From assembly GCA_903877885.1 (NCBI GenBank), contig CAIRFN010000005.1, positions 17,956 through 81,955 of the forward strand: a stretch of DNA of 64,000 nucleotides. The letters are read 5' to 3'. Position numbers and translations under genes: made by a program. The stretch comes from an uncultured Candidatus Berkelbacteria bacterium. GTDB lineage: Bacteria; Patescibacteriota; UBA1384; UBA12157. This document shows, piece by piece, positions 1 through 64,000 of the stretch (positions are counted from its first letter, which is position 1; each line of letters begins with the position of its first letter). Under the pieces are notes generated by a model that had not been told where the DNA came from, made no database searches, and was given only the letters and a program-made list of their open reading frames with translations.

Positions 1-165
1 AGCCTTGTCACTAATGCTCGTATGAGTATAAATCATGAAGATCACGCTCGTAGCGAATACATAATTAATATTCAACAACTCAAAGAAGAATTGCTTTCCA
101 GATTGGATAAAAATAATCCAGCCGAAATTGACACTACAATCCCCGACAATGTTGTTGGTTATTAA
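1..165 (+). CDS. 3' end of a CDS truncated by the window start (..HARSEYIINIQQLKEELLSRLDKNNPAEIDTTIPDNVVGY*); function unknown
   Basis: Open frame 1 from the window edge to TAA at 163-165. Followed by a hairpin terminator at 189-214. Confidence 0.4.
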   Translation, partial: SLVTNARMSINHEDHARSEYIINIQQLKEELLSRLDKNNPAEIDTTIPDNVVGY

Positions 166-187
166 AATATCAACGTTTTTTCCACCC

Positions 188-215
188 ACCCGTTTCTTAA
201 GAAACGGGTTTTTTA
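188..215 (+). terminator. Rho-independent terminator
   Basis: Perfect hairpin cccgtttc-ttaa-gaaacggg (189-208) followed by tttttt. Confidence 0.7.
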
Positions 216-277
216 GTCAAAATTTTACTATTATTTAATAATTCGTTATAATAGTAAGAGATATATTTAGGAGGGAT

Positions 278-871
278 ATGAATACAACACCAAATACCAA
301 TATTGAAACTGAACCGGTTATGCCATTGACAACGGATAAGACGCCGGTGATTGTACCGATTACAATGGGCGAAAAACCAAAAGAAACTTTATCTGACGGC
401 GCGCCTTTGGCTATGCCAACAACTATTGATGTCAAAGAAATGGCTGACACCGATGAAGGTCCATCTATCGATATTCCGAATAATGTCGATGAACTTGATA
501 TTCAAGCACCAGTCGAACCCGTTGCCGAAACACCAGTTGTTACGCCAGTTGAAGAAAAATCTGACAAGATGCCAAAAGAAGAAATTAAACCAGAAGTTAC
601 TGATAATGAAGATAAAGAAAATCTGGATGTTGCTCCAGCCATCGAAAGAATAACGGCCATGATTAACGCAACTGAAAACAGAATTAGAAATTTGCAAAAT
701 AACCAGAGATTAGTTCAAGTCGATATGGTTAATGCCGAAAAAAAGAATGCCGATATTGAACGACAAATGGCCGCTTCACAAAGTATTTTAGATGGTCTTA
801 AAGCGAATTTAGATCAATTACAACAAATTCAAACTTTCGCTGAATCAACCAAAACCGAAACTGAATCATAA
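278..871 (+). CDS. Hypothetical acidic protein with a C-terminal coiled-coil region
   Basis: 197-aa ORF with a GGAGG-like RBS (aggaggg) 6 nt upstream of the ATG. Downstream hairpin terminator. No family recognised. Confidence 0.5.
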   Translation: MNTTPNTNIETEPVMPLTTDKTPVIVPITMGEKPKETLSDGAPLAMPTTIDVKEMADTDEGPSIDIPNNVDELDIQAPVEPVAETPVVTPVEEKSDKMPKEEIKPEVTDNEDKENLDVAPAIERITAMINATENRIRNLQNNQRLVQVDMVNAEKKNADIERQMAASQSILDGLKANLDQLQQIQTFAESTKTETES

Positions 872-880
872 AATTTAACA

Positions 881-920
881 CAAACAAAAAAACACCCGAT
901 TTATTCAGGGTGTTTTTTTG
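881..920. terminator. Bidirectional rho-independent terminator between convergent genes
   Basis: Hairpin aacaccc-gatttattca-gggtgtt (891-914) flanked by an A-run upstream and a T-run downstream. It serves the plus gene ending at 871 and the minus RNase J gene ending at 937. Confidence 0.65.
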
Positions 921-936
921 ATACTAGCTACTAATT

Positions 937-2706
937 TTAGACTTCGATTATAACTGGAATAATCATTGGACGGCGTTCAGTTTCGGTAAATAAGAACTCA
1001 CCTAATTCCTGACGCATCGCTTTCTTAATATATTCCCAGTTAGCTGGATATTTTTCATTGTGTTTAGCAAAACCTTTTTTAATTTCCTGGCGAGCTTTGT
1101 AAACCAAGTCTTCGCGCTCGCGCATATAAATAAAACCGCGGGAAATAATATCAGGGCTGGTGACTAATTTGCCAGTTTCATGATCGACAGTCAAAATCAC
1201 CACGAAAATTCCGTCTTTGGCCATGGCTTGTCGATCACGTAAAACAATATTTCCGACATCGCCAACACCAAGACCATCGACTAGGACGTAAGAAGCATCA
1301 ACTTTTTGATGCGAGATACGCGCGCCTTTTTCATCAATTTCAATCACCGCACCATCTTCAATCACAAAAGTATTTGCTTCAGGAATACCTAATTCTTGAG
1401 CCAAACGAGCGTGTAAAACCAAATGTCTATATTCACCATGAATTGGCAAAAAATATTCAGGTTTAACGTTAGCAATCACAAGCTTTAATTCTTCGCGCTT
1501 GGCATGACCTGAAGAGTGAACTTTTTCGCGTTCCGAACCATAGAAGACATTGGCGCCCAAACGATACAAGTTATTGACCGTATCGTGATAGGTGCGTTCG
1601 TTTCCCGGAATAGCGCCGGCCGAAACCACGACCGTATCGCCTTTTTTAATTTTAATTTGTTTGTGTTCCCCTGTACTCATGCGAACCAAGGCCGAATATT
1701 CTTCGCCTTGGCTACCGGTACAGATAATGACCAGTTGATTGTCGGGAATTTTATCAGCCGAACGAAGGTCAGTCAAAATGCCTTTTGGCACTTTCAAATA
1801 TCCCAAGTTCATGGCAATATCAATCGCTTTTTCCATGCTACGACCCGCTACCGCCACCTTACGATGATGTTTTTGGGCCGAGTTGATTACGCCTTGAATA
1901 CGATCAAGTGCTGAGGCAAACGAAGTCACAATCATTCGGCCTTTGGCTTTACCAAAAATGCCGGCAATCGTGTCGTGAACCACGCTTTCCGCAATCGGAT
2001 TAGATTTAATTTCAACGTTAGTTGATTCGAGTAATAATAATTTAACACCGCGAGCGGCAAATTCACCCAGTTTAGAAAGAATCTTTTGCGATTCCAACTT
2101 GTTTGGATCGAGTTTAAAGTCGGCAATGTGGACAATTAAACCTTCCGGCGTGTCGATCACTAAACCGACATCGTCCAAGAAAGAGTGAGAAAATGGGATT
2201 AATTCAATCTTAAAAACACCGAGTTGGATTTTGTCGCCAGCTTTAACCACCCGAATTTGAGGTTTGAGTTCAGCTTCAGCCATTTTGCTTTCAATAAAAC
2301 CAGCGGTTAATTTTGTCGCGTAAAGCGGACATTGTAATTTTGGCCAGATGTAACTGATAGCGCCAATATGGTCTTCGTGACCATGAGTAAAAATCATCCC
2401 GCGGATTTTGCTTTTTCTTTCTTCAAGATAAGCCACGTTTGGAATGATTAAATCGATACCGAGCATTTCGGCGCGCGGAAACATAACACCACAGTCAACG
2501 ATAATAATATCATCGCCGTATTCATAAACCTGCATGTTTTTACCAATTTCGCCATTACCACCCATTGGGATGATTTTGAGCTTTTTGGCTTCTGGCGCCT
2601 TGTACGTTTGAATTGGTTTGGCAGCGTTCGATTGTTGTGGTTGCGTGTAGATTGGTCGTAGATTTGGATTTGTCCCAAAAGTTTTGGGATTTTGATTGTA
2701 ATTCAT
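937..2706 (-). CDS. rnj: Ribonuclease J (metallo-beta-lactamase/beta-CASP RNase)
   Basis: 589 aa. Metallo-beta-lactamase motif THGHEDHIGA. The N-terminal region MGGNGEIGKNMQVYEYGDDIIIVDCGVMFP is typical of RNase J. Confidence 0.9.
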   Translation of the reverse strand: MNYNQNPKTFGTNPNLRPIYTQPQQSNAAKPIQTYKAPEAKKLKIIPMGGNGEIGKNMQVYEYGDDIIIVDCGVMFPRAEMLGIDLIIPNVAYLEERKSKIRGMIFTHGHEDHIGAISYIWPKLQCPLYATKLTAGFIESKMAEAELKPQIRVVKAGDKIQLGVFKIELIPFSHSFLDDVGLVIDTPEGLIVHIADFKLDPNKLESQKILSKLGEFAARGVKLLLLESTNVEIKSNPIAESVVHDTIAGIFGKAKGRMIVTSFASALDRIQGVINSAQKHHRKVAVAGRSMEKAIDIAMNLGYLKVPKGILTDLRSADKIPDNQLVIICTGSQGEEYSALVRMSTGEHKQIKIKKGDTVVVSAGAIPGNERTYHDTVNNLYRLGANVFYGSEREKVHSSGHAKREELKLVIANVKPEYFLPIHGEYRHLVLHARLAQELGIPEANTFVIEDGAVIEIDEKGARISHQKVDASYVLVDGLGVGDVGNIVLRDRQAMAKDGIFVVILTVDHETGKLVTSPDIISRGFIYMREREDLVYKARQEIKKGFAKHNEKYPANWEYIKKAMRQELGEFLFTETERRPMIIPVIIEV

Positions 2707-2718
2707 ATAACTTTCTAG

Positions 2719-3285
2719 TTAATTAGATATTTGATTTATTTCCTCAAGAATTTGAGGGATTTTTTTAAAGTCATCTTTCATTGTCTCTTTTAAACTATTT
2801 TGATAGAGGGCGGCGGCTGGATGGTATAAAACCAAATAAACCTGGTCGGCTTTTTTGTAAGCCTTACCGTGAGAGGTAGAAACTGATTTAAAATGGGGAA
2901 AGAAGACCTGCATGGAATGTCGGCCTAAAGTTACAATTAACTTCGGCTTGATATTTTTGATTTGATCAAATAGGTATCGACTGGTACAGACACGGACTTC
3001 TTCCTCCAAGGGATCGCGGTTATGCGGCGGACGGCATTTTACTACATTAGTTATATATACGTCTTCTCGTTTTAAATTAATACTTTCAAGCATTTCGTCT
3101 AAAAACTGACCGGCTTGGCCCACAAAAGGGCGGCCTTCTTTGTCTTCCGATTCACCGGGACCTTCACCAATAAAAAGAATTTCAGTGCTAACCGCACCTT
3201 CTCCTGGAACTGCTTGAATTCGCCCCTTGTGTAGAGGACATTTCGTGCAAGATTTAATTTCCTGCGAAATCGAGTCTAGATCCAT
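2719..3285 (-). CDS. udg: Uracil-DNA glycosylase, family 4
   Basis: 188 aa. N-terminal CTKCPLHKGR Fe-S cysteine cluster and the GEGPGESEDKEGRPFVGQAGQFL motif of family-4 UDG. Confidence 0.85.
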   Translation of the reverse strand: MDLDSISQEIKSCTKCPLHKGRIQAVPGEGAVSTEILFIGEGPGESEDKEGRPFVGQAGQFLDEMLESINLKREDVYITNVVKCRPPHNRDPLEEEVRVCTSRYLFDQIKNIKPKLIVTLGRHSMQVFFPHFKSVSTSHGKAYKKADQVYLVLYHPAAALYQNSLKETMKDDFKKIPQILEEINQISN

Positions 3286-3455
3286 TTACAACTTTCTTGA
3301 GAACGTTAATATAGTTCAAAAAATAAAATTGATACTTCCAAGAGTCCTGCCCCGTGACGACGCACTATCATAATACGATGTAATCGATTTGATAGTAAGG
3401 AGTTCTACGGGGTCTTTTTAATCTGATGTAGCCCTACTATACCACGAATATGGCA

Positions 3456-3485
3456 ACTTGTCAAGTTTACTTGGATTAATCCAAG
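3456..3485. promoter_or_regulatory. Operator-like palindromes upstream of the membrane protein gene
   Basis: acttgtcaagt (11-nt palindrome) followed by a perfect 16-bp palindrome cttggattaatccaag (3470-3485), about 45 bp upstream of the TTG start at 3528. Confidence 0.4.
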
Positions 3486-3527
3486 CAGATTTTTTCAAAA
3501 TGTGTTAAAATAGAAAAAAGGAGCGGT

Positions 3528-4061
3528 TTGAAAACTATCAGTTTGAAGTTTGTAGATTTAATGGTCGGGATTGTTTTGGGCGCCGGGTTTTTATGGGTAA
3601 CCAACTTTCACCAACCTTGGCAATATTTAGCCTTTCTTTTCGTCTATTTAGATATTTTAGATTATTGGCTCGATCATAGTTCAGCCCAAGCCAAATTTCC
3701 ATCAAAACGGATTTTTGATCTAGTTCTAACTATTCTCACCGTTTTAGCCATATTTAGTTACACTTTTACGATTCAATTTGGTCTCTGGCCATTACTCCTT
3801 GCTTTCGGTTTGTTTAAATTTTTCGATTTTATCTGGCTTATTCGAGTCGAAAAACAACACAGACCGCATGGCGAAGAGAAAATGTTTGTAAATTCCTGGA
3901 TTATTTGTGATATTTTGGAAGTCGGCTTTGCTTTGGCTATGATTATTCTTTTACTACAAATATCGATTCAACCAATGACTCTACTTATAATTTTCATCAT
4001 TTTCCGTGTTCTCGTCTGGCTGCTCGCCACCCAATCGCATAAAAAATTGTTTTTAAACTAG
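3528..4061 (+). CDS. Polytopic membrane protein, hypothetical
   Basis: 177 aa with multiple hydrophobic helices. TTG start preceded by aaggag. Confidence 0.5.
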   Translation: MKTISLKFVDLMVGIVLGAGFLWVTNFHQPWQYLAFLFVYLDILDYWLDHSSAQAKFPSKRIFDLVLTILTVLAIFSYTFTIQFGLWPLLLAFGLFKFFDFIWLIRVEKQHRPHGEEKMFVNSWIICDILEVGFALAMIILLLQISIQPMTLLIIFIIFRVLVWLLATQSHKKLFLN

Positions 4062-4120
4062 TCAAATATTATAACTATGATATAATCATATCAGTTCTAT
4101 TTTGTTGAAGGAGAAAAACG

Positions 4121-4303
4121 ATGAGTTCCCTTGATCCGAAACGATTAGCCAGTCAACGATTTGAGGATATCTTACGAGCTGGCGCTTTAGAACAAAGCCG
4201 AAGAGCTGTTCGTGCCGAAGCAGAAGCTCGTAACCACATGAACAAAATCGCCGCCGAAATCCAACGCAAAAACCGGCTCTCCCAGGAGCAAAAACCTTCT
4301 TAA
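4121..4303 (+). CDS. Small hypothetical protein (60 aa, basic/helical)
   Basis: RBS ggagaaaaacg before the ATG. Terminator hairpin immediately downstream. Confidence 0.35.
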   Translation: MSSLDPKRLASQRFEDILRAGALEQSRRAVRAEAEARNHMNKIAAEIQRKNRLSQEQKPS

Positions 4304-4332
4304 CCTATTTACTATCCGCTTCTATTCCACCC

Positions 4333-4353
4333 AGCGGCCTCGGCCGCTTTTTT
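4333..4353 (+). terminator. Rho-independent terminator
   Basis: Hairpin agcggcc-tc-ggccgct followed by tttttt. It overlaps the stop codon of the convergent minus-strand gene. Confidence 0.65.
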
Positions 4354-4918
4354 AGTCCTTGATTTTTCTTAACGCTTGCCACTCGCTATTTAGTTCCAAT
4401 TTTTCAATCCAATCATTAATATATTTCTGGTCCAATTCAGATTGAGTATCGATAACGCTTTTAATATCTTCAAGCTGTCTGGTTGATTGACTTTCGCGAA
4501 ACCATAGAAGTTTGCTAATAATTAAATCTTCGGCAGAGATGAATTTCACATCATAATCAATATTTTTCGTTTTTAATCTCGAAAATGCTGATTTTTCAAA
4601 ATCGCTTTGATTAGTAATGAAAAAATCAAATTTTAAACCGCTTTCAGGATCAATAACATTAAATTCACTTTTATATTTTAGAGCATGTTCAATTAAATCT
4701 TTATCAACATAACCTTGTGGAAAGACATCTTGAACTTTCTGGCTAAAATCATTAACCGCTAAATTAGCCATTTTAATTACAATATCAATATCGGCCGTAA
4801 ATCGTGGTCGACCGTAAGTCGTCACCGCAAAACCGCCAGTGATATAATAAGGAATCTCAAGTTCATCAAGAATCTTGACGATTTTTACTAGATTTTCTAA
4901 TTCGGGATATTTGTTCAT
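4352..4918 (-). CDS. Nucleotidyltransferase-fold protein (minimal NTase-like)
   Basis: 188 aa. GGFAVTTYGRPRFTADIDIVI fits the hG[GS]..x..DhDh NTase signature. Confidence 0.5.
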   Translation of the reverse strand: MNKYPELENLVKIVKILDELEIPYYITGGFAVTTYGRPRFTADIDIVIKMANLAVNDFSQKVQDVFPQGYVDKDLIEHALKYKSEFNVIDPESGLKFDFFITNQSDFEKSAFSRLKTKNIDYDVKFISAEDLIISKLLWFRESQSTRQLEDIKSVIDTQSELDQKYINDWIEKLELNSEWQALRKIKD

Positions 4919-5139
4919 CTTTTAAATTATTTAAAAATTTACCGGCTCGAAAAAAGTTGATGGTTATTTCCAATTTCTTCTTGATTGGCATTTCACGGTA
5001 AATTTTATTTTGCATCTCTTGAACTTTGTTCATTTGATTTTAGTATAGCATAAAATTATAACCAAAAAGAACAGCCTTGCGACTGTTCTTTTAATATCTA
5101 TGATAGATTGCTTCGCCTGAGGGCTCGCAATGACTATTT

Positions 5140-7236
5140 TTATTCTACATCTTTCATACTTAAACTAACTCTACCTTTTTCTCGGTCGACTTCGACGACT
5201 TTGACTTTAACAATGTCGCCGACTTTAACCTTATCAGAAACTTTTTCAATTCTTTCGTTGGCAATTTGAGAAATATGAACCATACCGTCTTTGTTTGGCA
5301 GAATTTGCACAATAGCGCCAATCTCATTGCCGCGCATGCGGTCTTTCAAAATCTGAACGACTGGACCTTCAAAAACTTCACCGACTTTTGGTTCGCGCAT
5401 ACTGCCGGCAATAATTTCTTCGGCTTTTTTGGCCGCAGCCGCATCAGTCGAGGAAATCATGACCAAACCATCATCTTCGATATCGATGGAAATAATTTCA
5501 CCGCCGCCGCAATCTTCAATAATCTTGCGAATATTTTTGCCGCCTGGGCCGATTAATTCACCAATCTTTTCTGGTTCAATGCGAAGTGATGTAATTCGTG
5601 GCGCGTATGGTGATAGTTCCGCTCGAGGTTCGGCAATAACTTTTTCGATTTTAGCTAAAATAAAGTTAATACCTTCGCGAGCCTGAAGAGTCGCCTCTTC
5701 GAGCCATTCGACAGACAAACCTTTAAGTTTGGTGTCCATTTGACAGGCTGTAATACCATTTTTGGTTCCGGTTAATTTATAATCCATGTCGCCAGCAAAA
5801 TCTTCCAAACCTTGAATATCAGTCAAAACTTTATGTTTATCGCCTAATGTCATCAAACCCATAGCAATACCAGCCACTGGCGACTTAATCGGCACACCCG
5901 CATCCATCAAAGCCAAGGTTGAACCGCAAGTTGAAGCCATCGAGCTTGAACCGTTGGAGGCCAAAACTTCAGATACAACCCGAATCGTATATGGGAAATC
6001 TTCTTTAGACGGAATCACGGCAATCAAAGCTCGTTCGGCTAAAGCGCCATGACCAATTTCTCGGCGAGAAGTCCCGCGAATCGGTTTAACTTCGCCGGTA
6101 GAAAATGGTGGGAAATTATAGTGATGCATGTAGCGCTTAGTGCCTTCTTCTTCCATGGTTTCGATTGTTTGTTCTTCACCAGGAGCACCCAAAGTAACAA
6201 TACTCATAACCTGCGTTTGACCACGAGTAAATAAACCGGTGCCATGAGTTCGTGGCAACAAGCCAATTTCAATATCAATCGGACGAATTTCGTCTAATTT
6301 ACGGCCGTCAGGACGAATGCCTTTATCAACAATAGCGTGACGAACTTCTTTTTCCAATAAATCGGACAGAGTAGTTTTCAATTCCGATTGTTTGTAATCA
6401 CCTTCAAAATTTTTCAAAATATCAGCTTCAAAAGTCGCAATGTCATCATCGCGTTTGGCTTTGTCCATTTCAATCATCACATTGGCCAATTTGTCGCCCA
6501 AATATTTCTTAACATCAGCCACAATCGCCGCTTCACCTGGATCTTCGGTTGTGTGCTTGGTGTCGGCAATCAATTTCTTTTGAATTTCCAAACCTGGTTG
6601 TAACTCTTTTTGGCCAAATTCAATGGCTTTAATAAAATCGGCTTCGGTAACTTCTTTAGCACCAGCTTCCACCATCATGACCTTATCAGCCACACCGGCA
6701 ACAACTAAATCTAAAGTTGATAATTCCATTTCCGCTTCTGAAGGGTTGGCCACAAATTTGCCATCGATTAAACCAACGCGGACAGCCGAAACCGGGCCTT
6801 CAAAAGGCGCTGGGGTTTGGCTTAATGCCGCGGAGGCGGCAATAATAGCCAGAATGTCGGGATTATTTTCGCCATCATAAGATAAAACGGTGATAATCAC
6901 CTGAACATCATTACGATATTTTTTTGGAAATAGCGGTCGAATCGGTCGGTCAACCAAACGGCAAGTTAAAATTGCGCGTTCTGACGGGCGACCTTCGCGT
7001 TTGATAAATCGGCTGCCGGAAATTTTTCCGGCCGCATACAATCTTTCCTCGTAATCAACGAGTAACGGAAAATATTCCGCATCTTCTTTGGCTTTAGCTG
7101 AAACAACAGCAGTTGCCAAAACCACGGTATCGCCACAGCGAACCGTCACTGAACCAGACGCTAATTGCGCCAATTTACCAGTTTCGATGGACAATTGCTT
7201 GCCACCGAGCATGGTTGTGAAAACTTCACTTTTCAT
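5140..7236 (-). CDS. pnp: Polynucleotide phosphorylase (polyribonucleotide nucleotidyltransferase)
   Basis: 698 aa. Two RNase PH-like domains followed by C-terminal KH and S1 domains (..GPGGKNIRKI.., ..VGEVFEGPVVQILKD..). Confidence 0.95.
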   Translation of the reverse strand: MKSEVFTTMLGGKQLSIETGKLAQLASGSVTVRCGDTVVLATAVVSAKAKEDAEYFPLLVDYEERLYAAGKISGSRFIKREGRPSERAILTCRLVDRPIRPLFPKKYRNDVQVIITVLSYDGENNPDILAIIAASAALSQTPAPFEGPVSAVRVGLIDGKFVANPSEAEMELSTLDLVVAGVADKVMMVEAGAKEVTEADFIKAIEFGQKELQPGLEIQKKLIADTKHTTEDPGEAAIVADVKKYLGDKLANVMIEMDKAKRDDDIATFEADILKNFEGDYKQSELKTTLSDLLEKEVRHAIVDKGIRPDGRKLDEIRPIDIEIGLLPRTHGTGLFTRGQTQVMSIVTLGAPGEEQTIETMEEEGTKRYMHHYNFPPFSTGEVKPIRGTSRREIGHGALAERALIAVIPSKEDFPYTIRVVSEVLASNGSSSMASTCGSTLALMDAGVPIKSPVAGIAMGLMTLGDKHKVLTDIQGLEDFAGDMDYKLTGTKNGITACQMDTKLKGLSVEWLEEATLQAREGINFILAKIEKVIAEPRAELSPYAPRITSLRIEPEKIGELIGPGGKNIRKIIEDCGGGEIISIDIEDDGLVMISSTDAAAAKKAEEIIAGSMREPKVGEVFEGPVVQILKDRMRGNEIGAIVQILPNKDGMVHISQIANERIEKVSDKVKVGDIVKVKVVEVDREKGRVSLSMKDVE

Positions 7237-7393
7237 GAAATCCTTTCGAGCACGAGAACGCAGAACAAATATCAGTCAACAACTTTTGCTAACTCGTATC
7301 TGTTCTACCTGCCTCATGCATTATTATTAATTTTTAATTATCAAGTTCCAGGTGTCAATTATCTTTCGAATATTGATACCTGATATTTGATAA

Positions 7394-7648
7394 TTATTTT
7401 TTTAACCCTAAATCTTTAATCAATTTCTCGTATTTCTTGACTTCGTTTTTCTTGAGGTAATTCAGCAAACGGCGGCGTTTTCCCACCATCATCAAAAGTC
7501 CGCGACGAGAATCTTGATCTTTGTTGTGCTTTTTCAAATGTTTAGCTAATTCCAGAATCTTCTCTGTTAAAAGCGCAACTTGAACATCGGTTGAACCGGT
7601 GTCATTTTTGTGTGATTGGTACTTTTTGACCAAATCTTGTTTTTCCAT
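7394..7648 (-). CDS. rpsO: 30S ribosomal protein S15
   Basis: Sequence ..[50 protein letters not shown].. The start is trimmed to the internal ATG at 7648, which has an AGGAG RBS. The ORF track extends to 7681. Confidence 0.9.
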
Positions 7649-7776
7649 GTTTTTCTCCTGTTCGTTTATTCCAGATACCACCAGAATAAACCATCCCGAT
7701 AATCGGGCGATTAATTAATTCTTTAATTGATTGTAACAGAAAACTTGCCAAAAAGCAATAAATTCTGGTTAGTCAC

Positions 7777-7805
7777 ATTGACAAAAGCTCAAAAACATGG
7801 TAGTA
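7777..7805 (+). promoter_or_regulatory. Near-consensus sigma70-type promoter (TTGACA, 17-bp spacer, TAGTAT)
   Basis: ttgaca at 7777-7782 and tagtat at 7800-7805. It precedes the GC-rich gene at 7856. Confidence 0.55.
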
Positions 7806-7855
7806 TTTATCATTATGACTGATCTGGCTATCTAATCTGAAAGAAGGGTACGGAT

Positions 7856-8209
7856 ATGGTTATGGACGTGCGACACGTCAAAATCAACAACAACCTCTCG
7901 ATTATCGTAAGCTGCGGTAGAGTTACGATTAACGCAGGGCATGAATCGGATAACACCGGTTTGTCTTTCACCCTCCCCAATGATGTCAGCGAAGCGATCC
8001 TTGAAAGATCCGACACTGATGAACAACTGACCTGCAACTGCTACCCAATAGCTATGTTGCTACGAGGATTAGACTTAACGCTAACCGCTCTTCTGTATAG
8101 CGCAAAAAGCCCTGAAGAGTTTCAGGAAAGCTACGAGACGCTAAGTAGAGGCCTGGAAAACGTTAACCGCGACATGATATGCCTTATGCAAGCACGTCAA
8201 GGAAAGTAA
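7856..8209 (+). CDS. Hypothetical protein in a GC-rich single-gene island
   Basis: 117-aa ORF with higher GC than its surroundings. It has its own promoter and a strong terminator (8226-8257). Confidence 0.45.
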   Translation: MVMDVRHVKINNNLSIIVSCGRVTINAGHESDNTGLSFTLPNDVSEAILERSDTDEQLTCNCYPIAMLLRGLDLTLTALLYSAKSPEEFQESYETLSRGLENVNRDMICLMQARQGK

Positions 8210-8225
8210 TAGGCGTATCCGAGCA

Positions 8226-8257
8226 GGCGCCAGGGTTTCTACCCTGGCGCCTTTTTC
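8226..8257 (+). terminator. Rho-independent terminator
   Basis: Hairpin ggcgccaggg-tttcta-ccctggcgcc followed by ttttt. Confidence 0.75.
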
Positions 8258-8399
8258 ATTTTAGAGAACAGAAAATTTTGTTTATGACAATGACTTGACA
8301 AAGCTTGATTTCGAGAGAGAGTAAACCATTTAAAGCCCACCCCGGAGGCGGGCTTTAGGTTTAAATGATTTAGATGAAAGATTTTGATATAATTAATCT

Positions 8400-8834
8400 A
8401 TGCGAATTGAAATTGACCAAAGCGGAAAATTGGAAGACACACATAAACCTACTGTTGTGGGATTCTCGAATAGTACCAGCAAAACTGTGATTATTTTAGC
8501 AACCGAAAAGCAAAAATTGCAGAAATTTTTCCGCAATATTGGTAAACCAAATGTTTACCGTTACAAAACATTCGCTATCATGATTTTTCTCTTACTAGAG
8601 CACAAGCATTTGTCTCAAATAATTATTGATACCGAATATGTCGGTCAAGAAGCTGTAATCAAAAATTATTTGTTAGAACTATTCCGGAAAACCCGTAAAA
8701 ATTTGCTTAAAAATGTAATTATCTTTAAACAAATCGGCAAGAAATCACAAGCTCATATTGTGTCATACAATGCTTATAGGACCAAAAAAGCTGATCTTAA
8801 AATTTGCGCTAAAGATATTGAAAAATTTGTATAA
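8400..8834 (+). CDS. Hypothetical protein (144 aa)
   Basis: Intact ORF. No family recognised. Confidence 0.4.
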   Translation: MRIEIDQSGKLEDTHKPTVVGFSNSTSKTVIILATEKQKLQKFFRNIGKPNVYRYKTFAIMIFLLLEHKHLSQIIIDTEYVGQEAVIKNYLLELFRKTRKNLLKNVIIFKQIGKKSQAHIVSYNAYRTKKADLKICAKDIEKFV

Positions 8835-8969
8835 AAAAAGATCGAGTGTTTAATGAATATTTAAGGCTGGCCTAGCCCTCGATTTTCATCGAAGCGCCAT
8901 ACGGTCGATATCCCACCCGATTCTTGATTATATTATACTTTTAAATTTGATTTTTGTCAAGCTCAAAAA

Positions 8970-10127
8970 CTAGTTCTGTACTTTGCTTTTTTGCCAGTCG
9001 CGGATTTTTTGAATCACTTCATGACCACGAGTTTCGAGACTTTCACCAGCTAAATTGAAAGCCGCGGCGGCTTCGTGACCGCCGCCGCCAAATAATCTGG
9101 CGATAGCAGAAACGTCAACTCCGGCGCGAGCGGCCCGGAATGAGCCATGAAGACCATCATTTTTTTCAGAAAGTAACATCGCAAAATCAATGTTTGGCGC
9201 AGTTTTTAAGAGTTCATCTAAAACACCCGAAGAGGCCGAATCATCAGCGCCAGCATCTGCAAAATCTTGGCGCTTGATTGCCGACCAAATAAATTTGGAT
9301 TGAGCTTCGTCGTGAACATTTTCCAAAACTCGACCCCAAAGTTTTAAGGTAGATAAAGTTTTGGTTTTGAAAATCCATTTGATAATTTCTTGCTGTCTGG
9401 CTCCGGCGGCTACCAATTGCGCCGCCACAGTAAAAGATTTTGGGGTTGTATTAGCATTTTGAAAACTGCCGGTGTCGACAATAATACCGGTTAACAAAGC
9501 AGTGGCCACATCAACATCAAGCAAAGGTTTTTCGCGGCTAAGTGATTCAACCAAAGCGACCAAAATTTCCGCGGTCGAGGTTGCGGTTAAATCCACCCAG
9601 TTAACCTTACCAAAATAATCATTACCCGGGTGATGATCAATATTAACCACTGGAGTTTCATAAAATAAATCTGTATTTTTGTCGTAAATTGTGCCAAGTC
9701 GATCTAAATCTGGCGCATCCAAAACCACAATCAAATCATATTTAAACGCGCCTTGAGAGAAAGTCACATCTTCAGGTCGAAATGAACCGTTAATTGGAGT
9801 TATGACCACATTCAATTTATTTTCTTCTGGCAAATTTTTGTAAGATAATTTATCAACTTTAATTTTACTGGTATTAACCGAAATGATAAAATCTTTTGTA
9901 CCTGAAAAATTTGAACTTAAGTTTTCTTTACCAGGCAAAAATCGCAAATTTTCTGGTAAAACTTCAGAAGTCACGGCTGTCACTTCTTTGCCGAGTTTTT
10001 TGAGTACCAAAGACAGAGCAATCATTGAGCCCAAAGCATCACCATCTGGGTTGACATGGCTTAAAATCAAAACACGCTGTGCAGAACGCAACAATTCAAT
10101 TGTTTGCTGTTTGGGAGTTAATTCCAC
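8970..10127 (-). CDS. nrnA: DHH/DHHA1 phosphoesterase (NrnA-like oligoribonuclease and pAp phosphatase)
   Basis: 385 aa. N-terminal HVNPDGDALGS DHH motif and C-terminal GGGH DHHA1 motif. Confidence 0.85.
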   Translation of the reverse strand: MELTPKQQTIELLRSAQRVLILSHVNPDGDALGSMIALSLVLKKLGKEVTAVTSEVLPENLRFLPGKENLSSNFSGTKDFIISVNTSKIKVDKLSYKNLPEENKLNVVITPINGSFRPEDVTFSQGAFKYDLIVVLDAPDLDRLGTIYDKNTDLFYETPVVNIDHHPGNDYFGKVNWVDLTATSTAEILVALVESLSREKPLLDVDVATALLTGIIVDTGSFQNANTTPKSFTVAAQLVAAGARQQEIIKWIFKTKTLSTLKLWGRVLENVHDEAQSKFIWSAIKRQDFADAGADDSASSGVLDELLKTAPNIDFAMLLSEKNDGLHGSFRAARAGVDVSAIARLFGGGGHEAAAAFNLAGESLETRGHEVIQKIRDWQKSKVQN

Positions 10128-10200
10128 TTTTACCTCAAATTTACTTCAGTCTTATACTTTAGCAACTATTCAATATATTAGAAAGAGCCCGTTTTGTCAA

Positions 10201-10240
10201 CCCCGTTAGATATTTTTTCGGTTTTTTATATCTAACGGGG
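10201..10240. promoter_or_regulatory. 13-bp perfect inverted repeat with a U-rich loop between the divergent nrnA and rpsT genes
   Basis: ccccgttagatat ... atatctaacgggg, separated by tttttcggtttttt. No gene ends here, so it is not a simple terminator. Confidence 0.4.
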
Positions 10241-10324
10241 TCAAGGGTTTCAGATAACTCTTGCAAACTTTCTTCTCATATGATATTATCTAACTATTCA
10301 AATTAGAAAATCGAAAAGGAAAAA

Positions 10325-10633
10325 ATGCCAATTACCAAATCTGCGAAGAAATCATTAAAAGTTTCCCGCACCAAACAAGCTCAAAATTACACCAACGAAG
10401 TCAAATTAGAAAAAGCGATCCGCACTGCCGATGCCAAATCTGTTAACGATGTAGTTAGTTTAATCGACAAAGCGGCTAAAACCGGTTTGATGCACGACAA
10501 CAAAGCCGGCCGACTTAAGAGTCAGTTAGCCAAAAAATTCGGCACACCGGCTGTCGCCAAATCGAAAGTCGAAAGTAAAAAGTCTGTAAAGACAGAAAAA
10601 CCAAAAGTTGCTAAAAAAACAGCCAAGAAATAG
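10325..10633 (+). CDS. rpsT: 30S ribosomal protein S20
   Basis: N-terminus MPITKSAKKSLKVSRTKQAQN, a basic 102-aa protein. RBS aaaaggaaaaa. Confidence 0.9.
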   Translation: MPITKSAKKSLKVSRTKQAQNYTNEVKLEKAIRTADAKSVNDVVSLIDKAAKTGLMHDNKAGRLKSQLAKKFGTPAVAKSKVESKKSVKTEKPKVAKKTAKK

Positions 10634-10735
10634 TATTTAGTATCTGGCAGTAAGTATCTGGTATTAAAAATTATTATGTTCCCATACTAAATACCAGCTA
10701 CTAGATACCATATACCAATCAAAAGGAGTGGGAAA

Positions 10736-11344
10736 TTGAATCAAATATCTGAAAATGCGCCCAAAGAGAGCGTCAAACACAGACTATTTTACGGCGCTGG
10801 TTGCGCTTTTGAACTCACTAAATGGATTATTGTTTTAGTTATTGCTATTACAATGATTCATTTTTTTATTGCCACGATTGCAGTTGTCGATGGCGTTTCA
10901 ATGGAACCAAATTTCCACACCAACCAGATAGTTTTAGTCAATCGCTGGAACTATAACTTTGGTAAACCCGCCCGCGGCGATGCGGTGATTCTAAAATTCC
11001 CGGGCGATCCGGATCATAAAAAATACATCAAACGAATTATCGGTTTACCCGGAGAACATGTTAAAGTCGCCGGCGGCGAGGTTTACATCAATGGCCAAAA
11101 AATAAATGAACCATTTTTAGGCCAAGGCATTAAAACCTATAAACTCGATCCTACAGGTGTGCCTTTAACCAATGAAGTTTTAGATGTTACCGTCAAGCCT
11201 GATGAATACTTTATCATGGGTGATAACCGTCCGAATTCCAATGATTCTCGAACCTGGGGCACAGCCGGCCGCCGTTTCTTAATCGGCAAAGCCATGTTTG
11301 TAATCTGGCCAACCCAGGAAATAGTCCCGGAAGTTAAGTTCTAA
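10736..11344 (+). CDS. lepB: Signal peptidase I
   Basis: Catalytic Ser box GVSMEPNF, Lys box KRIIGLPGE and box E GDNRPNSNDSRTWG. TTG start preceded by aaggagtggg. Confidence 0.9.
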   Translation: MNQISENAPKESVKHRLFYGAGCAFELTKWIIVLVIAITMIHFFIATIAVVDGVSMEPNFHTNQIVLVNRWNYNFGKPARGDAVILKFPGDPDHKKYIKRIIGLPGEHVKVAGGEVYINGQKINEPFLGQGIKTYKLDPTGVPLTNEVLDVTVKPDEYFIMGDNRPNSNDSRTWGTAGRRFLIGKAMFVIWPTQEIVPEVKF

Positions 11345-11372
11345 AAAATAGTATCTGGTGTACAGAGTAACA

Positions 11373-11408
11373 AAGGACAGTCCTTAAACGCGTAAAAGGA
11401 CTGTCCTT
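11373..11408. repeat. REP-like palindromic element (aaggacagtcctt arms), copy 1
   Basis: aaggacagtcctt-aaacgcgtaa-aaggactgtcctt followed by tttt. Located between the convergent genes lepB and 11469..12995. Confidence 0.8.
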
Positions 11409-11468
11409 TTAAATTATAGATCGCCACGGTCTGCTGACCTCGCGATGACAATTTTTTTAGATCTATCT

Positions 11469-12995
11469 TTATTCTACTGTCGGGTCGTGGGATTTATCCA
11501 AACTAGTACCAACATATGTAATGAGTGGGAAAAGTTCTTCAGTAAAGGCTTCCAAAGTTACCACGGCGCTATCTGATTCATACCAATCCGGTTTGGCGAA
11601 ATTAGTTTCTTTAAATCTGTTAGCCCAAGTAATTTCATCGCCAAAAACAATAGCATAAGGCAAATATTTGTTAAACACGTCCTCTAAAGTCGCGCCGGCC
11701 TCAATCCGTTTATTCATCGTCAAATATTGCTTAAATTGCAACCATTGTCGCAGTGCCACTGAACCGGTCACACTGCGGACTGGCATCAACCCGGAAATAC
11801 TGATAATTACCCAAGAAGCGGCCATTTGACCGATCCAAAAAAATAAAACATATTTTGGATCCGGTCCATAAAAAGCGGTGTAGAAAAAACCGACCAAACT
11901 CAAGAAAAAAGCGACTACGCCAGTATTGCGCCAATAAGTATGAATCACCGCCGGATTTTGAACAAAATAACCATTTTTGGTCGCTTCATTATAGATATTC
12001 AAATAAACCTCGGCAATCTTGCGCGAAAAAATATGACGGCCAATTCTCATCTGAACATCCTCGCCCGTACTCTTATACATTTGCGGCATAAAAATTTTAC
12101 TAAGTAAAATCCGCTCAAATTCGTGTAATTGGGGCGAATGCTCCAAATCCAGGCTTTTTCGCTTACCAAAGGAAAAAGTGCCATCTTGATGGCGATTGAT
12201 AAATAAAAAGTTTCGACAAGCCAAATCAATCAAAGTGGCGGCGATTTCCCGAGAACCAACCCGGCCGTCCATCAGAGCGCCAACCACCGCCGGCGACATA
12301 CCGCTTGGCGGAACATTGACAATTTTTTTACTGATGTAAAAATATTGATCTTGACGGCGACGAATAATCATCCCGATTAAAATAATCCAGGTTAGCGCCG
12401 GAAAACCAATCGCAAAAATCAAGTAAGATTTAGTGGGAATTTGAGCTAAGAAAAAAATTAATTGCTTGAGCGGCGGCGGCGTTAAAATAGTTTTTGGTAG
12501 ATCGGCCACCACCGTATAAGAAGCGCTTTGATCAATGTTATCAGCCACAAAAACCAGGGTTCGGCTATCGGCTAAATATTCTCTATGCGATTCAATCCCA
12601 TGAACCGCGTAAACCCGTTGCGTAACCTGATCGGCAGTCACATCTTCAGGTAGATGCATCGTCACCGTAAAGTTGCTTAAAAACGAACCAGGACTATCGA
12701 GAGCTAAAATACTAATTTCATATGCATTTGGCAGAATTTTTAAATCATTGGATAGACTTTTCTTCTCGGTTAAAACCTGGCCATTAGAGGTTACGATCAC
12801 ATCCAGATTTTGCGGAGTCGCCGCCTGTTCAGCCGTCAATTTCACAAATTCGTTCGAAGCGCTGGTTTTACTCTGATTTTGCCAAATGGCGTAACCGCCA
12901 CCGACGGTGATTGCTAAAATTAAAAATACAAAAAACTTCCGCCAATAAATATTGGTATTGCGTAATAATAATTGGACTAATTCAAAATTAGTCAT
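11469..12995 (-). CDS. Membrane protein, DUF2207-like architecture (N-terminal TM, large extracytoplasmic domain, C-terminal TM cluster)
   Basis: The start is trimmed to the ATG at 12995 (MTNFELVQLLL..), which has a GGAGGGG RBS. The track extends to 13118. Confidence 0.5.
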   Translation of the reverse strand: MTNFELVQLLLRNTNIYWRKFFVFLILAITVGGGYAIWQNQSKTSASNEFVKLTAEQAATPQNLDVIVTSNGQVLTEKKSLSNDLKILPNAYEISILALDSPGSFLSNFTVTMHLPEDVTADQVTQRVYAVHGIESHREYLADSRTLVFVADNIDQSASYTVVADLPKTILTPPPLKQLIFFLAQIPTKSYLIFAIGFPALTWIILIGMIIRRRQDQYFYISKKIVNVPPSGMSPAVVGALMDGRVGSREIAATLIDLACRNFLFINRHQDGTFSFGKRKSLDLEHSPQLHEFERILLSKIFMPQMYKSTGEDVQMRIGRHIFSRKIAEVYLNIYNEATKNGYFVQNPAVIHTYWRNTGVVAFFLSLVGFFYTAFYGPDPKYVLFFWIGQMAASWVIISISGLMPVRSVTGSVALRQWLQFKQYLTMNKRIEAGATLEDVFNKYLPYAIVFGDEITWANRFKETNFAKPDWYESDSAVVTLEAFTEELFPLITYVGTSLDKSHDPTVE

Positions 12996-13145
12996 TGATT
13001 CCCCTCCGCTCATCCATGACCTATGGATATTATGTAGTTGAGCGCCCTCCGAATCTACACTGTCAGTAGAGGACGAAGCCCCTTTGACAGTAAAGATGTA
13101 GGATGGGCTATTTACCATTATAACAAAATTTCTAACTTTAAGCGA

Positions 13146-14177
13146 TTAACTCGCTAATTTAAGAACTAATAAGTCGAGGGCCACTTTTGGCTCAACCTGA
13201 CCGGTTTTCATCGCCAAATCGTTTTCCATTAATTCATGGTAGATTTTTTTCAGTTCTATCATATTGTAATTCTTAATTAAATTTAGGCTTTTACCGGCCA
13301 CAAACGGATGCAATCCAGCCCGTTTCGACAGCTCCCACTGCGAATTTACTCCGCGCTCGGCAAAATCCATCGTAATTAACAGGTTCCGATATTGATAAAC
13401 AATCATCGACAAAATATAGAGTTCATTTTCGCCATTATCTAAAAGTCGGTGTAATTCGTATAATGATTTTTTGACGTTTCGACTAGCGACCGCGTCAACC
13501 AGAGCAAAAATATCGCTGGAAGTTTGCGGTTTAACCAAGAGTTCGATATTTTGAACTGTAATAATATTGTCATCCTCGAGCCGGTGTGAGTCTTTATCGA
13601 ACACCGACATCGGGGATCCAGATCCCGGATCCTGAAGCCTTCCGGTCCGGGATGACAGACCTTTAAAAGTTGCAAGTTTGGCAATTTCATTTCCTAACCG
13701 CCACAAATCGGCGCCAACATATTCAAATAATTTTTGAACACCATCAGATGTAATCGTACCATTTAATTTAGCAACTTCTTCGCGAATCCAGGTTTTTGCA
13801 CCTTGTTCATCAAGCGGTTTAAATTCTTGGGTTTTTTGTTTAGCTAATTTTTTGTAAAGCGATGTCCGTTTATCTGGCACGCCTGCTTCAGCAAAAACCA
13901 AAACGGTTGTTTCCGGGACTTTCGGCAAAAATTCGCCGATTTTTTCTTGTTCATCCTTTTTTCCTTCTAACAACAAATTTTCAATAATCACCAGCCGACT
14001 TTTGGCTAAAAATGGATAGGCCAAAATCTGCCGAATCATAAAATCGGCTTTAGTCGTCTTGCCGTCAATCACCGCTAAATTTGTGTCCCCTAAAGACGCG
14101 GAAATATACTTTTCCTTCATCTCTTTAATTTTTTGTTTTAGTCTGTAAGTATCCTCGCCAAAAAGAAATAATATCAT
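13146..14177 (-). CDS. holA: DNA polymerase III delta subunit-like (HolA)
   Basis: 343 aa. N-terminus MILFLFGEDTYRLKQKIKEMKEKY and overall delta-subunit layout. It carries an in-frame family-A element at 13568-13657. Confidence 0.65.
   Translation of the reverse strand: MILFLFGEDTYRLKQKIKEMKEKYISASLGDTNLAVIDGKTTKADFMIRQILAYPFLAKSRLVIIENLLLEGKKDEQEKIGEFLPKVPETTVLVFAEAGVPDKRTSLYKKLAKQKTQEFKPLDEQGAKTWIREEVAKLNGTITSDGVQKLFEYVGADLWRLGNEIAKLATFKGLSSRTGRLQDPGSGSPMSVFDKDSHRLEDDNIITVQNIELLVKPQTSSDIFALVDAVASRNVKKSLYELHRLLDNGENELYILSMIVYQYRNLLITMDFAERGVNSQWELSKRAGLHPFVAGKSLNLIKNYNMIELKKIYHELMENDLAMKTGQVEPKVALDLLVLKLAS
13568..13657. repeat. Family-A MITE-like palindromic element (tgtcatcctcgag...gggatgaca) inserted in frame in holA
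   Basis: Termini tgtcatcctcgagccgg.. and ..ccggtccgggatgaca. Translated through as ..RLQDPGSGSPMSVFDKDSHRLEDDN.. Confidence 0.8.
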
Positions 14178-14257
14178 GGTTTGAGTATATCTGATTTTCT
14201 TGACTTTTCAACCTTTTTACGCTACAATTTGGACATTCGAACCTTGGAGGAAAGTCG

Positions 14258-14503
14258 ATGACGATATGCGATAAAATAAATCTGGCTATCCTCGAGTTCT
14301 GGCAAAATTATTGGGAAGAGTCAGAAGATCCGTACGGCGATTTTTTAAGCACGACTCGCGAAGAATTATTGCAAAATTTTTCACAGAAATTATCTGTTGC
14401 GCAAAAAAAACATTTTCTTCATTGCCCAGAATGTACCAGTTACTTTCACGGACACTATTTAATCCGTGAAGAAATGGCCGTCTACAACGACTTCAATGAC
14501 TAA
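14258..14503 (+). CDS. Small CxxC zinc-finger-like protein (81 aa)
   Basis: HCPECTSYFHGH motif. RBS ggaggaaag. Terminator downstream. Confidence 0.4.
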   Translation: MTICDKINLAILEFWQNYWEESEDPYGDFLSTTREELLQNFSQKLSVAQKKHFLHCPECTSYFHGHYLIREEMAVYNDFND

Positions 14504-14525
14504 AATTCTATTTTCAATCTTACTT

Positions 14526-14547
14526 GCCCCCTCGGGGGCTTTTTTTA
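14526..14547 (+). terminator. Rho-independent terminator
   Basis: gccccc-tc-gggggc followed by ttttttt. Confidence 0.7.
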
Positions 14548-14599
14548 TTGACTTTTGACCGAATTCTCGATACAATCTGGACATCAGAGGAGGTGTACC

Positions 14600-15637
14600 T
14601 TGTTTAACAACATCAATATCATTGGCGTTGGCTCGTTTGTACCAGATCGGGTTTTGACAAACTACGATATCGAGAATATGCGACCTGATGATATCGAGCC
14701 GGAAAATTGGACCAACGATGCCTGGATTTTTCCGCGCACCGGTATTCGTGAACGCCGAGTTGCTCATGACAGTTGGGCTTCGAGTGATTTAATGGTCAGA
14801 GCGGCAAAAAAAGCTTTGCTCGATGCCGAAATGACGATGAATGTTATCGACCTAATCGTCACTTCCACCAGTTTTCCAGACAAGGGTTTTAATAATCCAC
14901 GAACCTCGGAAATCGTCAAAGATAAACTTGGCGCTCGCCAAAAAACTCTCTCGGTTTGCGAAGATGCTGCTTGCGCTGGTTTTACCTGGGCTTTAGAACG
15001 GGCTTGCATGGAAATGTTAAGACACGATTTTAAACATGCCTTAGTCGTCTCTGGCGATAAGGTTACATCGGCCGTCAATTACCAAGACCGCTCAACCTGT
15101 ATTCTCTTTGGTGATGCTGCTGGCGCGGTCATTTTAGAGAAAAATTCTCGATTTGGTGGCATTTACAGAACCCTTCGCGAAACTAATACTAAATACATTG
15201 AGGCGATTGAAATTCCGGCTGGCGGTTCGGCTTTACCATATATCATCAACTCTAACCCGGCTGATTTCTATATCAAAATGCCCGGCGGCGCCGATATGTT
15301 GAAAGTGATTGGTGGCGAGGTTATTCCCCAGCTTTATAATGATTTGAAGCAATATGCCAGACGAGGTGAGGTCAAATTCATTATCCCCCACCAGGCTAAT
15401 GCCCGAATCATTAAAACGGCCAAACATTACCTCAAGAATTTCGCTGGCGAAGTTTTTGACGCCAATATCGAATGTTTTGGTAACACTTCTGGCTCCAGCG
15501 TGCCCCTGGCACTGGACACGATTTATCGCCAAGGCAAACTCGCGCCTGGCGATATGATTATTCTAATGGGTTTTGGCGCCGGTTTTATTTACGGCGCAAA
15601 CCTAATCGAATGGTCCTTGCCAATTTACAAACCTTAA
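14600..15637 (+). CDS. fabH: 3-oxoacyl-ACP synthase III (FabH)-like condensing enzyme
   Basis: Active-site Cys in CEDAACAGFTWAL, His in HQANARII and Asn in GNTSGSS. TTG start at 14600 after GGAGG. The track frame opens at 14555. Confidence 0.75.
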   Translation: MFNNINIIGVGSFVPDRVLTNYDIENMRPDDIEPENWTNDAWIFPRTGIRERRVAHDSWASSDLMVRAAKKALLDAEMTMNVIDLIVTSTSFPDKGFNNPRTSEIVKDKLGARQKTLSVCEDAACAGFTWALERACMEMLRHDFKHALVVSGDKVTSAVNYQDRSTCILFGDAAGAVILEKNSRFGGIYRTLRETNTKYIEAIEIPAGGSALPYIINSNPADFYIKMPGGADMLKVIGGEVIPQLYNDLKQYARRGEVKFIIPHQANARIIKTAKHYLKNFAGEVFDANIECFGNTSGSSVPLALDTIYRQGKLAPGDMIILMGFGAGFIYGANLIEWSLPIYKP

Positions 15638-15691
15638 CCAACACGCGGTGGCCTCCACCGCTTTTTAAATTCTGGCAATCTTCTAACAAAT

Positions 15692-15727
15692 AAGGACAGT
15701 CCTTCAGCGCGTTAAAGGACTGTCCTT
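15692..15727. repeat. REP-like palindromic element, copy 2
   Basis: aaggacagtcctt-cagcgcgtta-aaggactgtcctt followed by ttt. Located just after the fabH-like gene. Confidence 0.8.
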
Positions 15728-15735
15728 TTATTCTT

Positions 15736-15826
15736 TGTCATCCTCGAGCCGGAGGGTACTCCGACATCAAGGATCCAGAAAATTCCTGGATCCCAGATCC
15801 TGAAGCCTTCCAATCTGGGATGACAT
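15736..15826. repeat. Family-A MITE-like element, intergenic copy
   Basis: tgtcatcctcgagccggagggtactccgacatcaaggatccag + aaaattc + ctggatcccagatcctgaagccttccaatctgggatgaca. Confidence 0.8.
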
Positions 15827-15831
15827 AAAAA

Positions 15832-16803
15832 TTAAAACAAGCTCAACCGATTATCTTCCCTATTAGATTTATGAATTCTGGGAATTAAGGATTTAAACCC
15901 GAGGTCTAAAAAGAGTTTTTCCACTTTTTCCTTATCAAAATCGTGAATTTTGGCATCTGATAATTTAAACTCGATCGGCGCATCTGAAACAATTTGTGAC
16001 AATTTTTGGCTTAAATATGCTTGATCTTTGTACTCAATTAATAAGGAAAGAACTTTTTTGGAAATTTTTAACTTTTCTGATAGTTTTTGAATTTTGTCAT
16101 CCTGAGCTTGCGAAGGAACTTTTTTAGATTCTTCACTACCGTTCAGAATGACATTATATAAATTATCAAGTGTTTGAAATTTCTCGATTAGATTGCTGGC
16201 CGTTTTTTCACCTATTCCTGGAACTCCGGGAATATTGTCCGAAGAGTCGCCTTTGAGCGCCTTTAGGTCAACAAATTGACTTGGATTAACATTATACCGC
16301 TCTTTGACTTTATTCTCATCGTACATGACCGCTTGCTGGACACCGCGCGCCATCGAATAAACCTTTGTACTCTGATCAATCAGCTGAAAAGTATCCGAGT
16401 CACCTGTCACAATAATGTTTTCAATTCCACTATCTTCTATCCCCTTTATTATCGTTGCGGCAATATCTTCGCCTTCATATCCTTCGGCCGAAACAATCGG
16501 AATATTCATGGTCTCCAACACTTTTTTGCAATATTGAATTTGCGGCACCAAATCATCAGGCATCGGTTTGCGCGTCGCTTTGTAATCAACATATTCCAAG
16601 TGCCGTTTGGTTGGTTTGGGTAAATCAAAACAAGCCACCAAGTATTCAGGTTGGAGTTCTTTAATGGCAGCAAGTAAAGCCGAGGCAAAACCATAGGCCG
16701 CGTTAATCGGATGACCATCGCGCGTCAAAGTCGGCGGAATACCATAGAATGCCCTAAAAATTAAAGCAAACGAATCAATTAAAACCAAACGATTTTTTAT
16801 CAT
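15832..16803 (-). CDS. 5'-3' exonuclease (Pol I N-terminal-type / FEN-like)
   Basis: 323 aa. N-terminus MIKNRLVLIDSFALIFRAFYGIP with the acidic metal-binding clusters typical of 5'-nuclease domains. It carries an in-frame family-B element. Confidence 0.85.
   Translation of the reverse strand: MIKNRLVLIDSFALIFRAFYGIPPTLTRDGHPINAAYGFASALLAAIKELQPEYLVACFDLPKPTKRHLEYVDYKATRKPMPDDLVPQIQYCKKVLETMNIPIVSAEGYEGEDIAATIIKGIEDSGIENIIVTGDSDTFQLIDQSTKVYSMARGVQQAVMYDENKVKERYNVNPSQFVDLKALKGDSSDNIPGVPGIGEKTASNLIEKFQTLDNLYNVILNGSEESKKVPSQAQDDKIQKLSEKLKISKKVLSLLIEYKDQAYLSQKLSQIVSDAPIEFKLSDAKIHDFDKEKVEKLFLDLGFKSLIPRIHKSNREDNRLSLF
16095..16153. repeat. Family-B palindromic element (tgtcatcctgagc...gttcagaatgaca) in frame in the 5'-exonuclease gene
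   Basis: tgtcatcctgagcttgcgaaggaacttttttagattcttcactaccgttcagaatgaca. Translated as ..PSQAQDDKIQ.. Confidence 0.8.
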
Positions 16804-16835
16804 TATGAATATACTTTAACACAGCTCTCTATACC

Positions 16836-16864
16836 TTGACAAATGGGCGATTTTATGGTACAAT
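16836..16864 (+). promoter_or_regulatory. Near-consensus promoter TTGACA, 17-bp spacer, extended TGgTACAAT
   Basis: ccttgacaaatgggcgattttatggtacaat. It drives the GC-rich lipoprotein gene. Confidence 0.55.
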
Positions 16865-16954
16865 TTATTGTTGCAAAGTTGACTTAGTCAATTGTGACCG
16901 TTAGCAATTTTGCTGACATCGACCCCCGCCCGAGGCGGGAGAAGGAACCTTAAA

Positions 16955-17446
16955 ATGAAAACTTCCCTGAACTTGATGGTAATGGTTGTACTGGCGGTTT
17001 TTTCGGCGCTCCTGATGACAGGTTGCGGCGAAACGGCCGATCCGGGCAATCTCGCCGCCAAATCGTCAATCGCCATCACCGGCGATGTCTCCCCGACCGC
17101 CAACGGCGCGACGTTCCATGTCTGCCTGACCAACCCGAATCCCGGCACGGTCAGTAAGAACGTGAAGGCGAATATCTTCATCAACCCAAACAGGAAGCTG
17201 GAAGTCTTTGCTGAAACCACCGTGGGTACAAACATCACCAGTTGGCTGTACCTCGACATCCCCAATGGGATGAAAATCGGTACCGTGACCCTGTGCCAGT
17301 GGGACGTCGAGAACAACTGGATTGTTGTTCCGATTGACCCAGTCATGGCAAAAAACCCCAGGAGCATCGACGTCGGCGACATCCTGGCACAGACGCCAAC
17401 AACACAAAACCAACGCTACCTTTATGGAACGTTGGTCCCCAAATAA
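16955..17446 (+). CDS. Lipoprotein (signal peptide with LMTGC lipobox) in a GC-rich island
   Basis: MKTSLNLMVMVVLAVFSALLMTGCGE. The start is trimmed to the ATG at 16955. Markedly higher GC than the flanks. Own promoter and terminator. Confidence 0.55.
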   Translation: MKTSLNLMVMVVLAVFSALLMTGCGETADPGNLAAKSSIAITGDVSPTANGATFHVCLTNPNPGTVSKNVKANIFINPNRKLEVFAETTVGTNITSWLYLDIPNGMKIGTVTLCQWDVENNWIVVPIDPVMAKNPRSIDVGDILAQTPTTQNQRYLYGTLVPK

Positions 17447-17464
17447 CACCGCAATAAAATGCGA

Positions 17465-17502
17465 AACTCCCCCTTTCATTACGATTGGGGGAGTTTTGTT
17501 TT
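17465..17502 (+). terminator. Rho-independent terminator
   Basis: aactccccc ... gggggagtt followed by ttgtttt. Confidence 0.7.
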
Positions 17503-17506
17503 AAAA

Positions 17507-17531
17507 TATGAAGTATGAATCATGAAGTATG
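17507..17531. repeat. Left 25-bp inverted repeat flanking the four-helix-bundle gene
   Basis: gaagtatgaatcatgaagtatggat is an imperfect reverse complement of 17914-17938. Confidence 0.6.
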
Positions 17532-17533
17532 GA

Positions 17534-17911
17534 TTACGGTAAATGACTTTTAGAGCTTTTAATTAAACCGGTTAATAATTTATGAACTATAACTGTTTTG
17601 TTAGCTAAATCAATAAAAATTTTGTTATCAATGTAGCCTATATCTCGCGCGATTAATAACTGATTCTGGAGCTCAGCTACAGAACCTTGAGAAATAGCAT
17701 AAAATTGGATTTTATCTTTATATGATTGACGACAAAATCCCTCGGCAATATTTGAGGTGATTGAGACTGCACATCTTTGAATTTGATTTGTTAAACTAAA
17801 AATTTCGCTTTTAGGAAAATTTTTTGCCGCTTTATATATCCCTAAAACAAGTTCATGCCCTGTTTGCCACGCGTTTAAATCTGTGAATGATTTAATCGAT
17901 TTCCCTTCCAT
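17534..17911 (-). CDS. Four-helix-bundle protein (23S rRNA intervening-sequence protein family)
   Basis: 125 aa. Characteristic ..AWQ..HELV..IYK..FPK.E...L..Q..R...S...NIAEG.. pattern. Confidence 0.8.
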   Translation of the reverse strand: MEGKSIKSFTDLNAWQTGHELVLGIYKAAKNFPKSEIFSLTNQIQRCAVSITSNIAEGFCRQSYKDKIQFYAISQGSVAELQNQLLIARDIGYIDNKIFIDLANKTVIVHKLLTGLIKSSKSHLP

Positions 17912-17913
17912 AA

Positions 17914-17938
17914 TTCATACTCCATGATCCATACTTCT
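17914..17938. repeat. Right 25-bp inverted repeat flanking the four-helix-bundle gene
   Basis: attcatactccatgatccatacttc. About 22 of 25 positions match the reverse complement of the left repeat. Confidence 0.6.
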
Positions 17939-17941
17939 ACC

Positions 17942-19258
17942 CTATCCATCCATTCTCTTTAACAACGCGTCGCGAGCGATTTTGCGGTCAGACCAAGGAA
18001 TTTTCTTTTCGCCAACCACCATACATTCCTCGGCGCCTTTGCCGGTAATGAGAACTATATCATCTTTGTGAGCAATTTTAATAGCCTTTTCAATCGCCTC
18101 TTTGCGATCAAAAATCTGGAAAAAGTTCTCGTTTAAAACTTTGGGATTTTTGCTATCAGCGCCGCGAGGCACGCCGCCGGAGACTTCCTCGATAATTTTT
18201 TGAGCGTCCTCGGTATATGGATCTTCGTTCGTCACAATCACAATATCGGCAAATTTACCAGCTAAGGCGCCCAAGATTGGCCGTTTGGTTTTATCACGAT
18301 CGCCGCAAGAACCCAAAACCGAAATAATTCGAGCTTTTTTAGCCATATCCAAGGTTTGATAAACTTTCTCCAAAGCGTCTGGCGTATGAGCGTAATCAAT
18401 AATGACAGCAAAACTTTGGCCTATATCCACTTTTTCCATTCGACCTGGAACCACATCCATTTCTTCGAGTGCTTGTTTGGCCACATCCAAATGAATTTTT
18501 AAAGCATAGGCCACACAAATCGCAGCCAAAGCATTATAAATATTAAACTTGCCGGGCAAATTAGAATTAACCGCAATTTGACTGGTTGGAGTGACAATCG
18601 TAAACATTGAACCAGTTGGTTCTAGAATAATTTTTTTAGCTAAAATTTCAGGTCGAACCTGACGCGTGGTTTGAGCATTTTCAATACCGTAAGTGATAAT
18701 ATCGCGAGCTGGTAAAGCCGCAAGCTGATCAATTGTTTTTTCATCATCATTATTTAAAATATTAATCGTTTTGCCAGTCGAAAAAAGTTTGGTTTTAACC
18801 TTGCGATATTCCTCAAAAGTCTTATGATAATCCAGATGGTCGTGCGTCATATTGGTCATAATGGCAATCTGATAATTGATCCCATAAGTGCGATATTGGC
18901 TAATGGCGTGAGAAGAAGTTTCCAAAACCACCCAATGACAGCCAGCTTTAAGGCATCGACTCAAAAACTTTTGAACCGCAAATGGCGAGTCGGTGGTCAT
19001 TTTAGTCGTATTAACCCACTCTTCTTTACCAATCTTAAAATTAATCGTCGTGGCCATACCCACACGGTAATTGGCTTTTTCCAAAATTCTGGCAATCATA
19101 TTACAAGTCGTGGTTTTGCCGTTTGTACCAGTCACACCGATAATTTTGAGTTTTCGACCAGGAAAACCATAAATCATGGCCGCCAAAACGCCTCGGGCGA
19201 AATGCGTCCAAATGATAAATGATTCAGGTAAAATTGATTTAAGATAAGATTTAATCAT
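17942..19258 (-). CDS. murE: Mur ligase, MurE-like (UDP-MurNAc-L-Ala-D-Glu : diamino acid ligase) with a short N-terminal domain
   Basis: GVTGTNGKTTT P-loop, DHLDYH, GKFNIYNALAA, GRMEKV, IIDYAHTPDALEKV and ITGKGAE motifs. Confidence 0.75.
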   Translation of the reverse strand: MIKSYLKSILPESFIIWTHFARGVLAAMIYGFPGRKLKIIGVTGTNGKTTTCNMIARILEKANYRVGMATTINFKIGKEEWVNTTKMTTDSPFAVQKFLSRCLKAGCHWVVLETSSHAISQYRTYGINYQIAIMTNMTHDHLDYHKTFEEYRKVKTKLFSTGKTINILNNDDEKTIDQLAALPARDIITYGIENAQTTRQVRPEILAKKIILEPTGSMFTIVTPTSQIAVNSNLPGKFNIYNALAAICVAYALKIHLDVAKQALEEMDVVPGRMEKVDIGQSFAVIIDYAHTPDALEKVYQTLDMAKKARIISVLGSCGDRDKTKRPILGALAGKFADIVIVTNEDPYTEDAQKIIEEVSGGVPRGADSKNPKVLNENFFQIFDRKEAIEKAIKIAHKDDIVLITGKGAEECMVVGEKKIPWSDRKIARDALLKRMDG

Positions 19259-20217
19259 TTCCTTCTCATCTTCTCGATAAACTTAAATAAATTATACCAG
19301 CATTTGCTGTAAATAATATCCCAACTTCCGACTGTTTGGTATTTGATGCCGCCAAATTGCTCTTTAAATTGAGTGATACCGGCGTATTTATGTTTTTTGT
19401 CATTCTGAGCTTGCGAAGAATCTATAGATCCTTCACTGCGTTCAGGATGACTATTAAATGGCGCTACTGCTAATAAATCATAAAACTTGCAACCTTTGGC
19501 TTTGGCGATTTTAATCGCCTCCCAGTGCATTAGGTATGGTGCCATTACATTGCGATATTTTGATAAGCTTGCTCCATAAAGATAAGTCGCCATTTCGTCA
19601 AAAAAAGTAAAAATTCCAGCCGCCACGGGAATATCATTATATTTAACAACCAAAAGTTCAACGGAATTTATTTCTTTTAAGGTTTGAATTAATTTAGCAA
19701 AATATTTTTTTGGTCTGATTTGAAAACCATCTCGGCTAGCCGTTTCCTTAAAAATTTCGTAAAATTCGTCAATATTTTGTGATTTTTCAACAACTAAACC
19801 ATGTTTTTGCCCTACTTTAATATTATATCGGCCTTTTGGTTTCATTTTGGCCAAAATTTCTTCTTCAGATTTTGTTATATCCACAATTTGACGATATTCT
19901 GGCTGAATCTCTTCAAACGATTTAATGAGATGATTTTTCTTCAAAATTGTTGTAATTTTTCCACCAAAAACCGAGTTTTTTTGATTCAAAAAATCTAACC
20001 TTAAAAATATCGAGTGGGATTTTTTAGAAATTTCTTTAATTTTTGGTAAAAATTTGGGGAAATTGATTTTGTAAAAATCGACTTCCGGCGAGTACAGAAA
20101 ACTAAAACCCAGTGGTAATGGTTTTTCCAAAACTAAAACCTCATCAACCCAATGGGCTTTCCAACCTTGACTTTCGCGAAGCGCAGCCCATTCCTTTGTT
20201 TGTAGAATTGATTTCAT
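19255..20217 (-). CDS. FemAB-family peptidoglycan interpeptide aminoacyltransferase (FemX-like)
   Basis: 320 aa. N-terminus MKSILQTKEWAALRESQGW and overall Fem-family layout. It overlaps murE by 4 nt. It carries an in-frame family-B element. Confidence 0.65.
   Translation of the reverse strand: MKSILQTKEWAALRESQGWKAHWVDEVLVLEKPLPLGFSFLYSPEVDFYKINFPKFLPKIKEISKKSHSIFLRLDFLNQKNSVFGGKITTILKKNHLIKSFEEIQPEYRQIVDITKSEEEILAKMKPKGRYNIKVGQKHGLVVEKSQNIDEFYEIFKETASRDGFQIRPKKYFAKLIQTLKEINSVELLVVKYNDIPVAAGIFTFFDEMATYLYGASLSKYRNVMAPYLMHWEAIKIAKAKGCKFYDLLAVAPFNSHPERSEGSIDSSQAQNDKKHKYAGITQFKEQFGGIKYQTVGSWDIIYSKCWYNLFKFIEKMRRK
19398..19452. repeat. Family-B palindromic element in frame in the femX-like gene
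   Basis: tgtcattctgagcttgcgaagaatctatagatccttcactgcgttcaggatgac. Translated as ..HPERSEGSIDSSQAQND.. Confidence 0.8.
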
Positions 20218-20246
20218 ACTATAATTAGTATATAATAAATTATCTT

Positions 20247-21482
20247 ATGATGAAAGAAAAAATGAAAATATTAGCCATTGAATCAAGTTGTGACGAAACC
20301 GCGGCCGCCGTTATTGAAAATAATAACGGTGAGATTAAGATACATTCAAACATAATTTCTAGTCAAATTGATATTCACAAACAATTTGGTGGCGTTTTTC
20401 CCGAAATTGCTTCGCGTGCTCATGCCGAAAATATTATTCCGGTGATTAAAGAATCTTTAATTAATAGTATTGATGATGTCGATCTAATCGCTGTCACTGA
20501 CGGACCAGGTTTAATCGGTTCGCTTTTGGTTGGCGTCAATGTAGCCAAAACCTTGAGTTTCGCAAATAATATTCCGATCTTACCAATCAACCACTGGCTT
20601 GGTCATATCTATTCCTGTTTTACCGATGATAAAAATTTACCTCGATTCCCTCTTCTCGCCCTTATTGTTTCCGGTGGTCATACTGGTTTGGTGTTGATGA
20701 AAAGTCATACCGAGTACATTCAAATCGGCGCTACACTTGATGACGCCGCTGGCGAAGCTTTTGATAAAGTAGCAAAACTCTTAGAATTAGGTTATCCTGG
20801 CGGACCGGCGATTTCAGCTGCGGCTGAAGAATATAAAAAAGAATGTCATTCCGGTCCAGATGGTAATACTGGAACCGGAATCCAGGCCTGGATTCCCGAT
20901 GTCGAGTTGCCACTCGGCTCGAGAATGACAATTTCCTTTCCGAGAGCCATGCTTAATTCTAAAGATTATAATTTAATGTCAATTAAATTTCCGCGGGCCA
21001 TGATGCAATCAGGGAACTATAATTTCTCATTTTCAGGGTTAAAAACTTCTGTACTAAACAAAGTTCGAACTTTAACTGAAAATTGGAAATTGAGAACTGA
21101 AAATTTTGCCCCCGTAGTTGCCTATGAATTTCAACAATGCGTCATTGATATTTTAATTGGTAAAACTTTGAAAGCGGCTGAAGAATTTAAGCCAAAATCA
21201 ATTCTTCTTTGCGGCGGCGTTTCAGCAAATAAGGAATTAAGAGAACAAATGAAAAAAGCTATTTTGTCATTCCGGACCCCTCCTGTCATTCCGGACCGGT
21301 TGGCAACAGGATCCGGAATCCAGGAAAAAACGAATGACAAGATTAATTTTTTCTGTCCGCCCATCGAATTAACCGGCGATAACGCGGCCATGATCGGTAT
21401 TGCCGCAGCCTATCAAATCAACGCTGGCGTTAAACCAACTACATATAATAATGTAAATGCGAACTCAAATTTGAAATTGTAA
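20247..21482 (+). CDS. tsaD: tRNA N6-adenosine threonylcarbamoyltransferase TsaD (Kae1/Gcp family)
   Basis: (M)KILAIESSCDETAAAVIEN.. N-terminus with the His metal site. At 411 aa it is longer than typical, because of two in-frame element insertions plus a 17-codon tandem duplication. An alternative start exists at the ATG at 20262. Confidence 0.9.
   Translation: MMKEKMKILAIESSCDETAAAVIENNNGEIKIHSNIISSQIDIHKQFGGVFPEIASRAHAENIIPVIKESLINSIDDVDLIAVTDGPGLIGSLLVGVNVAKTLSFANNIPILPINHWLGHIYSCFTDDKNLPRFPLLALIVSGGHTGLVLMKSHTEYIQIGATLDDAAGEAFDKVAKLLELGYPGGPAISAAAEEYKKECHSGPDGNTGTGIQAWIPDVELPLGSRMTISFPRAMLNSKDYNLMSIKFPRAMMQSGNYNFSFSGLKTSVLNKVRTLTENWKLRTENFAPVVAYEFQQCVIDILIGKTLKAAEEFKPKSILLCGGVSANKELREQMKKAILSFRTPPVIPDRLATGSGIQEKTNDKINFFCPPIELTGDNAAMIGIAAAYQINAGVKPTTYNNVNANSNLKL
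20844..20930. repeat. Family-A MITE-like element in frame in tsaD (copy 1)
   Basis: tgtcattccggtccagatggtaatactggaaccggaatccag gc ctggattcccgatgtcgagttgccactcggctcgagaatgaca. Translated as ..CHSGPDGNTGTGIQAWIPDVELPLGSRMT.. Confidence 0.8.
21263..21340. repeat. Family-A MITE-like element in frame in tsaD (copy 2, with a duplicated left terminus)
   Basis: ttgtcattccggacccctcc tgtcattccggaccggttggcaacaggatccggaatccag gaaaaaacgaatgacaa. Translated as ..ILSFRTPPVIPDRLATGSGIQEKTNDK.. Confidence 0.75.
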
Positions 21483-21489
21483 CCTTAAT

Positions 21490-21880
21490 GTACACCCTGG
21501 AAGTGTACATTGGTTTGAACTAATATAAAGAGAACGCCCCTGGCAAGCCAGGGGCGGTAGGAAAGATGGATAGGGATTGGGAAAGAAAAGAATGAAAAGT
21601 AGGCGTTGCGATGCCTCGAGTGATGAAGAGATGTGCTAGACTTAGAACGAGTGGACAGATGCGGTCTGAACGAAGCCTTCTTGCGAAGGACAAGTGAACG
21701 TAGAGCCCTAAGGCTCGGACAGTGATGGTCTAGGCGGCAGCCCGAAATGCTGGCGAGTCGCAACCGAGAACACCAAAGAGGTGTCGAACATGACAAAGCA
21801 ACGCCTTATAAATATCGTAGTTCTCACTAAAACCTTTGTCAAGACCTTAAAAATCTGATAAGATAAAATAAATTAATGAG
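21490..21880. ncRNA. Candidate structured non-coding RNA in a GC-rich block with many tetraloop hairpins, between tsaD and valS
   Basis: No plausible ORF on either strand; the only long frame is S/R/L-rich junk. Hairpins at tgtacaccctggaagtgtaca, cccctggcaagccagggg, gccttcttgcgaaggc and gagccctaaggctc. GC is clearly elevated against the flanks. Identity unknown. Confidence 0.3.
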
Positions 21881-21888
21881 AAAATATT

Positions 21889-24039
21889 ATGCAAGAATTA
21901 CCATCAAATTACAATTATAAAGAAACTGAAGACAAAATTTATGCGCTGTGGGAAGAAGCCGGCGCGTTTAAACCAGTTATTGATCCTAATCAAAAACCAT
22001 ATACGATTGTGATTCCGCCACCAAATGTGACTGGTTCTCTTCATATGGGTCATGCTTTAAATAACACAATTCAAGATATTTTAATTCGTCGCTCTCGGAT
22101 GCGTGGCGTGCCAACTCTATGGATTCCCGGAACTGATCATGCCGGTATTGCTACTCAAAATGTGGTGGAAAAAAAGTTGGCTAAAGAAGGCAAAACTCGT
22201 CAAGAACTTGGGCGCGAAGAGTTCACCAAAGAAGTTTGGGATTGGGTTGATCAATATGGCAACACTATTATTGGACAGCTCAAGAAAATGGGTTGTTCTT
22301 GCGATTGGTCCAGACAGCGTTTTACCATGGATGAAGGCTATTCAGAAGCGGTTAAAGTCGCGTTCAAAAATTACTATGATAAGGGTTATATTTATCAAGG
22401 TGAACGAGTGATCAACTGGTGTACCCGTTGTCAAACTGCCTTATCTGATATCGAAGTCGAACATATTGATCAAAACGCTAAACTATATTTTTTTAAATAT
22501 GATAAAAATTTTCCGATCACCATTGCCACTACGCGACCAGAGACAAAGCTTGGCGATACAGGTGTAGCGGTCAATCCGAAAGACAAAAGATATCAGGATT
22601 ACATTGGTAAAACTTTCAAGGTTAATTTTTGCGGTGTCGACCGCGAGATTCGGGTTTTTGCTGACATTAGTATTGATATAACCTTTGGCACTGGCGCCGT
22701 CGGAGTCACTCCAGCGCATTCTTTGGTTGACTATGAAATGGCCGAAAAAAATGGCTTGGATATTATTAAAGTGATTGATCAATATGGGAAAATGACCAAA
22801 GAAGCGGGAACAGAATTTGAAGGTTTGAAAGCAACTGAAGCGCAAGCCAAAGTCATCGAAATGTTGGAAAAAGCTGGGCTGATGGAAAAAGTGGAAGAAA
22901 TCCAAAACGCGATCAGTGTGTGTTATCGCTGTAATCGACCGATTGAGCCTCAACCGTCAAAACAATGGTTTTTAAAGATGTCGGAATTAGCAAAACCAGC
23001 GATTGAAGCGGTTAAATCTGGTCAAATTAAATTCACACCAGACCGTTGGACCAAAGTTTATTTAGACTGGATGGAAAATTTGCGCGACTGGTGCATTTCT
23101 CGCCAAATCTGGTGGGGGCACACCATTCCAATTGAAGGCGAAACTGATGTTTTGGACACTTGGTTTTCGTCAGCCTTGTGGCCGTTTGCCACACTTGGTT
23201 GGCCCAATAAAACTGAAGACCTAAAATATTTTTATCCGACCACCACACTTTCCACTGCCCGCGATATTATTTATCTGTGGGTGGCACGAATGATTTTTTC
23301 AGGGCTTGAATTTACCAACGAAATTCCATTTTCACAGGTTTATATTCATCCAACGGTTTTCAATAAAGAAGGTAAACGCATGTCCAAATCTTTGGGCACC
23401 GGCGTCGATCCTTTGGAACTGATCGAGAAATACGGTGCCGATGCCACGCGATTTGGTCTTACCTATATTAATACCGGGATTCAAGATTTGAAATTTGACG
23501 AAGAAGCTATTGGTGCTGGCAAAAAATTTGCCAATAAGTTGTGGAATATCACCAGATTCATGTTGATGAGCATTTGTCATTCCGGTCCGGATGGCTCCGG
23601 AACCGGAATCCAGGAAAATGATAATCTGGATTCCAGATCAGGTTGCCAACCAGTCTGGAATGACAAGATGGAACCAAGAACTGAAGCCGATAAAATCATT
23701 CTTGAAAAACTTAATGCCGTTATTAAATCAACTGACAAAAATCTTGATGAATTTAAATTTGGCCAAGCGGCGCATGATTTGTATGATTTCGTCTGGCACG
23801 ATTTGGCCGACGTATATATAGAAGAAAGCAAAGTGACCGCGAACGGTCATCCCGAGCCGAAGTCCGGCGAGGGAACCCCTGATTTTTCAGTATTACTTTA
23901 TGTAATAGTAACTTCGATTAAACTTTTGCACCCGATTATGCCGTTTGTAACAGAAGAAATCTGGCAAAAACTCTACGAAGATAAATTAGTTGATGAAAGA
24001 ATGCTGATTACGGCAAAATGGCCAAAAGCACAAGAATAG
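21889..24039 (+). CDS. valS: Valyl-tRNA synthetase (compact form)
   Basis: PPPNVTGSLHMGHAL HIGH region, KMSKS (GKRMSKSLG) and anticodon-binding region. Carries an in-frame family-A element at 23575-23665. Confidence 0.9.
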   Translation: MQELPSNYNYKETEDKIYALWEEAGAFKPVIDPNQKPYTIVIPPPNVTGSLHMGHALNNTIQDILIRRSRMRGVPTLWIPGTDHAGIATQNVVEKKLAKEGKTRQELGREEFTKEVWDWVDQYGNTIIGQLKKMGCSCDWSRQRFTMDEGYSEAVKVAFKNYYDKGYIYQGERVINWCTRCQTALSDIEVEHIDQNAKLYFFKYDKNFPITIATTRPETKLGDTGVAVNPKDKRYQDYIGKTFKVNFCGVDREIRVFADISIDITFGTGAVGVTPAHSLVDYEMAEKNGLDIIKVIDQYGKMTKEAGTEFEGLKATEAQAKVIEMLEKAGLMEKVEEIQNAISVCYRCNRPIEPQPSKQWFLKMSELAKPAIEAVKSGQIKFTPDRWTKVYLDWMENLRDWCISRQIWWGHTIPIEGETDVLDTWFSSALWPFATLGWPNKTEDLKYFYPTTTLSTARDIIYLWVARMIFSGLEFTNEIPFSQVYIHPTVFNKEGKRMSKSLGTGVDPLELIEKYGADATRFGLTYINTGIQDLKFDEEAIGAGKKFANKLWNITRFMLMSICHSGPDGSGTGIQENDNLDSRSGCQPVWNDKMEPRTEADKIILEKLNAVIKSTDKNLDEFKFGQAAHDLYDFVWHDLADVYIEESKVTANGHPEPKSGEGTPDFSVLLYVIVTSIKLLHPIMPFVTEEIWQKLYEDKLVDERMLITAKWPKAQE
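23575..23665. repeat. Family-A MITE-like element in frame in valS
   Basis: tgtcattccggtccggatggctccggaaccggaatccag...ctggattccagatcaggttgccaaccagtctggaatgaca. Translated as ..CHSGPDGSGTGIQENDNLDSRSGCQPVWNDK.. Confidence 0.8.
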
Positions 24040-24049
24040 ATAAATTTTG

Positions 24050-24068
24050 AAATTCGAATTTTGAATTT
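24050..24068. repeat. Outer 19-bp inverted repeat, left arm (aaattcgaattttgaattt)
   Basis: Its reverse complement is identical to 24481-24499. Lies within gaaattc-type short tandem repeats. Confidence 0.75.
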
Positions 24069-24074
24069 TTTCTT

Positions 24075-24451
24075 TGTCATTCCAGACCGGCCGGAGGCAG
24101 GATCTGGAATCCAGAATAAAATGAATAATTATTATGTGTATATTTTGACTAGCAGAAGAAACGGCACTTTATATATTGGCGTAACTAATGATCTGATTAA
24201 AAGAATATGGGAACATAAAAACCATAGTAAAAAAGGATTTACAGAAAAATATAACATTTGCCAATTGATATACTTTGAGCAAACTAATAATATAAACTCC
24301 GCTATTAATAGAGAAAAACAATTAAAATCATGGAATAGAAAATGGAAACTTGACTTAATTGAGAAAGTCAATCCTGATTGGAAAGATTTATATCAAGAAT
24401 TGTTGTAACTGGATTCCCGATGTCGGATGCCATCCGACTCGAGAATGACAA
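24075..24451 (+). mobile_element. Full-length family-A element carrying a GIY-YIG nuclease ORF between its two terminal modules
   Basis: Left module tgtcattccagaccggccggaggcaggatctggaatccag (24075-24114). ORF 24121-24408. Right module ctggattcccgatgtcggatgccatccgactcgagaatgaca (24410-24451). The short MITE copies (e.g. 38811-38904) are these two modules joined directly. Confidence 0.75.
24121..24408 (+). CDS. GIY-YIG nuclease family protein (UPF0213/YhbQ-like, about 95 aa)
   Basis: ..YYVYILTSRRNGTLYIGVTNDLIKRIWEHKN.. with the GIY...YIG motifs. The start is trimmed to the ATG at 24121. The track frame is open from 24061 through the left terminal module. Confidence 0.85.
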   Translation: MNNYYVYILTSRRNGTLYIGVTNDLIKRIWEHKNHSKKGFTEKYNICQLIYFEQTNNINSAINREKQLKSWNRKWKLDLIEKVNPDWKDLYQELL

Positions 24452-24480
24452 TTGGATAATTAAAAATTGATTCGAAATTC

Positions 24481-24499
24481 GAAATTCAAAATTCGAATT
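24481..24499. repeat. Outer 19-bp inverted repeat, right arm (aaattcaaaattcgaattt)
   Basis: Exact reverse complement of 24050-24068. Confidence 0.75.
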
Positions 24500-24514
24500 T
24501 AATTGAAAGTTACT

Positions 24515-24982
24515 ATGTCTTTTACAAAACTCCTCATTATTCTATCTATCTTATTATTCGGTTTGAGCCTTTCGCTCGTGGTTTTTAAAGTTACCTATAA
24601 TAATCAGACGAAAGATATTAAGACTAAAAATCAACAAATTCTCGATCAATATAGTAATAATATTAAAACCGAAAATGATGCTTATAAATTAACTGTCGCT
24701 GGACTACATCAACTGGATGTGAATTTGCCGGATTTAGCTTTAATCAGTTTGAAACAAGCCACAGTTGCTAATCCCAGTTATCGCGATGGTTGGCTGGCAT
24801 TGGGGTCAGCTCAATTTGACACTGCGAATTTCAATAATGCTCTTATCTCTTTCCAAACCGCGGCCAAACTCGATCCAATTTTTCCTGAAACCTATCGTCT
24901 TCTCCAGATAACTTACAATAAACTCGGTCAAAATGACGCGTCTAAACTTGCGCAAACAAAATACGAATTGTTAGCAAAATAG
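24515..24982 (+). CDS. Membrane-anchored TPR-repeat protein
   Basis: N-terminal TM helix (LLIILSILLFGLSLSLVVF) followed by TPR-like repeats (..GWLALGSAQFDTANFNNALISFQTAAKLDP..). The ATG at 24515 is the likely start; the in-frame TTG at 24503 is an alternative. Confidence 0.5.
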   Translation: MSFTKLLIILSILLFGLSLSLVVFKVTYNNQTKDIKTKNQQILDQYSNNIKTENDAYKLTVAGLHQLDVNLPDLALISLKQATVANPSYRDGWLALGSAQFDTANFNNALISFQTAAKLDPIFPETYRLLQITYNKLGQNDASKLAQTKYELLAK

Positions 24983-25036
24983 TTTTTGTGTTATACTTTA
25001 TATATATTTCATAAATCATGGTAGGTCGGAGGGGCT

Positions 25037-27475
25037 ATGTTTAATAAATTCAAAAAGAACTTCATCAAGTTTATGATCGGCGTATTATTAGTAGTCTCTT
25101 TTATGCCGAATATTATTGACGCTCAAAAAACCGAATTTGATCGCTGGCAACAAAAAGTAGCTATTCAAAATAATCATTGGCAACAATTAAATGAGCAAGC
25201 TAAAGCAGTTGCTGAAAAATTACAATCAGCTGACAAAAATCCTCTAGGACTAGCCACAGCTAAAGCGGCTGGAAATTATCCAGTTAAAGGTCTTCGAGTA
25301 GCCTTAGACATTTTTGATCGATATACTAATGATGCTACCTATCGACCAAATTACTGGTGGGATTCAGCACCGCTTCCGACTGGTACAAATCTGGCCGATA
25401 TTCAATTTGATATCTCTCTAAGCGCTCCTAATTATAACCTTATTAATAGAACTCTTGTTAGTACTGCCAAAGGTTCTGATTTTCCTAATGACGACAATCT
25501 AAAATGTAATAATGCTGACAAAACCAATTGCGGTACCGTTATGGTCACGGTTAAAACAATGTTGAACCAAAATGGTAATCGAACAGAAATTGGTTCTTCC
25601 TTAGCTTCATTGGTAGTTCCGAATTTAAGCGATCGTGCAAGTAAATTGGCCGCTAGTGCTATTGATAATGATTATAATCCCGCAACATTAAGCACAAGCA
25701 GCACTAGTTCTATTGATAATTCTGACTATCCACCAGCGCCAGACGGTACTACCAGAATGACTGGTGAGCAATGTCAAAACGACCCGGTATGCAGTACTTT
25801 ACCAACATTTGGCGTGCTCGCAGAACCAACTGCTGTATGGGGTGATATAGCTCCAATTGGCATACTGGCATACAATGCTAAAAGTATTGCCAAAATTACT
25901 TTGAGCATTTCTGATCCAGTTTCCAATAAATCATTTTATAAAGACGATTTTACTAACGTTAAAAAACAGGATCAAATATATTATGAATATGATTGGGACA
26001 CTTTACTAGCTCAAACTAATGTCGATAGTGCTAATTCTACCCACACTGCTTTAGCCGAATTTTACAAAGATAATGGTAAAGGCGGTTTTACTTCTATCGG
26101 CCGAGCTACTGCTACGATTAAAATTACTGCTTTCAGTAGTTTCGATCCAATGACTGATGGTTTCTGGGGCGGCTATTTAAGAAATGATGGTAGCTATAGC
26201 CAAGATTGGAAAGTAAAACTTGGTTGTGATAAAAGTGCTGATCTTTGCAAAGATATCGATTCAACTAAAACTGCTATAAGTACAGCAATTGCTAGCGGTC
26301 AAGTTACAGAACAAGATGTTAATGATCTGATAAAAAGTTTCTCTCGTTATAATACCCAATTAAGCAAATCTAGTAGCGGAAACGATGAAACAATGATGCA
26401 GACTGTAGCTAATTGTTATAATATGACTGATTTAATTGGAGTAGTTAATGATCAGATGGATACCAAAGTTGGTATCCCTATTAGCGATATGGACGAAGCT
26501 TTCTTAAAATCACCTGAAAGTATTACTATCTTGCAAGTAGTTAACCAATATAGTTCACGGATTGCTTCTTATAATCCACAAACTCTTGATGAATGGAAAG
26601 CAATGCCTTTTTGGCCACAAATGAGTAATGAGATACTAAATAAGATTAGCCGCGATCCAGCCAATCTTATTAATTCTATTGACGATGTTACACCAGCAAG
26701 TTTAGACACTACGACAACCGCAAGCAACCACAATTCTTTTGCTCTTTTTATGAACCCAACTGGAGTCGCAAAAGCAACTGACCCAATAGGTTTCGTGACC
26801 GATGGCGCCTTCCTTATTGCAGATACAATTAAAATGTTTAGAGATCCAAGTATTGGAAATGCCGCCTGGATATTGGGCGATGTTGCGCTCGGGGCAGTAG
26901 ATGTTGTTCTTGGCGGTGGCGGCGAACTTCATGCCGCTATTGCTAGTGGTAAAGCTGCTATTTGGATGGCTACACATTTTCCGAAAGTAGTTGAAGTATA
27001 TAGAGTAACTAAGGGCGTAATTGCATCGGCTAAAATTGGCGAACGGGTTGGTGCATTTTTAACTAGGATCGGTGGTGGCGCAATTAAGGAAGCAATTATT
27101 AAAGGTGGTACAGCGGTCACTGAATATCTTGCAGCTCATCCAAATCTTGCTAAAATTGTCGATAGAATCAACCCTTTTAAAGCCAAATATTGGGCTTGGG
27201 CGCCAGGAATAGCTAAGAAATTTATCACCAAAGCCAAAGCTGCCGCTTGGTTTGTTTTTGATCATATTATTCCATTCGCCAACCTTGCTGCCCACGTTGC
27301 TGGAGATTCAGGTAAATGTGAATACTGCGCAGATGCAAAAAAGTGGTGGACATGGTTTACTCCAAGCGGAGCTATTCTAAACACCTTATGTGAGCTTCAA
27401 TGTGTAATTATCAACTGGATTGCCAGCGCGGTTGGCTTTGTTGTGGATAAGGTTTTACTACCAAGTATCCTTTAA
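25037..27475 (+). CDS. Large secreted/surface protein (812 aa) with a Gly/Ala-rich hydrophobic C-terminal region
   Basis: N-terminal signal/TM MIGVLLVVSFMPNIIDAQ. Long S/T/N-rich extracellular region. The C-terminal 250 aa are rich in G/A/I and amphipathic. No family recognised. Confidence 0.5.
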   Translation: MFNKFKKNFIKFMIGVLLVVSFMPNIIDAQKTEFDRWQQKVAIQNNHWQQLNEQAKAVAEKLQSADKNPLGLATAKAAGNYPVKGLRVALDIFDRYTNDATYRPNYWWDSAPLPTGTNLADIQFDISLSAPNYNLINRTLVSTAKGSDFPNDDNLKCNNADKTNCGTVMVTVKTMLNQNGNRTEIGSSLASLVVPNLSDRASKLAASAIDNDYNPATLSTSSTSSIDNSDYPPAPDGTTRMTGEQCQNDPVCSTLPTFGVLAEPTAVWGDIAPIGILAYNAKSIAKITLSISDPVSNKSFYKDDFTNVKKQDQIYYEYDWDTLLAQTNVDSANSTHTALAEFYKDNGKGGFTSIGRATATIKITAFSSFDPMTDGFWGGYLRNDGSYSQDWKVKLGCDKSADLCKDIDSTKTAISTAIASGQVTEQDVNDLIKSFSRYNTQLSKSSSGNDETMMQTVANCYNMTDLIGVVNDQMDTKVGIPISDMDEAFLKSPESITILQVVNQYSSRIASYNPQTLDEWKAMPFWPQMSNEILNKISRDPANLINSIDDVTPASLDTTTTASNHNSFALFMNPTGVAKATDPIGFVTDGAFLIADTIKMFRDPSIGNAAWILGDVALGAVDVVLGGGGELHAAIASGKAAIWMATHFPKVVEVYRVTKGVIASAKIGERVGAFLTRIGGGAIKEAIIKGGTAVTEYLAAHPNLAKIVDRINPFKAKYWAWAPGIAKKFITKAKAAAWFVFDHIIPFANLAAHVAGDSGKCEYCADAKKWWTWFTPSGAILNTLCELQCVIINWIASAVGFVVDKVLLPSIL

Positions 27476-27489
27476 ATAAATTTAAATCA

Positions 27490-30063
27490 ATGAAAAAATT
27501 TCTTATTACAAATTCCGGGCTGTTTTTAACGATTTTAATCGGTTTAATTTTATTAGGCTGTTTTGGTATTCACCAGCACCTTAATGCTGATTTTTTAAGT
27601 TTAGCTCCTGGAGTCGCCCATGCCGAACCTTTAGACCAAGAATTGAGAACCGGCGGACCAGCTTGGATCTACACCGTTTGGCGCATTACTTTAAGTTTAG
27701 CCAATGTTTTTGTTGGCGTAATTTTATTATTTTTCGCGTTTGTCAATATTGCCCATATTGATTACGACACGCTCCAGCTTAAAAAAACTTTTCCTGGTTT
27801 GATTACTGGCATTATTATGGCTAACTTCAGTTTGGTTATCTGTCGAATGATGGTCGATATTGCCTCAATCTTAACCTTAACTTTTACTCAAGATTCCACA
27901 GCAATGGTTAATGGTATTCTCTGCTCTTTAACCTTTACTCCTCAAACTACTACTAGTGGGCTGGTCACTTTAGGTATTGCTGTCGGTGCTATTTCCGCCT
28001 TCGGCGGCCCCTTATTATTACTTTTGATTTTAATTTTGGTGGCAGTATTTTTAGGTGTTCTTTTCTTGTCGTTAATGATGCTAATTCGTAAATCAATCAT
28101 CGAAGTTTTAGCCGCCGTTGCTCCTTTAGCCTTCATTATGCTCGCCTTTCCCCCAACCGAAACCTATTTTAAAAAATGGTGGGAATGGTTTTTAAGTTGG
28201 ACTTTTATGGGTCCAATTATGATGGCTTTACTTTGGATTGCTGGTCAAGTCGGCGGCCATTGCGGCGACCCGTTTAGTATGACTCGTACCTTAGCGGTTT
28301 TGGCTTTGGTTTATTTAGCCGCCACTGTTCCATTTAGTATGGGCGGAGTGATTATGGGCGCGATTAAAAAAACTGCTCAAGGTGCCTACAAAGTTGCTTC
28401 TAATAATCCTTGGAGCAAAGCCAGCACGGCAAAAATGAAACAGAAAGCTGGAAACTGGTTTAATAAAACTGGTATTGGTCAATCGTGGCGCAATGCCGAA
28501 GCAACAACCGAAGATTATAACAAACTTTATGATACTCAAGCTAAAGGCGCTCAAGATGAAGCAAGAAGAGGACGAGCACCAAGGGAACAAAGCGAGATCG
28601 ATATGCAAATGAAAGCCGCTCAAGATATCACTGCCGATATCAGTGCAAGAGTTGAAGAAAATTTAAACCGAATGGAAGCTGGTCAACTTCTTGATGGTTT
28701 AACGAATGACGATGTTCAACGCTTTACTGGTCACGCTACCGCACAAGCAGCTGCTAGCCAATTTGTTCGCAATGCCGCTAGAGTTAATCAAGCCAAAAAA
28801 GCAATTGCTAAACGACGTGCTTTAGATATTTTTACTATGGCTCGTCATAATAACGAAGCTAATACTCAAGTAAGAAATGCGATGAGAGCAAGATTGACTG
28901 AAACAGAACTTCCAACAAATGATCCAAATTATCATGCTTTTGTAAATAACCAGGACGGTGTTACAGCCACAGTTTATGATTCAAATAGGCAAGCCAGAGG
29001 TCGGCAAAATTTTACTCATGCTGACTTAGTCGACCAGGCTGCAGATTGGAGACTTAACGGTAAAAAAGCTGCACAAGGGAGTCAACAACAACAAGAATGT
29101 TTTCGAATCGCTCAAGAATATGAGCAACAAGCACAAGCCTTCCAAGATGCCAATCCACAAGTATATGACTATCAAGCAGTACTTGACCGAAATTTATCAG
29201 GTCGTCAATTTGCAGAAATTAATACTGTTCATGTAGATGAAGCTAAAACTGAAGAAATGAATACTACAGGTTTCAATGTCCTTGCAGATACAAGAAAACG
29301 AAATCCTGGCGATTTAAGAAGATTTGGTACCGCAGAAATTCGCGGTACAGACGAAGACTTTGATCGATTTTTAAGAGGAGAGCAACATTTGAATGAAGGT
29401 TTTGGAAATGACGCCTCTCTAATTAAACGAGACGCGACAATGGGTCATGCAAGAAAAGGTGTCAGTAGTGGTGATGTAGCGGGTGTATATGCACTTAATG
29501 ACATTGTAAATCGCATCCAAGAAGCTAGAGAAGTTTGGCGCGGCGATCCTAATCATATACGAACTGTACGTAATGTCCATGGCCAAGATATTCAAATTGA
29601 TGAAGGGGAGTCTAAGGCTAATTTATTTCAAGATAGCCTCGAACGCCTGACTATTCCAGCTCAAAGACAACACATGGAAGAGCAAATCTATAATCAATAC
29701 CGTGAATCATTGCCTCCAGCAGCACAAGCTCATTTGCGAGATCTTACTGGACTAAATCCAACACAAAGACAAACGGAGGTTAATTCACTATTACCCGGTC
29801 AAAGAACAGTCGCATTACGTAATTTTGATCTAACTCGTTTATCTCCTTCTGACCGAGGTGATGGAATTATTCATAAATCATTTTTAAGAAATGTCTATGG
29901 TGGTGTAGAACGTGATGAAAATTTACGTTTTGGTGAAAGTTCTGGCGCAACAGCGGGGAGATCACCGGCCGCCGGTGATGCCCACCCGCTTACTAATCCA
30001 ACACCCAGAAACCAACAAGGTCAGAATCCTGGACAAAATCCAGGCCCAGGAACCGGTCCATAA
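27490..30063 (+). CDS. Polytopic membrane protein (857 aa): about 8 N-terminal TM helices plus a long hydrophilic C-terminal domain with a Gln/Pro-rich tail. Possibly VirB6/TrbL-like
   Basis: The TM cluster spans residues ~1-300. The C-terminus is ..NPTPRNQQGQNPGQNPGPGTGP. The VirB6-like assignment is architectural only. Confidence 0.5.
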   Translation: MKKFLITNSGLFLTILIGLILLGCFGIHQHLNADFLSLAPGVAHAEPLDQELRTGGPAWIYTVWRITLSLANVFVGVILLFFAFVNIAHIDYDTLQLKKTFPGLITGIIMANFSLVICRMMVDIASILTLTFTQDSTAMVNGILCSLTFTPQTTTSGLVTLGIAVGAISAFGGPLLLLLILILVAVFLGVLFLSLMMLIRKSIIEVLAAVAPLAFIMLAFPPTETYFKKWWEWFLSWTFMGPIMMALLWIAGQVGGHCGDPFSMTRTLAVLALVYLAATVPFSMGGVIMGAIKKTAQGAYKVASNNPWSKASTAKMKQKAGNWFNKTGIGQSWRNAEATTEDYNKLYDTQAKGAQDEARRGRAPREQSEIDMQMKAAQDITADISARVEENLNRMEAGQLLDGLTNDDVQRFTGHATAQAAASQFVRNAARVNQAKKAIAKRRALDIFTMARHNNEANTQVRNAMRARLTETELPTNDPNYHAFVNNQDGVTATVYDSNRQARGRQNFTHADLVDQAADWRLNGKKAAQGSQQQQECFRIAQEYEQQAQAFQDANPQVYDYQAVLDRNLSGRQFAEINTVHVDEAKTEEMNTTGFNVLADTRKRNPGDLRRFGTAEIRGTDEDFDRFLRGEQHLNEGFGNDASLIKRDATMGHARKGVSSGDVAGVYALNDIVNRIQEAREVWRGDPNHIRTVRNVHGQDIQIDEGESKANLFQDSLERLTIPAQRQHMEEQIYNQYRESLPPAAQAHLRDLTGLNPTQRQTEVNSLLPGQRTVALRNFDLTRLSPSDRGDGIIHKSFLRNVYGGVERDENLRFGESSGATAGRSPAAGDAHPLTNPTPRNQQGQNPGQNPGPGTGP

Positions 30064-30224
30064 CCGCAAGGTCCTAACCCTGGTCCAATTCCAGCACCTA
30101 GACCGGCTGGTGCTCCAAATCCTGCGCCACAGCCGCCACAAAGTCCACAAAACCCACCAGCGCCAACTGGGCCGGCCGGTGCCCCGCCAGTAGTTTAGTA
30201 AACATATAATTAAGTTAAAAAAAT

Positions 30225-31046
30225 ATGAACAATGATTTAGATGACAATTCATACCTTCAAGGACCAACTGCCGAAACCTTAGCTATGGCTGATGAATTAA
30301 CAGCTAATGATTTTGAAACGCTAAAAAATCAGTACGGCGAGAAGAAACTATTTGATAAAGTTTTTCGATTTGACGCTAATTACTATTCGGCGGCCGATGA
30401 ATTAAGAGCTAGACGGCATCAACTGGTCATCAATTTTTATCCAACCGATAAAGATCTTTCCTTGTCTAACAAACAAAAAAATCAAATTGTTGATCTTTTA
30501 GCTAATTCCCCAACTGACGCTAATCAATTACTAATAGATCTAAAAACAGTCAATCCAGATCTAACGATTAACCCTGGAATAGATGTTAATAGTATTATTG
30601 CGCGAAGTCAATTGATTAAAAATGCGTTTTCTGTACTTGAAAATCTAATGCTTGATAATTTTAGTTATGACTATCTTCAAGACACAATGTTATTCTATAA
30701 AATCGAAGATCAAAAGCTAGCGGAACTTGAAATTCAAATTAAAAATATCTCTGAAAAAATGGCTGATCAACTCGAAAAATTAGCTAAAAACGATTTTAAA
30801 ACTGATGAAACAATCGCGACCGACGCAATTGGAATATTAGCCAAACTCGGTCGAACGCAACTATTTGTCAGTGAAGGAAATGAAGGAAAGAACCTAGGTC
30901 AATTAGTTGAAATCTTTGGCCGATTCGATTTAGCTCTAACTGCGGCAAAAAATTTAAAGACAAAAATCTCTGGCACCAATGACAATCTAGAGCAGTCAGC
31001 ATTAGCAGAAATTAAGCTACTTCTAAAAAACGATATCGATATTTAA
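30225..31046 (+). CDS. Hypothetical protein (273 aa)
   Basis: Intact ORF with AT-rich native composition. No family recognised. Confidence 0.45.
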   Translation: MNNDLDDNSYLQGPTAETLAMADELTANDFETLKNQYGEKKLFDKVFRFDANYYSAADELRARRHQLVINFYPTDKDLSLSNKQKNQIVDLLANSPTDANQLLIDLKTVNPDLTINPGIDVNSIIARSQLIKNAFSVLENLMLDNFSYDYLQDTMLFYKIEDQKLAELEIQIKNISEKMADQLEKLAKNDFKTDETIATDAIGILAKLGRTQLFVSEGNEGKNLGQLVEIFGRFDLALTAAKNLKTKISGTNDNLEQSALAEIKLLLKNDIDI

Positions 31047-31086
31047 AATCAACTGGATTTGACAGATTATTCCCCCTTGACAACAG

Positions 31087-31115
31087 GGGAGTTTTGTGGT
31101 ATATTTATATGTTCT
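31087..31115 (+). promoter_or_regulatory. Near-consensus promoter TTGACA, 17-bp spacer, extended TGgTATATT
   Basis: ccttgacaacaggggagttttgtggtatatt. It sits within a weak cccc/gggg hairpin and drives the GC-rich gene at 31279. A second TTGACA lies at 31069. Confidence 0.5.
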
Positions 31116-31278
31116 GAAATTGATGAGGTGAAAGATTATTTTACCCCTCAAGTCAGTTGCATAGATTGACAATTGAATACAAATATTACTCTGACCCAGT
31201 GGGCAAATTAGCCCCTGGCAAGGCACCAGTTTAACCTGATGCTGCGTCCGGGCTGATGAGGCCCAAGGAGAAAGAAAA

Positions 31279-32241
31279 ATGCAGAAATTCCTCTTGATTG
31301 CCATGATGGCAATCACTCTGTTATCCCTCACCAACAGCGCCTTCGGTCAGAAGGTGGTTGGAACACTGGTCGTCAAAGCGACAACCAGTACGACAACAAG
31401 CGGTGTTCCTGTGCCTGACGGTGCAGTTGAACAGCCGCCAACGCCGAAAGCGCAAACAACCCCTGCGCCAGTAGTGTCCGACCGTGTCAATATCAATGAC
31501 CTTCGGGTCAAAAAATTGACAATCGACAACGTGAAAGTACATGTCGATCGTCGGTCAGGTAATGTCGTAGCGGACGGGGCAAGACCAGCAAGTCATCATG
31601 TTGCCCGTCGCCCGACCATCGGAACCAGTCCGGTCGTAGTCAAAAAAATCTCCGGATTAGAGACGACTGTCTACGGCGGCAGGAAGTCGACTGGTTTGGT
31701 CGGGAAAGTCGCAAAAATCGACACTCGGCTAACCGACGCCGAGACTAACATCTCGACATTAAATGAAAACTGCACCACAGCCCAAACAACTGCAGATGGA
31801 GCTAAAACAGCTGCAGAGGAAGCCAAAGCGATGGCAACTGGAGCTAACGAGAAAATAAATAGTTTAGCTGCCGGAATCGGGCTGACTAAGTGGGTTGCCT
31901 GGATCGCTTTGATCTTGGCGATTTGCTTGGCCTGCTTGGCTGGCTATAACTACTTCCGAAAGGAAAGAACTGGTGTGAGTAAGGACGAGCTTGACACTTT
32001 AGGGCGTCAGGTTGTTATTAACAATATCAACCTCAAGGATCAGCTTGAAGGAATCAACCGAGAGATCGCCGATCTTAAGCGAAGTATCAACACTTCGTCG
32101 GAACCCGACGCCGAACCGGAGGCAACCCCTAGGCCGCCGTTCGACTTCTCGCGTTTTCACATGCCAAAACCCGAGCCTGAACCGCTCGCCGCGACTAAGG
32201 AAGATCTTCAGGGCGCAGTCGACGACGCGGTCATAGCATAA
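31279..32241 (+). CDS. Secreted protein with signal peptide, coiled-coil region and a single C-terminal TM anchor. GC-rich island gene
   Basis: MQKFLLIAMMAITLLSLTNSAFGQ signal. TM at LTKWVAWIALILAICLACLAGY. GC clearly above the flanks. AAGGAG RBS 8 nt before the ATG. Confidence 0.5.
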   Translation: MQKFLLIAMMAITLLSLTNSAFGQKVVGTLVVKATTSTTTSGVPVPDGAVEQPPTPKAQTTPAPVVSDRVNINDLRVKKLTIDNVKVHVDRRSGNVVADGARPASHHVARRPTIGTSPVVVKKISGLETTVYGGRKSTGLVGKVAKIDTRLTDAETNISTLNENCTTAQTTADGAKTAAEEAKAMATGANEKINSLAAGIGLTKWVAWIALILAICLACLAGYNYFRKERTGVSKDELDTLGRQVVINNINLKDQLEGINREIADLKRSINTSSEPDAEPEATPRPPFDFSRFHMPKPEPEPLAATKEDLQGAVDDAVIA

Positions 32242-32248
32242 CACAACA

Positions 32249-32296
32249 AAACCCCAACGAAATCTTGCAGGAGGCAAGAGAGTAGTTGGGGTTTTA
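32249..32296 (+). terminator. Rho-independent terminator (long stem)
   Basis: aaaccccaac...cttgcaggaggcaag...gttggggtttt. Confidence 0.65.
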
Positions 32297-32311
32297 AAAT
32301 ACTTAAAAATA

Positions 32312-32348
32312 GATTCCGGATCCTGTCGCCAACCGGTCCGGAATGACA
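32312..32348. repeat. Family-A solo half-module
   Basis: gattccggatcctgtcgccaaccggtccggaatgaca. Confidence 0.65.
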
Positions 32349-32355
32349 TTTGACG

Positions 32356-33969
32356 TCACATCAAATTCCAATTCATCTTAATATCAACCTTGCCTTTATT
32401 AGGCGGTAATTTGATTCTATTTGGCACGAATAAGCCCTCGCTTAAACCAGCTATTTCGCAGAAATTTTCCATAGCCGTCTTAGGAACAAATTTTCCTTCA
32501 TACCAACCACCGGCTGCATCAATTTCTTTTTGCATAAGGTCCGAAGCAATCTTTTCATACTGATTTTGTAAACTTATTCGTTTAATGAAATTCCAGGCGC
32601 CTTTGGCTGCTTTAATTTCTTGGCGTAAATGATCTAATGACATTGAGCCGGAAATAGTTTCCATAGATCGTTCAGCTCTTTCGGTTGGCTCTAGTATTGA
32701 AGCCGACCCGGCACCAACTCCACCACTGCCGCTGGCTTCTATAATCGGCGCCGAAGGCGGTAAAACCGGTTCTGGCGCACTTTCGGCTGGTTCTGACGGT
32801 ATTGCGGGTGATTCAAATACCGAAGGCGCAGCTGGCGTCGCCGGTAATTCTGGACTTGACACTGGCACTGGAGCGACTGCCGGTTGAGGTAAATCGTTTA
32901 ATTTCCACGGCGAATTTTCGCCTTCTGCTGGCTTACGCGGTTTGGAACCAAAAATCTTCGCGCCTAAAATACCGAAAGCCGACGCTATTTGAGCCCAATC
33001 CTTAAATTCCAAACCACGACCTAAAACATGACCAATCTCGTCAACAAAAGGTTCGATCGTTAATTTTGCCCCCATTTGAATGGCTTCAGCAGATGCCCTC
33101 GCATACTCGGACATATTATTATATATGAAATGACCGCCATGCATATTCCAGACAACCCTGTGACCAGCATCAAGTGCCACTTGGCCAACCTTTGTCGCCT
33201 CCGCCGCTTTATGAAAACCAAGGGGAATACCATTGAGTAAACCTGTTGCCAAAGTCGCGACCGATGATACAATCCCTCGACCTAATTTCCAGTTCTGTTC
33301 GCTTTTCATATTTTTCTGCTGCGCTTCAATGACAGCATTTTCTTTTTCTTTAATGCCAATTATCAGATCTGCAAAATTATCATCGGTCATTTCTGCACCA
33401 TGTTCGCGTAGAGCTAACTTTGCTACTTCAATTGCTTCTGTTAATTCATTTTGAGCCGCCAGTTCTAAATTAGTACGCTTATTACCCCAACCAACTTCTT
33501 CAACAACTTGAATTAAGCCGTCAATACCAACCTGTAATCCCTTGCTCCAAAGCGGAGCGGTAAAAACACCAGCACCACTCATTACCATCACTGTCGCTGT
33601 ACCAAGACCGCCAGAAACTTTAGATAAAATTCCCATCCACTTGCGATATCGCGGCGTTTTTTCCCATTCGCCAAGAGTATCTAGCTCAATACTTCCATCT
33701 TCTTTTTCTGTGTAAAATCTTTCACCGACACGATTAAAAAATTGATTGATTTCGCCAAGTGTTTTACTTCCAAACGCCCCTTTGTATCTTTCAGCGGCTC
33801 TGGCGTCATCACGATCAACTAATTCTTTAATTTCATCAATCAACCATTGTTCATAGTTTAATGGCTCTTCTTCAGGTTCAACTGGCGTTTCATGAAGCGT
33901 GATTTCAGGACCTAATTCTGGCCTGACAGTGGCTTCGGCAGAATGATCAATCGGAGTTGTTTCTTGCAT
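32356..33969 (-). CDS. Hypothetical protein (537 aa) with a Pro/Ala/Ser-rich linker
   Basis: Intact ORF with the low-complexity stretch ..PAVAPVPVSSPELPATPAAPSVFESPAIPSEPAESAPEPVLPPSAP.. No family recognised. Confidence 0.5.
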   Translation of the reverse strand: MQETTPIDHSAEATVRPELGPEITLHETPVEPEEEPLNYEQWLIDEIKELVDRDDARAAERYKGAFGSKTLGEINQFFNRVGERFYTEKEDGSIELDTLGEWEKTPRYRKWMGILSKVSGGLGTATVMVMSGAGVFTAPLWSKGLQVGIDGLIQVVEEVGWGNKRTNLELAAQNELTEAIEVAKLALREHGAEMTDDNFADLIIGIKEKENAVIEAQQKNMKSEQNWKLGRGIVSSVATLATGLLNGIPLGFHKAAEATKVGQVALDAGHRVVWNMHGGHFIYNNMSEYARASAEAIQMGAKLTIEPFVDEIGHVLGRGLEFKDWAQIASAFGILGAKIFGSKPRKPAEGENSPWKLNDLPQPAVAPVPVSSPELPATPAAPSVFESPAIPSEPAESAPEPVLPPSAPIIEASGSGGVGAGSASILEPTERAERSMETISGSMSLDHLRQEIKAAKGAWNFIKRISLQNQYEKIASDLMQKEIDAAGGWYEGKFVPKTAMENFCEIAGLSEGLFVPNRIKLPPNKGKVDIKMNWNLM

Positions 33970-33972
33970 AAT

Positions 33973-34311
33973 TTACTCCTTTTGACTTTTTACTTTTTTG
34001 GCCAAGTCGATCAGTTTGATTTTTTCCAACAAGGTTTCTTCAACCACTAACTGACCAAGATTGATGTTTTTGCTTTCCAAAAACTTTAGAGTTTCCTCGT
34101 CTTGATCTTTAGCCATCAAATCAGTAAAAATCGATTTGTCTGCTTCAGCCAATAAATCGTCGATTCTAACCGCCACCCGACTTTGAATCCCCCGATTTAA
34201 CTGGTTTATGAGTTCCGCTTTTTTATCATCTGACAGATGGTCAAGTCCCATGAGTTCAAAGATATCGCCTTCGATTAAATCTTCCGGCGTAACATTAACT
34301 AAGTTAGACAT
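33973..34311 (-). CDS. Hypothetical protein (112 aa)
   Basis: Intact ORF. RBS ggaggcaaatg. Directly upstream of, and co-oriented with, the 537-aa gene. Confidence 0.4.
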   Translation of the reverse strand: MSNLVNVTPEDLIEGDIFELMGLDHLSDDKKAELINQLNRGIQSRVAVRIDDLLAEADKSIFTDLMAKDQDEETLKFLESKNINLGQLVVEETLLEKIKLIDLAKKVKSQKE

Positions 34312-34350
34312 TTGCCTCCTTACTTTACCTTTCTAGCATAGATTAACCTC

Positions 34351-34379
34351 TTGACAAATGTCAAATTATATGGTATATT
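34351..34379 (+). promoter_or_regulatory. Near-consensus promoter whose -35 lies in the palindrome TTGACAAATGTCAA. 17-bp spacer, extended TGgTATATT
   Basis: cctcttgacaaatgtcaaattatatggtatatt. It shares the CTCTTGACAAAT(A)GTCAA motif with the promoter at 36780. Confidence 0.55.
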
Positions 34380-34448
34380 ACGATGTTATTGCTAGAAGAA
34401 TATTTTAGCAATTTAGTATATTAAAAATCAAGCTTAAGGAGAGGAAAA

Positions 34449-34949
34449 ATGCCAGAAAAGACTACCGGTGAGCCGGTGAAGTTCATCCCTTTGTCCATGG
34501 TTGGTTCTCTCGTCAATATGGTTGTTGAGAAAATCAAGGCATGGCTGGTCACCACCTATTTAAAATCGATCATTGATCGATTGGAAAAAGTCGAAGCGGA
34601 TTTAAACCCGCCCGACGAGTTCTTCACACAGCAATTCGATGTGATTAACGAAGGGATAAAAAAAATCATCGATGAGCGCTTGGCGAAGGTTCGTCAGGAG
34701 GTCTACGACCAACTGAAGCAAGAGCTTAGTTCGTCGCTGACGATTCTCTCCTCCGAGGAAGAAGCCAAGACGATCGAGCAGGCTCGCGCCGAGCGCGATG
34801 CTCGAAACAAAGAGTTGCGCGACATTGCTCCACCAACGCCGCCTGCGCCAACTCCAACGACTACCGTCAAACGCACAGAGCGCGTCGTCAAACCCGACAC
34901 CGCTACCCCCACCGTCAAGAAGCCGCGGCTCGCGCCACCGAGCATCTAA
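34449..34949 (+). CDS. Hypothetical coiled-coil protein with a Pro/Thr-rich C-terminus. GC-rich island
   Basis: 166 aa. AAGGAG RBS. Elevated GC. Confidence 0.45.
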   Translation: MPEKTTGEPVKFIPLSMVGSLVNMVVEKIKAWLVTTYLKSIIDRLEKVEADLNPPDEFFTQQFDVINEGIKKIIDERLAKVRQEVYDQLKQELSSSLTILSSEEEAKTIEQARAERDARNKELRDIAPPTPPAPTPTTTVKRTERVVKPDTATPTVKKPRLAPPSI

Positions 34950-34966
34950 AATCAAGGAGAAGGAAC

Positions 34967-36037
34967 ATGGGAATCGAAACCAAAGAACCCCGCCAAATCG
35001 GGGCGCTGAACATTATGCTATCAGGACTTGTCCTGGATGAGCAGAACCCTCCGAAGGATGGATGGGTCTACTACAAAATGATGGAAAATGAAACCCTGGT
35101 ATTAAATTTTGTCGACAGTCGCGAAAAAGTCCTCGAAGCGGCCGAAGCCGTATTTAACACCTCGGCAGAAATTTCCGTGGCCAAACGCGCGCACAAGGAA
35201 TTCAAAGCGCTTTTGGTTGGGTACAAAGAGGCTGTCACCGCCTTTGAAAAAGCGGTTCATAGCCCAGGCGTAGTACAAACGCAAGAGGTTATCGGTCTCG
35301 GCGGTCGTAATCGTTGGCAACGGATAATTATCTACGACCTCGAAGATGAAGAGATCGAGGGTGATATGGTCGCCTGTCGAATCTACGGTGATGCCCGGAG
35401 TTGGTTTTTTAACCCGTTCTGGTGTGTGAACCTGGATAACGGCGGCGTCTACCCGGTTTTGGCACCGATCGGTAAACAAGCGGTCATCGTCGACCGTAAC
35501 GGTAGCACCATCCGGTTCTGCTGTTACTCTCACGAAGACGGTTGGGTTGTCGAGACATTCGACAAGCGTAAGCCTGTCAAAGCGCCACCGACACTACCGA
35601 AAACGACCGAGAAACTGGCACCGCCCCCACCGCCTGACGACAAACCGGAAGCAACAGTGATATCGGAAGTCCCCATCATCTGCCCGGAATGTGAAGCCGA
35701 AATCGGCGTACCGTTCCTCGACTATCAGGAGGCAGGCACGATTAGCTGTCCGAACTGTAAAACCAGTATCGGACCATTAATCAATGGCTCCACCCTCCTG
35801 ACCGCCGACGCCGTCGGTGTCAAGGTGGGACTGAATGAACAAATGATAGTGACGCTCGGCGAACAAAACCAGCCGATCTACACCATCGCCGGATTGGCCG
35901 GTATGGGCGACAGCGATCTTCGCAAGATGCTAAAGCTCAAACGAACATCGGAAGCGGCCACGATTATCTTGGCTGCCCAGGCATTTATGCCTGACGACAA
36001 TCCCGAGGAAGATGCGGATCAGGAGGATCCGCAATAA
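34967..36037 (+). CDS. Hypothetical protein with a C-terminal zinc ribbon (CPECEAEIG...CPNCKTSIG). GC-rich island
   Basis: 356 aa. AAGGAG RBS. Elevated GC. Tandem terminators downstream. Confidence 0.5.
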   Translation: MGIETKEPRQIGALNIMLSGLVLDEQNPPKDGWVYYKMMENETLVLNFVDSREKVLEAAEAVFNTSAEISVAKRAHKEFKALLVGYKEAVTAFEKAVHSPGVVQTQEVIGLGGRNRWQRIIIYDLEDEEIEGDMVACRIYGDARSWFFNPFWCVNLDNGGVYPVLAPIGKQAVIVDRNGSTIRFCCYSHEDGWVVETFDKRKPVKAPPTLPKTTEKLAPPPPPDDKPEATVISEVPIICPECEAEIGVPFLDYQEAGTISCPNCKTSIGPLINGSTLLTADAVGVKVGLNEQMIVTLGEQNQPIYTIAGLAGMGDSDLRKMLKLKRTSEAATIILAAQAFMPDDNPEEDADQEDPQ

Positions 36038-36055
36038 CATCAAAAGGAGGAATTA

Positions 36056-36121
36056 GGCCGGCTCGAAAGAGCCGGCCTTTTCCATACTTAAAAGCCCGGC
36101 GCGTAAGCGCCGGGCTTTTTC
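36056..36121 (+). terminator. Tandem rho-independent terminators
   Basis: ggccggctc-gaaa-gagccggcc tttt, then agcccggcgc-gtaa-gcgccgggct ttttt. Confidence 0.75.
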
Positions 36122-36139
36122 GTGGCATCAAAATGCCAA

Positions 36140-36703
36140 CTAAAAATCGATAAAAAGATAGGAAGGACCGCGGGAAAAATTCCAATCCACCATTCGGCCG
36201 CCGTTTAAGGCCGGACCAAGAATCAATTGAACGAAATCGCCGCGATCGTAATGGTTGAGAAAAAACCCTCGAACCGAGAGATTTTGTTGCCGTAAGCAAC
36301 CGAGGAACTCGATATTCCTTTCAATCGAGAGCTCGCCAGACATATCGGCATTCGGCGTCAGCCACTTGAGTTGCAATTTGGTCTTCGGAACTTTGGACTC
36401 AACCGAGTCCGCCTCTTCCTGAACCTTAACCAATTCTACTAGCCAAGCATCTTGCAGCTGGCTAATAAGATGAGCAATAATCCTTCCGGGAATAATCATA
36501 TTCCGGAAGGCTTCAACAGGTTCGCCGGCGCCTTTAATCGACCTACCATGAAACTCGTGCTCATATTCGCCACCCAAAGCAGCAGAAAGAGCATTTTGCG
36601 TTTCACGGTCAGCTTCGCGCCGCGGCCAACTGATAATATCATGGCCGAGAATGTTTTCCAGCCGGATTATAGAAATCCGATCCACTGGCAAAATCATCGC
36701 CAT
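36140..36703 (-). CDS. Hypothetical protein (187 aa), GC-elevated
   Basis: Intact ORF. No family recognised. Confidence 0.45.
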   Translation of the reverse strand: MAMILPVDRISIIRLENILGHDIISWPRREADRETQNALSAALGGEYEHEFHGRSIKGAGEPVEAFRNMIIPGRIIAHLISQLQDAWLVELVKVQEEADSVESKVPKTKLQLKWLTPNADMSGELSIERNIEFLGCLRQQNLSVRGFFLNHYDRGDFVQLILGPALNGGRMVDWNFSRGPSYLFIDF

Positions 36704-36763
36704 TTCCTCCTTTTTTTATTCAATTTTCAAAGAACATTGTATTATACCTTAAAATTGTCTGAA

Positions 36764-36833
36764 TGTCAAGAGAAAGCTCTTGACAAATAGTCAACAATGT
36801 AGTATAGTTGGTTGTTATCTTCCGGAAGATAAC
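36764..36833 (+). promoter_or_regulatory. Promoter plus operator complex: a TGTCAAGA-n6-TCTTGACA palindrome overlapping the -35, TTGACA, 17-bp spacer, TATAGT, then a perfect 20-bp palindrome gttatcttccggaagataac
   Basis: tgtcaagagaaagctcttgacaaatagtcaacaatgtagtatagt... The palindrome at 36814-36833 sits at about +5 to +25. Confidence 0.55.
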
Positions 36834-36938
36834 ATTGGCAAAGAGAAAAGGAGTTTCGTAGCTAAGAAGTTCGTAAGCTACGTAGCGCATTACAGATAGT
36901 TTCTGCCTAATCAAGCCTATACACAAGGAGACGAGTCA

Positions 36939-37664
36939 ATGCAACTCGCAGATTTCGTCAAAGACACAAATCCGGAGACCTATGCTGCCTTAACAAATGA
37001 GACAACGCAGGCCGAGGGAGCGACGCAAGTGCCGAGAAGTACACAACGGCCGATGCCAATCGCTGCAAATGTCCTGGACACCAGCAACTTCATCTTTAAC
37101 ACCAAAGTGATGACCCTGATGTTCCCGTTACCGCAGTCAGCGGCAACAATCACTGTCCCGATTCGTGATCGCGGTCAAAAGGCCGGCTTCAAACTGAAGC
37201 CGATTCACGACTTAAAATTCACAATCGTCGGGTACCCGACCGGTCGGATCCTTAGCACTATTGCCAAGAAAATGTCCGACCATCAGTTTGATTCCTTTGT
37301 CTGGCAAATCGAACAGCTCATTCGCCAAACAAACTGGAATTGGCAAGTCGCCGCCGATAAGGCTGGCAATGCCCAGTATTGGGAACTTTCCCGCGCTTAC
37401 CTGGAAGAGGTCAACTCACCGGATGGTAAAGGCAAGTATACCAGAGAAAACCGCCGCGGTTCAATCATCGCCTTGATCGATCTGCCGGGGTTGGAAGGTT
37501 TCTACTGCGAGCTGGAAAAGCTCGTCAGTAAGGCCGCTAACAAATCGACCACCCTGCCACGACCTGCCACCTACATCACCCTGATGGTGAAAGGTGCTAA
37601 TCAGGACGGCATTGGCATAAGCTCTCCCGACGAATTGGAAACGTACAAAGTCAAACGATGGTAA
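36939..37664 (+). CDS. Hypothetical protein (241 aa), GC-elevated
   Basis: AAGGAG RBS. Strong terminator at 37717-37741. Confidence 0.5.
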   Translation: MQLADFVKDTNPETYAALTNETTQAEGATQVPRSTQRPMPIAANVLDTSNFIFNTKVMTLMFPLPQSAATITVPIRDRGQKAGFKLKPIHDLKFTIVGYPTGRILSTIAKKMSDHQFDSFVWQIEQLIRQTNWNWQVAADKAGNAQYWELSRAYLEEVNSPDGKGKYTRENRRGSIIALIDLPGLEGFYCELEKLVSKAANKSTTLPRPATYITLMVKGANQDGIGISSPDELETYKVKRW

Positions 37665-37716
37665 TATTTTCTCTGGGAGGAGAGCAGTCGAAACAGGAGG
37701 TCTAGACTTAAATCAC

Positions 37717-37741
37717 AGCGCTCATGATGAGCGCTTTTTAA
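37717..37741 (+). terminator. Rho-independent terminator
   Basis: agcgctca-tga-tgagcgct followed by ttttt. Confidence 0.75.
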
Positions 37742-37752
37742 ATACAGACCAA

Positions 37753-37788
37753 AAGGACAGTCCTTCAGCGCGTTAAAGGACTGTCCTT
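37753..37788. repeat. REP-like palindromic element, copy 3
   Basis: aaggacagtcctt-cagcgcgtta-aaggactgtcctt tt. It is followed by a ttgataccagatacc motif. Confidence 0.8.
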
Positions 37789-37839
37789 TTGGATAATCTG
37801 ACACTTGATACCAGATACCAAATGCTATATACTTGACCC

Positions 37840-38793
37840 ATGACCATACAACAAATTTTTGAACTCGGAATTAAATTAGGCGTTAAAAACGATCCTCGAG
37901 GAAAAGTCGGCGTCAAACGCTGGCTTGATTTGCAAAAAAAGAAATTCGATAAAATCTCGAAAGAAGAAAAAGAATTTTTTGATTTAGAACGTTTAACCAA
38001 CCCTTATGCTGATAGTCGAATTTTATTTGACAATAAAAAACCAATCAAACGAATGGCGGCCGGGATTGATATTAATGTTGGCGAAATTGCCTTGTTAAAC
38101 ACACTTGAACCAAAAGTTGATTTAGTTATGGCTCATCATCCGGAAGGTAAAGCTCTGGCCGCGCTTGATGAAGTGATGCACTTACAAGCCGATCTGATGG
38201 CCAGTTACGGTGTCCCGATCAATGTAGCCGAAGGCGTGATGCGCGAACGAATTGAAAAAGTTTCTCGTCAAATTTCACCAAGTAATCATAAGCAAGCAGT
38301 TGATGCCGCGAAACTGGTTGATTTGCCAATGTTTTGTTTGCATACTCCTTGCGACAATTTAGTTTTCCAATTTTTGCAAAATTTAATGGATACGAAAAAA
38401 CCGGAAACTGTGGCTGAAATTGTGGAAATCCTCCAAAAAGTACCGGAATATCGCCTGGCGACTTTAGATAAAGCCGGTCCGCGAATTTTCGCTGGCAGTC
38501 CAGAAAATCGCTGTGGTAAAATCGTGGCCTTTGATATTACCGGCGGCACATCAGGTTCAAAAGAAGTTTATCCAGAATTAGTTCGAGCCAGCATTGGCAC
38601 GGTTATCGGTATGCATATGAATGAAGAAAACCGCGAAGAAGCGCTCAAAAATCATTTGAATATTGTCATCGCCGGCCATATTTCCTCCGACTCACTTGGT
38701 ATGAATTTATATTTAGATGAACTCGAAAAAGAAGGAATCGAGATAATTCCGATTAGTGGGTTGATCCGCGTAAAAAGAAGTAAGAAAAGTTAA
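37840..38793 (+). CDS. Nif3-family dinuclear metal centre protein (YqfO/YbgI-like)
   Basis: 317 aa. AHHPEG, HTPCDN and IVIAGHISSDSLGMN motifs. Possible TTGATA, 17-bp spacer, TATACT promoter at 37806-37834. Confidence 0.7.
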   Translation: MTIQQIFELGIKLGVKNDPRGKVGVKRWLDLQKKKFDKISKEEKEFFDLERLTNPYADSRILFDNKKPIKRMAAGIDINVGEIALLNTLEPKVDLVMAHHPEGKALAALDEVMHLQADLMASYGVPINVAEGVMRERIEKVSRQISPSNHKQAVDAAKLVDLPMFCLHTPCDNLVFQFLQNLMDTKKPETVAEIVEILQKVPEYRLATLDKAGPRIFAGSPENRCGKIVAFDITGGTSGSKEVYPELVRASIGTVIGMHMNEENREEALKNHLNIVIAGHISSDSLGMNLYLDELEKEGIEIIPISGLIRVKRSKKS

Positions 38794-38810
38794 AATTTAT
38801 AACTGTAGAC

Positions 38811-38904
38811 TGTCATTCCAGACCGGACGGCGTCAGGATCTGGAATCTAGGATAATTGTTTCTGGATTCCCGATGTCGGATTGCCATCCGACTCGGGAAT
38901 GACA
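38811..38904. repeat. Family-A MITE-like element, intergenic reference copy
   Basis: tgtcattccagaccggacggcgtcaggatctggaatctag gataattgttt ctggattcccgatgtcggattgccatccgactcgggaatgaca. The whole element is a long imperfect palindrome. Confidence 0.85.
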
Positions 38905-38921
38905 AAGAAAAATATAACAAA

Positions 38922-40070
38922 TTATTTATTAACTTCTTTCTTCAGTTCTTCCACTTTATCCGTTCTCTCCCAAGGTAAATCTAATTCTGGTCTACCGAAA
39001 TGGCCATAGGCGGCAATTTTTTGGTAGATTGGTTTTCGAAGATCTAAGGCTTGGATAATCATCCCTGGTCGTAAATCAAAAACTTTACTCACCGCTTGAG
39101 CGATTTTATCGTCTTCAATGGTGCCAGTACCAAACGTATCAATTCGCACCGACATTGGTTCAGCTCGACCGATGGCATAAGCAATCTGCACTTCACAGCG
39201 TTCGGCTAATTTTGCGGCAACGATATTCTTGGCCACCCATCTGGCCGCATAGCTACCCGACCGATCAACTTTACTCGGATCTTTTCCAGAGAAACAACCG
39301 CCACCGTGACGCGCATAGCCACCATAAGTATCAACAATAATTTTGCGGCCGGTCAGTCCAGTATCACCTTGCGGCCCACCAATCACAAACCGACCGGTGG
39401 TGTTGACATAGTAGTTTGTATTTTGAAGCAAGGATTTAGGGATAACTTTTTCAATTACTTTCTCGATAATTTCTTTTTTTAAGATCGATGTTTTAATATT
39501 TTCATCATGTTGTGCCGCAATTAAAACCGATTCGATGCGGACTGGTTTGTCGCCATCATATTCAACTGTAACCTGGCTTTTGCCGTCTGGTCGCAAGCCT
39601 TTGACAATCCCCTTTTTTCGAACTTCAGCCAAGCGTTGGCAAAGTTTGTGAGCCAAAACAATTGGCAAAGGCATTAATTCTTTGGTTTCGCGACAAGCAT
39701 AACCAAACATCAAACCTTGATCACCGGCGCCTAGATTTTCCAAGTCTTCGACCAAAGGACAGTCCTTTTGTTCCTTTAAGGACTGTCCTTTACTAAACGC
39801 ATCAACACCCTGTGCAATATCGGCTGATTGTTCCTTAACCGCCACCATTACACCGGAAGTTTCCCAGTGAAAACCATATTCGGCATTTGTATAGCCAATT
39901 TGTTTAATGACGTTGCGAGCGATTTTCGGAATATCGACATATGTTTTAGTGGTAATTTCTCCAGCGATAATACAAACGCCGTTGGTCAGCAATGTTTCGC
40001 AAGCGACTCGTCCTTGCGGATCGTCAGTTAAAATTGCATCGAGTACCGCATCACTAATCTGATCAGCCAT
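38922..40070 (-). CDS. metK: S-adenosylmethionine synthetase
   Basis: [35 protein letters not shown] and the rest of the canonical MetK sequence. Carries an in-frame REP-like insertion at 39765-39800 (..[17 protein letters not shown]..). Confidence 0.95.
39765..39800. repeat. REP-like palindromic element inserted in frame inside metK
   Basis: aaggacagtcctt-ttgttccttt-aaggactgtcctt. It adds about 12-16 residues relative to the conserved MetK loop before GAGDQG. Confidence 0.8.
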
Positions 40071-40183
40071 TTTGTCAAGGATGCCCTTCAGTAACAGATT
40101 CTGATGTAAAGAATTTATTCATAGGACTATCTCCTTTCTAGAGCATAAAGCTTCCTCATATTTTTTATATTTATCTAATTTTT

Positions 40184-40277
40184 TGTCATTCCAGACCGGA
40201 TGGCATCAGGATCTGGAATCCAGAGTTAATTATTTCTGGATTCTTGATGTCGGAGTACCCTCCGGCTCGAGAATGAC
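40184..40277. repeat. Family-A MITE-like element in the metK 5' leader, between the riboswitch terminator and the start codon
   Basis: tgtcattccagaccggatggcatcaggatctggaatccag...ctggattcttgatgtcggagtaccctccggctcgagaatgaca. Confidence 0.8.
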
Positions 40278-40292
40278 ATAAAAAAACAAAAA

Positions 40293-40412
40293 TCACCGCA
40301 AGCGGTGAAATATATAAAAACATCTTTCCCGCAAGGGGTCGGAGGTAGCACCTAAATTAATGGGTTGCTGGTGGATCATCGGGCCGAATCCCTCACCACA
40401 CTCTTGATATTA
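40293..40412 (-). ncRNA. SAM-I (S-box) riboswitch with an intrinsic terminator, upstream of metK
   Basis: Minus-strand read: AUCAAGAGUGUGGUGAGGGAUUCGGCCCGAUGAUCCACCAGCAACC...GGUGCUACCUCCGAC. This matches the conserved SAM-I core AGAGnGGnGGAGGGAnnGGCCCGAUGAnnCCnnGCAACC...GGUGCUA. It is followed by a terminator tcaccgcttgcggtga plus a T-run at 40280-40308. Confidence 0.8.
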
Positions 40413-40528
40413 AAATTAATTTTTAACTAAATTTATCATATTATAACCATCTAACTTTTGTCAAACTCTTGCCTGGAAACAATTTTTGCTTTAAGATGTA
40501 AATATTAAATTTATATTTTAGGAGCAAA

Positions 40529-40957
40529 ATGAGCCACCACAAAAGTCAAACAATTTTAGTTCGTTGTCCCGATGATCGCTACAGTCCCGGTGAAATGCTA
40601 CACGCCGGACTGAAAGAAATTTTAAATTGCGAAGATTGTTTGGTTCGCTATGAGCCGAACGGTTTTGGCGGCGCCATGGAATTTTGCCACCCGGAAACTC
40701 AAACTGCTTGGCTCTGGCGCTTTAAAATCGCCGGCACACTTGAACCAAAAATCCAAAGATTAATCGTCATTAATCACACGCCTGGTTGTGGTGCGGTTTG
40801 CGCTGAATTTGGCCCGTTTGCTTCTGACGACGATGAAAAAAATAAACACCTCGAACTCTTGAGCCAAGCCGCGGAATTTATTGGAAAACACGCGCCCGAA
40901 ATTCAGTTCATTGGCTACCTTCAAACCCCCGAAGGCGTCAAAAAAATTATCGGTTAA
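40529..40957 (+). CDS. Hypothetical Cys-containing protein (142 aa)
   Basis: Intact ORF. RBS taggagcaaaATG. No family recognised. Confidence 0.4.
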   Translation: MSHHKSQTILVRCPDDRYSPGEMLHAGLKEILNCEDCLVRYEPNGFGGAMEFCHPETQTAWLWRFKIAGTLEPKIQRLIVINHTPGCGAVCAEFGPFASDDDEKNKHLELLSQAAEFIGKHAPEIQFIGYLQTPEGVKKIIG

Positions 40958-41047
40958 ATTTTAAACTCTTGATTTTTAGTTTTGTTTAATATATCCTGAA
41001 AATTACCTAAGCGAAAGTTTGGGTAATTTTTTTAGGGAGGGCGCACC

Positions 41048-41560
41048 ATGCCAGACAATGTAAAGCGAATGTTAGAAATTAAGTGCAACGAAGCGCGTTA
41101 TCGTGAGCTAAATCATCCGCTTCGGCGCGGGCTTAAAGCGATCCGTGCATTCCAACATCGTTATGAGGGCCACAAGATCTTTAGTGATGGAGAATGGGGC
41201 GGGCTTCATTACCTGGTCTATGGATCAGAAAAACATTGGCGCGATTCATTTGATTTTGCGATTAATGTAGCCCGTATTACCAGTATCGTCGGCATCCTTC
41301 ATTTGGATTGTGCTTGGGCCAAATGGAAAATGGAGCAATTAAATATTGGATATAGTCTTGAAACAGAAATGGAATTTTGCTTAAGAACAGCTCGAGCATC
41401 AACACTACTCCTTAACTACTATGCTTCAGGAATTCCTTTTGAGATCTTTCTTCATCATGAAGAAGAGCCTTACGAGGCATATCTATTTAACCCAATCAGA
41501 ACAATTTTTGAACCATTCACTATTCCGTTGGTTGAAAAAAACCAAATCATATCCTCATAA
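41048..41560 (+). CDS. Hypothetical protein (170 aa)
   Basis: RBS agggagggcgcaccATG. Terminator follows. Confidence 0.4.
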   Translation: MPDNVKRMLEIKCNEARYRELNHPLRRGLKAIRAFQHRYEGHKIFSDGEWGGLHYLVYGSEKHWRDSFDFAINVARITSIVGILHLDCAWAKWKMEQLNIGYSLETEMEFCLRTARASTLLLNYYASGIPFEIFLHHEEEPYEAYLFNPIRTIFEPFTIPLVEKNQIISS

Positions 41561-41564
41561 CTTT

Positions 41565-41588
41565 ACCCCGCTTCGGCGGGTTTTTTTA
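41565..41588 (+). terminator. Rho-independent terminator
   Basis: cccgc-ttcg-gcggg followed by ttttttt. Confidence 0.7.
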
Positions 41589-41669
41589 ATCTAATTTTAT
41601 CAAATTGAACCGTGCGTAAATTTCTAACGGGGTTGATTTTTCTTGACTCGTGTGTTAGCCTAGAAAAGT

Positions 41670-42413
41670 ATGAATATTTCTTTAGCTGCCGAAAAAATAA
41701 TTGAATTTGGACCCGTTGCTATTACCAACACCATGCTGGTCACTTGGGTAGCAGTGGTGCTTTTAATAACATTATCGTATTTTGCCACCAAGCATATGAC
41801 CAAAGTTCCAGGTAAATTACAAAACTTTTTTGAGTTTGTAGTCGAAGCCTTATTAAATTTGATTGATAATATTACTCAAGATCGCAAACAAAGCTTGAGA
41901 TTTTTACCACTTGTGGCCACCATTTTTCTGTTTATTATCACCTGCAATTGGATGGGTTTAATTCCCGGTTTTGAAACGATTGGCCGTTGGACAGTCGAAA
42001 ATGGCCATCAAGTCTTGGTACCATTTTTACGTTCACCGGCATCGGACTTAAATACCACCATTGCTCTAGCGCTTATTGCCATGGTTTCGGTTCAAATTAT
42101 CGGTATCAGTAGCGTTGGCTTTTTCCGTTACATTAAAAAATTTGTTAACTTCAAAGGCCCGATTGAATTTTTTGTCGGCGTCGTTGAAAGCATTTCCGAA
42201 TTTGCTAAAGTCATTTCCTTTAGTTTTCGTTTATTTGGCAATGTTTTCGCCGGCGGCGTTTTATTAGCAGTCGTTTCCAGCCTATTACCACTTATCGTTC
42301 CGATTCCTTTTTATGGCATGGAACTGTTTGTCGGTTTCATTCAAGCTTTGGTTTTTGCCATGTTAACCACTGTATTTTTACAGATGGCAACTGTTGCTCA
42401 CGACGAACACTAA
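41670..42413 (+). CDS. atpB: F0F1 ATP synthase subunit a
   Basis: 247 aa and polytopic. Conserved C-terminal region ..FRLFGNVFAGGVLL.. with the essential Arg. Confidence 0.9.
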   Translation: MNISLAAEKIIEFGPVAITNTMLVTWVAVVLLITLSYFATKHMTKVPGKLQNFFEFVVEALLNLIDNITQDRKQSLRFLPLVATIFLFIITCNWMGLIPGFETIGRWTVENGHQVLVPFLRSPASDLNTTIALALIAMVSVQIIGISSVGFFRYIKKFVNFKGPIEFFVGVVESISEFAKVISFSFRLFGNVFAGGVLLAVVSSLLPLIVPIPFYGMELFVGFIQALVFAMLTTVFLQMATVAHDEH

Positions 42414-42425
42414 ATTTTAAATTAA

Positions 42426-42677
<252 letters not shown>

Positions 42678-42739
42678 ACCCAGACACGCAGCAAGAAAAA
42701 ACTTGCTGTTGCTTGAGTTTAATAATATCGGAGGTTATT

Positions 42740-43222
42740 TTGGAAGCACTTGGTATTGATGGAAAACTTTTACTTGGTCAGATAGTCAATTTTTTGATTC
42801 TTTTTGGCGCGCTCGGATATTTCTTATATAAACCAGTGGTAAAAATGTTGACTGATCGCCAAAACACCATTGCCGATTCTTTGGAAAACGCCAAAAAAAT
42901 TGAAGAAAACTTGGCTAAATCAGAAGCCAAAACTAAAGCAGCTTTGGAATTAGCTCAAAGCGAAGCCCGAAAAGTGCTGGAAGAAGCAATTAAATTAGCT
43001 TCTGATCAGAAAAACAAAATCCTAGCCGAAGCCCAAACCCAATCAGATCGAATTATTGCCAGCGCCAAAGCCGAAGCCAAACAAGCCAAAGATGATGTTG
43101 TGGCTGACGCCAAAAAAGAATTGTCTTCTGTGGTTTTGGCCGCGTTGGATAAAATTATTGGTCATGATATTGATGAAACCACCAAAGAAAAATTAACCAA
43201 GAATGCAATTGAAGAAATCTAA
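42740..43222 (+). CDS. atpF: F0F1 ATP synthase subunit b
   Basis: N-terminal TM followed by a long charged helix. TTG start at 42740 after GGAGG. The track opens at an upstream TTG at 42713. Confidence 0.8.
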   Translation: MEALGIDGKLLLGQIVNFLILFGALGYFLYKPVVKMLTDRQNTIADSLENAKKIEENLAKSEAKTKAALELAQSEARKVLEEAIKLASDQKNKILAEAQTQSDRIIASAKAEAKQAKDDVVADAKKELSSVVLAALDKIIGHDIDETTKEKLTKNAIEEI

Positions 43223-43605
43223 TGAAAATTTCTCCTAATAATTTTGCGAACGCTTTAATCGATTCTGCAGAGCCCGATAATCTTAAAATTATTGCTCGTA
43301 ATTTTTGGTACAAATTGCAAAAAAATAAACAATACAAAGATTTTGCAAAAGTTTTGGACGCGATTGATCTTGAATCAGCAAAAATTCAAAACAAAATTTT
43401 AGCGAAAATTTATTCAAAAAATGAATTAACCGATCAAGATAAGCAAACCATTAATGAAAAATTAGAAAAAAAGTTTCAAAAAGCAATTGTTTTGAAAAAT
43501 ATTATTGGCAAGAATATCACGGGTATAATTATCAAGATTGATGATAAAATAATTGATCTTTCCCTTGAGGGAAAACTCGATAAAATTAAACGGCTTTTTA
43601 ATTAA
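43222..43605 (+). CDS. atpH: F0F1 ATP synthase subunit delta (short form)
   Basis: Position in the operon between b and alpha. 127 aa with an OSCP-like C-terminus (..IIGKNITGIIIKIDDKIIDLSLEGKL..). Start overlaps the atpF stop. Confidence 0.65.
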   Translation: MKISPNNFANALIDSAEPDNLKIIARNFWYKLQKNKQYKDFAKVLDAIDLESAKIQNKILAKIYSKNELTDQDKQTINEKLEKKFQKAIVLKNIIGKNITGIIIKIDDKIIDLSLEGKLDKIKRLFN

Positions 43606-43614
43606 GGAAGTAAA

Positions 43615-45129
43615 ATGAGTAATTACAACATTGTTGAAGAACTAAAAAAAGAGATTATGGATTTTGACACTAACGCCAAAGAAGAATCTGCTGGCGAAGT
43701 AGCCGAAATCGGTGACGGTATTGCTAAAATTTACGGCCTTCGTGATGCCAAAAACGGCGAACTTCTAACCATTCATACTTCCACCTCCGAGGTGGCCGCA
43801 ATGGTTTTAAACCTTGAAGAAACCACTATCGGCGCCATTATTTTGGGCGATTACAAAAAAATTCAAGCTGGTGATAAAGTCAGTACCACCGGAAATGTGG
43901 CTGAAATTCCTGTTTCCGAGGAAATTATCGGTCGTGTCGTTGATCCACTCGGCGTTCCACTTGATGGCAAGGCTGATATCAAAGCTGTTAAATCAATGCC
44001 AATCGAAAAAGTCGCGCCTGGCGTTATTACTCGACTGGGCGTTTCTGTGCCGCTTCAAACCGGTATTAAAGCAATTGATGCTCTGATTCCGATTGGTCGC
44101 GGTCAACGCGAACTCATTATTGGCGATCGCGGCACAGGGAAAACCGCCATCGCCATTGATACTATTATTAACCAAAAAAATCTGCCAAAAGAAAACAGAC
44201 CGATTTGTATTTATGTGGCTATTGGTCAAAAGAAATCCAAAGTTGCCCGCATCGCCGCGATTTTGGAAGAACACGGCGCCATGGAATACACCACCATTGT
44301 TTTGGCCGGCGCTTCAGATCCAGCGCCGCTATCTTACATTGCCCCATATTCTGGTTGCGCTATTGGCGAATATTTTATGGAACAAGGCAAAGATGTTTTG
44401 ATTGTTTTTGATGATTTAACCAAGCACGCTTGGGCTTATCGCCAAGTTTCTTTGTTACTTCGCCGCCCACCAGGTCGCGAAGCTTATCCAGGCGATGTTT
44501 TCTATCTCCACTCTCGATTATTGGAACGCTCTGCTCGTTTAAACAAAGATTTTGGCGGCGGCTCAATGACAGCTTTACCAATCATCGAAACCCAAGCGGG
44601 CGATGTTTCCGCTTATATTCCAACCAATGTTATTTCCATTACCGACGGCCAGATTTTCTTGGAATCCGATCTTTTTTACCAAGGTATTCGACCAGCTTTA
44701 AACATCGGTATATCGGTATCACGTGTCGGCGGCGCCGCTCAAATTAAAGCGATGAAAAAAGTCGCGGGAAAATTAAAATTGGAAATGGCTCAATATCGTG
44801 AACTGGCAGCTTTCGCTCAATTTGCATCAGATTTGGATGCCGATACCAAAAAAACCATTGAGCGTGGCAAACGCATGACCGAGGTGATGAAACAGCCACA
44901 ATATCAACCAATGCCAGTCGAAGAACAAGTGGTGATTTTGTACGCGGTTTCCAACGGTTATTTGGATGGTTATGATGTTACTGAAATTCAAGATATTGCC
45001 AAGGAATTGACCATCAAAGCCCAAAGCGAGGGCAAAGCCATTTTAGCCGAAATCCGCGAAAAATCAGTTATTGACGAAGCCTTAGAAGCCAAACTAAAAT
45101 CGTTTTTAGAAAAAAATACGAAAAAATAA
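43615..45129 (+). CDS. atpA: F0F1 ATP synthase subunit alpha
   Basis: GDRGTGKT Walker A plus the complete conserved alpha-subunit sequence. Confidence 0.95.
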
Positions 45130-45136
45130 TTTTAAA

Positions 45137-45527
45137 TGTCATCCTCGAGCCGGTTTGAGCTTTGTCGAAAACCGACATCAAGGATCCATCAAAATAAAAA
45201 GCTATTTCGTTTACATTTTAGCCAGTCAGAAAAACGGAACATTATATATCGGTGTTACAAATGATATTATAAGAAGGATTTGGGAGCACAAAAATAAAGC
45301 TATTCAAGGTTTTACAGATAAATATAGAATTGATAAATTAGTTTATTTCGAAGAAACACCAGATATTAATTCAGCTATTAAGAGAGAAAAACAATTAAAA
45401 TTATGGAGCCGTTCCTGGAAAATAGATTTGATAGAAAAGAATAATCCTGATTGGAAAGATTTATATCAAGATTTGTTATAATGGATCCTTGATGTTGGAG
45501 CGCTTCGCTTCCAACTCGAGGATGACA
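45137..45527 (+). mobile_element. Second full-length family-A element carrying a GIY-YIG ORF between its terminal modules, inserted between atpA and atpG
   Basis: Left module tgtcatcctcgagccggtttgagctttgtcgaaaaccgacatcaaggatcca. ORF to 45481. Right module tggatccttgatgttggagcgcttcgcttccaactcgaggatgaca. Confidence 0.75.
45155..45481 (+). CDS. GIY-YIG nuclease family protein (second copy)
   Basis: ..YFVYILASQKNGTLYIGVTNDIIRRIWEHKN..REKQLKLWSRSWK.. The frame is open from a TTG inside the left terminal module. There is no ATG near the conserved N-terminus, so the start is uncertain. Confidence 0.75.
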   Translation: MSFVENRHQGSIKIKSYFVYILASQKNGTLYIGVTNDIIRRIWEHKNKAIQGFTDKYRIDKLVYFEETPDINSAIKREKQLKLWSRSWKIDLIEKNNPDWKDLYQDLL

Positions 45528-45548
45528 AAAAAAGATAAAAACTTTAGT

Positions 45549-45611
45549 ATGTCATTCTCGAGCCGAATGGTAATTCGACCTGCCTGACGGCAGGCAGGCA
45601 TCAAGAATCCA
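45549..45611. repeat. Family-A solo module with an embedded 20-nt palindrome (cctgcctgacggcaggcagg)
   Basis: tgtcattctcgagccgaatggtaattcgacctgcctgacggcaggcaggcatcaagaatccaa. Confidence 0.7.
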
Positions 45612-45617
45612 ACTGTA

Positions 45618-45659
45618 TGTCATTCTCGAGTCGGATGGGATCCGACATCAAGAATCCAG
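45618..45659. repeat. Family-A solo module, tandem direct copy
   Basis: tgtcattctcgagtcggatgggatccgacatcaagaatccag. Confidence 0.7.
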
Positions 45660-45712
45660 ATAAATAAAAAAGGCCAATGCGTAAACGCAAAGGCCGAAAT
45701 CCGGTCTTAAAG

Positions 45713-45958
45713 CTACTTTCGGAAAAACATAGCTATCAGACCAACAATTATGCTACCGATATAAGCGATTGGATGTTGTGCAAAACCGAGAGTCAACATC
45801 CATGAAATCGCTCCACTTGCACCGACGGCGGTAGATAGACCAGAATCTGGACCCATAACAGCCAGAAAGAAAAGGAAGCTTAATATCAGAGTTGCGATCA
45901 TCAGTGATGCGTACATTAACGTAGCAACACCAAAGAATCTTCCTATTCGGTAAGTCAT
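45713..45958 (-). CDS. Small hydrophobic membrane protein (81 aa), antisense to and inside the atp operon
   Basis: Intact ORF with 2-3 TM helices. RBS ggagggaacgaaATG on the minus strand. Weak terminator-like hairpin plus a T-run downstream of its stop. Confidence 0.4.
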   Translation of the reverse strand: MTYRIGRFFGVATLMYASLMIATLILSFLFFLAVMGPDSGLSTAVGASGAISWMLTLGFAQHPIAYIGSIIVGLIAMFFRK

Positions 45959-46025
45959 TTCGTTCCCTCCAACAAAAATCTATCAGAAGTATACCATAAT
46001 AAGCATTAAAAGTCAATAGAATATT

Positions 46026-47066
46026 ATGCCAAGTACACAAGAATTTCGTAGAAGAATTAAATCGGTCAGTTCGACCAAACAGATTACCAAAGCAATGGAA
46101 ATGATTGCTTCTATTAAGATGCAAAAATCTGTCAAAACTATTGCCCAGGCTCGAGCCTATATCCAAAACGCATGGAATATTTTACATTTACTGTCTGAAA
46201 AAATATTAAGCGACGATCACGCGCTGATTAATCCTAAAGATCATGCCAAAAAAACAGCCGTGATTTTAATTACTTCTGACCGCGGTTTATGCGGTTCATA
46301 TAATTCAGAAGTGATCAAGAAGCTAACATCATTCAAAAATGTCATCCTCGAGACGGAGGGTACTCCGACATCAAGGATCCAGGACCTGGATTCCAGATCT
46401 GGTTCCCAACCAGTCTGGAATGACAATACGATTGATATCATTGCCATCGGTAAAGTCGGCGCCGCGTTTGTTAACAGATATAAAATCGGCAAACTGATCG
46501 CTGAATTTAAAGGTTTTGAAAATAATATTTCCGTTGAAGATGTCATTCCGATTTCCAAACTGACGAATGGTGAATATATGGCTGGAAATTATGACAAAGT
46601 GGTAGTGATTTATTCTCATTTCATTTCTTCGCTTAAACAAGTCCCGGTCGTCAAACAAATTTTGCCAATTGTCGAAGATCATATCGATCATCCGGAATTA
46701 TGGGAAGGAAATAATGTCATCCTCGAGCCGGAGGGTACTCCGACATCAAGGATCCAGGACCTGGATTCCCGATCCGGAGGCCATCCGGTCGAGAATGACA
46801 AAAACAATACTGAATACAAATTTGAACCCAATCCTGATGAAGTTTTTGATGGCGTCTTGCGACAAATTTTACGCACCCAAATTTTCGGTGCCATTTTAGA
46901 AGCCAACGCTTCTGAACATTCGGCCCGTATGGTGGCCATGAAAAATGCCACCGACAATGCCACCGATTTAGTTGATGAATTAAAATTAGTATATAACAGC
47001 ATCCGCCAAGGAAACATCACTTCGGAAATCGCCGAAATTAGTGGTGCCGCCGAGGCGATGAAATAA
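46026..47066 (+). CDS. atpG: F0F1 ATP synthase subunit gamma (lengthened by two in-frame MITE insertions)
   Basis: Conserved N-terminus (..RRRIKSVSSTKQITKAMEMIASIKMQK..) and C-terminus (..NSIRQGNITSEIAEISGAAEAM). At 346 aa it is longer than typical. Confidence 0.9.
   Translation: MPSTQEFRRRIKSVSSTKQITKAMEMIASIKMQKSVKTIAQARAYIQNAWNILHLLSEKILSDDHALINPKDHAKKTAVILITSDRGLCGSYNSEVIKKLTSFKNVILETEGTPTSRIQDLDSRSGSQPVWNDNTIDIIAIGKVGAAFVNRYKIGKLIAEFKGFENNISVEDVIPISKLTNGEYMAGNYDKVVVIYSHFISSLKQVPVVKQILPIVEDHIDHPELWEGNNVILEPEGTPTSRIQDLDSRSGGHPVENDKNNTEYKFEPNPDEVFDGVLRQILRTQIFGAILEANASEHSARMVAMKNATDNATDLVDELKLVYNSIRQGNITSEIAEISGAAEAMK
46340..46425. repeat. Family-A MITE-like element in frame in atpG (copy 1)
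   Basis: tgtcatcctcgagacggagggtactccgacatcaaggatccag gac ctggattccagatctggttcccaaccagtctggaatgaca. Translated as ..VILETEGTPTSRIQDLDSRSGSQPVWND.. Confidence 0.8.
46715..46800. repeat. Family-A MITE-like element in frame in atpG (copy 2)
   Basis: tgtcatcctcgagccggagggtactccgacatcaaggatccag gac ctggattcccgatccggaggccatccggtcgagaatgaca. Translated as ..VILEPEGTPTSRIQDLDSRSGGHPVEND.. Confidence 0.8.
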
Positions 47067-47077
47067 CAGGAGTATAA

Positions 47078-48500
<1,423 letters not shown>

Positions 48501-48501
48501 G

Positions 48502-48711
48502 ATGCTAAACTTCATAAACAGCTATTGGATTTTAATAATTCCAGTAATTACCTTAATTATTGGTTTGCTATTTCTATCTATTGGCACCAAGAATAACAAT
48601 AAAAATTTAATTATATTTTCAAAAATTATTAGTATTTTTAGTTTTGTTATAATCTGTTATTTAGTATTTGTGACTTTTATGATTTACTTAAGTATGAAAC
48701 CTTTGAATTAA
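48502..48711 (+). CDS. Small hydrophobic protein (69 aa) between atpD and atpC
   Basis: Two predicted TM helices and very AT-rich. Possibly a real small membrane protein or a spurious ORF. Confidence 0.3.
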   Translation: MLNFINSYWILIIPVITLIIGLLFLSIGTKNNNKNLIIFSKIISIFSFVIICYLVFVTFMIYLSMKPLN

Positions 48712-48712
48712 A

Positions 48713-49123
48713 ATGAAAACATTTAATCTAAAATTAATTTCTCCAACTGGTATTAAATACGAAGCCTCGGCAACGGCGGCTTTTTTGCCGACTGCCGAAG
48801 GTACGATTGAAATTTTGCCAGATCACATGCCGCTGATTGCGCTTTTGTCACCCGGAGAAATTATTATTAAAAATAATGCTGAAACTAAAAGTCTTGTCAC
48901 CGATGGCGGCTTAGTGGAGATTGCCGATAACGTGGTTAAGATTTTGGCTGATGAAGCTGAAGAAGCGCATAACCTAGATGAGATGAAAATTTTGGAAGCC
49001 AAAAAAGCGGCTGAAAATCGTTTGGCTAATGCCAAAGACGATGTTGAACATGCCGACGCCGCCGCGCATTTAGAAAAACAATTATCAAAGTTGACGTTCC
49101 TTAAACGTCGTAGACATAAATAA
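48713..49123 (+). CDS. atpC: F0F1 ATP synthase subunit epsilon
   Basis: N-terminal beta-sandwich (..LKLISPTG..ASATAAFLPTAEGTIEILPDHMPLIALL..) plus a C-terminal helical hairpin. Confidence 0.85.
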   Translation: MKTFNLKLISPTGIKYEASATAAFLPTAEGTIEILPDHMPLIALLSPGEIIIKNNAETKSLVTDGGLVEIADNVVKILADEAEEAHNLDEMKILEAKKAAENRLANAKDDVEHADAAAHLEKQLSKLTFLKRRRHK

Positions 49124-49124
49124 T

Positions 49125-49170
49125 TGTCATCCTGAGCGTAGCGAAGGATCTATCATAACGCGTCGCAAGC
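49125..49170. repeat. Family-B element, degenerate or truncated copy
   Basis: tgtcatcctgagcgtagcgaaggatctatcataacgcgtcgcaagc. Left terminus is intact; the right terminus is missing. Confidence 0.55.
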
Positions 49171-49210
49171 ATCAAAAATAATTATATAAAATCAAATTTT
49201 TCTCACAAAA

Positions 49211-49238
49211 AAATCACCAAAAAAATGGTGATTTTTTT
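49211..49238 (+). terminator. Rho-independent terminator ending the atp operon
   Basis: aaatcacc-aaaaaaa-tggtgattt followed by ttttttt. Confidence 0.7.
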
Positions 49239-49558
49239 AAATATTTTTATTTAGACCAAAAAATGTCACCAAAATATCCCCTACTCATATCGTTCGAGCC
49301 AGCAGGCGAGAACTATTTCACCAACTGTCAATTCCTAATAACTTATGATTTAAGGTCAAAATTTTAAATCAAGGTGATTTTTCGGCTGTCACGCCAAATT
49401 GTCGCATTTTCGCTATTTTGATATCATCACTCTCGATTTATAACCTGATATTTGAATTACAATTATTTTTCTGATTTTTTATTATTTTCATCATTTTTTC
49501 ATTTTTTTTAAAAATCAAAAAAATCAATTTTTTTAATATTTTTTTACTCTTCCTCTAC

Positions 49559-49649
49559 TGTCATTCTCGACCGGACGGCCTCCGGATCGGGAATCTAGAA
49601 ATATAATCCTGGATCCCAGATCCTGTTTGACAACCGGTCTGGGATGACA
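49559..49649. repeat. Family-A MITE-like element, intergenic
   Basis: tgtcattctcgaccggacggcctccggatcgggaatctag...cctggatcccagatcctgtttgacaaccggtctgggatgaca. Confidence 0.8.
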
Positions 49650-49651
49650 GA

Positions 49652-49679
49652 TAAAAAAACCGCCAATTAATTAGCGGTT
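49652..49679 (-). terminator. Rho-independent terminator for the minus gene 49685..49879
   Basis: aaccgccaattaattagcggtt preceded on the plus strand by aaaaaaa, which is a T-run on the minus strand. Confidence 0.6.
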
Positions 49680-49684
49680 GAAAT

Positions 49685-49879
49685 TTATTGTGATTGTTTT
49701 TCGGCAAGACGAGCCATTGCTTCTTCCATGTATTGAGCATGCAAAAATCCATCAGGATATTCACCTTCTTCAAAACAACGCGGTAGAGCATTGCCAATCA
49801 ATTCTGAATCAGATACTCTCTGACTTCGGCGAATCGCGTTTCGATGCGCTAGTTCTCTAACCCGAAGATAATTCTTCAC
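49685..49879 (-). CDS. Small hypothetical protein (64 aa)
   Basis: RBS ggaggaagtcc before the ATG. Terminator downstream. No family recognised. Confidence 0.4.
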   Translation of the reverse strand: MKNYLRVRELAHRNAIRRSQRVSDSELIGNALPRCFEEGEYPDGFLHAQYMEEAMARLAEKQSQ

Positions 49880-49897
49880 TGGACTTCCTCCTATGAA

Positions 49898-50335
49898 TTA
49901 AAGAATTGGCAAAATATTCTTTTCAAATTGATAGATGAGCCATTCGGCAATAAATTCTGTAAAACCAAGTGGAATCATCATTGAGCCAAATAGAAAGAAC
50001 ACTACTAAGATTCTGGATGCTTGGTTAACAGATTGGTTAATTGATTCTGTTCCAATAAAAATCAAAATCTCTAAGAGAGCGCAGATCAGCAATAGATTGG
50101 CGCACACCGACATTACGATAATCGATTCTAAATATTTACTCTCAAACAATACTATTCCAAACTTTAATTTTGGCAAAATAAAAGCAAATACTAAAAGTAA
50201 AATCGACAGGCAAAAACTTGCCATTAGTAGAATCCAAAACCAATGCCAACATTGCACTACATCAATCATCTTGCTATCCCCACTTTCGATTGTAAGGTTC
50301 TGATTCAATATTCTCATACTAAAGTTGAATGTCAA
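49898..50335 (-). CDS. Membrane protein, hypothetical (145 aa, about 4 TM)
   Basis: Intact ORF with hydrophobic helices. Confidence 0.4.
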   Translation of the reverse strand: MTFNFSMRILNQNLTIESGDSKMIDVVQCWHWFWILLMASFCLSILLLVFAFILPKLKFGIVLFESKYLESIIVMSVCANLLLICALLEILIFIGTESINQSVNQASRILVVFFLFGSMMIPLGFTEFIAEWLIYQFEKNILPIL

Positions 50336-50401
50336 TAATAATTTATTTTATTGGCAGACAATTTGAGTTGTGATACAATGAAAACAGTATTTGGTATTTC
50401 A

Positions 50402-50516
50402 GCCCATCCTTCATCTTTACTGTGCAACCGACTCCGTCGTGTACGCACAGTGCAGATTGCGGAGGGCGACATCCTATCATATTTTTTAAATAAATGAGTG
50501 TCGGAGGGGTATAGTG
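50402..50516 (+). promoter_or_regulatory. Conserved ~115-nt 5' leader element, copy A, upstream of the T4SS-like operon
   Basis: About 80% identical to the reverse complement of 62448-62558. Both end in gtgtcggagggg, which is the SD, plus a start codon. It contains the cggagggcgaca / tgtcggagggg complementarity. Confidence 0.5.
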
Positions 50517-50552
50517 CAGTTTCAAGTACCACAAAATATGGTCAAGCTATAA
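50514..50552 (+). other. 12-codon decoy ORF (VQFQVPQNMVKL*) that duplicates the RBS and the first 8 codons of the gene at 50647
   Basis: ggaggggtataGTGcagtttcaagtaccacaaaat at 50503 matches ggaggggtataGTGcaatttcaagtaccgcaaaat at 50636. Confidence 0.45.
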
Positions 50553-50646
50553 CTATCATATTTTAAGGTAGCTTGCCGCGGAATTTTGCGGATAGCTAAA
50601 CGAAAATTTTTCCAAAAATATAGATTACTAATCACGGAGGGGTATA

Positions 50647-51150
50647 GTGCAATTTCAAGTACCGCAAAATATAGATCTCGAAGACAAGATTGTCGGGCCA
50701 TTGACCTTGACGCAGTTTTTGTATGTCTTAGGCGGCGGCCTTGTTGATTACATTATGTTTCAATCTTTTGCCGCTAATTATTTTGGGCTTTTTCTGGTTC
50801 TTGGTATCCCAGTCGCTTTACTTGCTTTAGGATTAGCTTTTTTTAAAGTCCAAGAACAGCCTTTGTCACATTTTATCACAGTTGGAATTTTATATTTATT
50901 TAAACCAAAAACTAGACTATGGAAAAGAGAAGAAAGCTATCCAACAGTTCTAACTGAACCAACAAAAAAAGAAAAAAAGGAAAATGAAAATGTGGCAATT
51001 CCAAAACATCATCTTGAAAAAAGTGAGCTGGAACAATTAGCCTACAAATTAGATACTTTTCAAGTAGATACGCCGGTTGAAGAAAAGAAAAAATTTGGCG
51101 CAGTTTCCGCCGCTTTCGAACAATTATTGAAGGAAGATAAAAAGAAGTAA
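50647..51150 (+). CDS. Small 2-TM protein, VirB3-like / PrgI-like component of Gram-positive-type T4SS (tentative)
   Basis: 167 aa. GTG start after GGAGGGG. Hydrophobic hairpin LYVLGGGLVDYIMF...LVLGIPVALLALGLAFF followed by a charged tail. First gene of the operon that contains VirB4. Confidence 0.45.
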   Translation: MQFQVPQNIDLEDKIVGPLTLTQFLYVLGGGLVDYIMFQSFAANYFGLFLVLGIPVALLALGLAFFKVQEQPLSHFITVGILYLFKPKTRLWKREESYPTVLTEPTKKEKKENENVAIPKHHLEKSELEQLAYKLDTFQVDTPVEEKKKFGAVSAAFEQLLKEDKKK

Positions 51151-51163
51151 CCAGGAGGGGATC

Positions 51164-51865
51164 TTGGCTCAACAAAAACCGCCACAACCAAAACCGATTG
51201 TCAGCACCCAAAGTTTTTTGGCTTTTTCTGAAGTCCACGAGGGAATTATAATTACTAAAAATGGTGAACTCCGAGCGATTTTAATGGCCAGCTCGATTAA
51301 CTTTTCCTTAAAATCCGAACAGGAACAAACGGCTATTGTTTATGCTTATCAAAATTTTCTTAACTCCCTATCTTTTCCTGTTCAAATTATGATGCAATCG
51401 CGCAAACTTGATCTAACAAAATATATTGCCAAACTTAAAGAGATTGCCAAAGTTCAGGGCAACGAATTATTGCGCGGCCAAACCATTGATTATATTTATT
51501 ACATCGAACGATTAGTTAAAGTCGCCAATATTATGGATAAAAAGTTTTATGTTGTTATTCCTTTTATGCCGCCTTCCACGACCCAAATTAAACCTTCTGC
51601 TGGTTTATTTGGTAATAAAAAAGAAGCTAGCGGCCCTAAAATTACACCGAAGGATTTTGAAAAATATCAAACCGAAATTTTACAGAGACTTCAAGTAATT
51701 CAATCTGGTTTAGGTTCAATTGGAGTCCGTACAGCGCAACTTAATACCCAACAAATTGTCGAGTTGATGTACGGTATTTATAACCCAGAAGAAGCGGAAA
51801 AAGAAAAATTAATCAATTTTAATCATCTAAATTCTGATTTAGTCGAAAGCGAAGTCGAAAAATGA
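51164..51865 (+). CDS. VirB4/TraC-family N-terminal domain encoded as a separate ORF
   Basis: ..FSEVHEGIIITKNGELRAILMASSINFSLKSEQEQTAIVYAYQNFLNSLSFPVQIMMQSRKLDL.. matches the N-terminal domain of conjugative VirB4-type ATPases. Its stop overlaps the next ATG (ATGA). Confidence 0.6.
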   Translation: MAQQKPPQPKPIVSTQSFLAFSEVHEGIIITKNGELRAILMASSINFSLKSEQEQTAIVYAYQNFLNSLSFPVQIMMQSRKLDLTKYIAKLKEIAKVQGNELLRGQTIDYIYYIERLVKVANIMDKKFYVVIPFMPPSTTQIKPSAGLFGNKKEASGPKITPKDFEKYQTEILQRLQVIQSGLGSIGVRTAQLNTQQIVELMYGIYNPEEAEKEKLINFNHLNSDLVESEVEK

Positions 51866-53685
51866 ATAATCAAAATCAACCACAATCAATACCAACGCCA
51901 ACACAAAATAAATTACCTGCCGGTGTTTCTCAAGGTATGAACTCGGTTTTTGATCTAATTGCCCCGCCGTCATTTGAGGCTAAACCAAATTATCTAAAAA
52001 TCGGTGGCATTTTTACTCGAACTCTGTTTGTATTCACTTATCCTCGCTTTGTCCAAACCAACTGGTTAAGTCCGATTATCAACTACGATATTACAATGGA
52101 TATTTCCATGTTTATTCACCCAATCGGATCTAAAGAAACCATGGATACTCTCAAGAAAAAAGCAGCTCAACTCGAATCGAGCGAACAAATTGATGCGGAA
52201 AAGGGCATGGTTCGCGATCCGGAACGCCAAACTGCTATTTCCGATATTGAAAATTTACGCGATACTTTGCAGCGCGGCGAAATGAAATTATTCCAATACG
52301 CGCTTTATTTTACCATTTACGCTCAAAGCGAGGATGAATTAAACACTATTACCGAGCAATTAGAGTCAACCTTGGGTGGCATGTTGATTTATACCAAACA
52401 AGCGCTATTGCAAATGGAACAAGGTTTTAATTCCACTATTCCGCTTTTTCTTGATCAGCTAAATATTCTTCGCAATCTGGACACTGCTTCGCTTTCCACC
52501 ACTTTTCCATTTACTTCTTCAACATTAAGTTCGAATGATGGTATTCTCTACGGCATTAATCGCCATAACAATTCTTTGATTTTGTTTGACCGATTCAAAT
52601 TAGAAAATGCTAATTCTGTTGTTTTTGCTAAATCCGGTTCCGGTAAATCGTATACAATTAAACTGGAAGCTCTTCGATCATTGATGCTCGGTACCGATAT
52701 TATTGTGATCGACCCGGAAAATGAATATAAAGCCTTGTGCGAAGCGGTTGGTGGTAATTACTTGAATATTTCCATCAACTCCGATAAACGAATTAACCCG
52801 TTTGATTTGCCGGTGGCTGGTGTGGGTTTACAAAACGATGCCACTGGTGAAGATATTTTAAGAAGTAATATTACAACTTTACAGGGTTTGATTTCTTTAA
52901 TGCTTGGCGAAATGACTCAAGATGAAGACGCGATTTTGGAAAAGGCTTTATATGCCACTTACGCCTTGCGCGATATCACCGCCGACCCTAATACTCAAAG
53001 AAATAAGCCACCGGTTCTAGCCGATCTTCAATCAATTTTGGCTGACACAACCGGCGCTGATAGTATGGTCAAACGTTTAGAGCGATACACTAATGGTACA
53101 TTTCGAGGTTTATTTGATCAACCAACCAACTTTGATTTAGGCGGCGGCATGACTGTTTTTAGTGTCAGAGATTTGGAAGACGCGCTTCGGCCGATTGGCA
53201 TGTATATGGCTCTGAACTATATTTGGCAAAGAGTTCGTTTTAATGTCAAAAAACGAATTATGATTATTGATGAAGCCTGGTGGATGATGCAATACGAAGA
53301 TTCTGGTAAATTTCTTTATGCTTTAGCTAAACGCGGTCGTAAATATTTCCTTGGTTTAACCATTATTTCTCAAGATGTAGAAGATTTCATTGGTAGTAAA
53401 TATGGCCGTGCCGTGGTCAACAACTCTTCAATGCAAATTTTAATGAAGCAAAACCCGGCATCAGTCGATAAAATTGCTTCGATTTTCGGTTTAACTGAAG
53501 GTGAAAAGTTTATGTTACTTGAATGCGAAGTTGGTGAAGGTTTATTCTTTGCCGGACTCAATCATGTGGCTATCAAAGTCGTTGCCAGTTATTCTGAAGA
53601 CCAATTAATCACCACTAACCCGCAAGAAATTCTCGAACAACAAGCAAAAGCTAAAGAAGAAAAAGCTGCGGCCGAAACAAATTAA
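51862..53685 (+). CDS. VirB4-family conjugal transfer / type IV secretion ATPase (ATPase domain)
   Basis: Walker A VVFAKSGSGKSYT, Walker B MIIDEAWWMM and a TrbE/CagE-like C-terminal region. Confidence 0.8.
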   Translation: MNNQNQPQSIPTPTQNKLPAGVSQGMNSVFDLIAPPSFEAKPNYLKIGGIFTRTLFVFTYPRFVQTNWLSPIINYDITMDISMFIHPIGSKETMDTLKKKAAQLESSEQIDAEKGMVRDPERQTAISDIENLRDTLQRGEMKLFQYALYFTIYAQSEDELNTITEQLESTLGGMLIYTKQALLQMEQGFNSTIPLFLDQLNILRNLDTASLSTTFPFTSSTLSSNDGILYGINRHNNSLILFDRFKLENANSVVFAKSGSGKSYTIKLEALRSLMLGTDIIVIDPENEYKALCEAVGGNYLNISINSDKRINPFDLPVAGVGLQNDATGEDILRSNITTLQGLISLMLGEMTQDEDAILEKALYATYALRDITADPNTQRNKPPVLADLQSILADTTGADSMVKRLERYTNGTFRGLFDQPTNFDLGGGMTVFSVRDLEDALRPIGMYMALNYIWQRVRFNVKKRIMIIDEAWWMMQYEDSGKFLYALAKRGRKYFLGLTIISQDVEDFIGSKYGRAVVNNSSMQILMKQNPASVDKIASIFGLTEGEKFMLLECEVGEGLFFAGLNHVAIKVVASYSEDQLITTNPQEILEQQAKAKEEKAAAETN

Positions 53686-53687
53686 TT

Positions 53688-54941
53688 TTGTTTATTATGA
53701 TCAACCAAACGGTAAATAAACTAAAAGCCCTTAAGAATCGTAAAGGCGCGATTGGGATTATTATTGCTATTTGTATAGTAATTTTTCTTTTGATTCTCTT
53801 AATCGCTTTTGCCGCCGCTATAATTGGTAGTCACCAGGGCGCAAATTCTACCGGCGGATTAATCACTGGTACTGATACCGGAGGTTGCACTGGTGGGAAA
53901 TTACCACAAAGCGTTTTAGATCTTATTAATCAAAACAAACCGGTTTATCAGGCCGCAGCCAAAGCCGAAGGAATTGATTGGGAAATGTTGGCTGCGGTTC
54001 ATTATCGCGAAGCGACCAATAACCCCAACGGATCGTTGATGAGTGGTGAAAAAATTGGAACAGTAAATCCGGATAATGGTAAAACTTACAATACTTTATA
54101 CGATAGCGCAGTCGCCGCCGCTCAATCTTTAAAATCCCGTGTTAATGGTCTAAGAGTTGGTTCAGATAGTGACACAATTAAAAAGGCTTTTTTGGGACAT
54201 AATCGAGGTGACAGATATACAAAAGGTGGATGTAGTCTTGATTCTTCACCATATGTTATGAATCAATTTGATGCTGCCCATACAAATATGGCTTATCCAT
54301 CAAATCTAATTTGCGAACCAAAAAGTACTGCCGGAAGAACCGAAACAAAACTTGGCGCTTTCACTGTTTACTCAATCTTAAAAGGCAATATTGCTGGTAG
54401 TGCTACTTGCACCCAAACGAGCGGACCAGCCGCCACAGGTAGTTGCGCTGATATTTTGCCAGCCGCGGAAAAATATTTCGGACTAAATTATTCACAAGCT
54501 AGTCACTGTGGCCCAAATACAATCGGACCAGCTGGTGTAACTGCTGTTGATTGTTCTGGTTATGTTTCCAGGGTTTATCGTGATATTGGTATCGCATCAA
54601 AAAACTGGTGTACAAGAACCGCAACTATACCTAACGATTCCACTTTAGTCTTAATTACAAACGATCTTTCTAGGGCACCACAATTAGCTCAACAGGGCGA
54701 TTTAATCTTAACCGGAAGTCACGTCGTTATCTATGTTAACAATAATACTGTTTATGCTTCTCGCGGCGAAACAGCCGGTGGCCCACAAAAGGAGACTGTT
54801 AGAAGTGGTGTTTGGAATGTCAAAAACCTCGCAGCCACTCATGGTTGGGTCGGACTTTATCGGGCCAAGGCCTGCACACTCCAACAACCAGCCGCCTTAA
54901 TTCAATCGGCTGTAAATAATGCCTTAAAGGTGAAAAAATGA
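53688..54941 (+). CDS. Membrane-anchored cell-wall hydrolase with a C-terminal NlpC/P60 (Cys-His) peptidase domain, possibly a VirB1-functional analogue
   Basis: N-terminal TM. C-terminal DCSGYVSRVY (catalytic Cys) ... GDLILTGSHVVIYV (His). Confidence 0.6.
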   Translation: MFIMINQTVNKLKALKNRKGAIGIIIAICIVIFLLILLIAFAAAIIGSHQGANSTGGLITGTDTGGCTGGKLPQSVLDLINQNKPVYQAAAKAEGIDWEMLAAVHYREATNNPNGSLMSGEKIGTVNPDNGKTYNTLYDSAVAAAQSLKSRVNGLRVGSDSDTIKKAFLGHNRGDRYTKGGCSLDSSPYVMNQFDAAHTNMAYPSNLICEPKSTAGRTETKLGAFTVYSILKGNIAGSATCTQTSGPAATGSCADILPAAEKYFGLNYSQASHCGPNTIGPAGVTAVDCSGYVSRVYRDIGIASKNWCTRTATIPNDSTLVLITNDLSRAPQLAQQGDLILTGSHVVIYVNNNTVYASRGETAGGPQKETVRSGVWNVKNLAATHGWVGLYRAKACTLQQPAALIQSAVNNALKVKK

Positions 54942-55954
54942 ACAAGAAATTTATTTATTTAATTATTGGCATAGTAATTATCCTTTTCGGTCTGATTGTT
55001 TTAATCGCGATTACTGTAGCTAAACCAGTAGAAAGTTTAGTTAATCCAGATAAAGATGCCATTAGCTTATCTACCTTATCCTCCGACTCTCAATATCTTT
55101 TTTACTATGATCAAAAATCAAGTATTAAAAGATGGAATTTGCAAACAAACCAAGTTGAAGATTGGCTACAATTTCCTTTTTCCAAAATTGATAATATTAG
55201 TTATTCACCAGATAAAAGTTTGGCAATTGTTTATTGGAGTAACCCTAATGATGTCACCGATATTCATACTTGGTTAGTTGATTTAACTAATAAAAAAATT
55301 ATTAAAGAGATTAGTCAAAATATTTCCAATAGTGCTTGGTCACCTGATGGCGAACAATTAGTAACCCAATATTGGAATGAAAAACAAAACAAATTTGAAA
55401 TCGATCTATACCAAACTGATGGCACGAATCTTAAAAAAATCTCCGATGATGACGCCGGCGATATAAATCTGTTATGGCCAAATTCCAAAACTGTAATTTA
55501 TTTTCCAATGGCTTCCGAAGCCAGTCAAAACGATGTAAATGCAATTAATTTACAAACTTTAAAACAAACAACTATCTTACAAAATAAAGCTGTGATTAAT
55601 GCAAAAAATTTGATTGATCAAAACACCTTTATAGTCGATTTAATGTCTGATAATTTAATAACCGAAGAAGTGGCAAGTTACAATTTGTTAAATAATAAAT
55701 TATCAATCATTAAATCTGGAACAAACTTAAACAAAATTACTCCAATTTCAACCACGAATAATTTTTATGTTGCCATCAGACCAGATAAACAAACTACAGA
55801 TGATATTATTAAAATCAATTCCGATACCAATAAAACCGAAAATGTTCGAACCAAATTACCAGGTAAAATTGATGCCACAAATTTAGCTGTTTCGGCTGAC
55901 AATAAATATTTGTATTTTATATCAGATAAAAATTTCTATCGGTTAAAATTGTAA
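54938..55954 (+). CDS. Membrane-anchored beta-propeller protein (TolB/PD40-like repeats)
   Basis: N-terminal TM, then repeated SPDK/SPDG-containing blades (YSPDKSLAIVYWS, WSPDGEQLVT). Confidence 0.45.
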   Translation: MNKKFIYLIIGIVIILFGLIVLIAITVAKPVESLVNPDKDAISLSTLSSDSQYLFYYDQKSSIKRWNLQTNQVEDWLQFPFSKIDNISYSPDKSLAIVYWSNPNDVTDIHTWLVDLTNKKIIKEISQNISNSAWSPDGEQLVTQYWNEKQNKFEIDLYQTDGTNLKKISDDDAGDINLLWPNSKTVIYFPMASEASQNDVNAINLQTLKQTTILQNKAVINAKNLIDQNTFIVDLMSDNLITEEVASYNLLNNKLSIIKSGTNLNKITPISTTNNFYVAIRPDKQTTDDIIKINSDTNKTENVRTKLPGKIDATNLAVSADNKYLYFISDKNFYRLKL

Positions 55955-55966
55955 ATAGGAGACTAA

Positions 55967-56671
55967 ATGAAAAAAGGCTTATCAAAAATTATTATAATTA
56001 TCTTAATAACAATATTTGTATTGATTATTGTTGGTCTTTATTTTTATCTAGCTAAAAAACCTCAACCAAAACCAGTTTCTTCGCCAACTCAACTAACACA
56101 ATTAAATCAGTTGCCAATTGAAACCAATGATTTTAAAATTACTTATGATCCCGATCAAAATACTCTAACAATTACTCCAAATATTTTATTTGATTCAACT
56201 CAAACTCCCAGCGACTTTTTCAAAAAAAATTGGGATCAGTATAATACTGACGCGCATGTTGCCTTGAAATATCTTGAAGATCATCAACTTGGTAAAACTT
56301 TCCGGACTAACTTTGGGATTAAAATCGTGTGGTGGCAACAGGCCTGGTGGCCAGCCGGTAAGGGTAGCGATCTGCTCGACGGAGCGATTATTGCACCAGC
56401 GAGCGATTTATATCAAACCTTAGTCAATGAAACGAGCGATTACTCAATTAAACTGGCTAACCAACCTAATTATGATTTGGAAGTTGATTTATACGCGACT
56501 TTAAATGGTTCGGATAATCCTGAAGCTGACCAAATAAAATTACAAAATTATCTTGATGAACTAAAAGCTTTCAAAAAAGAGGTTTTTGATTATATTAAAT
56601 CAAAAAACCTTGATCTAACCAAAATCAGAATTTATTGGATTCCGAGCGATGCCAAGGATATTCAGATTTAA
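55967..56671 (+). CDS. Membrane-anchored hypothetical protein (234 aa)
   Basis: N-terminal TM IIIIILITIFVLIIVGLYFYL. Last gene of the co-directional operon. Confidence 0.4.
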   Translation: MKKGLSKIIIIILITIFVLIIVGLYFYLAKKPQPKPVSSPTQLTQLNQLPIETNDFKITYDPDQNTLTITPNILFDSTQTPSDFFKKNWDQYNTDAHVALKYLEDHQLGKTFRTNFGIKIVWWQQAWWPAGKGSDLLDGAIIAPASDLYQTLVNETSDYSIKLANQPNYDLEVDLYATLNGSDNPEADQIKLQNYLDELKAFKKEVFDYIKSKNLDLTKIRIYWIPSDAKDIQI

Positions 56672-56720
56672 AAAAGAGGCCTTGTAAGCCTCTTGGGGAT
56701 TGAAATTTATTTTTTATATT

Positions 56721-57584
56721 TTATTCGTCGGGGTTAAAATCAAATGAATAAGTTTTTTTTGTTATATTGTAAGTCAAACTAAAAAGTGGAACTGCAACCT
56801 TATATTTTTTGTATATAGTCAAGTCATTTAAAACAAAAGGGACTCCGATTTCATTTTTAATCCGCAATGGACTACTATGAATTGACCATTTAGATAGAGC
56901 GTAATATTTTAAATAATCTGAAAAATATTTCTTTGCAATTAATCTAGTAGCTGGGTCTATCTGTTGAATCAGATTGTTTATTTCAGTTTGATTTTTAGCT
57001 GCCATTAATTGATAACCAAAATTAATTATTCCAGGCACAAGATCTTGGTTTAAGGTTGCTAATACATCAGGTGTTAAAACAACCTTTTTTTGATTCTCGG
57101 CGAATTCACTCATTGGTAAATGGATCAATTTATAGGAAATCACATTCGGCCCATCCCAATGAGCATTTTCCACTGTATCCATTTTTAAACTCGCTACCTG
57201 GCAATATTTTTTTTCATAACCGACTAGCCAATAAATTATTTTTGTCAAAGGATCATATACGCCTAAATAGTCATGAAAATCACGCTGACTAACCTTCCCA
57301 TCATCCGGAATTTTATCAGCCACAATCATTAGCCAACCATCATCTGACCAGTCAAAACTAACAGTTTGAACCGCTGGCTCACAATTTTGCCTATCAAGCC
57401 AGGTAATTTGTTGCCAAATTTTACCTTTGTCGTAACTTATTTCCAATTTTTGACCATAATAAAGTTCATTCTGAACCAGCCGAGCCATTACCTGCGGCAT
57501 TTTTGGTGATGATACTGCTTTATCTTGCGCTACTATCGCAGTTGATAAAAACAGAAACACTAATACAATTGTCAAAGTACGCAT
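56721..57584 (-). CDS. Secreted hypothetical protein
   Basis: Signal peptide MRTLTIVLVFLFLSTAIVAQDKA. The start is trimmed to the ATG at 57584. The track extends to 57614. Confidence 0.45.
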   Translation of the reverse strand: MRTLTIVLVFLFLSTAIVAQDKAVSSPKMPQVMARLVQNELYYGQKLEISYDKGKIWQQITWLDRQNCEPAVQTVSFDWSDDGWLMIVADKIPDDGKVSQRDFHDYLGVYDPLTKIIYWLVGYEKKYCQVASLKMDTVENAHWDGPNVISYKLIHLPMSEFAENQKKVVLTPDVLATLNQDLVPGIINFGYQLMAAKNQTEINNLIQQIDPATRLIAKKYFSDYLKYYALSKWSIHSSPLRIKNEIGVPFVLNDLTIYKKYKVAVPLFSLTYNITKKTYSFDFNPDE

Positions 57585-57696
57585 CGAATTTCCTCCTAAG
57601 GATAAGTTGGTCATATTCTACATCATTAGACAATATTATTCAAGACATGATATGATAAAATTGAAAAATTATATTGATCTATTTTAGGAGGGGAAC

Positions 57697-60600
57697 ATGG
57701 CCGACGATAATATTAAATTTACCACTAAAACCAACCAAACCTTTGATGTTGAGGTTGAAAAAACCAAAAGTTCGACCGAAAAAACTGAATTAGGTACTAC
57801 TACTTCGACTGCTGGATCAGAAAATAATAGTGGAAAAGCTTCACCAAGTCAAACTGGATCGACTGAACAATCCTCTAAACCCGGTTCTACCCAATCCCAA
57901 CCACAAAATAATAATCAACCAGAAAATCAGCAAAATCAACAAGATCAGCAAAACCAAAAAAACAAAGAAGAAAAAGAAAAAGCTGATCAAAAAGATAAGG
58001 ATAAAGAAAAAGAAAAAGCCGAAAAAGAAGGCCAAGAACCAAAAGAAAAACCAGCCGAAGGTGAGAAACCTGGCGAACCAGGTCAACCAGCCGAAGGTAC
58101 TCCGGGCGAAGGTATCGGCAATGAACCAGCTGGTGTACCTGAAGGCGGATTACCAGAAGGAGCTGGCCCAGTTGGAACAGAAGCGGGGACAACCGGTTTA
58201 GGTGGTGAAGCGGCAGTCGGTGGCGAAGGCGCAGCCGCGGCTGGTGCTGAAGGAGCAGCCGTAGCCGAAGGTGCCGCTGTCGCCGAGGGAGCAGCAGTTA
58301 CTGAAGGCGTGGCTGTAGCCGAGGGAGCCGCGGTGGCTGCTGGCGCTACTGCCGGTGCGCCGGTTTTATTAATCGTTTTAGGAGTTTTAGTAGTTATTGT
58401 ATTGATTCTTTTGGTAATTTTTGGCGTCATGGCTTGCCAAGCCGATCAAGGCGAATTTGGCAAAGGAACCAAACAAGAAGCCGGACCAAATTATACCAAT
58501 ACCAAAACAGTCTTAGCTAGCGCCGGAACACCAGCTAAAAGCGCTCAAGGCAACACTGTTAGCGGTCAAAATAAAATTAATCTTAATGCCACTGATCAAA
58601 AATATATTGCTGCCGGTAGCACCGACAAACGGTTGATGGATGCCTTGCACTATGTTGACCAAAAACATCTAAGTCTTGGTGTTAGTCACGTTATTTCTGG
58701 CTATAACGGCTCGGCGAAAGTTAGTTACAATTCTAATACCTTGGCTTCCGAAATTGATGCCAAATATAGTCTATTTCATCCGGTAGGCATTAGCTATGCC
58801 GCGCTAGATTATTCAAACATTCCTGATTTAACCGAATCTGGCGCCTTGGACAATTCTCAAGTGACAGCCAATGTTTCGGCCCACCAAGAAGGTTTGGCAA
58901 TTGATATTTCTACGATTGATTTTGTCTATCACGACCACGAATATGATCCGCTCTGCCCAGATGGTTTTCCACCGTTTGACAAGGTTTGGTATAGCGACGG
59001 TAGTTCGGATTCTAGTGGTATTTTGGGTAGCTTAATTAATCCCGAGGGTTTAAAAGCTAATTTAGATAGTTTGACTTCGCAAATCACGAATTTAACTGCA
59101 TCTTTAAACGATTCAACTATTACCAAAATTTTAAATCAAGCTAATCCCGATCAAGCCAGCAATCTATTGAAAATCGTTCAAAATGCCAGTAAAAATAGTA
59201 ATGGCGATTTGGCTAGTATTAATAATATTTTCCAACAAAACAACGACTCTGTTAATGCTCTGCAAGCCCAAGTTGCTAAATACGCTGGCGCCATTAACGC
59301 CAGTTCTCAAGACCAAGCGACAAAAGATAAAGAAACTAACGCTCTAATTAAAATTCAAGCAATGGTTGAGTCTAATACTAGCCAATGGAGCCAAATCGGC
59401 AATGTGACTGGCATCCATACTGGTAGCATCCAACGAGATATTGATGATCTTAGTGATTTAGCTAATGGTCAATTCGACCCAAATCGCACTAATGATTTGA
59501 TTAACCACTTAACGAGCGATTTTAACAGTATTACCAATTTTAAGGGCATCAGTGGCTTAGGCCAAGCCAGCCAGTTGACTCAAAGTTTTGGTGATATTAC
59601 CAAATATCTAACCAACGGTAATAGTTCCGATGTTAATGCTATGGCCGATACTTTTAATAAATTTATTTCTGATCCTGGTATCAGTTCTGGTGGTCTTGGT
59701 TCAAGTTCTAAAAATTTCAACACAGTATTAAATGATTTGAGTAAAAATCCGAGTTTAAAAAGTTTAGCTAATTTGGATATTGCAAAGTTGGGAAACCTTG
59801 GTGATTTTGGTAAATTAACTAATCTGGCCAATTTGGATAATTTATCCAATCTCACTAAAATCGGCGGTTTAGGTAGTTTAAGTAGTTTGCCTGGTTTAAG
59901 CAATTTAAGTAATATTCCAGGTGTTAGTGGATTAATTAGTGGTCTAAGTGGGCTTTTGGGCGGCAATGAATTATTACGCATTCCCTGCTCCAGCTACAGC
60001 CCAGTACCAGATTCGAGTAACCAGTTGCCATCGATTCCCGGGTTAAGTCAAGCTCTTGGAACAGTTACTAATAGTTTAAACCAATTGAATAATGTGATGA
60101 ATACTTCAGTTATAGACGCCTTAAATAAAATTGATCCAACATTAACAAAACAACTTCAAAACTCGATTTCTCAAATAACTGGCATTGCCCCAGGTCAACA
60201 AGCGACCGATATCAATGCTATCACCAGCCAAAAACTGGCTTCTAACCTCTCGACTGTTAAAGATTTATTTAATAAAAATTCCGATACGGTTAATTTATTA
60301 CAAAAACAAGTCAGCCAAATTGCGTCGGCAATTAATCATTCCTCTCAAGATCAGAATACTAAAAATCAAGAAACTCAGGCTTTAGTTAAACTTCAAGCCA
60401 TGGTTGAAACTAATTCTAACCAATGGAATCAATTTATGTCTGATTCTGTTAACCAAAGAGGAATGATCGATCAAGACCTTAGTTTCATCAATTATGTCAC
60501 CGGCCAAAACTCGAATAAAGTCGATGCCAATACGGTTAAAGGTGTACTTGATCGAGCAATCAACGATATTCAAGCGACAAATTTTAATCAAAACAATAGT

Positions 60601-61437
60601 CAGGTTGCTCAAGCCAGAGATTTAAATACTGCCTTTAACGATATTACTAATCAGTTAAAAACAATTTTACCAACAAACGGTTCGACTAGTTTTAGCGCAA
60701 GCCAAGCCAATCAAATTGCTGATACATTTCAGAATTTCTTAAAATCAGATTCTAATCCAGCCACCGGCACTAAAAACTTCTCTAGCATCATGAATACTTT
60801 AAGTAAAAATCCTGATTTGAAAGCTTTAGCCAACTTGGATGTCAGTAAACTTGGTGATCTGGGAGATTTTGGCAATCTTAGTAAATTGGCAAATGTTGGC
60901 AATTTAAGCAGTCTCACAAATATTGGCGGCTTAGGCAGCCTTGGTAGTTTAACTGGTTTTTCTAAAATTGCTTCTAGCCTGGGTAATATTCCCGGATTAG
61001 GCAGTCTCTTTGGCGGTCTGACCGGCGGTACCAATACGACCTGGAACGGTTTGCCAGCCGTCGCTATTCCGATTCAAGTGGGTTGGCAAGATCGAAAACC
61101 ATCAGTCGGCTGGATCACTGGCGATTCCAGTAATTTGATTACCAATGCTATTACTAATGCTTTGGTTAATTATTTCGTTTATCAACCGGAAGCGCGTCGC
61201 AAAACCCATCAACTGGTTGGTGAATTATTACAATTTCCATATGATATGGTAGCAGCAAGTGGTAAATCTAGCGATAAATATAATTATCGCTTAAGCCAGA
61301 TTATTACTTACTCTGATGAACGCGATGTCAAACCATTTTGGGATAAATTAACCGATCTCTATGGTTTACCTCGCACATCAAATCTTGGTCTTTTTGCCAT
61401 GCCAGAAGCTTGGGATCATGTTCACATCGGATACTAA
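57697..61437 (+). CDS. Giant surface protein (1246 aa) with three regions: an acidic/low-complexity N-terminus with a Gly/Ala/Val/Glu repeat, a single TM, and two ~350-aa tandem repeat units
   Basis: RBS taggaggggaacATG. TM helix PVLLIVLGVLVVIVLILLVIFGVMA. Repeat units around aa 490-800 and 820-1110, e.g. ..NTVLNDLSKNPSLKSLANLDIAKLGNLGDFGKL.. vs ..SIMNTLSKNPDLKALANLDVSKLGDLGDFGNL.. Confidence 0.6.
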   Translation: MADDNIKFTTKTNQTFDVEVEKTKSSTEKTELGTTTSTAGSENNSGKASPSQTGSTEQSSKPGSTQSQPQNNNQPENQQNQQDQQNQKNKEEKEKADQKDKDKEKEKAEKEGQEPKEKPAEGEKPGEPGQPAEGTPGEGIGNEPAGVPEGGLPEGAGPVGTEAGTTGLGGEAAVGGEGAAAAGAEGAAVAEGAAVAEGAAVTEGVAVAEGAAVAAGATAGAPVLLIVLGVLVVIVLILLVIFGVMACQADQGEFGKGTKQEAGPNYTNTKTVLASAGTPAKSAQGNTVSGQNKINLNATDQKYIAAGSTDKRLMDALHYVDQKHLSLGVSHVISGYNGSAKVSYNSNTLASEIDAKYSLFHPVGISYAALDYSNIPDLTESGALDNSQVTANVSAHQEGLAIDISTIDFVYHDHEYDPLCPDGFPPFDKVWYSDGSSDSSGILGSLINPEGLKANLDSLTSQITNLTASLNDSTITKILNQANPDQASNLLKIVQNASKNSNGDLASINNIFQQNNDSVNALQAQVAKYAGAINASSQDQATKDKETNALIKIQAMVESNTSQWSQIGNVTGIHTGSIQRDIDDLSDLANGQFDPNRTNDLINHLTSDFNSITNFKGISGLGQASQLTQSFGDITKYLTNGNSSDVNAMADTFNKFISDPGISSGGLGSSSKNFNTVLNDLSKNPSLKSLANLDIAKLGNLGDFGKLTNLANLDNLSNLTKIGGLGSLSSLPGLSNLSNIPGVSGLISGLSGLLGGNELLRIPCSSYSPVPDSSNQLPSIPGLSQALGTVTNSLNQLNNVMNTSVIDALNKIDPTLTKQLQNSISQITGIAPGQQATDINAITSQKLASNLSTVKDLFNKNSDTVNLLQKQVSQIASAINHSSQDQNTKNQETQALVKLQAMVETNSNQWNQFMSDSVNQRGMIDQDLSFINYVTGQNSNKVDANTVKGVLDRAINDIQATNFNQNNSQVAQARDLNTAFNDITNQLKTILPTNGSTSFSASQANQIADTFQNFLKSDSNPATGTKNFSSIMNTLSKNPDLKALANLDVSKLGDLGDFGNLSKLANVGNLSSLTNIGGLGSLGSLTGFSKIASSLGNIPGLGSLFGGLTGGTNTTWNGLPAVAIPIQVGWQDRKPSVGWITGDSSNLITNAITNALVNYFVYQPEARRKTHQLVGELLQFPYDMVAASGKSSDKYNYRLSQIITYSDERDVKPFWDKLTDLYGLPRTSNLGLFAMPEAWDHVHIGY

Positions 61438-61460
61438 AAAGTAGACGGTATCCGACAATA

Positions 61461-61495
61461 AAGGACTGTCCTTCAACGCGCTAAAGGACAGTCCT
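61461..61495. repeat. REP-like palindromic element, copy 5
   Basis: aaggactgtcctt-caacgcgcta-aaggacagtcctt tttt. Followed by atacttgatactaaatcctaaatactagatac. Confidence 0.8.
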
Positions 61496-61540
61496 TTTTA
61501 AATACTTGATACTAAATCCTAAATACTAGATACTAATTTT

Positions 61541-61813
61541 ATGATGGATAAAATTAGTGGATTTTTAAGCCACAACTCAAAATATCAAAGGCTGTCCGGG
61601 CCGCTTCGCGCCGCTCAAGTTTGTGATACAGCACGCGAACTTGGCCTTAATCGTTTCGGCGTTGCAAGTTTCAAAGACGGGCTTCTAACGCTTACCGTCG
61701 AAAATTCCATGGCCGGGGCCAACTTGCAAATGGAAATACCAGAAATAATCCAATCTGTGAATACTAAAATTGGACAAGAGTTAGTCAAAAAAATTAGATT
61801 TAAAATTCAGTAG
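61541..61813 (+). CDS. DUF721-like small protein (DciA-like fold candidate)
   Basis: 90 aa. ..GLLTLTVENSMAGANLQMEIPEIIQSVNTKIGQELVKKIRFK.. resembles the DUF721 consensus. Low-certainty call. Confidence 0.4.
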   Translation: MMDKISGFLSHNSKYQRLSGPLRAAQVCDTARELGLNRFGVASFKDGLLTLTVENSMAGANLQMEIPEIIQSVNTKIGQELVKKIRFKIQ

Positions 61814-61823
61814 CTTTACCTAA

Positions 61824-61859
61824 AAGGACAGTCCTTCAGCGCGTTAAAGGACTGTCCTT
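61824..61859. repeat. REP-like palindromic element, copy 6
   Basis: aaggacagtcctt-cagcgcgtta-aaggactgtcctt t. Located between convergent genes. Confidence 0.8.
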
Positions 61860-61877
61860 TATTGTTTGTGATTTTTC

Positions 61878-62447
61878 TTAAAATATCTGCGGCAAATGCA
61901 TAAAGCTGGCAAAGATGTTCGGCAAAAACGAAACGAAATATAAAAATAACGAAATAAAAACACCGTAGAGCAAAACCCGAATTGACCAATTAAGGTAAAA
62001 CTTGCGCGGCACATTGGAATATTTGGTTAAATTATAGGTCTCTAAAATATAGGCATCATAAATTTTGTTCTCATTAGCCAAGGTATCCAAAACCTGTTTT
62101 TGATATTCGTCTTCGGATTTACCGCTGATTTGATGATGGTAAAACAGACTTTCACTCTGACCTTTTTTGGTCGCAAAATGACTTGGTTTCAAAGCCATTA
62201 AAGCAAAAAACATAGAAATAACTACAGATATTAAAGCAGCAATAAAAAATACGCTTTGAGCCCATTGGGCTTCAAAATTTGTGGCAAAAAAGACAATCAA
62301 AGCCGAGTTAAAACCAATCATAATATTGGTTCTTAAGTCCAACATATTGCGAATTTCAATCTGTTTATTTAAAATATCAGACACAAAAGTCACCCGCTCC
62401 AGAGCGCCCAATTCCCCATCCCATTTAATTTCTTCTTTAGTTTGCAT
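61878..62447 (-). CDS. Membrane protein (3 TM) with a cytoplasmic N-terminal domain. Function unknown
   Basis: Start trimmed to the ATG at 62447 after GGAGGGG. The track uses the GTG at 62462. Preceded by conserved leader copy B. Confidence 0.5.
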   Translation of the reverse strand: MQTKEEIKWDGELGALERVTFVSDILNKQIEIRNMLDLRTNIMIGFNSALIVFFATNFEAQWAQSVFFIAALISVVISMFFALMALKPSHFATKKGQSESLFYHHQISGKSEDEYQKQVLDTLANENKIYDAYILETYNLTKYSNVPRKFYLNWSIRVLLYGVFISLFLYFVSFLPNIFASFMHLPQIF

Positions 62448-62558
62448 CTTCCCCTCCGACACACATTAATTTAAAAATATGATAGTTTGTCGCCCTCCGA
62501 TACTCGCACTGTTCGTACACTACGAAGTAGGTTGAACAGTAAGAGTTTAGGATGGGCA
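62448..62558 (-). promoter_or_regulatory. Conserved ~115-nt 5' leader element, copy B
   Basis: The reverse complement aligns with 50402-50516 over gcccatcct...ttactgtNcaaccNactNcgtNgtgtacgNacagtgc...cggagggcgaca..ctatcatattttt..gtgtcggagggg. Confidence 0.5.
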
Positions 62559-62628
62559 AACAATAAAACACTTATTATATATTTATCATATCACAAACAT
62601 TTATCAAAACGTATTAGTTAAATTACTT

Positions 62629-62641
62629 AAGGACAGTCCTT
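62629..62641. repeat. REP-like single arm (aaggacagtcctt)
   Basis: A self-complementary 13-mer followed by tttt. Confidence 0.55.
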
Positions 62642-62656
62642 TTAGTTTCATAGATT

Positions 62657-63088
62657 TTAAATATCTTTCCCTTGCTGCCAAAGTAAATTAAAATAGTTCA
62701 AATATGTTTTAGCCAGAACTGGATTTTTAATTTCAATCACCGAAACTGGTTCATCGAAAATTTGCATCGCAATATAATCCTCAATCACCAACATGTTTGC
62801 CGGCGTTTCTAAATTAGTAGGAATAACTCGCACTTCGTAAAGTTCGTTGTTGTCTGATTTTCTCTTATCAACTTCGGAAACATGGTACTCAACCATTTTC
62901 ATCACAATATTTTTCTTTTTGCGAATCCGATCATAGCGATGTTGCTTACTTCCCATCAACTCATACCAGCGATCACCAATGACACCCAAGACATAAATCG
63001 TACTACCCTCTTTCATCCGACTGATATAATTCAAACTAAAATTTTGAAAACCTTCCAAACCTTCGTAAATCACGATCTCTTGTTTCAC
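62657..63088 (-). CDS. Hypothetical protein
   Basis: The ORF is open to 63148, but the first 20 codons lie in the foreign GC-rich fragment. Probable GTG start at 63088 (VKQEIVIYEG..). Confidence 0.35.
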   Translation of the reverse strand: MKQEIVIYEGLEGFQNFSLNYISRMKEGSTIYVLGVIGDRWYELMGSKQHRYDRIRKKKNIVMKMVEYHVSEVDKRKSDNNELYEVRVIPTNLETPANMLVIEDYIAMQIFDEPVSVIEIKNPVLAKTYLNYFNLLWQQGKDI

Positions 63089-63536
63089 TGCCGACCTGCA
63101 GACCGGGACGGTCTGCACCGAGGTAAATTTAGAAAAAAACCTCGGCAACCGTTTCGGCCTTTGGGCCTATGCGGCCCAGTCGGAGAATTGGGGCGAGGTT
63201 TACGCCGGCCCAAGTTACGCGCCAGCAAAAAATTTTCAAGTCGGCATCGCCGCCGGCACCGAATCCAACCAGCCCCGCGTCCGCTTCGGCGGCTTCGCGT
63301 GGATCGGAATGGGCCGTTTCTCTCTCATCGCATTAGGCGAGGACGGCGGATCGGGAACCTGGTGGAAGCTAGAGGGTAAATATACCCTCGATGCCAAAAC
63401 CAATATTGGCGTCATGGAAGACGCCAACAAAAAAACCAGTCTTCTTATCGAGCGCAAGCTCGACAATAGCTTAACGCTCCGCGGCCGTTTTTACGGCAAC
63501 GGAGCAGGCGATTTGGGATTAAAAATCGCCTTCTAG
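63069..63536 (+). pseudogene. GC-rich fragment encoding the C-terminal part of an outer-membrane beta-barrel-like protein (no start codon until Met63309). Likely a foreign gene remnant
   Basis: Frame open from 63069: ..NRFGLWAYAAQSENWGEVYAGPSYAPAKNFQVGIAAGTESNQPRVRFGGFAWIGMGRFSLIALGEDGGSGTWWKLEGKYTLDAKTNIGVMEDANKKTSLLIERKLDNSLTLRGRFYGNGAGDLGLKIAF*. The C-terminus shows the alternating-hydrophobic pattern ending in Phe. GC is very much higher than the flanks. Confidence 0.4.
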
Positions 63537-63544
63537 AAAATTAA

Positions 63545-63572
63545 CCCCGCATAGAAATGTGCGGGGTTTTTC
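63545..63572 (+). terminator. Rho-independent terminator of the GC-rich fragment
   Basis: ccccgcat-agaa-atgtgcgggg followed by ttttt. Confidence 0.7.
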
Positions 63573-63613
63573 GTATTCAAAAATTATATTTGCATGATTT
63601 AATCAAGAAGCTA

Positions 63614-63644
63614 TTGACATGTTCGCTATTTGTTCGTGTATAAT
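63614..63644 (+). promoter_or_regulatory. Promoter: TTGACA, 17-bp spacer, TGTATAAT
   Basis: ctattgacatgttcgctatttgttcgtgtataat. It drives the RhuM-family gene. Confidence 0.5.
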
Positions 63645-63670
63645 ATAATTATATAAAGAAAAGAGATCTC

Positions 63671-64000
63671 ATGGACAAACAAAAAAGTCGGGGTCAAATC
63701 ATCATCTACCAAACGCCGGAGGGCGAAAACAAAATCGAAGTTAAAATGGAGGAGGAAACCATCTGGTTGACACAAGAGCAAATGTCAACATTATTCAATA
63801 AAGATAGAAGAACCATTACTGAACATATCGGAAATATTTTTAAGGAGAACGAGCTTAGTAAAATTTCAGTATGCCGGAAATTCCAGCATACTGCCGCTGA
63901 TGGTAAAAAGTACAAAGTCAATTTCTACAATCTCGATGTAATTATCTCTGTTGGATATCGTGTTAAATCAATCCAAGGAACTCAATTTCGCATCTGGGCT
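63671..64000 (+). CDS. RhuM-family virulence-associated protein, 5' part (truncated by the window end)
   Basis: MDKQKSRGQIIIYQTPEGENKIEVKMEEETIWLTQEQMSTLFNKDRRTITEHIGNIFKENELSKISVCRKFQHTAADGKKYKVNFYNLDVIISVGYRVKSIQGTQFRIWA matches the conserved RhuM N-terminal domain. Confidence 0.7.
   Translation, partial: MDKQKSRGQIIIYQTPEGENKIEVKMEEETIWLTQEQMSTLFNKDRRTITEHIGNIFKENELSKISVCRKFQHTAADGKKYKVNFYNLDVIISVGYRVKSIQGTQFRIWA

Follow-up and report, generated by a model that had tools for sequence, protein, structure and literature searches.

The unit behind valS and its second copy

The window, the whole 64,000-nucleotide stretch of DNA analyzed here, carries a small GIY-YIG nuclease gene, ssn1, just after valS, which ends at 24039 (Table 1). 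A preliminary description of this DNA had placed a GIY-YIG ORF between a left module and an inverted right module directly after the valS stop, and both the layout and the position were confirmed. The range that it gave, 24075-24451, is that of the whole of unit 1, consisting of a hairpin module, ssn1 and an inverted hairpin module, while the ORF itself is confined to 24121-24408. As single-stranded DNA, both modules are predicted to fold on themselves, the left at -10.1 kcal/mol (z -3.0) and the right, which directly adjoins the TAA of ssn1, at -11.0 kcal/mol (z -4.2). The cargo is minimal: 6 nt precede the ORF, and its stop codon touches the right module. The flanks represent two module types (A and B), which fits awkwardly with a scheme of one enzyme and one hairpin.

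The second full-length copy previously placed in the ATP synthase operon was also recovered. Unit 2 (45137-45527) lies between atpA (43615-45129) and atpG (46026-47066). Here, ssn2 has ATA at the position where a relative at least 90% identical (P0125, from the same 90% cluster) has ATG, and the sole in-frame start is a TTG within the left module of the unit. Lacking the canonical ATG, ssn2 is possibly inactive or TTG-initiated. An identical 29-nt stretch is common to ssn1 and ssn2.

Table 1 Coordinates of the ssn units, hairpin modules, doublets and outer inverted repeat in the window.
Feature	Position	Strand	Remarks
Doublet (B-long + A), in frame in holA (DNA polymerase III delta)	13568-13657		Tail to tail
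Doublet (B + A), intergenic, convergent genes on either side	15736-15825		
Short-type doublet (C + C), in frame in 5'-3' exonuclease gene	16095-16153		
Short-type doublet (C + C), in frame in FemAB-family gene	19398-19452		
Doublet (A' + B), in frame in tsaD	20844-20930		Break in the Pfam TsaD match at residue 197
Composite within tsaD: 5' part of a truncated module, complete type A module, truncated right end	21265-21339		
Doublet (A' + A), in frame in valS	23575-23665		Absent from L081, L084 and L085 orthologs
Left arm, outer 19-nt inverted repeat	24050-24068		AT-rich flank
Left SRM hairpin module, unit 1 (type A)	24075-24114	+	tgtcattccagaccggccggaggcaggatctggaatccag; TGTC + interrupted ~13-bp stem + CCAG
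ssn1, single-domain GIY-YIG nuclease of the Ssn family	24121-24408	+	95 aa; ATG intact; Pfam PF01541, E 1e-14
Right SRM hairpin module, unit 1 (type B), inverted	24409-24450	-	Abuts ssn1 stop
Right arm, outer 19-nt inverted repeat	24482-24500		AT-rich flank
Single type A SRM module, intergenic	32309-32348	-	
SRM doublet (A + B), same module pair as unit 1	38811-38904		11-nt spacer
Doublet (A + B), metK leader, just past SAM riboswitch terminator	40184-40278		
Left SRM module, unit 2 (type B, long loop)	45137-45189	+	Holds TTG 45155
ssn2, second Ssn-family ORF	45191-45481	+	96 aa; Pfam E 1.4e-16; 71% identical to ssn1
Right SRM module, unit 2 (type B, long loop), inverted	45481-45527	-	ssDNA fold z -3.5
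Two tandem single SRM modules, downstream of unit 2	45550-45612, 45618-45659	+	
In-frame doublet (B + A), atpG site 1	46340-46425		
In-frame doublet (B + B'), atpG site 2	46715-46800		
Single short-type (C) SRM module directly past atpC stop	49125-49153	+	
Doublet (B' + A), intergenic	49559-49649		

Ssn nucleases and Ssn-related motifs (SRM/NTS) were described by Chenal et al. (Nat Commun 2025, PMC11893778), who reported single-domain GIY-YIG enzymes (CDD cd10448) that cut ssDNA at specific sites. That work counted a protein as Ssn when BLASTP against Neisseria SsnA gave E < 1e-10 at a coverage of at least 75% (PMC11893778). We used the N. gonorrhoeae SsnA ortholog (L168:589-873, 94 aa), itself flanked by canonical NTS, for comparison. 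The ssn1 protein aligns to this ortholog gap-free over 90 of its 94 residues (54% identity, E 5e-38), and the ssn2 protein gap-free over 90 residues (56% identity, E 1e-39); with the ortholog as reference, both lie within the published BLASTP definition. Y7, Y18 and E65 align gap-free with the published catalytic residues Y6, Y17 and E64 of N. meningitidis SsnA and are invariant in a family alignment of 23 homologs. PF01541 is the only domain of each protein and spans it, and nothing follows the nuclease domain. Among solved structures, the UPF0213 proteins 1zg2 and 1ywl came nearest, both as weak matches (E 1e-4). The group I intron endonuclease model (NCBIfam TIGR01453) scored 25.4 and 21.0 bits, below its cut-off of 56, and searches of phages and plasmids found no close mobile-element context, the phage matches being distant GIY-YIG genes of 33-35% identity. 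The GIY-YIG/hairpin system of the window is a member of the already published Ssn/SRM family. We interpret the locus, with a probability of roughly 0.85, as SRM-ssn-SRM, an Ssn-family nuclease gene between two inverted cognate hairpin repeats.

Outside unit 1, the inverted repeat of the AT-rich flanks is perfect over 19 nt, as previously described, and its right arm begins one base later than the 24481-24499 given for it. Twelve nucleotides of each arm form a self-palindrome, AAATTCGAATTT. Comparison with relatives, in which the flank is present without ssn or around a different gene, speaks against the proposal that this repeat is part of the full-length element. In short, low-complexity alignments, sequence similar to the left-arm flank occurs in L081, L085 and L169, and the right arm aligns with the spacer between atpG and atpD in L169 and with sequence downstream of valS in L085. 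The outer inverted repeat is probably a separate AT-rich flanking sequence that lies outside the Ssn unit.

Hairpin modules and doublets in the window

All 29 modules in the window have TGTC at the 5' end and a C after the stem. Base-of-stem pairs 0-4, 6 and 7 show Watson-Crick or G-T pairing throughout these modules, and several of the eight base-of-stem pairs show compensatory changes. The hairpins are 38-63 nt in length with interrupted stems of 13-17 bp, and such GTC-stem-C hairpins, with an ATTCC/GGAAT stem base, flank both units on both sides. Each tested module is predicted to fold alone as ssDNA (z -3 to -4.7), except for the left module of unit 2 (z -1.1). The terminal motif TGTCATYCYVGR is present in 25 copies in the window, against 0.13 expected from shuffles. 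Examined for strain-level polymorphism, seven contigs assembled from other samples proved to match the window at 99.98-100% identity. Chance or artefact was ruled out by this ~190-fold enrichment together with the recurrence of the sequence in independent assemblies.

The published SRM pattern, HGTCWYN(0-2)YYVSBRHN(0-5)WNVSBRGN(0-2)RNCYNB, which must match at least once within 500 bp of the gene on each side, matches nowhere in the window, the stems here being too long for it. That Ssn recognizes hairpins with such long stems is therefore an extrapolation. In place of the pattern, we used a strict, structure-based detector of GTC-stem-C hairpins. The SAM riboswitch was the single hit of a scan of the window at Rfam gathering thresholds, in which the hairpins matched no family. 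Long-stem SRMs missed by the published pattern are possibly reported here for the first time, and its blindness to them means that the spread of the family in CPR genomes has probably been undercounted.

The repeats of ~90 bp that are dispersed through the window are tail-to-tail doublets of the same hairpin modules that flank the unit. The earlier claim that the short repeats are built from the two modules flanking the ORF is borne out by the doublet at 38811-38904. This doublet shares 82% identity with the flanks of unit 1 when these are joined, and it is predicted to form two separate hairpins (z -4.7). Five module subtypes are mixed in the doublets, with A'+A, B+B', B'+A and C+C among the mosaic combinations, and six of the nine long doublets combine A (or A') with B, as unit 1 does. 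Whole doublets are 69-88% identical to each other, yet single modules reach 100% identity across loci. Whole-doublet identity thus gives no sign of a recent burst, no pair exceeding 88%.

In the valS doublet, the spacer gaaaatgataat is similar to the beginning of the cargo, aaaatgaataat (p ~0.012 by shuffling, uncorrected). The spacers of the other doublets showed no significant similarity to the cargo ends in the shuffle comparison, which gives no significant support to an origin of the spacers as remnants of ORF ends.

Almost half of the elements in the window (8 of 17) lie in frame in protein-coding genes, and six housekeeping genes are affected. These eight in-frame hairpin elements are possibly new; our literature search found no paper on in-frame palindromic insertions in CPR.

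Related genomes and homologs across phyla

We compared the window to related Berkelbacteria-like genomes that are 66-83% identical in the neighboring proteins, a divergence at which insertion boundaries cannot be set to the nucleotide. The spacer between valS and the TPR gene holds no ssn in L081, L083 or L084. Similarly, the spacer from atpA to an 81-aa ORF measures 24 nt in L169, compared to 584 nt in the window. In L171, the interval from atpG to atpD holds an ssn2-type unit whose long-loop left module is near-identical, whereas the window and L169 have no ssn unit at that position. Comparison of these loci shows that the whole ssn unit is an insertion relative to related genomes and that its slots differ between relatives. 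The doublets have likewise been gained and lost, including in frame within essential genes: gain and loss are seen in the ValRS and AtpG alignments, and the site 2 position of atpG is empty in the closest relatives and filled by other SRM families in others. The comparison of empty and filled sites that had been suggested for defining target duplications was carried out, and no target-site duplication was visible at 25 termini or in the empty/filled pairs, where 1-2 nt could escape notice between such diverged genomes. One contig, from sample ERZ1426628, has an ssn1-like gene with an ssn2-type C-terminal residue in the ssn2 slot. This contig is possibly an assembly chimera, and we do not count it as evidence because an assembler could switch at the 29-nt stretch shared by ssn1 and ssn2.

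The association of gene and repeat proposed from the window extends across phyla. Using the strict detector, a GTC-stem-C hairpin was found beside the gene in 61 of 80 homolog loci, on both sides and inverted in 39 of the 80, with no adjacent hairpin in 19. The published SRM pattern applied to the same 80 loci gave 43 with at least one match and 21 flanked on both sides. Neighboring hairpin pairs beside ssn genes in many phyla are inverted in 82 cases and tandem in 9. The Ssn proteins share 55-76% identity across phyla.

Known systems and possible routes of movement

We compared the window to other repeat and nuclease systems. It is most directly related to the Ssn/NTS-SRM system of SsnA in N. 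meningitidis, sharing a single-domain GIY-YIG protein of ~95 aa (54-56% identical to the Neisseria SsnA ortholog), a stem built on ATTCC...GGAAT that is preceded by a conserved GTC and followed by a conserved C, inverted hairpins to either side of the gene and many extra genomic hairpin copies. However, the window hairpins are longer, escaping the published pattern, and mostly form tail-to-tail doublets of two different subtypes. Around half of the window elements are in frame in genes, whereas only 2% of NTS are within genes in N. meningitidis (PMC11893778), and the host is a CPR bacterium (Berkelbacteria-like), a group absent from the main text of PMC11893778. The flanking NTS at the N. gonorrhoeae ssn locus have GTC facing inward, while the window hairpins have GTC facing outward.

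The tail-to-tail arrangement of the same hairpins is reminiscent of REP/BIME and of the Neisseria dRS3/NIME arrays. REP/BIME with RAYT, and REPINs, also share a single small gene between inverted copies of a dispersed hairpin repeat, inverted doublets and mosaic arrays, no target-site duplications, and a hairpin with a short conserved 5' motif that is recognized as ssDNA, the last presumed for the window by homology. RAYT is an HUH Y1 transposase that uses a covalent intermediate, whereas the window enzyme would be a hydrolytic GIY-YIG nuclease. REPINs form one long hairpin, whereas the window doublets are heterotypic and that at 38811-38904 is two separate hairpins. IS200/IS605 elements ("peel and paste") similarly have subterminal hairpins recognized in ssDNA, no classical terminal inverted repeats and no target duplication, but their two hairpins share one strand and TnpA carries out rejoining as well as cutting, while the hairpins of the window are inverted and no joining activity is known. 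GIY-YIG homing endonucleases (I-TevI, phage Seg) share the catalytic domain, small selfish-looking genes and variable presence among relatives. They have a separate C-terminal DNA-binding domain, cut dsDNA and are located in introns or between conserved phage genes, whereas Ssn is single-domain and, for the window proteins by homology, ssDNA-specific. In arrangement, the window doublets can be likened to the Rickettsia palindromic elements (RPE), short palindromic repeats in frame in essential genes that are tolerated as peptide segments. To our knowledge, no mobilizing enzyme has been assigned to RPE. Rickettsia is among the genomes with >300 SRMs (PMC11893778).

Hairpin binding by Ssn needs the C 3' of the stem and cutting needs the GTC 5' of the stem; the characterized enzymes, from Neisseria and Wolbachia, are hydrolytic endonucleases that act only on ssDNA and have no known strand-transfer or joining activity (PMC11893778). 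By homology to these enzymes, the window proteins would bind the hairpin only in single-stranded DNA, would need the C just 3' of the stem for this, and would nick a few nucleotides 5' of the GTC that lies just 5' of it. In the L(+)-gene-R(-) layout, this would place the nicks immediately beyond the two ends of the unit and on opposite strands. Spread might then proceed by Ssn nicking hairpins that are extruded or single-stranded, with recombinational repair or gene conversion between hairpin copies as the next step, in a process that would be homing-like or RAYT-like rather than classical cut-and-paste. GIY-YIG enzymes in general are hydrolytic nucleases, and we know of no joining activity among them.

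We tentatively propose, at somewhat less than even odds, that SRM-ssn-SRM units are mobile, with a GIY-YIG ssDNA nuclease driving them and nick-induced recombination spreading them, a non-HUH counterpart of REPIN-RAYT or IS200/IS605, and that in CPR their non-autonomous doublets colonize essential genes in frame, adding ~18-30 residues (for example in ValRS, TsaD, ATP synthase gamma and DNA polymerase III delta). An IS-like and REP/RAYT-like nature of Ssn was already raised in the Discussion of PMC11893778. Comparative presence and absence alone does not establish Ssn itself as the cause of movement. The unit was initially seen as an autonomous element with MITE derivatives, that is, a classical transposon with the GIY-YIG protein as transposase and the ~90-bp doublets as internally deleted copies moved whole by the same enzyme. 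Parts of that model stand, since the ORF flanks are homologous to the repeat termini, the unit is present, absent or relocated in relatives and so is mobile on comparative grounds, and the ORF takes exactly the place, flanked by the same A and B modules, that a short spacer holds in the doublets. The frequent unit 1 composition of the long doublets and the valS spacer, at its uncorrected p, point the same way. Taken as a whole we consider it quite improbable: the remaining spacers show no significant likeness to the ORF ends, the doublets are diverged mosaics of modules that can be identical across loci, single and tandem modules occur too, a target-site duplication is visible at no copy, and the characterized Ssn enzymes are ssDNA-only with no known joining.

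Alternatively, ssn could be a free-standing homing-type endonuclease gene aimed at pre-existing doublets, where a nicked doublet is repaired from a gene-containing copy with the hairpins as homology arms; the gene would therefore invade doublets, rather than the doublets deriving from the gene. The minimal cargo, the match of the unit 1 flanks to the commonest doublet type, the excess of inverted pairs beside ssn genes and the different doublet-prone intergenic slots in relatives are consistent with this, as would be the ERZ1426628 contig were it not possibly chimeric. Homing normally destroys its recognition site, whereas both hairpins persist here, arms of ~40 nt are short, and no orthologous site was found as a bare doublet in one genome and an ssn unit in another, which together make this route unlikely. 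A rather unlikely option is a domesticated host system that no longer moves, in which hairpins are kept as Ssn recognition sites through which recombination of ssDNA, whether incoming or exposed, is restricted or shaped, and those adjacent to ssn serve regulation or are merely incidental. The one cellular role shown for the family is that it restricts transforming ssDNA in Neisseria (PMC11893778). The age and divergence of the window doublets, the strong conservation of the protein across phyla and the possible decay of ssn2 agree with domestication, but unit and doublet positions differ between related genomes, the in-frame insertions in essential genes resemble tolerated parasitism rather than designed function, and their frequency far exceeds that of genic NTS in N. 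meningitidis.

The origin of the Ssn/SRM system as a mobile element is so far a suggestion, for which the window and its relatives provide a compact natural test case. For mobility, the same gene-plus-hairpin unit is found at positions in one conserved operon that differ from one related genome to another; for specificity, two diverged Ssn paralogs occur alongside at least three hairpin subtypes; for tolerance, hairpin doublets lie in frame in essential genes. The window copy supplies comparative evidence for movement of the gene-plus-hairpin unit and for hairpin pairs lying in frame in essential genes.

The hairpins also affect annotation. Miscalled N- and C-terminal extensions of ssn homologs are translations of the hairpins (e.g., MSFPRKRESR and DWIPAFAGMT), and the repeats inflate gene calls or distort them, giving false terminal extensions and extra segments in housekeeping proteins.

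Two module-flanked ssn genes and their hairpins

The preliminary description placed a GIY-YIG ORF between a left module and an inverted right module, and this arrangement is present downstream of valS (unit 1, carrying ssn1). The second full-length copy that it placed in the ATP synthase operon was likewise found, as ssn2 with its inverted modules (unit 2, 45137-45527). The ssn1 product comprises a GIY-YIG domain alone (Pfam PF01541, E 1e-14), and ssn2 shares 71% identity with it in protein and 75% in DNA. Together, the module-flanked ORFs, the repeat counts and an outer 19-nt repeat confirm the original observation, which is real and coherent, and the system to which it belongs, Ssn/SRM, is already described (PMC11893778).

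Features of the two units, in-frame elements and module subtypes (window coordinates)
Feature	Position	Length or number	Remark
valS end	24039		AT-rich stretch next, then unit 1
Left module, unit 1	24075-24114	40 nt	tgtcattccagaccggccggaggcaggatctggaatccag
ssn1 ORF	24121-24408	95 codons	starts 6 nt past left module
Right module, unit 1	24409-24450	42 nt	inverted; adjoins ssn1 stop codon directly
ssn2 ORF	45191-45481		between atpA and atpG
Modules, unit 2	45137-45189 and 45481-45527		inverted to each other; flank ssn2
holA	13568-13657	1 element	in frame
5'-3' exonuclease	16095-16153	1 element	in frame
FemAB-family gene	19398-19452	1 element	in frame
tsaD	20844-20930, 21265-21339	2 elements	in frame
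valS	23575-23665	1 element	in frame
atpG	46340-46425, 46715-46800	2 elements	in frame
Subtype A		40 nt	variant A'
Subtype B		42-43 nt	long-loop forms reach 63 nt
Subtype B'		40 nt	
Subtype C		28-30 nt	short

Each module is laid out as TGTC, a stem-loop and CCAG. The window holds 25 copies of the terminal motif TGTCATYCYVGR, where shuffling predicts 0.13. Across 29 aligned modules, the 5' TGTC and the C right after the stem are invariant, while the eight pairs of the stem base are almost always complementary, with compensatory changes at pairs 2 (C-G in 10, T-A in 19), 4, 5 and 7. By predicted folding of the ssDNA alone, three of the four flanking modules are folded (z of -3.0 to -4.2) and the left module of unit 2 is unremarkable (z of -1.1). 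One doublet, in which two modules lie tail to tail, is predicted to form two separate hairpins and no single long hairpin (z of -4.7).

Five subtypes (A, A', B, B' and C) are distributed over 17 places in the window: the two ssn units, nine long tail-to-tail doublets, two short C+C doublets, one composite and three places with single or tandem modules. The pairing found around ssn1, A or A' with B, recurs in six of the nine long doublets. Within valS, ggtcatcccgagccgaagtccggcgagggaacccctg (23838-23880, peptide GHPEPKSGEGTP) resembles a decayed single module. Truncated hairpin ends stand in tandem beside full hairpins in several genomes, with four copies of cccgaggatgacaaaataaataa in locus L175 (150-280) and three of gaatgaca in L173 (1040-1110), and also lie next to a full hairpin in the window (21265-21283 and 21331-21339). 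Such tandem ends may have been left by successive rounds of cleavage and repair close to where Ssn is predicted to cut.

The start region of ssn2 (45188-45200) reads ATA, which is ATG in P0125 (MKNYY..., at least 90% identical, same protein cluster). The sole in-frame start is a TTG at 45155, within the loop of the left hairpin, and is taken by gene callers (108 aa). The ssn2 gene may be decaying, or its translation may start inside the hairpin.

Membership of the Ssn/SRM system

A literature search with the hairpin sequence as query surfaced the study of Chenal et al. 2025 (PMC11893778). The Ssn family comprises single-domain GIY-YIG proteins of ~94 aa (CDD cd10448); in Neisseria their target is the NTS, CGTCATTCCCGCGMAVGCGGGAATCYRG, an oriented extension of the dRS3 repeat, and NTS relatives in other phyla are termed Ssn-related motifs (SRM) (PMC11893778). 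SsnA binds the hairpin solely as ssDNA, with the C just 3' of the palindrome as the top base for binding, and cuts a few nucleotides upstream of the hairpin in a manner dependent on the three nucleotides 5' of the palindrome (PMC11893778). SRMs lie on both sides of 42% of ssn homolog genes, 81% of genomes with >200 SRMs encode an Ssn, and in N. meningitidis SsnA reduces transformation by NTS-containing DNA (PMC11893778).

We compared both proteins to the N. gonorrhoeae ortholog (locus L168, 94 aa, canonical NTS on its flanks). They align without gaps at 54% (ssn1, E 5e-38) and 56% identity (ssn2, E 1e-39), far beyond the family criterion of PMC11893778, and the published catalytic Y6, Y17 and E64 correspond to Y7, Y18 and E65 here. 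The published degenerate SRM pattern has no match within the window because the stems here are longer, yet the functional signature is complete, with a stem that has an ATTCC/GGAAT base and is preceded by GTC on its 5' side and followed by C on its 3' side. We therefore file the locus, from these sequence criteria, under the Ssn/SRM system, as a member with a long-stem hairpin variant. The window thereby contributes a CPR member of the family, long-stem hairpins overlooked by the published pattern, comparative evidence for unit movement and frequent in-frame insertions in housekeeping genes.

Thousands of ssn protein homologs, 55-76% identical across phyla, occur in Patescibacteria, Proteobacteria, Planctomycetes, Chloroflexi, Ignavibacteria, Nitrospirae and other phyla. 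Miscalled extensions of these proteins (MSFPRKRESR, CHSRESGNPE, DWIPAFAGMT, DWIPDQVGND) are translated hairpins of the form GTCATTCC-stem-GGAATCC. Most ssn homolog genes in 80 genome loci have a hairpin upstream and its inverse downstream, the stem sequence varying between genomes while the hairpin form is retained. When a hit was defined as GTC followed by a perfect stem of 6 bp or more and then C, hairpins were found on both flanks at 39 of these loci and on at least one flank at 61; their density was 0.52 per kb, and shuffled sequence gave 0.10. Matches to the published SRM pattern lie mostly on the plus strand upstream (20 against 5) and on the minus strand downstream (19 against 5). The N. 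gonorrhoeae gene differs in orientation, since its flanking NTS point GTC-inward, opposite to the window and most other phyla. Two 2.17-Mb N. gonorrhoeae chromosomes (NZ_CP119140.1, NZ_CP119142.1) are listed as plasmids in PLSDB, and the ortholog compared here was taken from such a record.

Comparative evidence on unit movement and on doublet gain and loss

The NTS-ssnA-NTS arrangement has been likened to an insertion sequence and to REP/RAYT in the Discussion of PMC11893778, where evidence of movement is absent. Here, the names of AtpG homologs indicate Candidatus Berkelbacteria, and related loci differ in their ssn content. In L083 and L084, valS is followed almost at once by the TPR gene, which in the window comes after ssn1; in L081 the valS-TPR spacer is AT-rich and lacks ssn, and in L085 another gene takes the place of ssn. 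The spacer from atpA to the 81-aa ORF measures 584 nt in the window and 24 nt in L169. Between atpG and atpD, L171 carries an ssn gene whose identity to ssn2 is 67% and whose left module is of the same unusual long-loop kind; neither the window nor L169 has an ssn unit in this slot. From these spacer and slot differences, we conclude that the hairpin-gene-hairpin unit changes position between related genomes.

The preliminary description read the ORF as an autonomous element and the ~90-bp doublets as its internally deleted MITE derivatives. Movement of the unit is supported by this comparison, but the evidence speaks against the deletion picture: whole doublets are only 69-88% identical among themselves and to joined ssn flanks, their partner combinations are mosaic, and their spacers do not resemble cargo ends, bar one at p ~0.012, uncorrected, in seven tests. 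Single modules can be identical at distinct loci (e.g. 15736 and 46715). Doublets are gained and lost among relatives. L081, L084 and L085 have nothing at the ValRS site, where L082, L083 and L086 hold other hairpin families. At AtpG site 2, the five closest of the aligned relatives are empty, P0128 has a related doublet, and P0132 and P0140 carry unrelated hairpin families. No target-site duplication was visible at the copies or between empty and filled sites in the relatives compared, and hydrolytic ssDNA cutting is the sole activity demonstrated for the family; both points likewise speak against the deletion picture. Mobilisation by the GIY-YIG protein is a hypothesis already in print (PMC11893778) and unproven. 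We favour a mechanism in which Ssn would nick hairpins that become exposed, and recombination between hairpin copies would then bring about repair. In the L(+)-gene-R(-) layout, the predicted nicks would fall just beyond both unit ends, on opposite strands.

The outer inverted repeat, which the preliminary description placed around the unit, is perfect across 19 nt (24050-24068 and 24482-24500), with its right arm one base from the position first reported. Twelve of its 19 nt form the self-palindrome AAATTCGAATTT, which within the window is confined to the unit 1 locus. Unit 2 lacks an outer repeat of this kind. The AT-rich flanks that contain it (24040-24074 and 24452-24502) align with AT-rich sequence in relatives: ssn-free sequence at the same locus in L081, the cargo-free atpG-atpD spacer of L169 (4422-4545), and again the same locus in L085 (5119-5595), where in place of ssn they bracket a 23S rRNA-intervening-sequence-protein gene (PF05635, E 9.5e-14). 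The repeat is probably neighbouring or target sequence outside the Ssn unit, a conclusion of moderate strength, given short alignments of low complexity. The AT-rich flank site may be a separate small-cargo element or possibly an insertion hot spot.

In the ssn-free spacer of L081, the closest relative, ...aaaattATGACAttgggaattgattg (5120-5140) aligns with the window right junction ...gagaATGACAattggataattaaaaattgattcg, and its module-terminal ATGACA may be left over from an element since lost. A 1764-nt contig from ENA sample ERZ1426628 matches the 81-aa ORF of the window exactly and covers the ssn2 slot on its atpG side, with a GIY-YIG gene (P0001) 99% identical to ssn1 whose sole difference, E93D, matches ssn2. 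Either recombination placed a copy of ssn1 sequence in the ssn2 slot or the contig is an assembly chimera, for which an identical 29-nt stretch common to ssn1 and ssn2 is a possible junction. In the window, the atpD 5' end is duplicated over 27 nt (47079-47105), 31 nt upstream of the true start of the gene, and in L171 (449-483) the atpG 5' end is likewise repeated ahead of the true atpG start. Such duplicated gene starts beside insertion-prone spacers may be repair scars.

Hairpins within genes and the metK leader

Eight of the 17 hairpin elements lie in frame inside six intact ORFs, each adding ~18-30 residues. Pfam and PDB alignments are interrupted exactly at the element positions, solved gamma subunits lack any match to AtpG residues 103-133 and 219-258, and relatives are empty at the same protein positions or hold different hairpin families. 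The closest known parallel is the Rickettsia palindromic elements, which these in-frame insertions appear to resemble. Our literature search found no description of in-frame palindromic insertions in CPR bacteria. In N. meningitidis, 2% of NTS lie inside genes (PMC11893778).

One doublet (40184-40278, minus strand) occupies the metK leader, right after the T-tract of the terminator of a SAM-I riboswitch (40293-40413, minus strand; Rfam RF00162, 57.6 bits), and would therefore be transcribed upon riboswitch read-through. At the metK 5' end (40060-40130, minus strand) the conserved MetK N-terminus begins from an ATG at ~40122 and stops after 15 codons, and the long ORF picks up again from 40070 in a different frame. 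The apparent +1 frameshift, with one T too many in catccttgac, is either real or a sequencing error.

Follow-up and report, generated by a model that had tools for sequence, protein, structure and literature searches.

Positions 34351 to 37741 of the 64-kb stretch of Candidatus Berkelbacteria DNA analysed here (the window) hold four genes, whose open reading frames are present where an earlier note on this DNA had called them: gene 1 (34449–34949, plus strand, 166 aa), gene 2 (34967–36037, plus strand, 356 aa), gene 3 (36140–36703, minus strand, 187 aa, also called as 185 aa) and gene 4 (36939–37664, plus strand, 241 aa). An AAGGAG(G) ribosome-binding site lies 5–8 nt ahead of the start codon in every case, likewise as the note had it. 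To the left, and divergent from gene 1, a DUF5663-family gene (33973–34311, minus strand; PF18908 is listed for its product, with a weak match at E 0.008) opens a leftward operon with 32356–33969. The GC-rich hairpin terminators reported earlier are also present. Two are located between the convergent genes 2 and 3 (36055–36078 and 36090–36119; −22.4 and −26.4 kcal/mol, z −6), the latter of which is flanked on either side by runs of A and T and can therefore serve as a bidirectional terminator; an intrinsic terminator follows gene 4 (37717–37735, plus strand; −12.1 kcal/mol). At the right border lies a dispersed palindromic repeat (37749–37792), one of six copies in the window and terminator-like too. 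Two Logan contigs (L001 and L002) both end inside this repeat, at 37777.

The product of gene 1 comprises a hydrophobic N-terminus, a coiled coil and a Pro/Thr-rich tail, and that of gene 2 an N-domain (aa 1–200), a Pro-rich linker, a Zn ribbon (aa 238–264; nt 35678–35758), an (HhH)2/SAM-like region (aa ~280–338) and an acidic tail; the earlier descriptions of a coiled-coil, PT-rich 166-aa protein and a Zn-ribbon 356-aa protein were correct. The C-terminal region of the gene 2 product shows fold similarity to an (HhH)2/Zn-ribbon nucleic-acid-binding module, whereas a search for structural matches to its N-domain returned none. This only domain-level clue, a Zn ribbon with an (HhH)2-like tail, suggests non-sequence-specific nucleic-acid binding or protein docking. 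Comparable modules combining Zn-finger and helix-hairpin-helix DNA-binding elements include domain 3 of the NAD+-dependent DNA ligase LigA, the NusA acidic repeats and the (HhH)2 domains of RAD51/XPF. Unlike these, the gene 2 product has neither a catalytic domain nor a sequence-family match (among the Pfam HHH and zf families, no HHH family was hit and only zf-HypF scored, at 18.8 bits against a cut-off of 23 bits), and its N-terminal 200 residues are structurally unmatched. Gene 3 has a single homologue, P0013, which is 49% identical and occupies the same convergent position in locus L084; an AF2 model of its product failed (pLDDT 36). Homologue searches with genes 1 and 4 detected none, and a 220-aa gene sits at the position of gene 4 in the contig bearing P0015.

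In composition and codon usage the four genes deviate from the window background, as had been supposed. Their GC contents are 0.527, 0.528, 0.480 and 0.514 for genes 1 to 4 (0.389±0.055 for the 51 other ORFs of the window), their GC3 values 0.63, 0.59, 0.50 and 0.61 (0.353±0.086; Mann-Whitney p=1.3e-5) and their Karlin codon bias 0.42–0.66 (0.29±0.08). Codons ending in C and those ending in G are both elevated in nearly all families, with AAG at 0.42 versus 0.15 and CTG at 0.27 versus 0.07. What did not hold up was the confinement of this GC-rich island to 34351–37741: three further GC3-rich genes lie elsewhere in the window, at 31279–32241 (0.54), 16955–17446 (0.71) and 7856–8209 (0.53). The first of these, on the plus strand, belongs to the same conserved cluster, has a consensus promoter at 31077 and encodes a product in which a signal peptide and a Thr/Pro-rich region are combined with a C-terminal TM segment. 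Lineage-specific, GC3-rich genes form a class spread genome-wide, and the ‘island’ is one place where several of them follow each other. Near-consensus promoters serve every GC3-rich transcription unit of the window, the three outside the island among them, and a perfect TTGACA-17 promoter precedes six of six such units as opposed to roughly 4 of 28 others (Fisher p ~1.6e-4, the counts being approximate). However, rpsT and the ATP synthase genes of the window, typical high-expression genes, are not GC3-rich, which leaves expression as no more than a possible cause of the GC excess.

Two promoters must be accommodated in each of the intergenic regions upstream of gene 1 (137 bp) and gene 4 (235 bp), and in both we found two predicted −35/−10 hexamer pairs on opposite strands, with spacers of 17–18 nt and with a gene and its Shine-Dalgarno sequence behind every one of the four pairs. 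In the first region, P1(+) (34351–34379, plus strand) reads TTGACA, a 17-nt spacer and TATATT with a TG extension (11/12 consensus positions) towards genes 1 and 2. P1(−) (34335–34364, minus strand), the region’s sole promoter-like site that could serve the DUF5663 operon, reads TTGACA (34364–34359), an 18-nt spacer and TATGCT (34340–34335; 10/12). Their −35 boxes overlap face to face in TTGACAAATGTCAA (34351–34364), the sole TTGACA-N1-8-TGTCAA in the window. In the second region, P2(−) for gene 3 (36741–36769, minus strand; TTGACA, 17-nt spacer, TATAAT; 12/12) and P2(+) for gene 4 (36780–36808, plus strand; TTGACA, 17-nt spacer, TATAGT; 11/12) place their −35 boxes back to back, 10 bp apart, in TGTCAAGAGAAAGCTCTTGACA.

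The earlier note had interpreted TTGACA facing TGTCAA at both plus-strand promoters as a palindromic operator motif. The facing arrangement applies to P1; the second promoter carries AGTCAA, for which no promoter accounts. The TGTCAA of P1 is itself the −35 box of P1(−), and both halves of the supposed operator are −35 boxes, each followed at the proper spacing by a −10 box and then by a gene. The same face-to-face arrangement recurs in two related loci (the identical 14-mer in L086, TTGACATGTCAA in L084), and their orthologous site is the only TTGACA-N0-4-TGTCAA among 90 fetched loci. In L005, L087 and L089 the upstream gene is co-oriented and the motif is lacking; among orthologous loci, the palindrome accompanies only divergent upstream genes, which argues against an operator. 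The consensus predicts divergent sigma-70 promoters whose −35 boxes make up the TTGACA/TGTCAA ‘operators’, and the symmetry would result from two promoters of this type that drive transcription out of each intergenic region in opposite directions. At P1 (34335–34379), the overlap of the −35 hexamers should make binding of one RNA polymerase exclude the other. The E. coli bioA/bioBFCD promoters are a divergent, overlapping sigma-70 pair; there, and in bidirectional promoters, opposite-strand promoters likewise share a short symmetric stretch, with polymerase exclusion expected. In the published bidirectional class the symmetry resides in the −10 elements (Warman et al., bioRxiv 10.1101/2020.01.31.928960; PMC12825309), whereas in the present case it is the −35 hexamers that overlap (at P1) or abut (at P2), placing the predicted starts ~60–80 bp apart.

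That the island promoters share a motif holds beyond chance, but much of the resemblance is generic. The sequence CTCTTGACAAAT occurs exactly twice in the 64 kb, at 34348 and 36777 (expected 0.03), yet most of the shared 12-mer, together with the TGTT after the −10 box, is covered by the organism’s general promoter consensus, yTTGACAaa...tatGGTAtAaT...TGTT. What goes beyond this consensus is the CTC part of CTCTTGACA, which occurs three times in the 64 kb, each at an island promoter (expected 0.19). Since the general consensus leaves the CTC unexplained, some module-specific recognition through CTCTTGACA is possible. The three promoters might accordingly be co-regulated, by an alternative sigma factor or by an activator touching the bases immediately upstream of the −35 box, or be duplicates of one promoter, and both the presence of cCTCTTGACA in L084 and the mutual closeness of the three outside the hexamers (21–24 of 42 positions, against 15.5±4.1) point in this direction. 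We consider either reading unlikely: an unrelated promoter pair is equally alike (23/42), L086 carries TCCTTGACA instead, C preceding TTGACA is common genome-wide, and the test was post hoc on a small sample.

Immediately beyond P2(+), 5 nt past the −10 box and at the predicted transcript start of gene 4, lies the perfect palindrome TGTTATCTTCCGGAAGATAACA (36813–36834, plus strand). It had been described as a perfect 20-bp palindrome; it is indeed perfect and downstream of the −10 box, though its length is 22 bp. Palindromes of at least 22 bp were reached in only 2 of 200 block shuffles. As RNA, the sequence folds into a hairpin with 9 bp in the stem and 4 nt in the loop (−7.1 kcal/mol, z −3.25). 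The ~125-nt gene 4 leader contains a second hairpin (36853–36886, plus strand; −9.7 kcal/mol, z −2.0), for which no Rfam family was found, and a 10-bp stem-loop (34388–34412, plus strand; −9.2 kcal/mol, z −3.5), matched in folding by none of 200 shuffles, lies close to where the gene 1–2 transcript is predicted to begin. Both predicted rightward leaders open with a significant stem-loop, the sequences of which are unrelated; the corresponding leaders of L087 and L086 have weaker stem-loops.

Two functions may be weighed for the palindrome. Occupying the initial nucleotides of the predicted gene 4 transcript, it could form a 5’-terminal stem-loop guarding the mRNA from 5’-end-dependent decay, for which RNase J, an enzyme of this type, is encoded at 937–2706. 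Alternatively, it could be an operator at which a dimeric regulator, encoded by the divergent gene 3 or by an unlinked factor, blocks initiation at gene 4, the rest of our interpretation being unaffected. The dyad symmetry is perfect across all 22 bp, including a self-complementary CCGG centre that an RNA hairpin does not need; the RNA is of only moderate stability; and the divergent layout of genes 3 and 4 is typical of regulator–target pairs. Centred near +11, the site is also positioned as dimeric repressor sites are, and classical lac O1-type sites resemble its placement at ~+1 to +21, although an RNA hairpin accounts for the site just as well. On the other hand, we detected neither an HTH nor another DNA-binding domain in genes 1, 3 and 4, and a search for a cognate regulator, covering the four proteins and those encoded next to them, found no HTH or other regulator family. 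Nor does the 64-kb window contain a second copy of TGTTATCTTCCGGAAGATAACA or a cluster of half-sites, such that no co-regulated promoter in it shares this operator, and an unrelated-sequence hairpin at the same place in the other rightward leader fits a role at the RNA level better than a shared operator. The operator is therefore a tentative alternative with a real but lesser chance of being right, and a 5’ stabilising hairpin, for which the palindrome is a candidate, is slightly favoured. Stem-loops at 5’ ends have been reviewed as mRNA stabilisers (PMC3997798). As in the leaders of E. coli ompA and papA and B. subtilis aprE cited there, the predicted hairpin lies a few nucleotides from the predicted 5’ end, is followed by a strong Shine-Dalgarno sequence and occurs in a genome encoding RNase J; in contrast to them, its stem is short and only moderately stable, the DNA symmetry is perfect and extends through the loop, and the 5’ end is predicted from the −10 box.

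Gene order places these features in a conserved neighbourhood. In the window, a TPR gene, two large membrane-protein genes (one TrbL/VirB6-like) and small genes are followed by a minus-strand 537-aa gene, the minus-strand DUF5663 gene, genes 1, 2, 3 (minus strand) and 4, NIF3 and metK (minus strand). The P0015-bearing contig, from another species, agrees with this order in every gene, beginning with TrbL_3 and ending with ATP synthase: after TrbL_3 and intervening genes come a large and a small protein on the minus strand, small genes, a 358-aa homologue, a minus-strand 201-aa gene, the 220-aa gene, NIF3, metK (minus strand) and ATP synthase. In five other Patescibacteria, a gene of the 356-aa family adjoins the same NIF3 gene, and in several it lies beside DUF5663 or TrbL-like genes. 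L086 has the order 320 aa, 687 aa (minus strand), DUF5663 (minus strand), 110 aa, gene 2-like, NIF3; L087/L088 reads TPR, TrbL_3, 498 aa, gene 2-like, NIF3; in L005 and L085, the gene 2-like gene adjoins NIF3. DUF5663 homologues are present in L086 and L089. The closest relative by NIF3, L004, has a rearranged locus that lacks genes of the gene 1 and gene 2 type. Identities to the window amount to 52–66% for NIF3 and 74–75% for MetK, and to 26–36% for the gene 2 product. Genes 3 and 4 are missing from the more distant syntenic loci; both are gains from within the clade’s history.

The GC excess travels with the gene order. GC3 is 0.72/0.73 in L086 versus 0.37 for its DUF5663 gene, 0.51 versus 0.25–0.32 in L087, 0.63–0.64 versus 0.31–0.54 in L005 and 0.41–0.50 versus 0.24–0.29 in L089, and the positional counterparts of 31279–32241 are GC-rich too in L086, L087 and L089. 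In both the window and L086, the low-GC DUF5663 gene sits between GC-rich genes. Because it is conserved in positional orthologues, the excess would be the product of selection over long periods or of biased conversion and not of a recent import. The conversion variant, in which a recombination hot spot subject to GC-biased gene conversion (or repeated exchange of these genes within the clade) takes the place of expression-linked selection, agrees with the joint rise of G- and C-ending codons, which looks compositional and not translational, with the extremely fast divergence of the genes and with the description of gBGC in bacteria (PMC4450053). We regard it as rather doubtful, since polymorphism is nearly absent from the sampled populations (1 SNP in 2 kb), direct evidence of recombination is lacking, and it does not predict the link of GC3-richness with consensus promoters.

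The earlier note had further proposed horizontal acquisition, with a phage remnant, a host-derived cassette or a high-GC donor as source, the cassette being bound by a repressor through the TTGACA/TGTCAA and 20-bp palindromes. A strong composition and codon-usage anomaly, motifs far more frequent than chance and the restriction of genes 3 and 4 to the closest relatives would fit a recent arrival, and proteins without known function, encoded in a stretch whose GC and codon usage are unusual, are likewise what a classical genomic island or prophage remnant presents. Unlike such elements, however, the locus has no integrase or other mobility gene, no tRNA and no att repeats, flanking repeats occurring only at chance level; its position and composition are conserved (synteny and GC excess persist across six loci at 52–66% NIF3 identity); its promoters fit the host’s own extended consensus; and a low-GC native gene is interleaved. 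Homologue searches, expected to lead to high-GC donor taxa, found no donor-lineage homologue among 5.8e9 and 1.84e9 proteins, and every homologue with readable surroundings lies in a Patescibacteria-type gene context. Against a phage, plasmid or defence origin, the four proteins had no PHROGs match with E below about 0.01, searches of PADLOC, NCBIfam, phage and plasmid records and viral contigs gave no matches, and a BFVD fold search for phage proteins returned nothing. The shared NIF3 neighbourhood, the shared GC excess and the absence of foreign homologues therefore make recent horizontal transfer unlikely, and a recently acquired, repressor-bound foreign cassette is a highly improbable account of the locus.

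Of the earlier interpretation, the anomalous composition, the genes as called and the signals for expression stand, whereas horizontal acquisition and the palindromic operator motif are not supported. The four-gene cluster is probably strongly expressed. We favour, with moderate confidence, the view of this region as the distal portion of a native chromosomal cluster of one Patescibacteria clade, vertically inherited and very fast-evolving, in which the features flagged at the outset would be signals of strong expression and not parts of a foreign repressor–operator module.

The window, a stretch of bacterial chromosome with a GC content of 40.1%, encodes TsaD, a class-I aminoacyl-tRNA synthetase, MetK with a SAM riboswitch ahead of it, RNase J, PNPase, an F-type ATP synthase operon, and PrgI, VirB4-like and NlpC/P60 proteins. 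All four open reading frames that the earlier note had described as an island were present, each preceded at the correct distance by the AAGGAG(G) Shine-Dalgarno sequence it had claimed. Genes 1 (34449-34949) and 2 (34967-36037) lie 17 nt apart in one operon. Convergent with them is gene 3 (36140-36703, minus strand), with two strong GC-rich hairpins in between, and gene 4 (36939-37664) is divergent from gene 3 and has a terminator at its end. Genes resembling type IV secretion systems (T4SS) flank the region on both sides (25037-30063 and 50647-54941): a TrbL_3-like gene (27490-30063; 31% identity to proteins annotated TrbL_3) upstream, and genes for PrgI (50647-51150), a VirB4/TraG-like ATPase (51862-53685) and NlpC/P60 (53688-54941) downstream. 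Between the region and the downstream T4SS-like genes lie NIF3, MetK and the ATP synthase operon. The SAM riboswitch maps upstream of metK (40317-40413, minus strand; 57.6 bits), and a metK promoter (TTGACA, 18-nt spacer, TATGAT) was found at 40464. Several metagenome assemblies contain identical copies of the region, and ERR4197941 and ERR4193247 are examples of samples with this organism; strain variation amounted to a single SNP, which is too little for dN/dS.

The GC-richness reported for the island was confirmed. GC content at third codon positions (GC3) was 0.63, 0.59, 0.50 and 0.61 in genes 1 to 4, as compared to 0.353±0.086 in the other open reading frames (Mann-Whitney p=1.3e-5), and both C-ending and G-ending codons were increased in nearly all codon families. 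The anomaly reaches beyond these four genes: a signal-peptide protein gene of the same cluster (31279-32241; unit 31077-32241; GC3 0.54) and, elsewhere in the window, a lipoprotein gene (16955-17446; unit 16836-17446; GC3 0.71) and a 117-aa gene (7856-8209; unit 7778-8209; GC3 0.53) are likewise GC3-rich. Each of the three carries a near-consensus TTGACA promoter with a 17-nt spacer, and they form one class with the island genes. Situated between two GC-rich genes, the DUF5663 gene (33973-34311, minus strand) has background composition. Convergent with the lipoprotein gene is a bAvd-like (23S-rRNA-intervening-sequence-protein) gene (17534-17911, minus strand); no reverse transcriptase was found among the window ORFs scanned.

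Word-indexed searches of 5.8 billion protein clusters with the products of genes 2, 3 and 4 matched only these proteins themselves and one gene 3 relative (49% identical). An exhaustive HMMER search of 1.84 billion representatives returned about eight gene 2 relatives at 30-37% identity. On the contig of one of them, P0015, gene order matches that of the window from the TrbL_3 gene to the ATP synthase: TrbL_3, 263 aa, 295 aa, 674 aa (minus), 124 aa (minus), two small genes, the 358-aa homologue, 201 aa (minus), 220 aa, one extra gene, NIF3, MetK (minus) and ATP synthase. Its 201-aa and 220-aa genes are separated by a 223-bp spacer, the counterpart of 36704-36938 in the window. Among loci from other genomes, L086 reads 320 aa, 687 aa (minus), DUF5663 (minus), 110 aa, gene 2 homologue, NIF3, and L087/L088 reads TPR, TrbL_3, 498 aa, gene 2 homologue, NIF3; the homologue also adjoins NIF3 in L005 and L085, and L084 has the same layout, with gene 1-like and gene 2-like genes convergent with a gene 3-like gene. 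Across syntenic loci, identity was 52-66% for NIF3, 74-75% for MetK and 26-36% for the gene 2 family. No homologue of genes 1 and 4 or of the two genes left of DUF5663 was detectable, syntenic positions included. The more distant syntenic loci lack genes 3 and 4, which were therefore gained within the clade. Compared with neighbouring genes, gene 2-type genes and their upstream partners also have a raised GC content in L005, L086, L087 and L089.

These observations bear on the proposal that the island was acquired horizontally. Import of a cassette in the recent past cannot account for a compositional pattern kept at one conserved locus across genomes as divergent as these, and no signal of mobility or of a donor emerged. 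We found no tRNA, integrase or flanking repeats at the region. The earlier note had expected BLAST to return high-GC donor taxa; none appeared for genes 2, 3 or 4, and all gene 2 relatives with readable context lie in Patescibacteria-type surroundings. For the NIF3-like gene directly right of the region, the best matches come from Patescibacteria MAGs (identity ≤69%), which places the organism in the candidate phyla radiation, where the genome collection has no close species representative of it. As for a phage remnant, PHROGs matches to the four proteins all had E > ~0.01, scanning viral contigs with the family alignment and searching BFVD by fold (E≤1e-3) returned nothing, and a tblastn search of phage records with gene 4 gave no match. 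Plasmid or ICE cargo was rejected because gene 2 has no plasmid match and because the order of NIF3, MetK and the ATP synthase operon, which intervene between the T4SS-like genes and the region, is conserved in another species. A defence system was dismissed on the grounds that PADLOC returned no match for 10 proteins. Neither of two JGI metagenome scans, one using the gene 2 alignment and the other that of gene 3, gave a match. The proposal of a horizontally acquired island under repressor control is largely not supported; the region looks like a native, clade-specific, fast-evolving gene cluster.

A promoter scan of the two intergenic regions (137 and 235 bp) predicted four sites, with expected transcript starts near 34386 (plus), 34328 (minus), 36734 (minus) and 36814-36817 (plus): TTGACA-17 nt-TATATT with a TG at 34351-34379 (plus), TTGACA-18 nt-TATGCT at 34364-34335 (minus), TTGACA-17 nt-TATAAT, a 12/12 match, at 36769-36741 (minus), and TTGACA-17 nt-TATAGT at 36780-36808 (plus). 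Both regions separate divergent genes, so that each requires one promoter per direction, and the four sites fill this need. What had been taken for a palindromic operator, TTGACAAATGTCAA, is two overlapping predicted -35 hexamers placed face to face, and TGTCAAGAGAAAGCTCTTGACA is a back-to-back pair of predicted -35 hexamers. The same geometry recurs elsewhere. L086 carries an identical TTGACAAATGTCAA, followed by tatGGTAATATT, between a divergent DUF5663 gene and a gene 1-like gene, and L084 carries TTGACATGTCAA with a divergent open reading frame on the other side. Among 90 loci examined, TTGACA-N0-4-TGTCAA occurred only at these two sites. L005, L087 and L089 have a non-divergent upstream gene, and their TTGACA promoters lack TGTCAA. 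This orthologous DNA supports the divergent-promoter reading of the symmetry. Most of the 12-mer that the promoters share is accounted for by the general promoter consensus of the organism (a dozen sites), yTTGACAaa with an extended -10 tatGGTAtAaT and a TGTT after the -10 box. Two elements of the earlier idea hold up: CTCTTGACA, which has three copies in the window, all at island promoters, and is found again in L084, and the AGTCAA of the second promoter, which serves no promoter function. As judged from sequence, the palindromes of the region would mainly reflect divergent-promoter geometry, plus one 22-bp dyad at a predicted transcript start.

This dyad had been described as a perfect 20-bp palindrome; it is indeed perfect but spans 22 bp (36813-36834), a length reached in only 2 of 200 composition-preserving shuffles. 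It begins 5 nt past the -10 box and so coincides with the first bases predicted to be transcribed. As RNA, it would form a 9-bp stem (-7.1 kcal/mol, z -3.25). The whole gene 4 leader folds no better than shuffles (z -1.28). At its start, the other rightward leader has a significant hairpin of 10 bp whose sequence is unrelated (34388-34412, z -3.5), and the L087 leader has a 7-bp hairpin in the same place. Stem-loops at the 5' end are established mRNA stabilisers (PMC3997798), and RNase J is encoded in the genome. No second copy was found in the window, and no DNA-binding regulator was detected nearby. A 5' stabiliser hairpin of the predicted transcript is therefore slightly favoured over an operator, which the palindrome would nevertheless suit just as well by its palindromic centre and its placement near +11. 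Rfam returned no known RNA element above threshold in the leaders, sub-threshold matches falling only on terminator hairpins. Another perfect 22-bp palindrome, ACCCGTTTCTTAAGAAACGGGT, lies at 188-209, upstream of a gene at 278-871.

A perfect TTGACA with a 17-nt spacer was present in all six GC3-rich transcription units versus about 4 of the 28 remaining units that have an intergenic region (Fisher p ~1.6e-4; counts approximate). Given their consensus promoters and Shine-Dalgarno sequences, 5' hairpins and very strong terminators, the GC3-rich genes look tuned for high mRNA levels, and the cluster is probably strongly expressed; its expression signals are of known kinds. Neither rpsT nor the ATP synthase genes are GC3-rich. 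High GC3 may follow from this tuning or from biased gene conversion (PMC4450053).

None of the proteins matched Pfam, NCBIfam, PHROGs or PADLOC above cut-offs; they are an uncharacterised, narrow family. In an AlphaFold model of the 356-aa gene 2 product (8-sequence alignment; mean pLDDT 75), a beta-rich N-domain that also contains a long helical hairpin (aa 1-200) is joined through a disordered, Pro-rich linker to a Cys4 ribbon (aa 238-264), and five helices make up the C-terminal domain. No match to the model in PDB or BFVD emerged from Foldseek at E≤1e-3; the N-terminal domain has no structural match, and the tail is a LigA-like Zn-ribbon/(HhH)2. P0019 (410 aa), a distant relative encoded outside the window, shares only the Zn-ribbon and C-terminal domain and joins them to a DnaJ J-domain (Pfam E 2.7e-9), a combination showing that the gene 2 tail is a mobile module. 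These features are suggestive of nucleic-acid binding or protein docking, but of no particular role beyond that. For gene 3, the AF2 model (2-sequence alignment; pLDDT 36) was unusable, and PDB sequence searches with genes 3 and 4 came back empty. The gene 1-2 pair adjoins the TrbL/VirB6-like cluster, and the PrgI, VirB4-like and NlpC/P60 genes are not far. We consider it improbable that three propositions hold jointly: that the clade keeps fast-evolving, lineage-specific genes GC3-rich under near-consensus promoters over deep divergence, that the gene 1-2 pair is a DNA-handling or docking accessory of a T4SS-like apparatus, and that overlapping face-to-face promoters make the flanking operons mutually exclusive.

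Two families of dispersed repeats were also seen. A hairpin, AAAGGACAGTCCTT-N9-AAGGACTGTCCTTT, has six intergenic, terminator-like copies (11372, 15691, 37752, 39754, 61460 and 61823); one forms the right border of the region, and two Logan contigs stop inside it at 37777. A GC-rich palindromic family (TGTCATTCC...GGATCTGGAATCCAG / ...GGAATGACA) has at least 15 copies in the window, including 13618-13658, 15736-15826, 20879-20943, 21279-21329, 23626-23666, 24070-24120, 24428-24472, 32309-32349, 38806-38917, 40179-40291, 45550, 46335-46426, 46710-46801 and 49554. Several of these GC-rich repeats sit within essential genes with the frame intact, and in this they resemble Rickettsia-type palindromic elements, which are inserted in coding genes: atpG, about 50 aa longer than a relative, holds NVILExEGTPTSRIQDLDSRSG twice (aa 104-134 and 229-259), tsaD is about 75 aa longer, and holA and the tRNA synthetase gene contain copies as well. 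Two small GIY-YIG genes (24061-24408 and 45155-45481; DNA 72% identical) adjoin copies of this family and may be its mobile source.

When AT-rich reduced genomes are scanned, striking palindromes in a GC-rich block need not mean foreign or operator-controlled DNA, and divergent consensus promoters alone generate TTGACA/TGTCAA symmetry. For Patescibacteria, the analysis yields a testable set: a tiny protein family whose fold has been modelled (about eight relatives among 1.84 billion representatives), a face-to-face promoter pair that is conserved, and a class of GC3-rich genes under near-consensus promoters. That positional orthologues stay GC3-rich from one species to another could inform how composition is shaped in these genomes, be it by expression, mRNA stability or biased conversion.

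Follow-up and report, generated by a model that had tools for sequence, protein, structure and literature searches.

The window, by which we mean the whole 64-kb stretch of DNA analysed, carries metK on the minus strand, and a short inverted repeat lies within this gene as well as behind several of its neighbours. The main body of metK occupies 38922–40076 and runs from GAC (D16) at 40076–40074 to the stop codon, shifted by +1 from the frame of the true start; its open reading frame (ORF) is listed from the ATG at 40070 (MADQISD...). The frame-0 start lies at 40075–40122 on the same strand and comprises a Shine–Dalgarno sequence (AAAGGAG), an ATG at 40122–40120, 15 amino acids, and a UGA at 40077–40075. 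Upstream of metK, also on the minus strand, we found a SAM-I riboswitch aptamer (40317–40413; 57.6 bits, above the gathering score of 44.4), and the terminator search placed its terminator-like hairpin at 40293–40308.

Copies of the repeat in the 64-kb window

The element has the form AAGGACAGTCCTT-N10-AAGGACTGTCCTT and measures 36 nt, with two inverted arms separated in the window by a 10-nt spacer. The arm consensus, AAGGAC(A/T)GTCCTT, is a 13-nt near-palindrome that is perfect save for its centre. The window contains six perfect doublets and one solo arm, that is, 13 exact arms. Arm matches with up to two mismatches numbered 26 against 1.1 expected, a count equalled in none of 100 shuffles. 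No degenerate copies were found in the window: permitting a third mismatch yielded just eight scattered three-mismatch hits, approximately the chance level.

Five of the six doublets are extragenic, and they are given here without strand. Three lie between convergent genes: the doublet at 11373–11408 (A..T, loop AAACGCGTAA) between a signal peptidase S26 gene (10736–11344, plus) and a DUF2207 protein gene (11469–13118, minus), that at 15692–15727 (A..T, loop CAGCGCGTTA) between a FabH-like KAS III gene (14555–15637, plus) and a 5'-3' exonuclease gene (15832–16803, minus), and that at 61824–61859 (A..T, loop CAGCGCGTTA) between DciA-like (61541–61813, plus) and PycTM-like (61878–62462, minus) genes. 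The doublet at 37753–37788 (A..T, loop CAGCGCGTTA), whose flanks lengthen the stem to 19 bp, separates the tandem genes 36939–37664 and NIF3-like 37840–38793, while that at 61461–61496 (loop CAACGCGCTA) lies 3' of a 1246-aa ORF (57697–61437) and is of the flipped type, with its central pair inverted (T..A). The arm search also located a solo arm, AAGGACAGTCCTT, without a partner at 62629–62641. All five intergenic doublets are thus positioned 3' of a gene (three convergent, two tandem, none divergent), although with n=5 and p of about 0.1 this bias is statistically not strong. No target-site duplication or conserved target motif was seen at the window copies.

These results agree with the initial annotation for the copies at 11373, 15692, 37753, and 61824, the copy inside metK, the single arm at 62629, and the placement at gene 3' ends. 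At 61461 the doublet it had named is present, but as the variant with the flipped central pair; its six other terminator-like hairpins are actually five intergenic doublets and one solo arm, and the metK copy, which it had set at 39765–39800, lies 10 nt away at 39755–39790. The loop it described as conserved in three copies is identical in those at 15692, 37753, and 61824. From this it had proposed recent spread or a functional, possibly protein-binding, loop: the perfect arms fit recent spread. A protein-binding site is plausible in another sense: what stays constant from one genome to the next is the arms rather than the loop, as would be expected of the part that a RAYT (REP-associated tyrosine transposase) recognises.

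As single-stranded DNA or RNA the element folds into a hairpin of 13–15 bp. Predicted energies of the window copies were −20 to −30 kcal/mol for RNA (z −4.5 to −7.4) and −13 to −14 kcal/mol for DNA, with the metK copy at −23.9 kcal/mol (z −4.5) and −14 kcal/mol, respectively. In all seven copies unselected by the search pattern, the central base was complementary between the arms (A..T or T..A, never A..A or T..T), and the doublets showed inverted pairing that was always A..T or T..A, as in REPIN/BIME-type organisation. Unrelated flanking sequence lengthened the stem by at least 4 bp in 9 of 39 copies.

Both the central complementarity and the stem extension argue against reading the element as two 13-bp palindromes that serve as double-stranded DNA sites for a dimeric regulator or nucleoid protein and are neither hairpin-forming nor mobile. 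Such a reading would suit the near-perfect palindromy of each arm by itself, the invariance of the arms while loops and flanks vary, and the constant 23-bp distance between arm centres in the window, about two helical turns. However, the paired arms beside RAYT genes in other genomes are separated by 2, 10, 21, or 63 nt and so show no fixed helical phasing; the element occurs inside the ORFs of many unrelated genes; and it is linked specifically to a transposase family that acts on single-stranded DNA. We consider double-stranded binding sites highly improbable.

A second reading, which we regard as unlikely, takes the hairpins primarily for selected, host-encoded intrinsic terminators or stabilisers of mRNA 3' ends whose usefulness drives their spread, with the metK copy acting as an attenuator. 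It is favoured by the 3' location of the intergenic doublets, three of them between convergent genes, by the strong folding, and by reports that REPs elsewhere in bacteria act at the RNA level (PMC3733652). Like Rho-independent terminators, the copies are stable hairpins 3' of genes, and some have an A-tract before and a short U-tract after the stem and could be bidirectional; unlike them, they have a 10-nt loop, a moderately GC-rich stem, and short U-tracts, and they also occur behind canonical terminators and within ORFs. When a terminator consensus was applied (GC-rich stem, loop of 3–8 nt, U-tract of at least five U in eight), two of six copies passed, the 10-nt loop exceeding the limit of the tool unless loop bases pair. 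Those two, at 15692 and 37753, passed on the minus strand only, and at 37753 there is no gene on that strand to terminate. Both lie directly behind canonical GC-rich terminators on the plus strand (15645–15661 and 37717–37735, 14–30 nt away), so that a terminator role would be superfluous there on the strand of the upstream gene. The copies at 11373, 61461, and 61824 and the metK copy, whose tail is UUUGGUCG, failed the consensus. About a third of the exact copies in other genomes sit within essential ORFs, at which a terminator would be lethal, and the association with RAYT genes accounts for the spread without any function. The T-runs noted initially do exist, but they amount to 3–5 T counting the TT of the arm itself; with weak U-tracts in most copies, a role of the element as a portable terminator is judged unlikely.

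The copy within metK

The intragenic doublet lies at 39755–39790 on the minus strand (39754–39791 including an extra A/T pair), with arms at 39755–39767 and 39778–39790 and the plus-strand loop TTGTTCCTTT. Its coding strand reads AAA GGA CAG TCC TTA AAG GAA CAA AAG GAC TGT CCT TTG and specifies a 13-aa peptide. The encoded stretch sits in a hypervariable MetK loop between the active-site gating loop and the GAGDQG motif, directly before the latter. AF2 pLDDT was below 50 at residues 116–122, and the repeat-encoded peptide is therefore predicted to be flexible.

Alignment of MetK homologues revealed loop lengths of 0, 13, 17, 18, or about 32–35 aa at this site. The arm sequence was missing from all 119 other aligned homologues (P0072, which is the same gene, was not counted among them) and from the metK loci of relatives. 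Most relatives already carry a 13-aa segment here, most of which is replaced in the present gene, so that the loop is on balance 4 aa longer. The event was therefore an insertion plus replacement: a gain of four residues instead of 12 requires a deletion along with the insertion. The initial claim of an in-frame insertion adding 17 residues is accordingly right about the arm, which homologues lack, and about the encoded segment standing directly before GAGDQG, but the event was not a pure insertion and the net addition is 4 aa. The homologue alignment, which had been proposed as a refuting check, cut both ways: the loop is present without the repeat, and the repeat-encoded peptide is absent. 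In a tblastx comparison with a syntenic relative the alignment breaks exactly at 39750/39793, and the metK copy is base-for-base identical in three other assemblies (L046–L048). No pair of filled and empty sites was obtained at nucleotide resolution for any copy; the comparison with L001 failed because synteny with it ends exactly at the 37753 copy.

The metK loop TTGTTCCTTT matches the family loop CAGCGCGTTA at 4 of 10 positions, although neither arm has a mismatch. This combination is not what simple neutral decay of an old copy would give, and it counts against our preferred explanation, set out in the next section. An origin of the loop from resident KEK codons of metK, by two separate arm insertions, was rejected as a general rule, metK itself excepted, because the intragenic copies of JBBTTN (L018, L019) share a loop family across frames and orientations.

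RAYT genes and related repeats in other genomes

We searched for the exact doublet in 185,579 species genomes; it occurred at 29 loci, spread over about 18 genomes that are nearly all Patescibacteria and come from many classes. Loops were alike within one genome and unlike between genomes, and intragenic copies in differing frames and orientations carried the loop family of their own genome, which indicates that the whole doublet is the copied unit. Ten of 30 exact copies in other genomes lay in frame inside real ORFs, in all three reading frames; the host genes encode TsaD, peptidase U32, GDH, Rpe, an amidase/GatA, IleRS, PolA, a glycosyltransferase, and DnaE. The arms are free of stop codons in all six frames. 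The exact doublet was absent from IMG/VR.

The same arms flank RAYT genes. On L031, a Y1_Tnp gene (PF01797, 57 bits) has doublets on either side, at 3328 and 3999, and RAYT homologues with 47–68% identity on independent contigs (L036, L037, L038, L040, L042/43) have exact 13-mers both upstream and downstream. Together with L031/33/34/35, the arm-flanked set covers six lineages with 47–100% identity, which lends good support to the original label of REP-like. A RAYT with 41% identity (L044/45) showed a different palindrome at its flanks. All eight aligned RAYT proteins retained NH(I/V)HL (HUH) and Y(I/V)HxNP (the YxHxNP motif with the catalytic Tyr). The arm is identical at 13 of 13 positions even though the RAYTs diverge to 47% identity, which is unusual for REP families. 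Neither tblastn nor an HMM built from 120 RAYTs detected a RAYT in the 64-kb window, so for this genome the enzyme is inferred.

Most probably, then, the element is a non-autonomous hairpin repeat of the REP/REPIN type, presumably mobilised by a clade of RAYTs, and the metK copy is one in-frame case. The cognate enzyme would belong to a clade of RAYT (Y1/HUH, IS200-like) transposases found widely in Patescibacteria. Characterised RAYT and IS200/IS605 enzymes suggest, by analogy, that it may bind to the hairpin when the DNA is single-stranded, cut beside it and religate, and copies would thereby spread in trans. They would persist where they do least harm, 3' of genes and above all between convergent genes, and also inside flexible surface loops of proteins, where they may be tolerated because 36 nt is a multiple of three and the arms are stop-free in six frames. 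In metK the copy would have been written into the hypervariable segment before GAGDQG, ousting most of the resident 13 aa, and the doublet is presumably translated as the 13-aa peptide. If the intergenic copies do terminate transcription or stabilise mRNA, this would be a by-product of their hairpin structure.

Comparison with E. coli REP/BIME and TnpA-REP and with the REPINs of Pseudomonas fluorescens (Bertels & Rainey 2011, PMC3116915; PMC3337134; PMC5581495) revealed shared features: short palindromic dispersed units, typically inverted doublets that fold into a hairpin, and a single Y1/HUH RAYT gene with the same repeat at its flanks, RAYT lineages differing in repeat class. A location mostly 3' of genes may be shared as well: five of the six window doublets are extragenic, and 10 of 30 exact copies elsewhere lie inside real ORFs. 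The present unit differs in being just 13 nt long, self-palindromic apart from its centre, and hosted by a bacterium of the candidate phyla radiation (CPR). Its arm is the same in many Patescibacteria classes, in contrast to REP classes, which are usually confined to a genus or species, and a far larger share of its copies lies inside ORFs. In catalogued REPs one end of the palindrome typically bears a conserved tag, GTAG or CGTC, that stays unpaired (Di Nocera et al. 2013, PMC3733652). The element lacks this tag: flanks vary within the window and between genomes, with GTAG adjacent only sporadically, for example in L036. Like IS200/IS605 ends, the hairpins would be substrates of Y1/HUH enzymes that act on subterminal hairpins in single-stranded DNA and leave no target-site duplications. 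Unlike those ends, they are dispersed without a transposase gene and non-autonomous, and the RAYT locus resembles a lone resident gene more than an IS present in many copies.

Palindromic elements inside genes also occur in Rickettsia (RPEs), where they were reportedly described by Ogata et al. in 2000; RPE-1 elements are about 100–150 nt long. The present element, at 36 nt and open in all six frames, is probably unrelated to RPE-1, to judge by its length. It resembles RPEs and other intragenic REPs (PMC3733652) in that palindromic repeats lie in frame in housekeeping ORFs, including PolA, DnaE, and tRNA synthetases, and in that dimers add about 12–30 aa, apparently in tolerated loops. The same pattern of in-frame insertion, an open ORF, and a site that varies among orthologues was found in metK and 10 other genes. 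Intragenic REPs are thus already known (Rickettsia RPEs, Opitutus), and the present element is a further example of that kind.

Other candidates were set aside. A CRISPR repeat, suggested by the 36-nt length and partial palindromy, was rejected since the copies are solitary and not in arrays. A sequencing adaptor or assembly artefact was excluded, given that loops and flanks differ, many projects are represented, the ORFs are open, and independent assemblies are identical. A pair of DNA-uptake sequences of the Neisseria type was also considered; the RAYT linkage accounts for the family.

CPR/Patescibacteria genomes are regarded as minimal and poor in mobile DNA. Our results suggest that Patescibacteria carry a REP–RAYT system whose 36-nt hairpin extends across many classes, and that a REP-type mobile element adds peptide to housekeeping proteins in small, gene-dense genomes, having entered essential enzymes (MetK, IleRS, PolA, DnaE, GatA, and TsaD) repeatedly and in frame. 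For CPR annotation and modelling, otherwise unexplained inserts of 12–13 aa such as KGQSL..KDCP, PRTVL..QGLSL, and KDSP..RTVL become recognisable as REP-derived. The copies may be useful for strain typing and help to map insertion-tolerant protein loops, and an arm that stays invariant while the enzyme falls to 47% identity bears on the persistence of RAYT–REP partnerships. A literature search found the arm sequence in no paper, and no paper linking RAYT/REPIN with Patescibacteria.

A candidate +1 frameshift site in metK

The two parts of metK are joined by a candidate +1 frameshift site, GGG CAT CCT TGA C, which resembles the prfB recoding site. The site reads CCU UGA C in the window and in L049 and CCC UGA C in L050, and translation in the +1 frame gives DKMADQ..., which all MetK share. 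Three further assemblies (L046–L048) carry exactly the window allele, and because the frameshift is reproduced there, a sequencing error was excluded. Shifted metK supported by DNA evidence was found in three lineages with 77–81% amino acid identity; the 382-aa product of the window allele is on record for 10–11 contigs, and there are four more gene calls with an M18 start.

The extra T after CCT at window position 40077, together with its recurrence in the other assemblies, could also mean that metK is a dead pseudogene, frameshifted at codon 16; the REP copy would then be in frame by accident and say nothing about protein tolerance. We find this quite doubtful: the other 382 codons form an intact reading frame, 87% identical to the nearest relative, that preserves every invariant MetK residue, and the 15-codon N-terminal piece retains its Shine–Dalgarno sequence and start codon. 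The same shift at the same codon recurs in two divergent lineages (L049, L050), and ten other housekeeping genes in other genomes bear in-frame REP copies.

Like the +1 shift of prfB (RF2), the metK site lies close to the 5' end of its gene, combines a slippery codon with a UGA C directly after it, is conserved across lineages, and has, exactly 3 nt upstream, a G-rich block that may act as a Shine–Dalgarno-like stimulator (AGG GGG UAU CUU UGA C in prfB vs GAA GGG CAU CCU/CCC UGA C in metK). The metK site differs in its P-site codon, which is CCU/CCC for Pro where prfB has CUU for Leu; its Shine–Dalgarno-like block looks weaker, and the candidate shift is patchy across the MetK tree. No SAM riboswitch was detected in L049 or L050 at the gathering threshold, a scan of viral contigs for the shift site gave no match, and the literature search found no paper describing metK frameshifting.

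We give slightly less than even weight to a combined proposal: that in this lineage, and in at least two further lineages of Patescibacteria, metK is expressed only via a conserved, prfB-like programmed +1 shift at GGG CAU CCY UGA C, 15 codons in, and, separately, that the REP family represents an unusually ancient RAYT–hairpin partnership with a 13-nt arm invariant across CPR. If true, the former would be the first recoded SAM synthetase and, if the shift is programmed, a new case of bacterial recoding in central metabolism. Termination at UGA relies on RF2, whose activity in turn requires SAM-dependent methylation by PrmC (cf. reference 37 of PMC12421855). One might speculate that at low SAM the shift could raise MetK synthesis, on top of the upstream SAM riboswitch. 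All three shifted lineages share the sequence GAAGGG-CAU; in-frame relatives have GAAGGT-CAC or GAGGGT-CAC.

Copies and structure of the repeat

An arm search of the window found the doublet AAGGACAGTCCTT-N10-AAGGACTGTCCTT at 11373, 15692, 37753, 39755 and 61824, a doublet with swapped central bases (T..A) at 61461, and a solo arm at 62629. The presence of several copies of a REP hairpin element, claimed in the initial annotation, is real: arm matches with at most two mismatches numbered 26 against 1.1 expected, and no shuffle attained 26. Allowing three mismatches added only scattered matches near chance level, and every copy in the window is therefore perfect. The loop CAGCGCGTTA was identical in three window copies, as had been noted, and the copies at 37753 and in metK were unchanged across independent assemblies of the same organism. 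The metK copy spans 39755-39790, ten bases to the left of the 39765-39800 originally assigned to it.

Each 13-nt arm is a palindrome centred on A or T, and the arms of a doublet are mutually reverse-complementary. Because the A..T doublet is self-reverse-complementary except for its loop, the T..A doublet at 61461 represents a genuine central base-pair flip and not an inverted copy. The central bases were complementary in all seven copies that the search pattern had not pre-selected, namely the six in the window and the one at 3328 of the Paceibacterota contig L031. RNA folding of the copies gave hairpins of 13-19 bp (-20 to -30 kcal/mol, z -4.5 to -7.4), DNA folding gave -13 to -14 kcal/mol, and in 9 of 39 distinct copies (chance, ~0.15) the stem ran at least 4 bp into the flanks through unrelated sequence. 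Central-base complementarity, stable folds and flank-extended stems jointly point to a hairpin formed by a single strand and not to a pair of separate binding sites in duplex DNA. Since the arm lacks a stop codon in all six frames and the unit measures 36 nt, insertion of the bare unit always keeps the reading frame.

All five intergenic doublets lay on the 3' side of a gene (three convergent, two tandem, none divergent), which is not significant at n=5; REP distribution reported elsewhere agrees with this placement (PMC3733652). A simple terminator consensus was passed by two of the six doublets, those at 15692 and 37753, on the minus strand only. On the plus strand, each of the two follows a canonical GC-rich terminator (15645-15661 and 37717-37735, respectively) at a distance of 14-30 nt. 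The copies at 11373, 61461, 61824 and in metK failed the consensus, in a scan whose 8-nt loop limit penalises their 10-nt loop. It is possible that some copies act as weak or bidirectional terminators or as RNA stabilisers; the family can be explained without any such role, which sits badly with the large number of copies in essential ORFs. The portable terminator of the initial annotation is unproven and unnecessary. The ORF preceding the 61461 copy (57697-61437, +) encodes a low-complexity, repeat-rich product of 1246 aa, and the ORF adjoining the 61824 copy (61878-62462, -) matched PycTM, the Pycsar effector transmembrane domain, with 39 bits.

RAYT genes and distribution of the doublet

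In L031, a long open frame across one copy was identified as a gene for a REP-associated tyrosine transposase (RAYT), which starts just beyond the doublet, matches PF01797 (Y1_Tnp, 57 bits) and is flanked directly by doublets, at 3999 upstream and 3328 downstream. Close relatives of L031 retain this arrangement. Homologues of this RAYT were sampled at falling identity, and their contigs were retrieved for flank inspection. Exact AAGGAC(A/T)GTCCTT 13-mers were present on both sides of the gene in all five homologues of 47-68% identity: P0132 (68%, contig L036), P0134 (62%, L037), P0143 (60%, L038), P0154 (55%, L040) and P0183 (47%, L042/43). Paired arms beside these genes had spacers of 2, 10, 21 or 63 nt; a given 13-mer would turn up by chance in such flanks, even once, with a probability of ~1e-5. 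At 41% identity (P0224, L044/45), the flanking palindrome was long and different. The RAYT proteins keep the HUH (NH[IV]HL) and YxHxNP motifs, and several homologues carry the JGI label 'REP element-mobilizing transposase RayT'. The REP/REPIN-RAYT arrangement is defined by a repeat found both at the borders of a RAYT gene and scattered over the genome (PMC3116915, PMC3337134, PMC5581495). With the same 13-mers flanking RAYT in related Patescibacteria contigs, the term REP-like was well chosen. The window, just 64 kb from a genome with a longest contig of 445 kb, encodes no RAYT.

An exact arm was also observed within the 3' part of the RAYT ORF itself (L036, 2220-2232; L037, 3509-3521; L038, 3494-3506; L040, 3548-3560). 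It encodes ..YG(L/F)KGQSFEEF.. at a conserved position, decayed to KGETF in L031, and may be either an in-frame arm of some age or a site for autoregulation.

An exact-pattern scan of 185,579 species, with one genome per species, located the doublet at 29 loci in ~18 genomes, including Saccharibacteria, Paceibacterota, Gottesmanbacteria, Falkowbacteria, Uhrbacteria, Minisyncoccia and unclassified Patescibacteria. Outside these, it occurred in a single genome of Bacillus enclensis and in a bin with the label Pseudomonadales; IMG/VR contained no exact doublet. Loops were alike within one genome and unlike between genomes, with ACnGnATCAA in JBAXYM and JAQVBZ, GGGYATCTTT in JBBTTN and CAGCGCGTTA in the window. 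Degenerate copies were present in other doublet-bearing genomes. At L017 1212-1260 and L024 5984-6030, the latter from B. enclensis and not from CPR, the loop nearly repeats the 10 nt 3' of the second arm (GGAAGCATCC/ggaagcatcg and AATTATTTTA/cattatttta), which looks like a 23-nt tandem duplication.

The closest known system is REP/REPIN-RAYT. The present element differs in that its unit is a 13-nt self-palindromic arm without a GTAG/CGTC tag, that this arm is unchanged across CPR classes and beside RAYTs just 47% identical to each other, that a large fraction of copies is intragenic, and that the host is a CPR bacterium. In-frame intragenic REPs are already known from Rickettsia RPEs and from the GTAG/CGTC REPs of Opitutus terrae and others, with PolA, DnaE and tRNA synthetases among their hosts (PMC3733652). 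We found the arm sequence in no paper, and none tying RAYT/REPIN to Patescibacteria; the element type is already known, whereas the family and its host range are, as far as we found, undescribed.

Copies inside genes and the metK loop

Ten of 30 exact copies in other genomes sit within long ORFs that are still open. Nine of these ORFs were confirmed by Pfam as real genes, encoding TsaD, peptidase U32, Glu/Leu dehydrogenase, ribulose-phosphate 3-epimerase, an amidase (GatA-type), a class I tRNA synthetase (IleRS-type), DNA polymerase I (copy in the exonuclease-polymerase linker), a glycosyltransferase and DnaE; the tenth had no Pfam match. All three frames are used (KGQSL-xxx-KDCP, PRTVL-xxx-QGLSL and KDSP-xxxx-RTVL). 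In the TsaD gene of L010 (~560-735), the exact doublet is accompanied upstream by a second pair, aaggactgccctt-N13-AAGGACAGTCCTT, with a 13-nt spacer and one degenerate arm, and the protein has an additional GQGLKGRPWS-like segment, which suggests repeated REP hits. The IleRS-type ORF of L016 contains a histidine-phosphatase domain inside the tRNA synthetase (residues 456-616), and the DnaE of L032 contains an intein with a LAGLIDADG domain (residues 769-1189).

On the coding (-) strand, the metK copy reads AAA GGA CAG TCC TTA AAG GAA CAA AAG GAC TGT CCT TTG. The best matches of the MetK protein (up to 87% identity) came from Patescibacteria/CPR metagenomes. Alignment of 120 homologues showed hypervariability between GVD and the conserved downstream motif: the loop is 13 aa in most (e.g. 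SYKEKDSTGEIVS), absent in P0003 (85% identity), P0069 and P0078, 18 aa in P0070 and P0120, ~32-35 aa of unrelated segments in P0006 and P0022, and 17 aa in the window protein. The arm-encoded peptide occurred in no other aligned MetK except P0072, which is the same gene. Relatives align with the window DNA at the flanking codons GAT GCG TTT ... GTC GAA GAC TTG; the sequence between them is replaced, and the tblastx alignment with the syntenic relative L001 is interrupted at 39750/39793. On these grounds, we read the doublet as having entered an existing variable loop, where it would have taken the place of ~10 resident codons and lengthened the protein by a net 4 aa, and not as a clean 12-codon addition. 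The in-frame insertion of the initial annotation thus stands in substance, but as a replacement inside a hypervariable loop; the orthologue alignment it called for confines the repeat-encoded peptide to this gene, although most relatives already hold a 13-aa segment.

Alignment to solved MetK structures places the segment at a short stretch of variable length directly after the SPDIAQGV motif, which we take to be the C-terminal end of the gating loop at the active site (residues 98-108 in E. coli MetK). An AlphaFold model had a mean pLDDT of 80.5, with an average of ~50 over residues 101-130 and values below 50 at residues 116-122, as expected of a flexible surface loop. The metK copy has perfect arms, yet its loop, TTGTTCCTTT, shares 4 of 10 positions with the window family loop and 7 of 10 with the TTGATTCTGT family found in other genomes; the copy may belong to a second subfamily, the encoded KEQ may be under selection, or the arms may have been maintained.

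In L050, a contig with a related metK, an extra NSPAG in the same loop is encoded by a perfect 16-nt palindrome, TTCGCCAGCTGGCGAA (~1810-1830), and this loop seems to attract palindromic insertions in frame. The gene order NIF3-metK-ATP synthase (37840-49120) is kept in L001, the closest relative, and synteny with L001 (~12243) stops exactly at the 37753 copy.

A +1 shift in metK

The true start of metK is the ATG at 40122, preceded by AAAGGAG. A short N-terminal piece of 15 codons ends at UGA (40075-40122, -), and the remainder of MetK (DKMADQISD...) runs in the +1 frame, owing to one extra T: GGG CAT CCT T GAC against GGT CAC CCG GAC in L001 and GGT CAC CCA GAC in L003. The 382-aa downstream ORF is on record for 10-11 contigs from several samples. 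A sequencing error was ruled out because the shift is identical in the three further assemblies read (L046-L048).

Six other MetK clusters in the top 120 also begin at M(A/S)DQISD. The DNA of two, L049 (P0100) and L050 (P0120), showed the same shift at the same codon (1453-1503 in both; GAA GGG CAT CCT TGA C AAA ATG and GAA GGG CAT CCC TGA C AAA ATG, respectively); the other four are known as M18-start homologues. In both, the N-terminal piece of 15-17 codons, the SD sequence and the start codon are intact. The MetK proteins of these lineages share 77-81% identity with that of the window and are scattered among in-frame relatives on the MetK tree. The three shifted lineages agree in all 12 nt ahead of the shift (ACT GAA GGG CAT), while neighbouring codons differ synonymously. 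The E. coli prfB shift site is AGG GGG UAU CUU UGA C, and the metK site resembles this programmed +1 site. The prfB consensus is CTT_TGA_C with an SD-like stimulator upstream (PMC3711429).

A programmed +1 frameshift is our preferred reading, held at roughly even confidence. Alternatively, the shift may be a recurrent or polymorphic inactivating mutation, or ribosomes may terminate and then reinitiate at an AUG 4 nt further downstream; the resulting N-terminally truncated protein would miss His14, Asp16 and Lys17 and would probably be inactive. Programmed frameshifting bears on the repeat because it argues that the REP-bearing metK would be expressed rather than dead. We found no literature report of metK frameshifting, and we regard it as the most novel item seen here.

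Upstream of metK lies a SAM-I riboswitch (RF00162; 40317-40413, -; 57.6 bits) with its terminator-like hairpin (40293-40308, -). The riboswitch also precedes metK in the in-frame relatives L001 and L003, and gave no gathering-level match in L049 or L050. In both of the latter contigs, a 272-aa ORF with LAGLIDADG_3 similarity (homing-endonuclease type; 622-1440 in each) is located directly upstream of the shifted metK.
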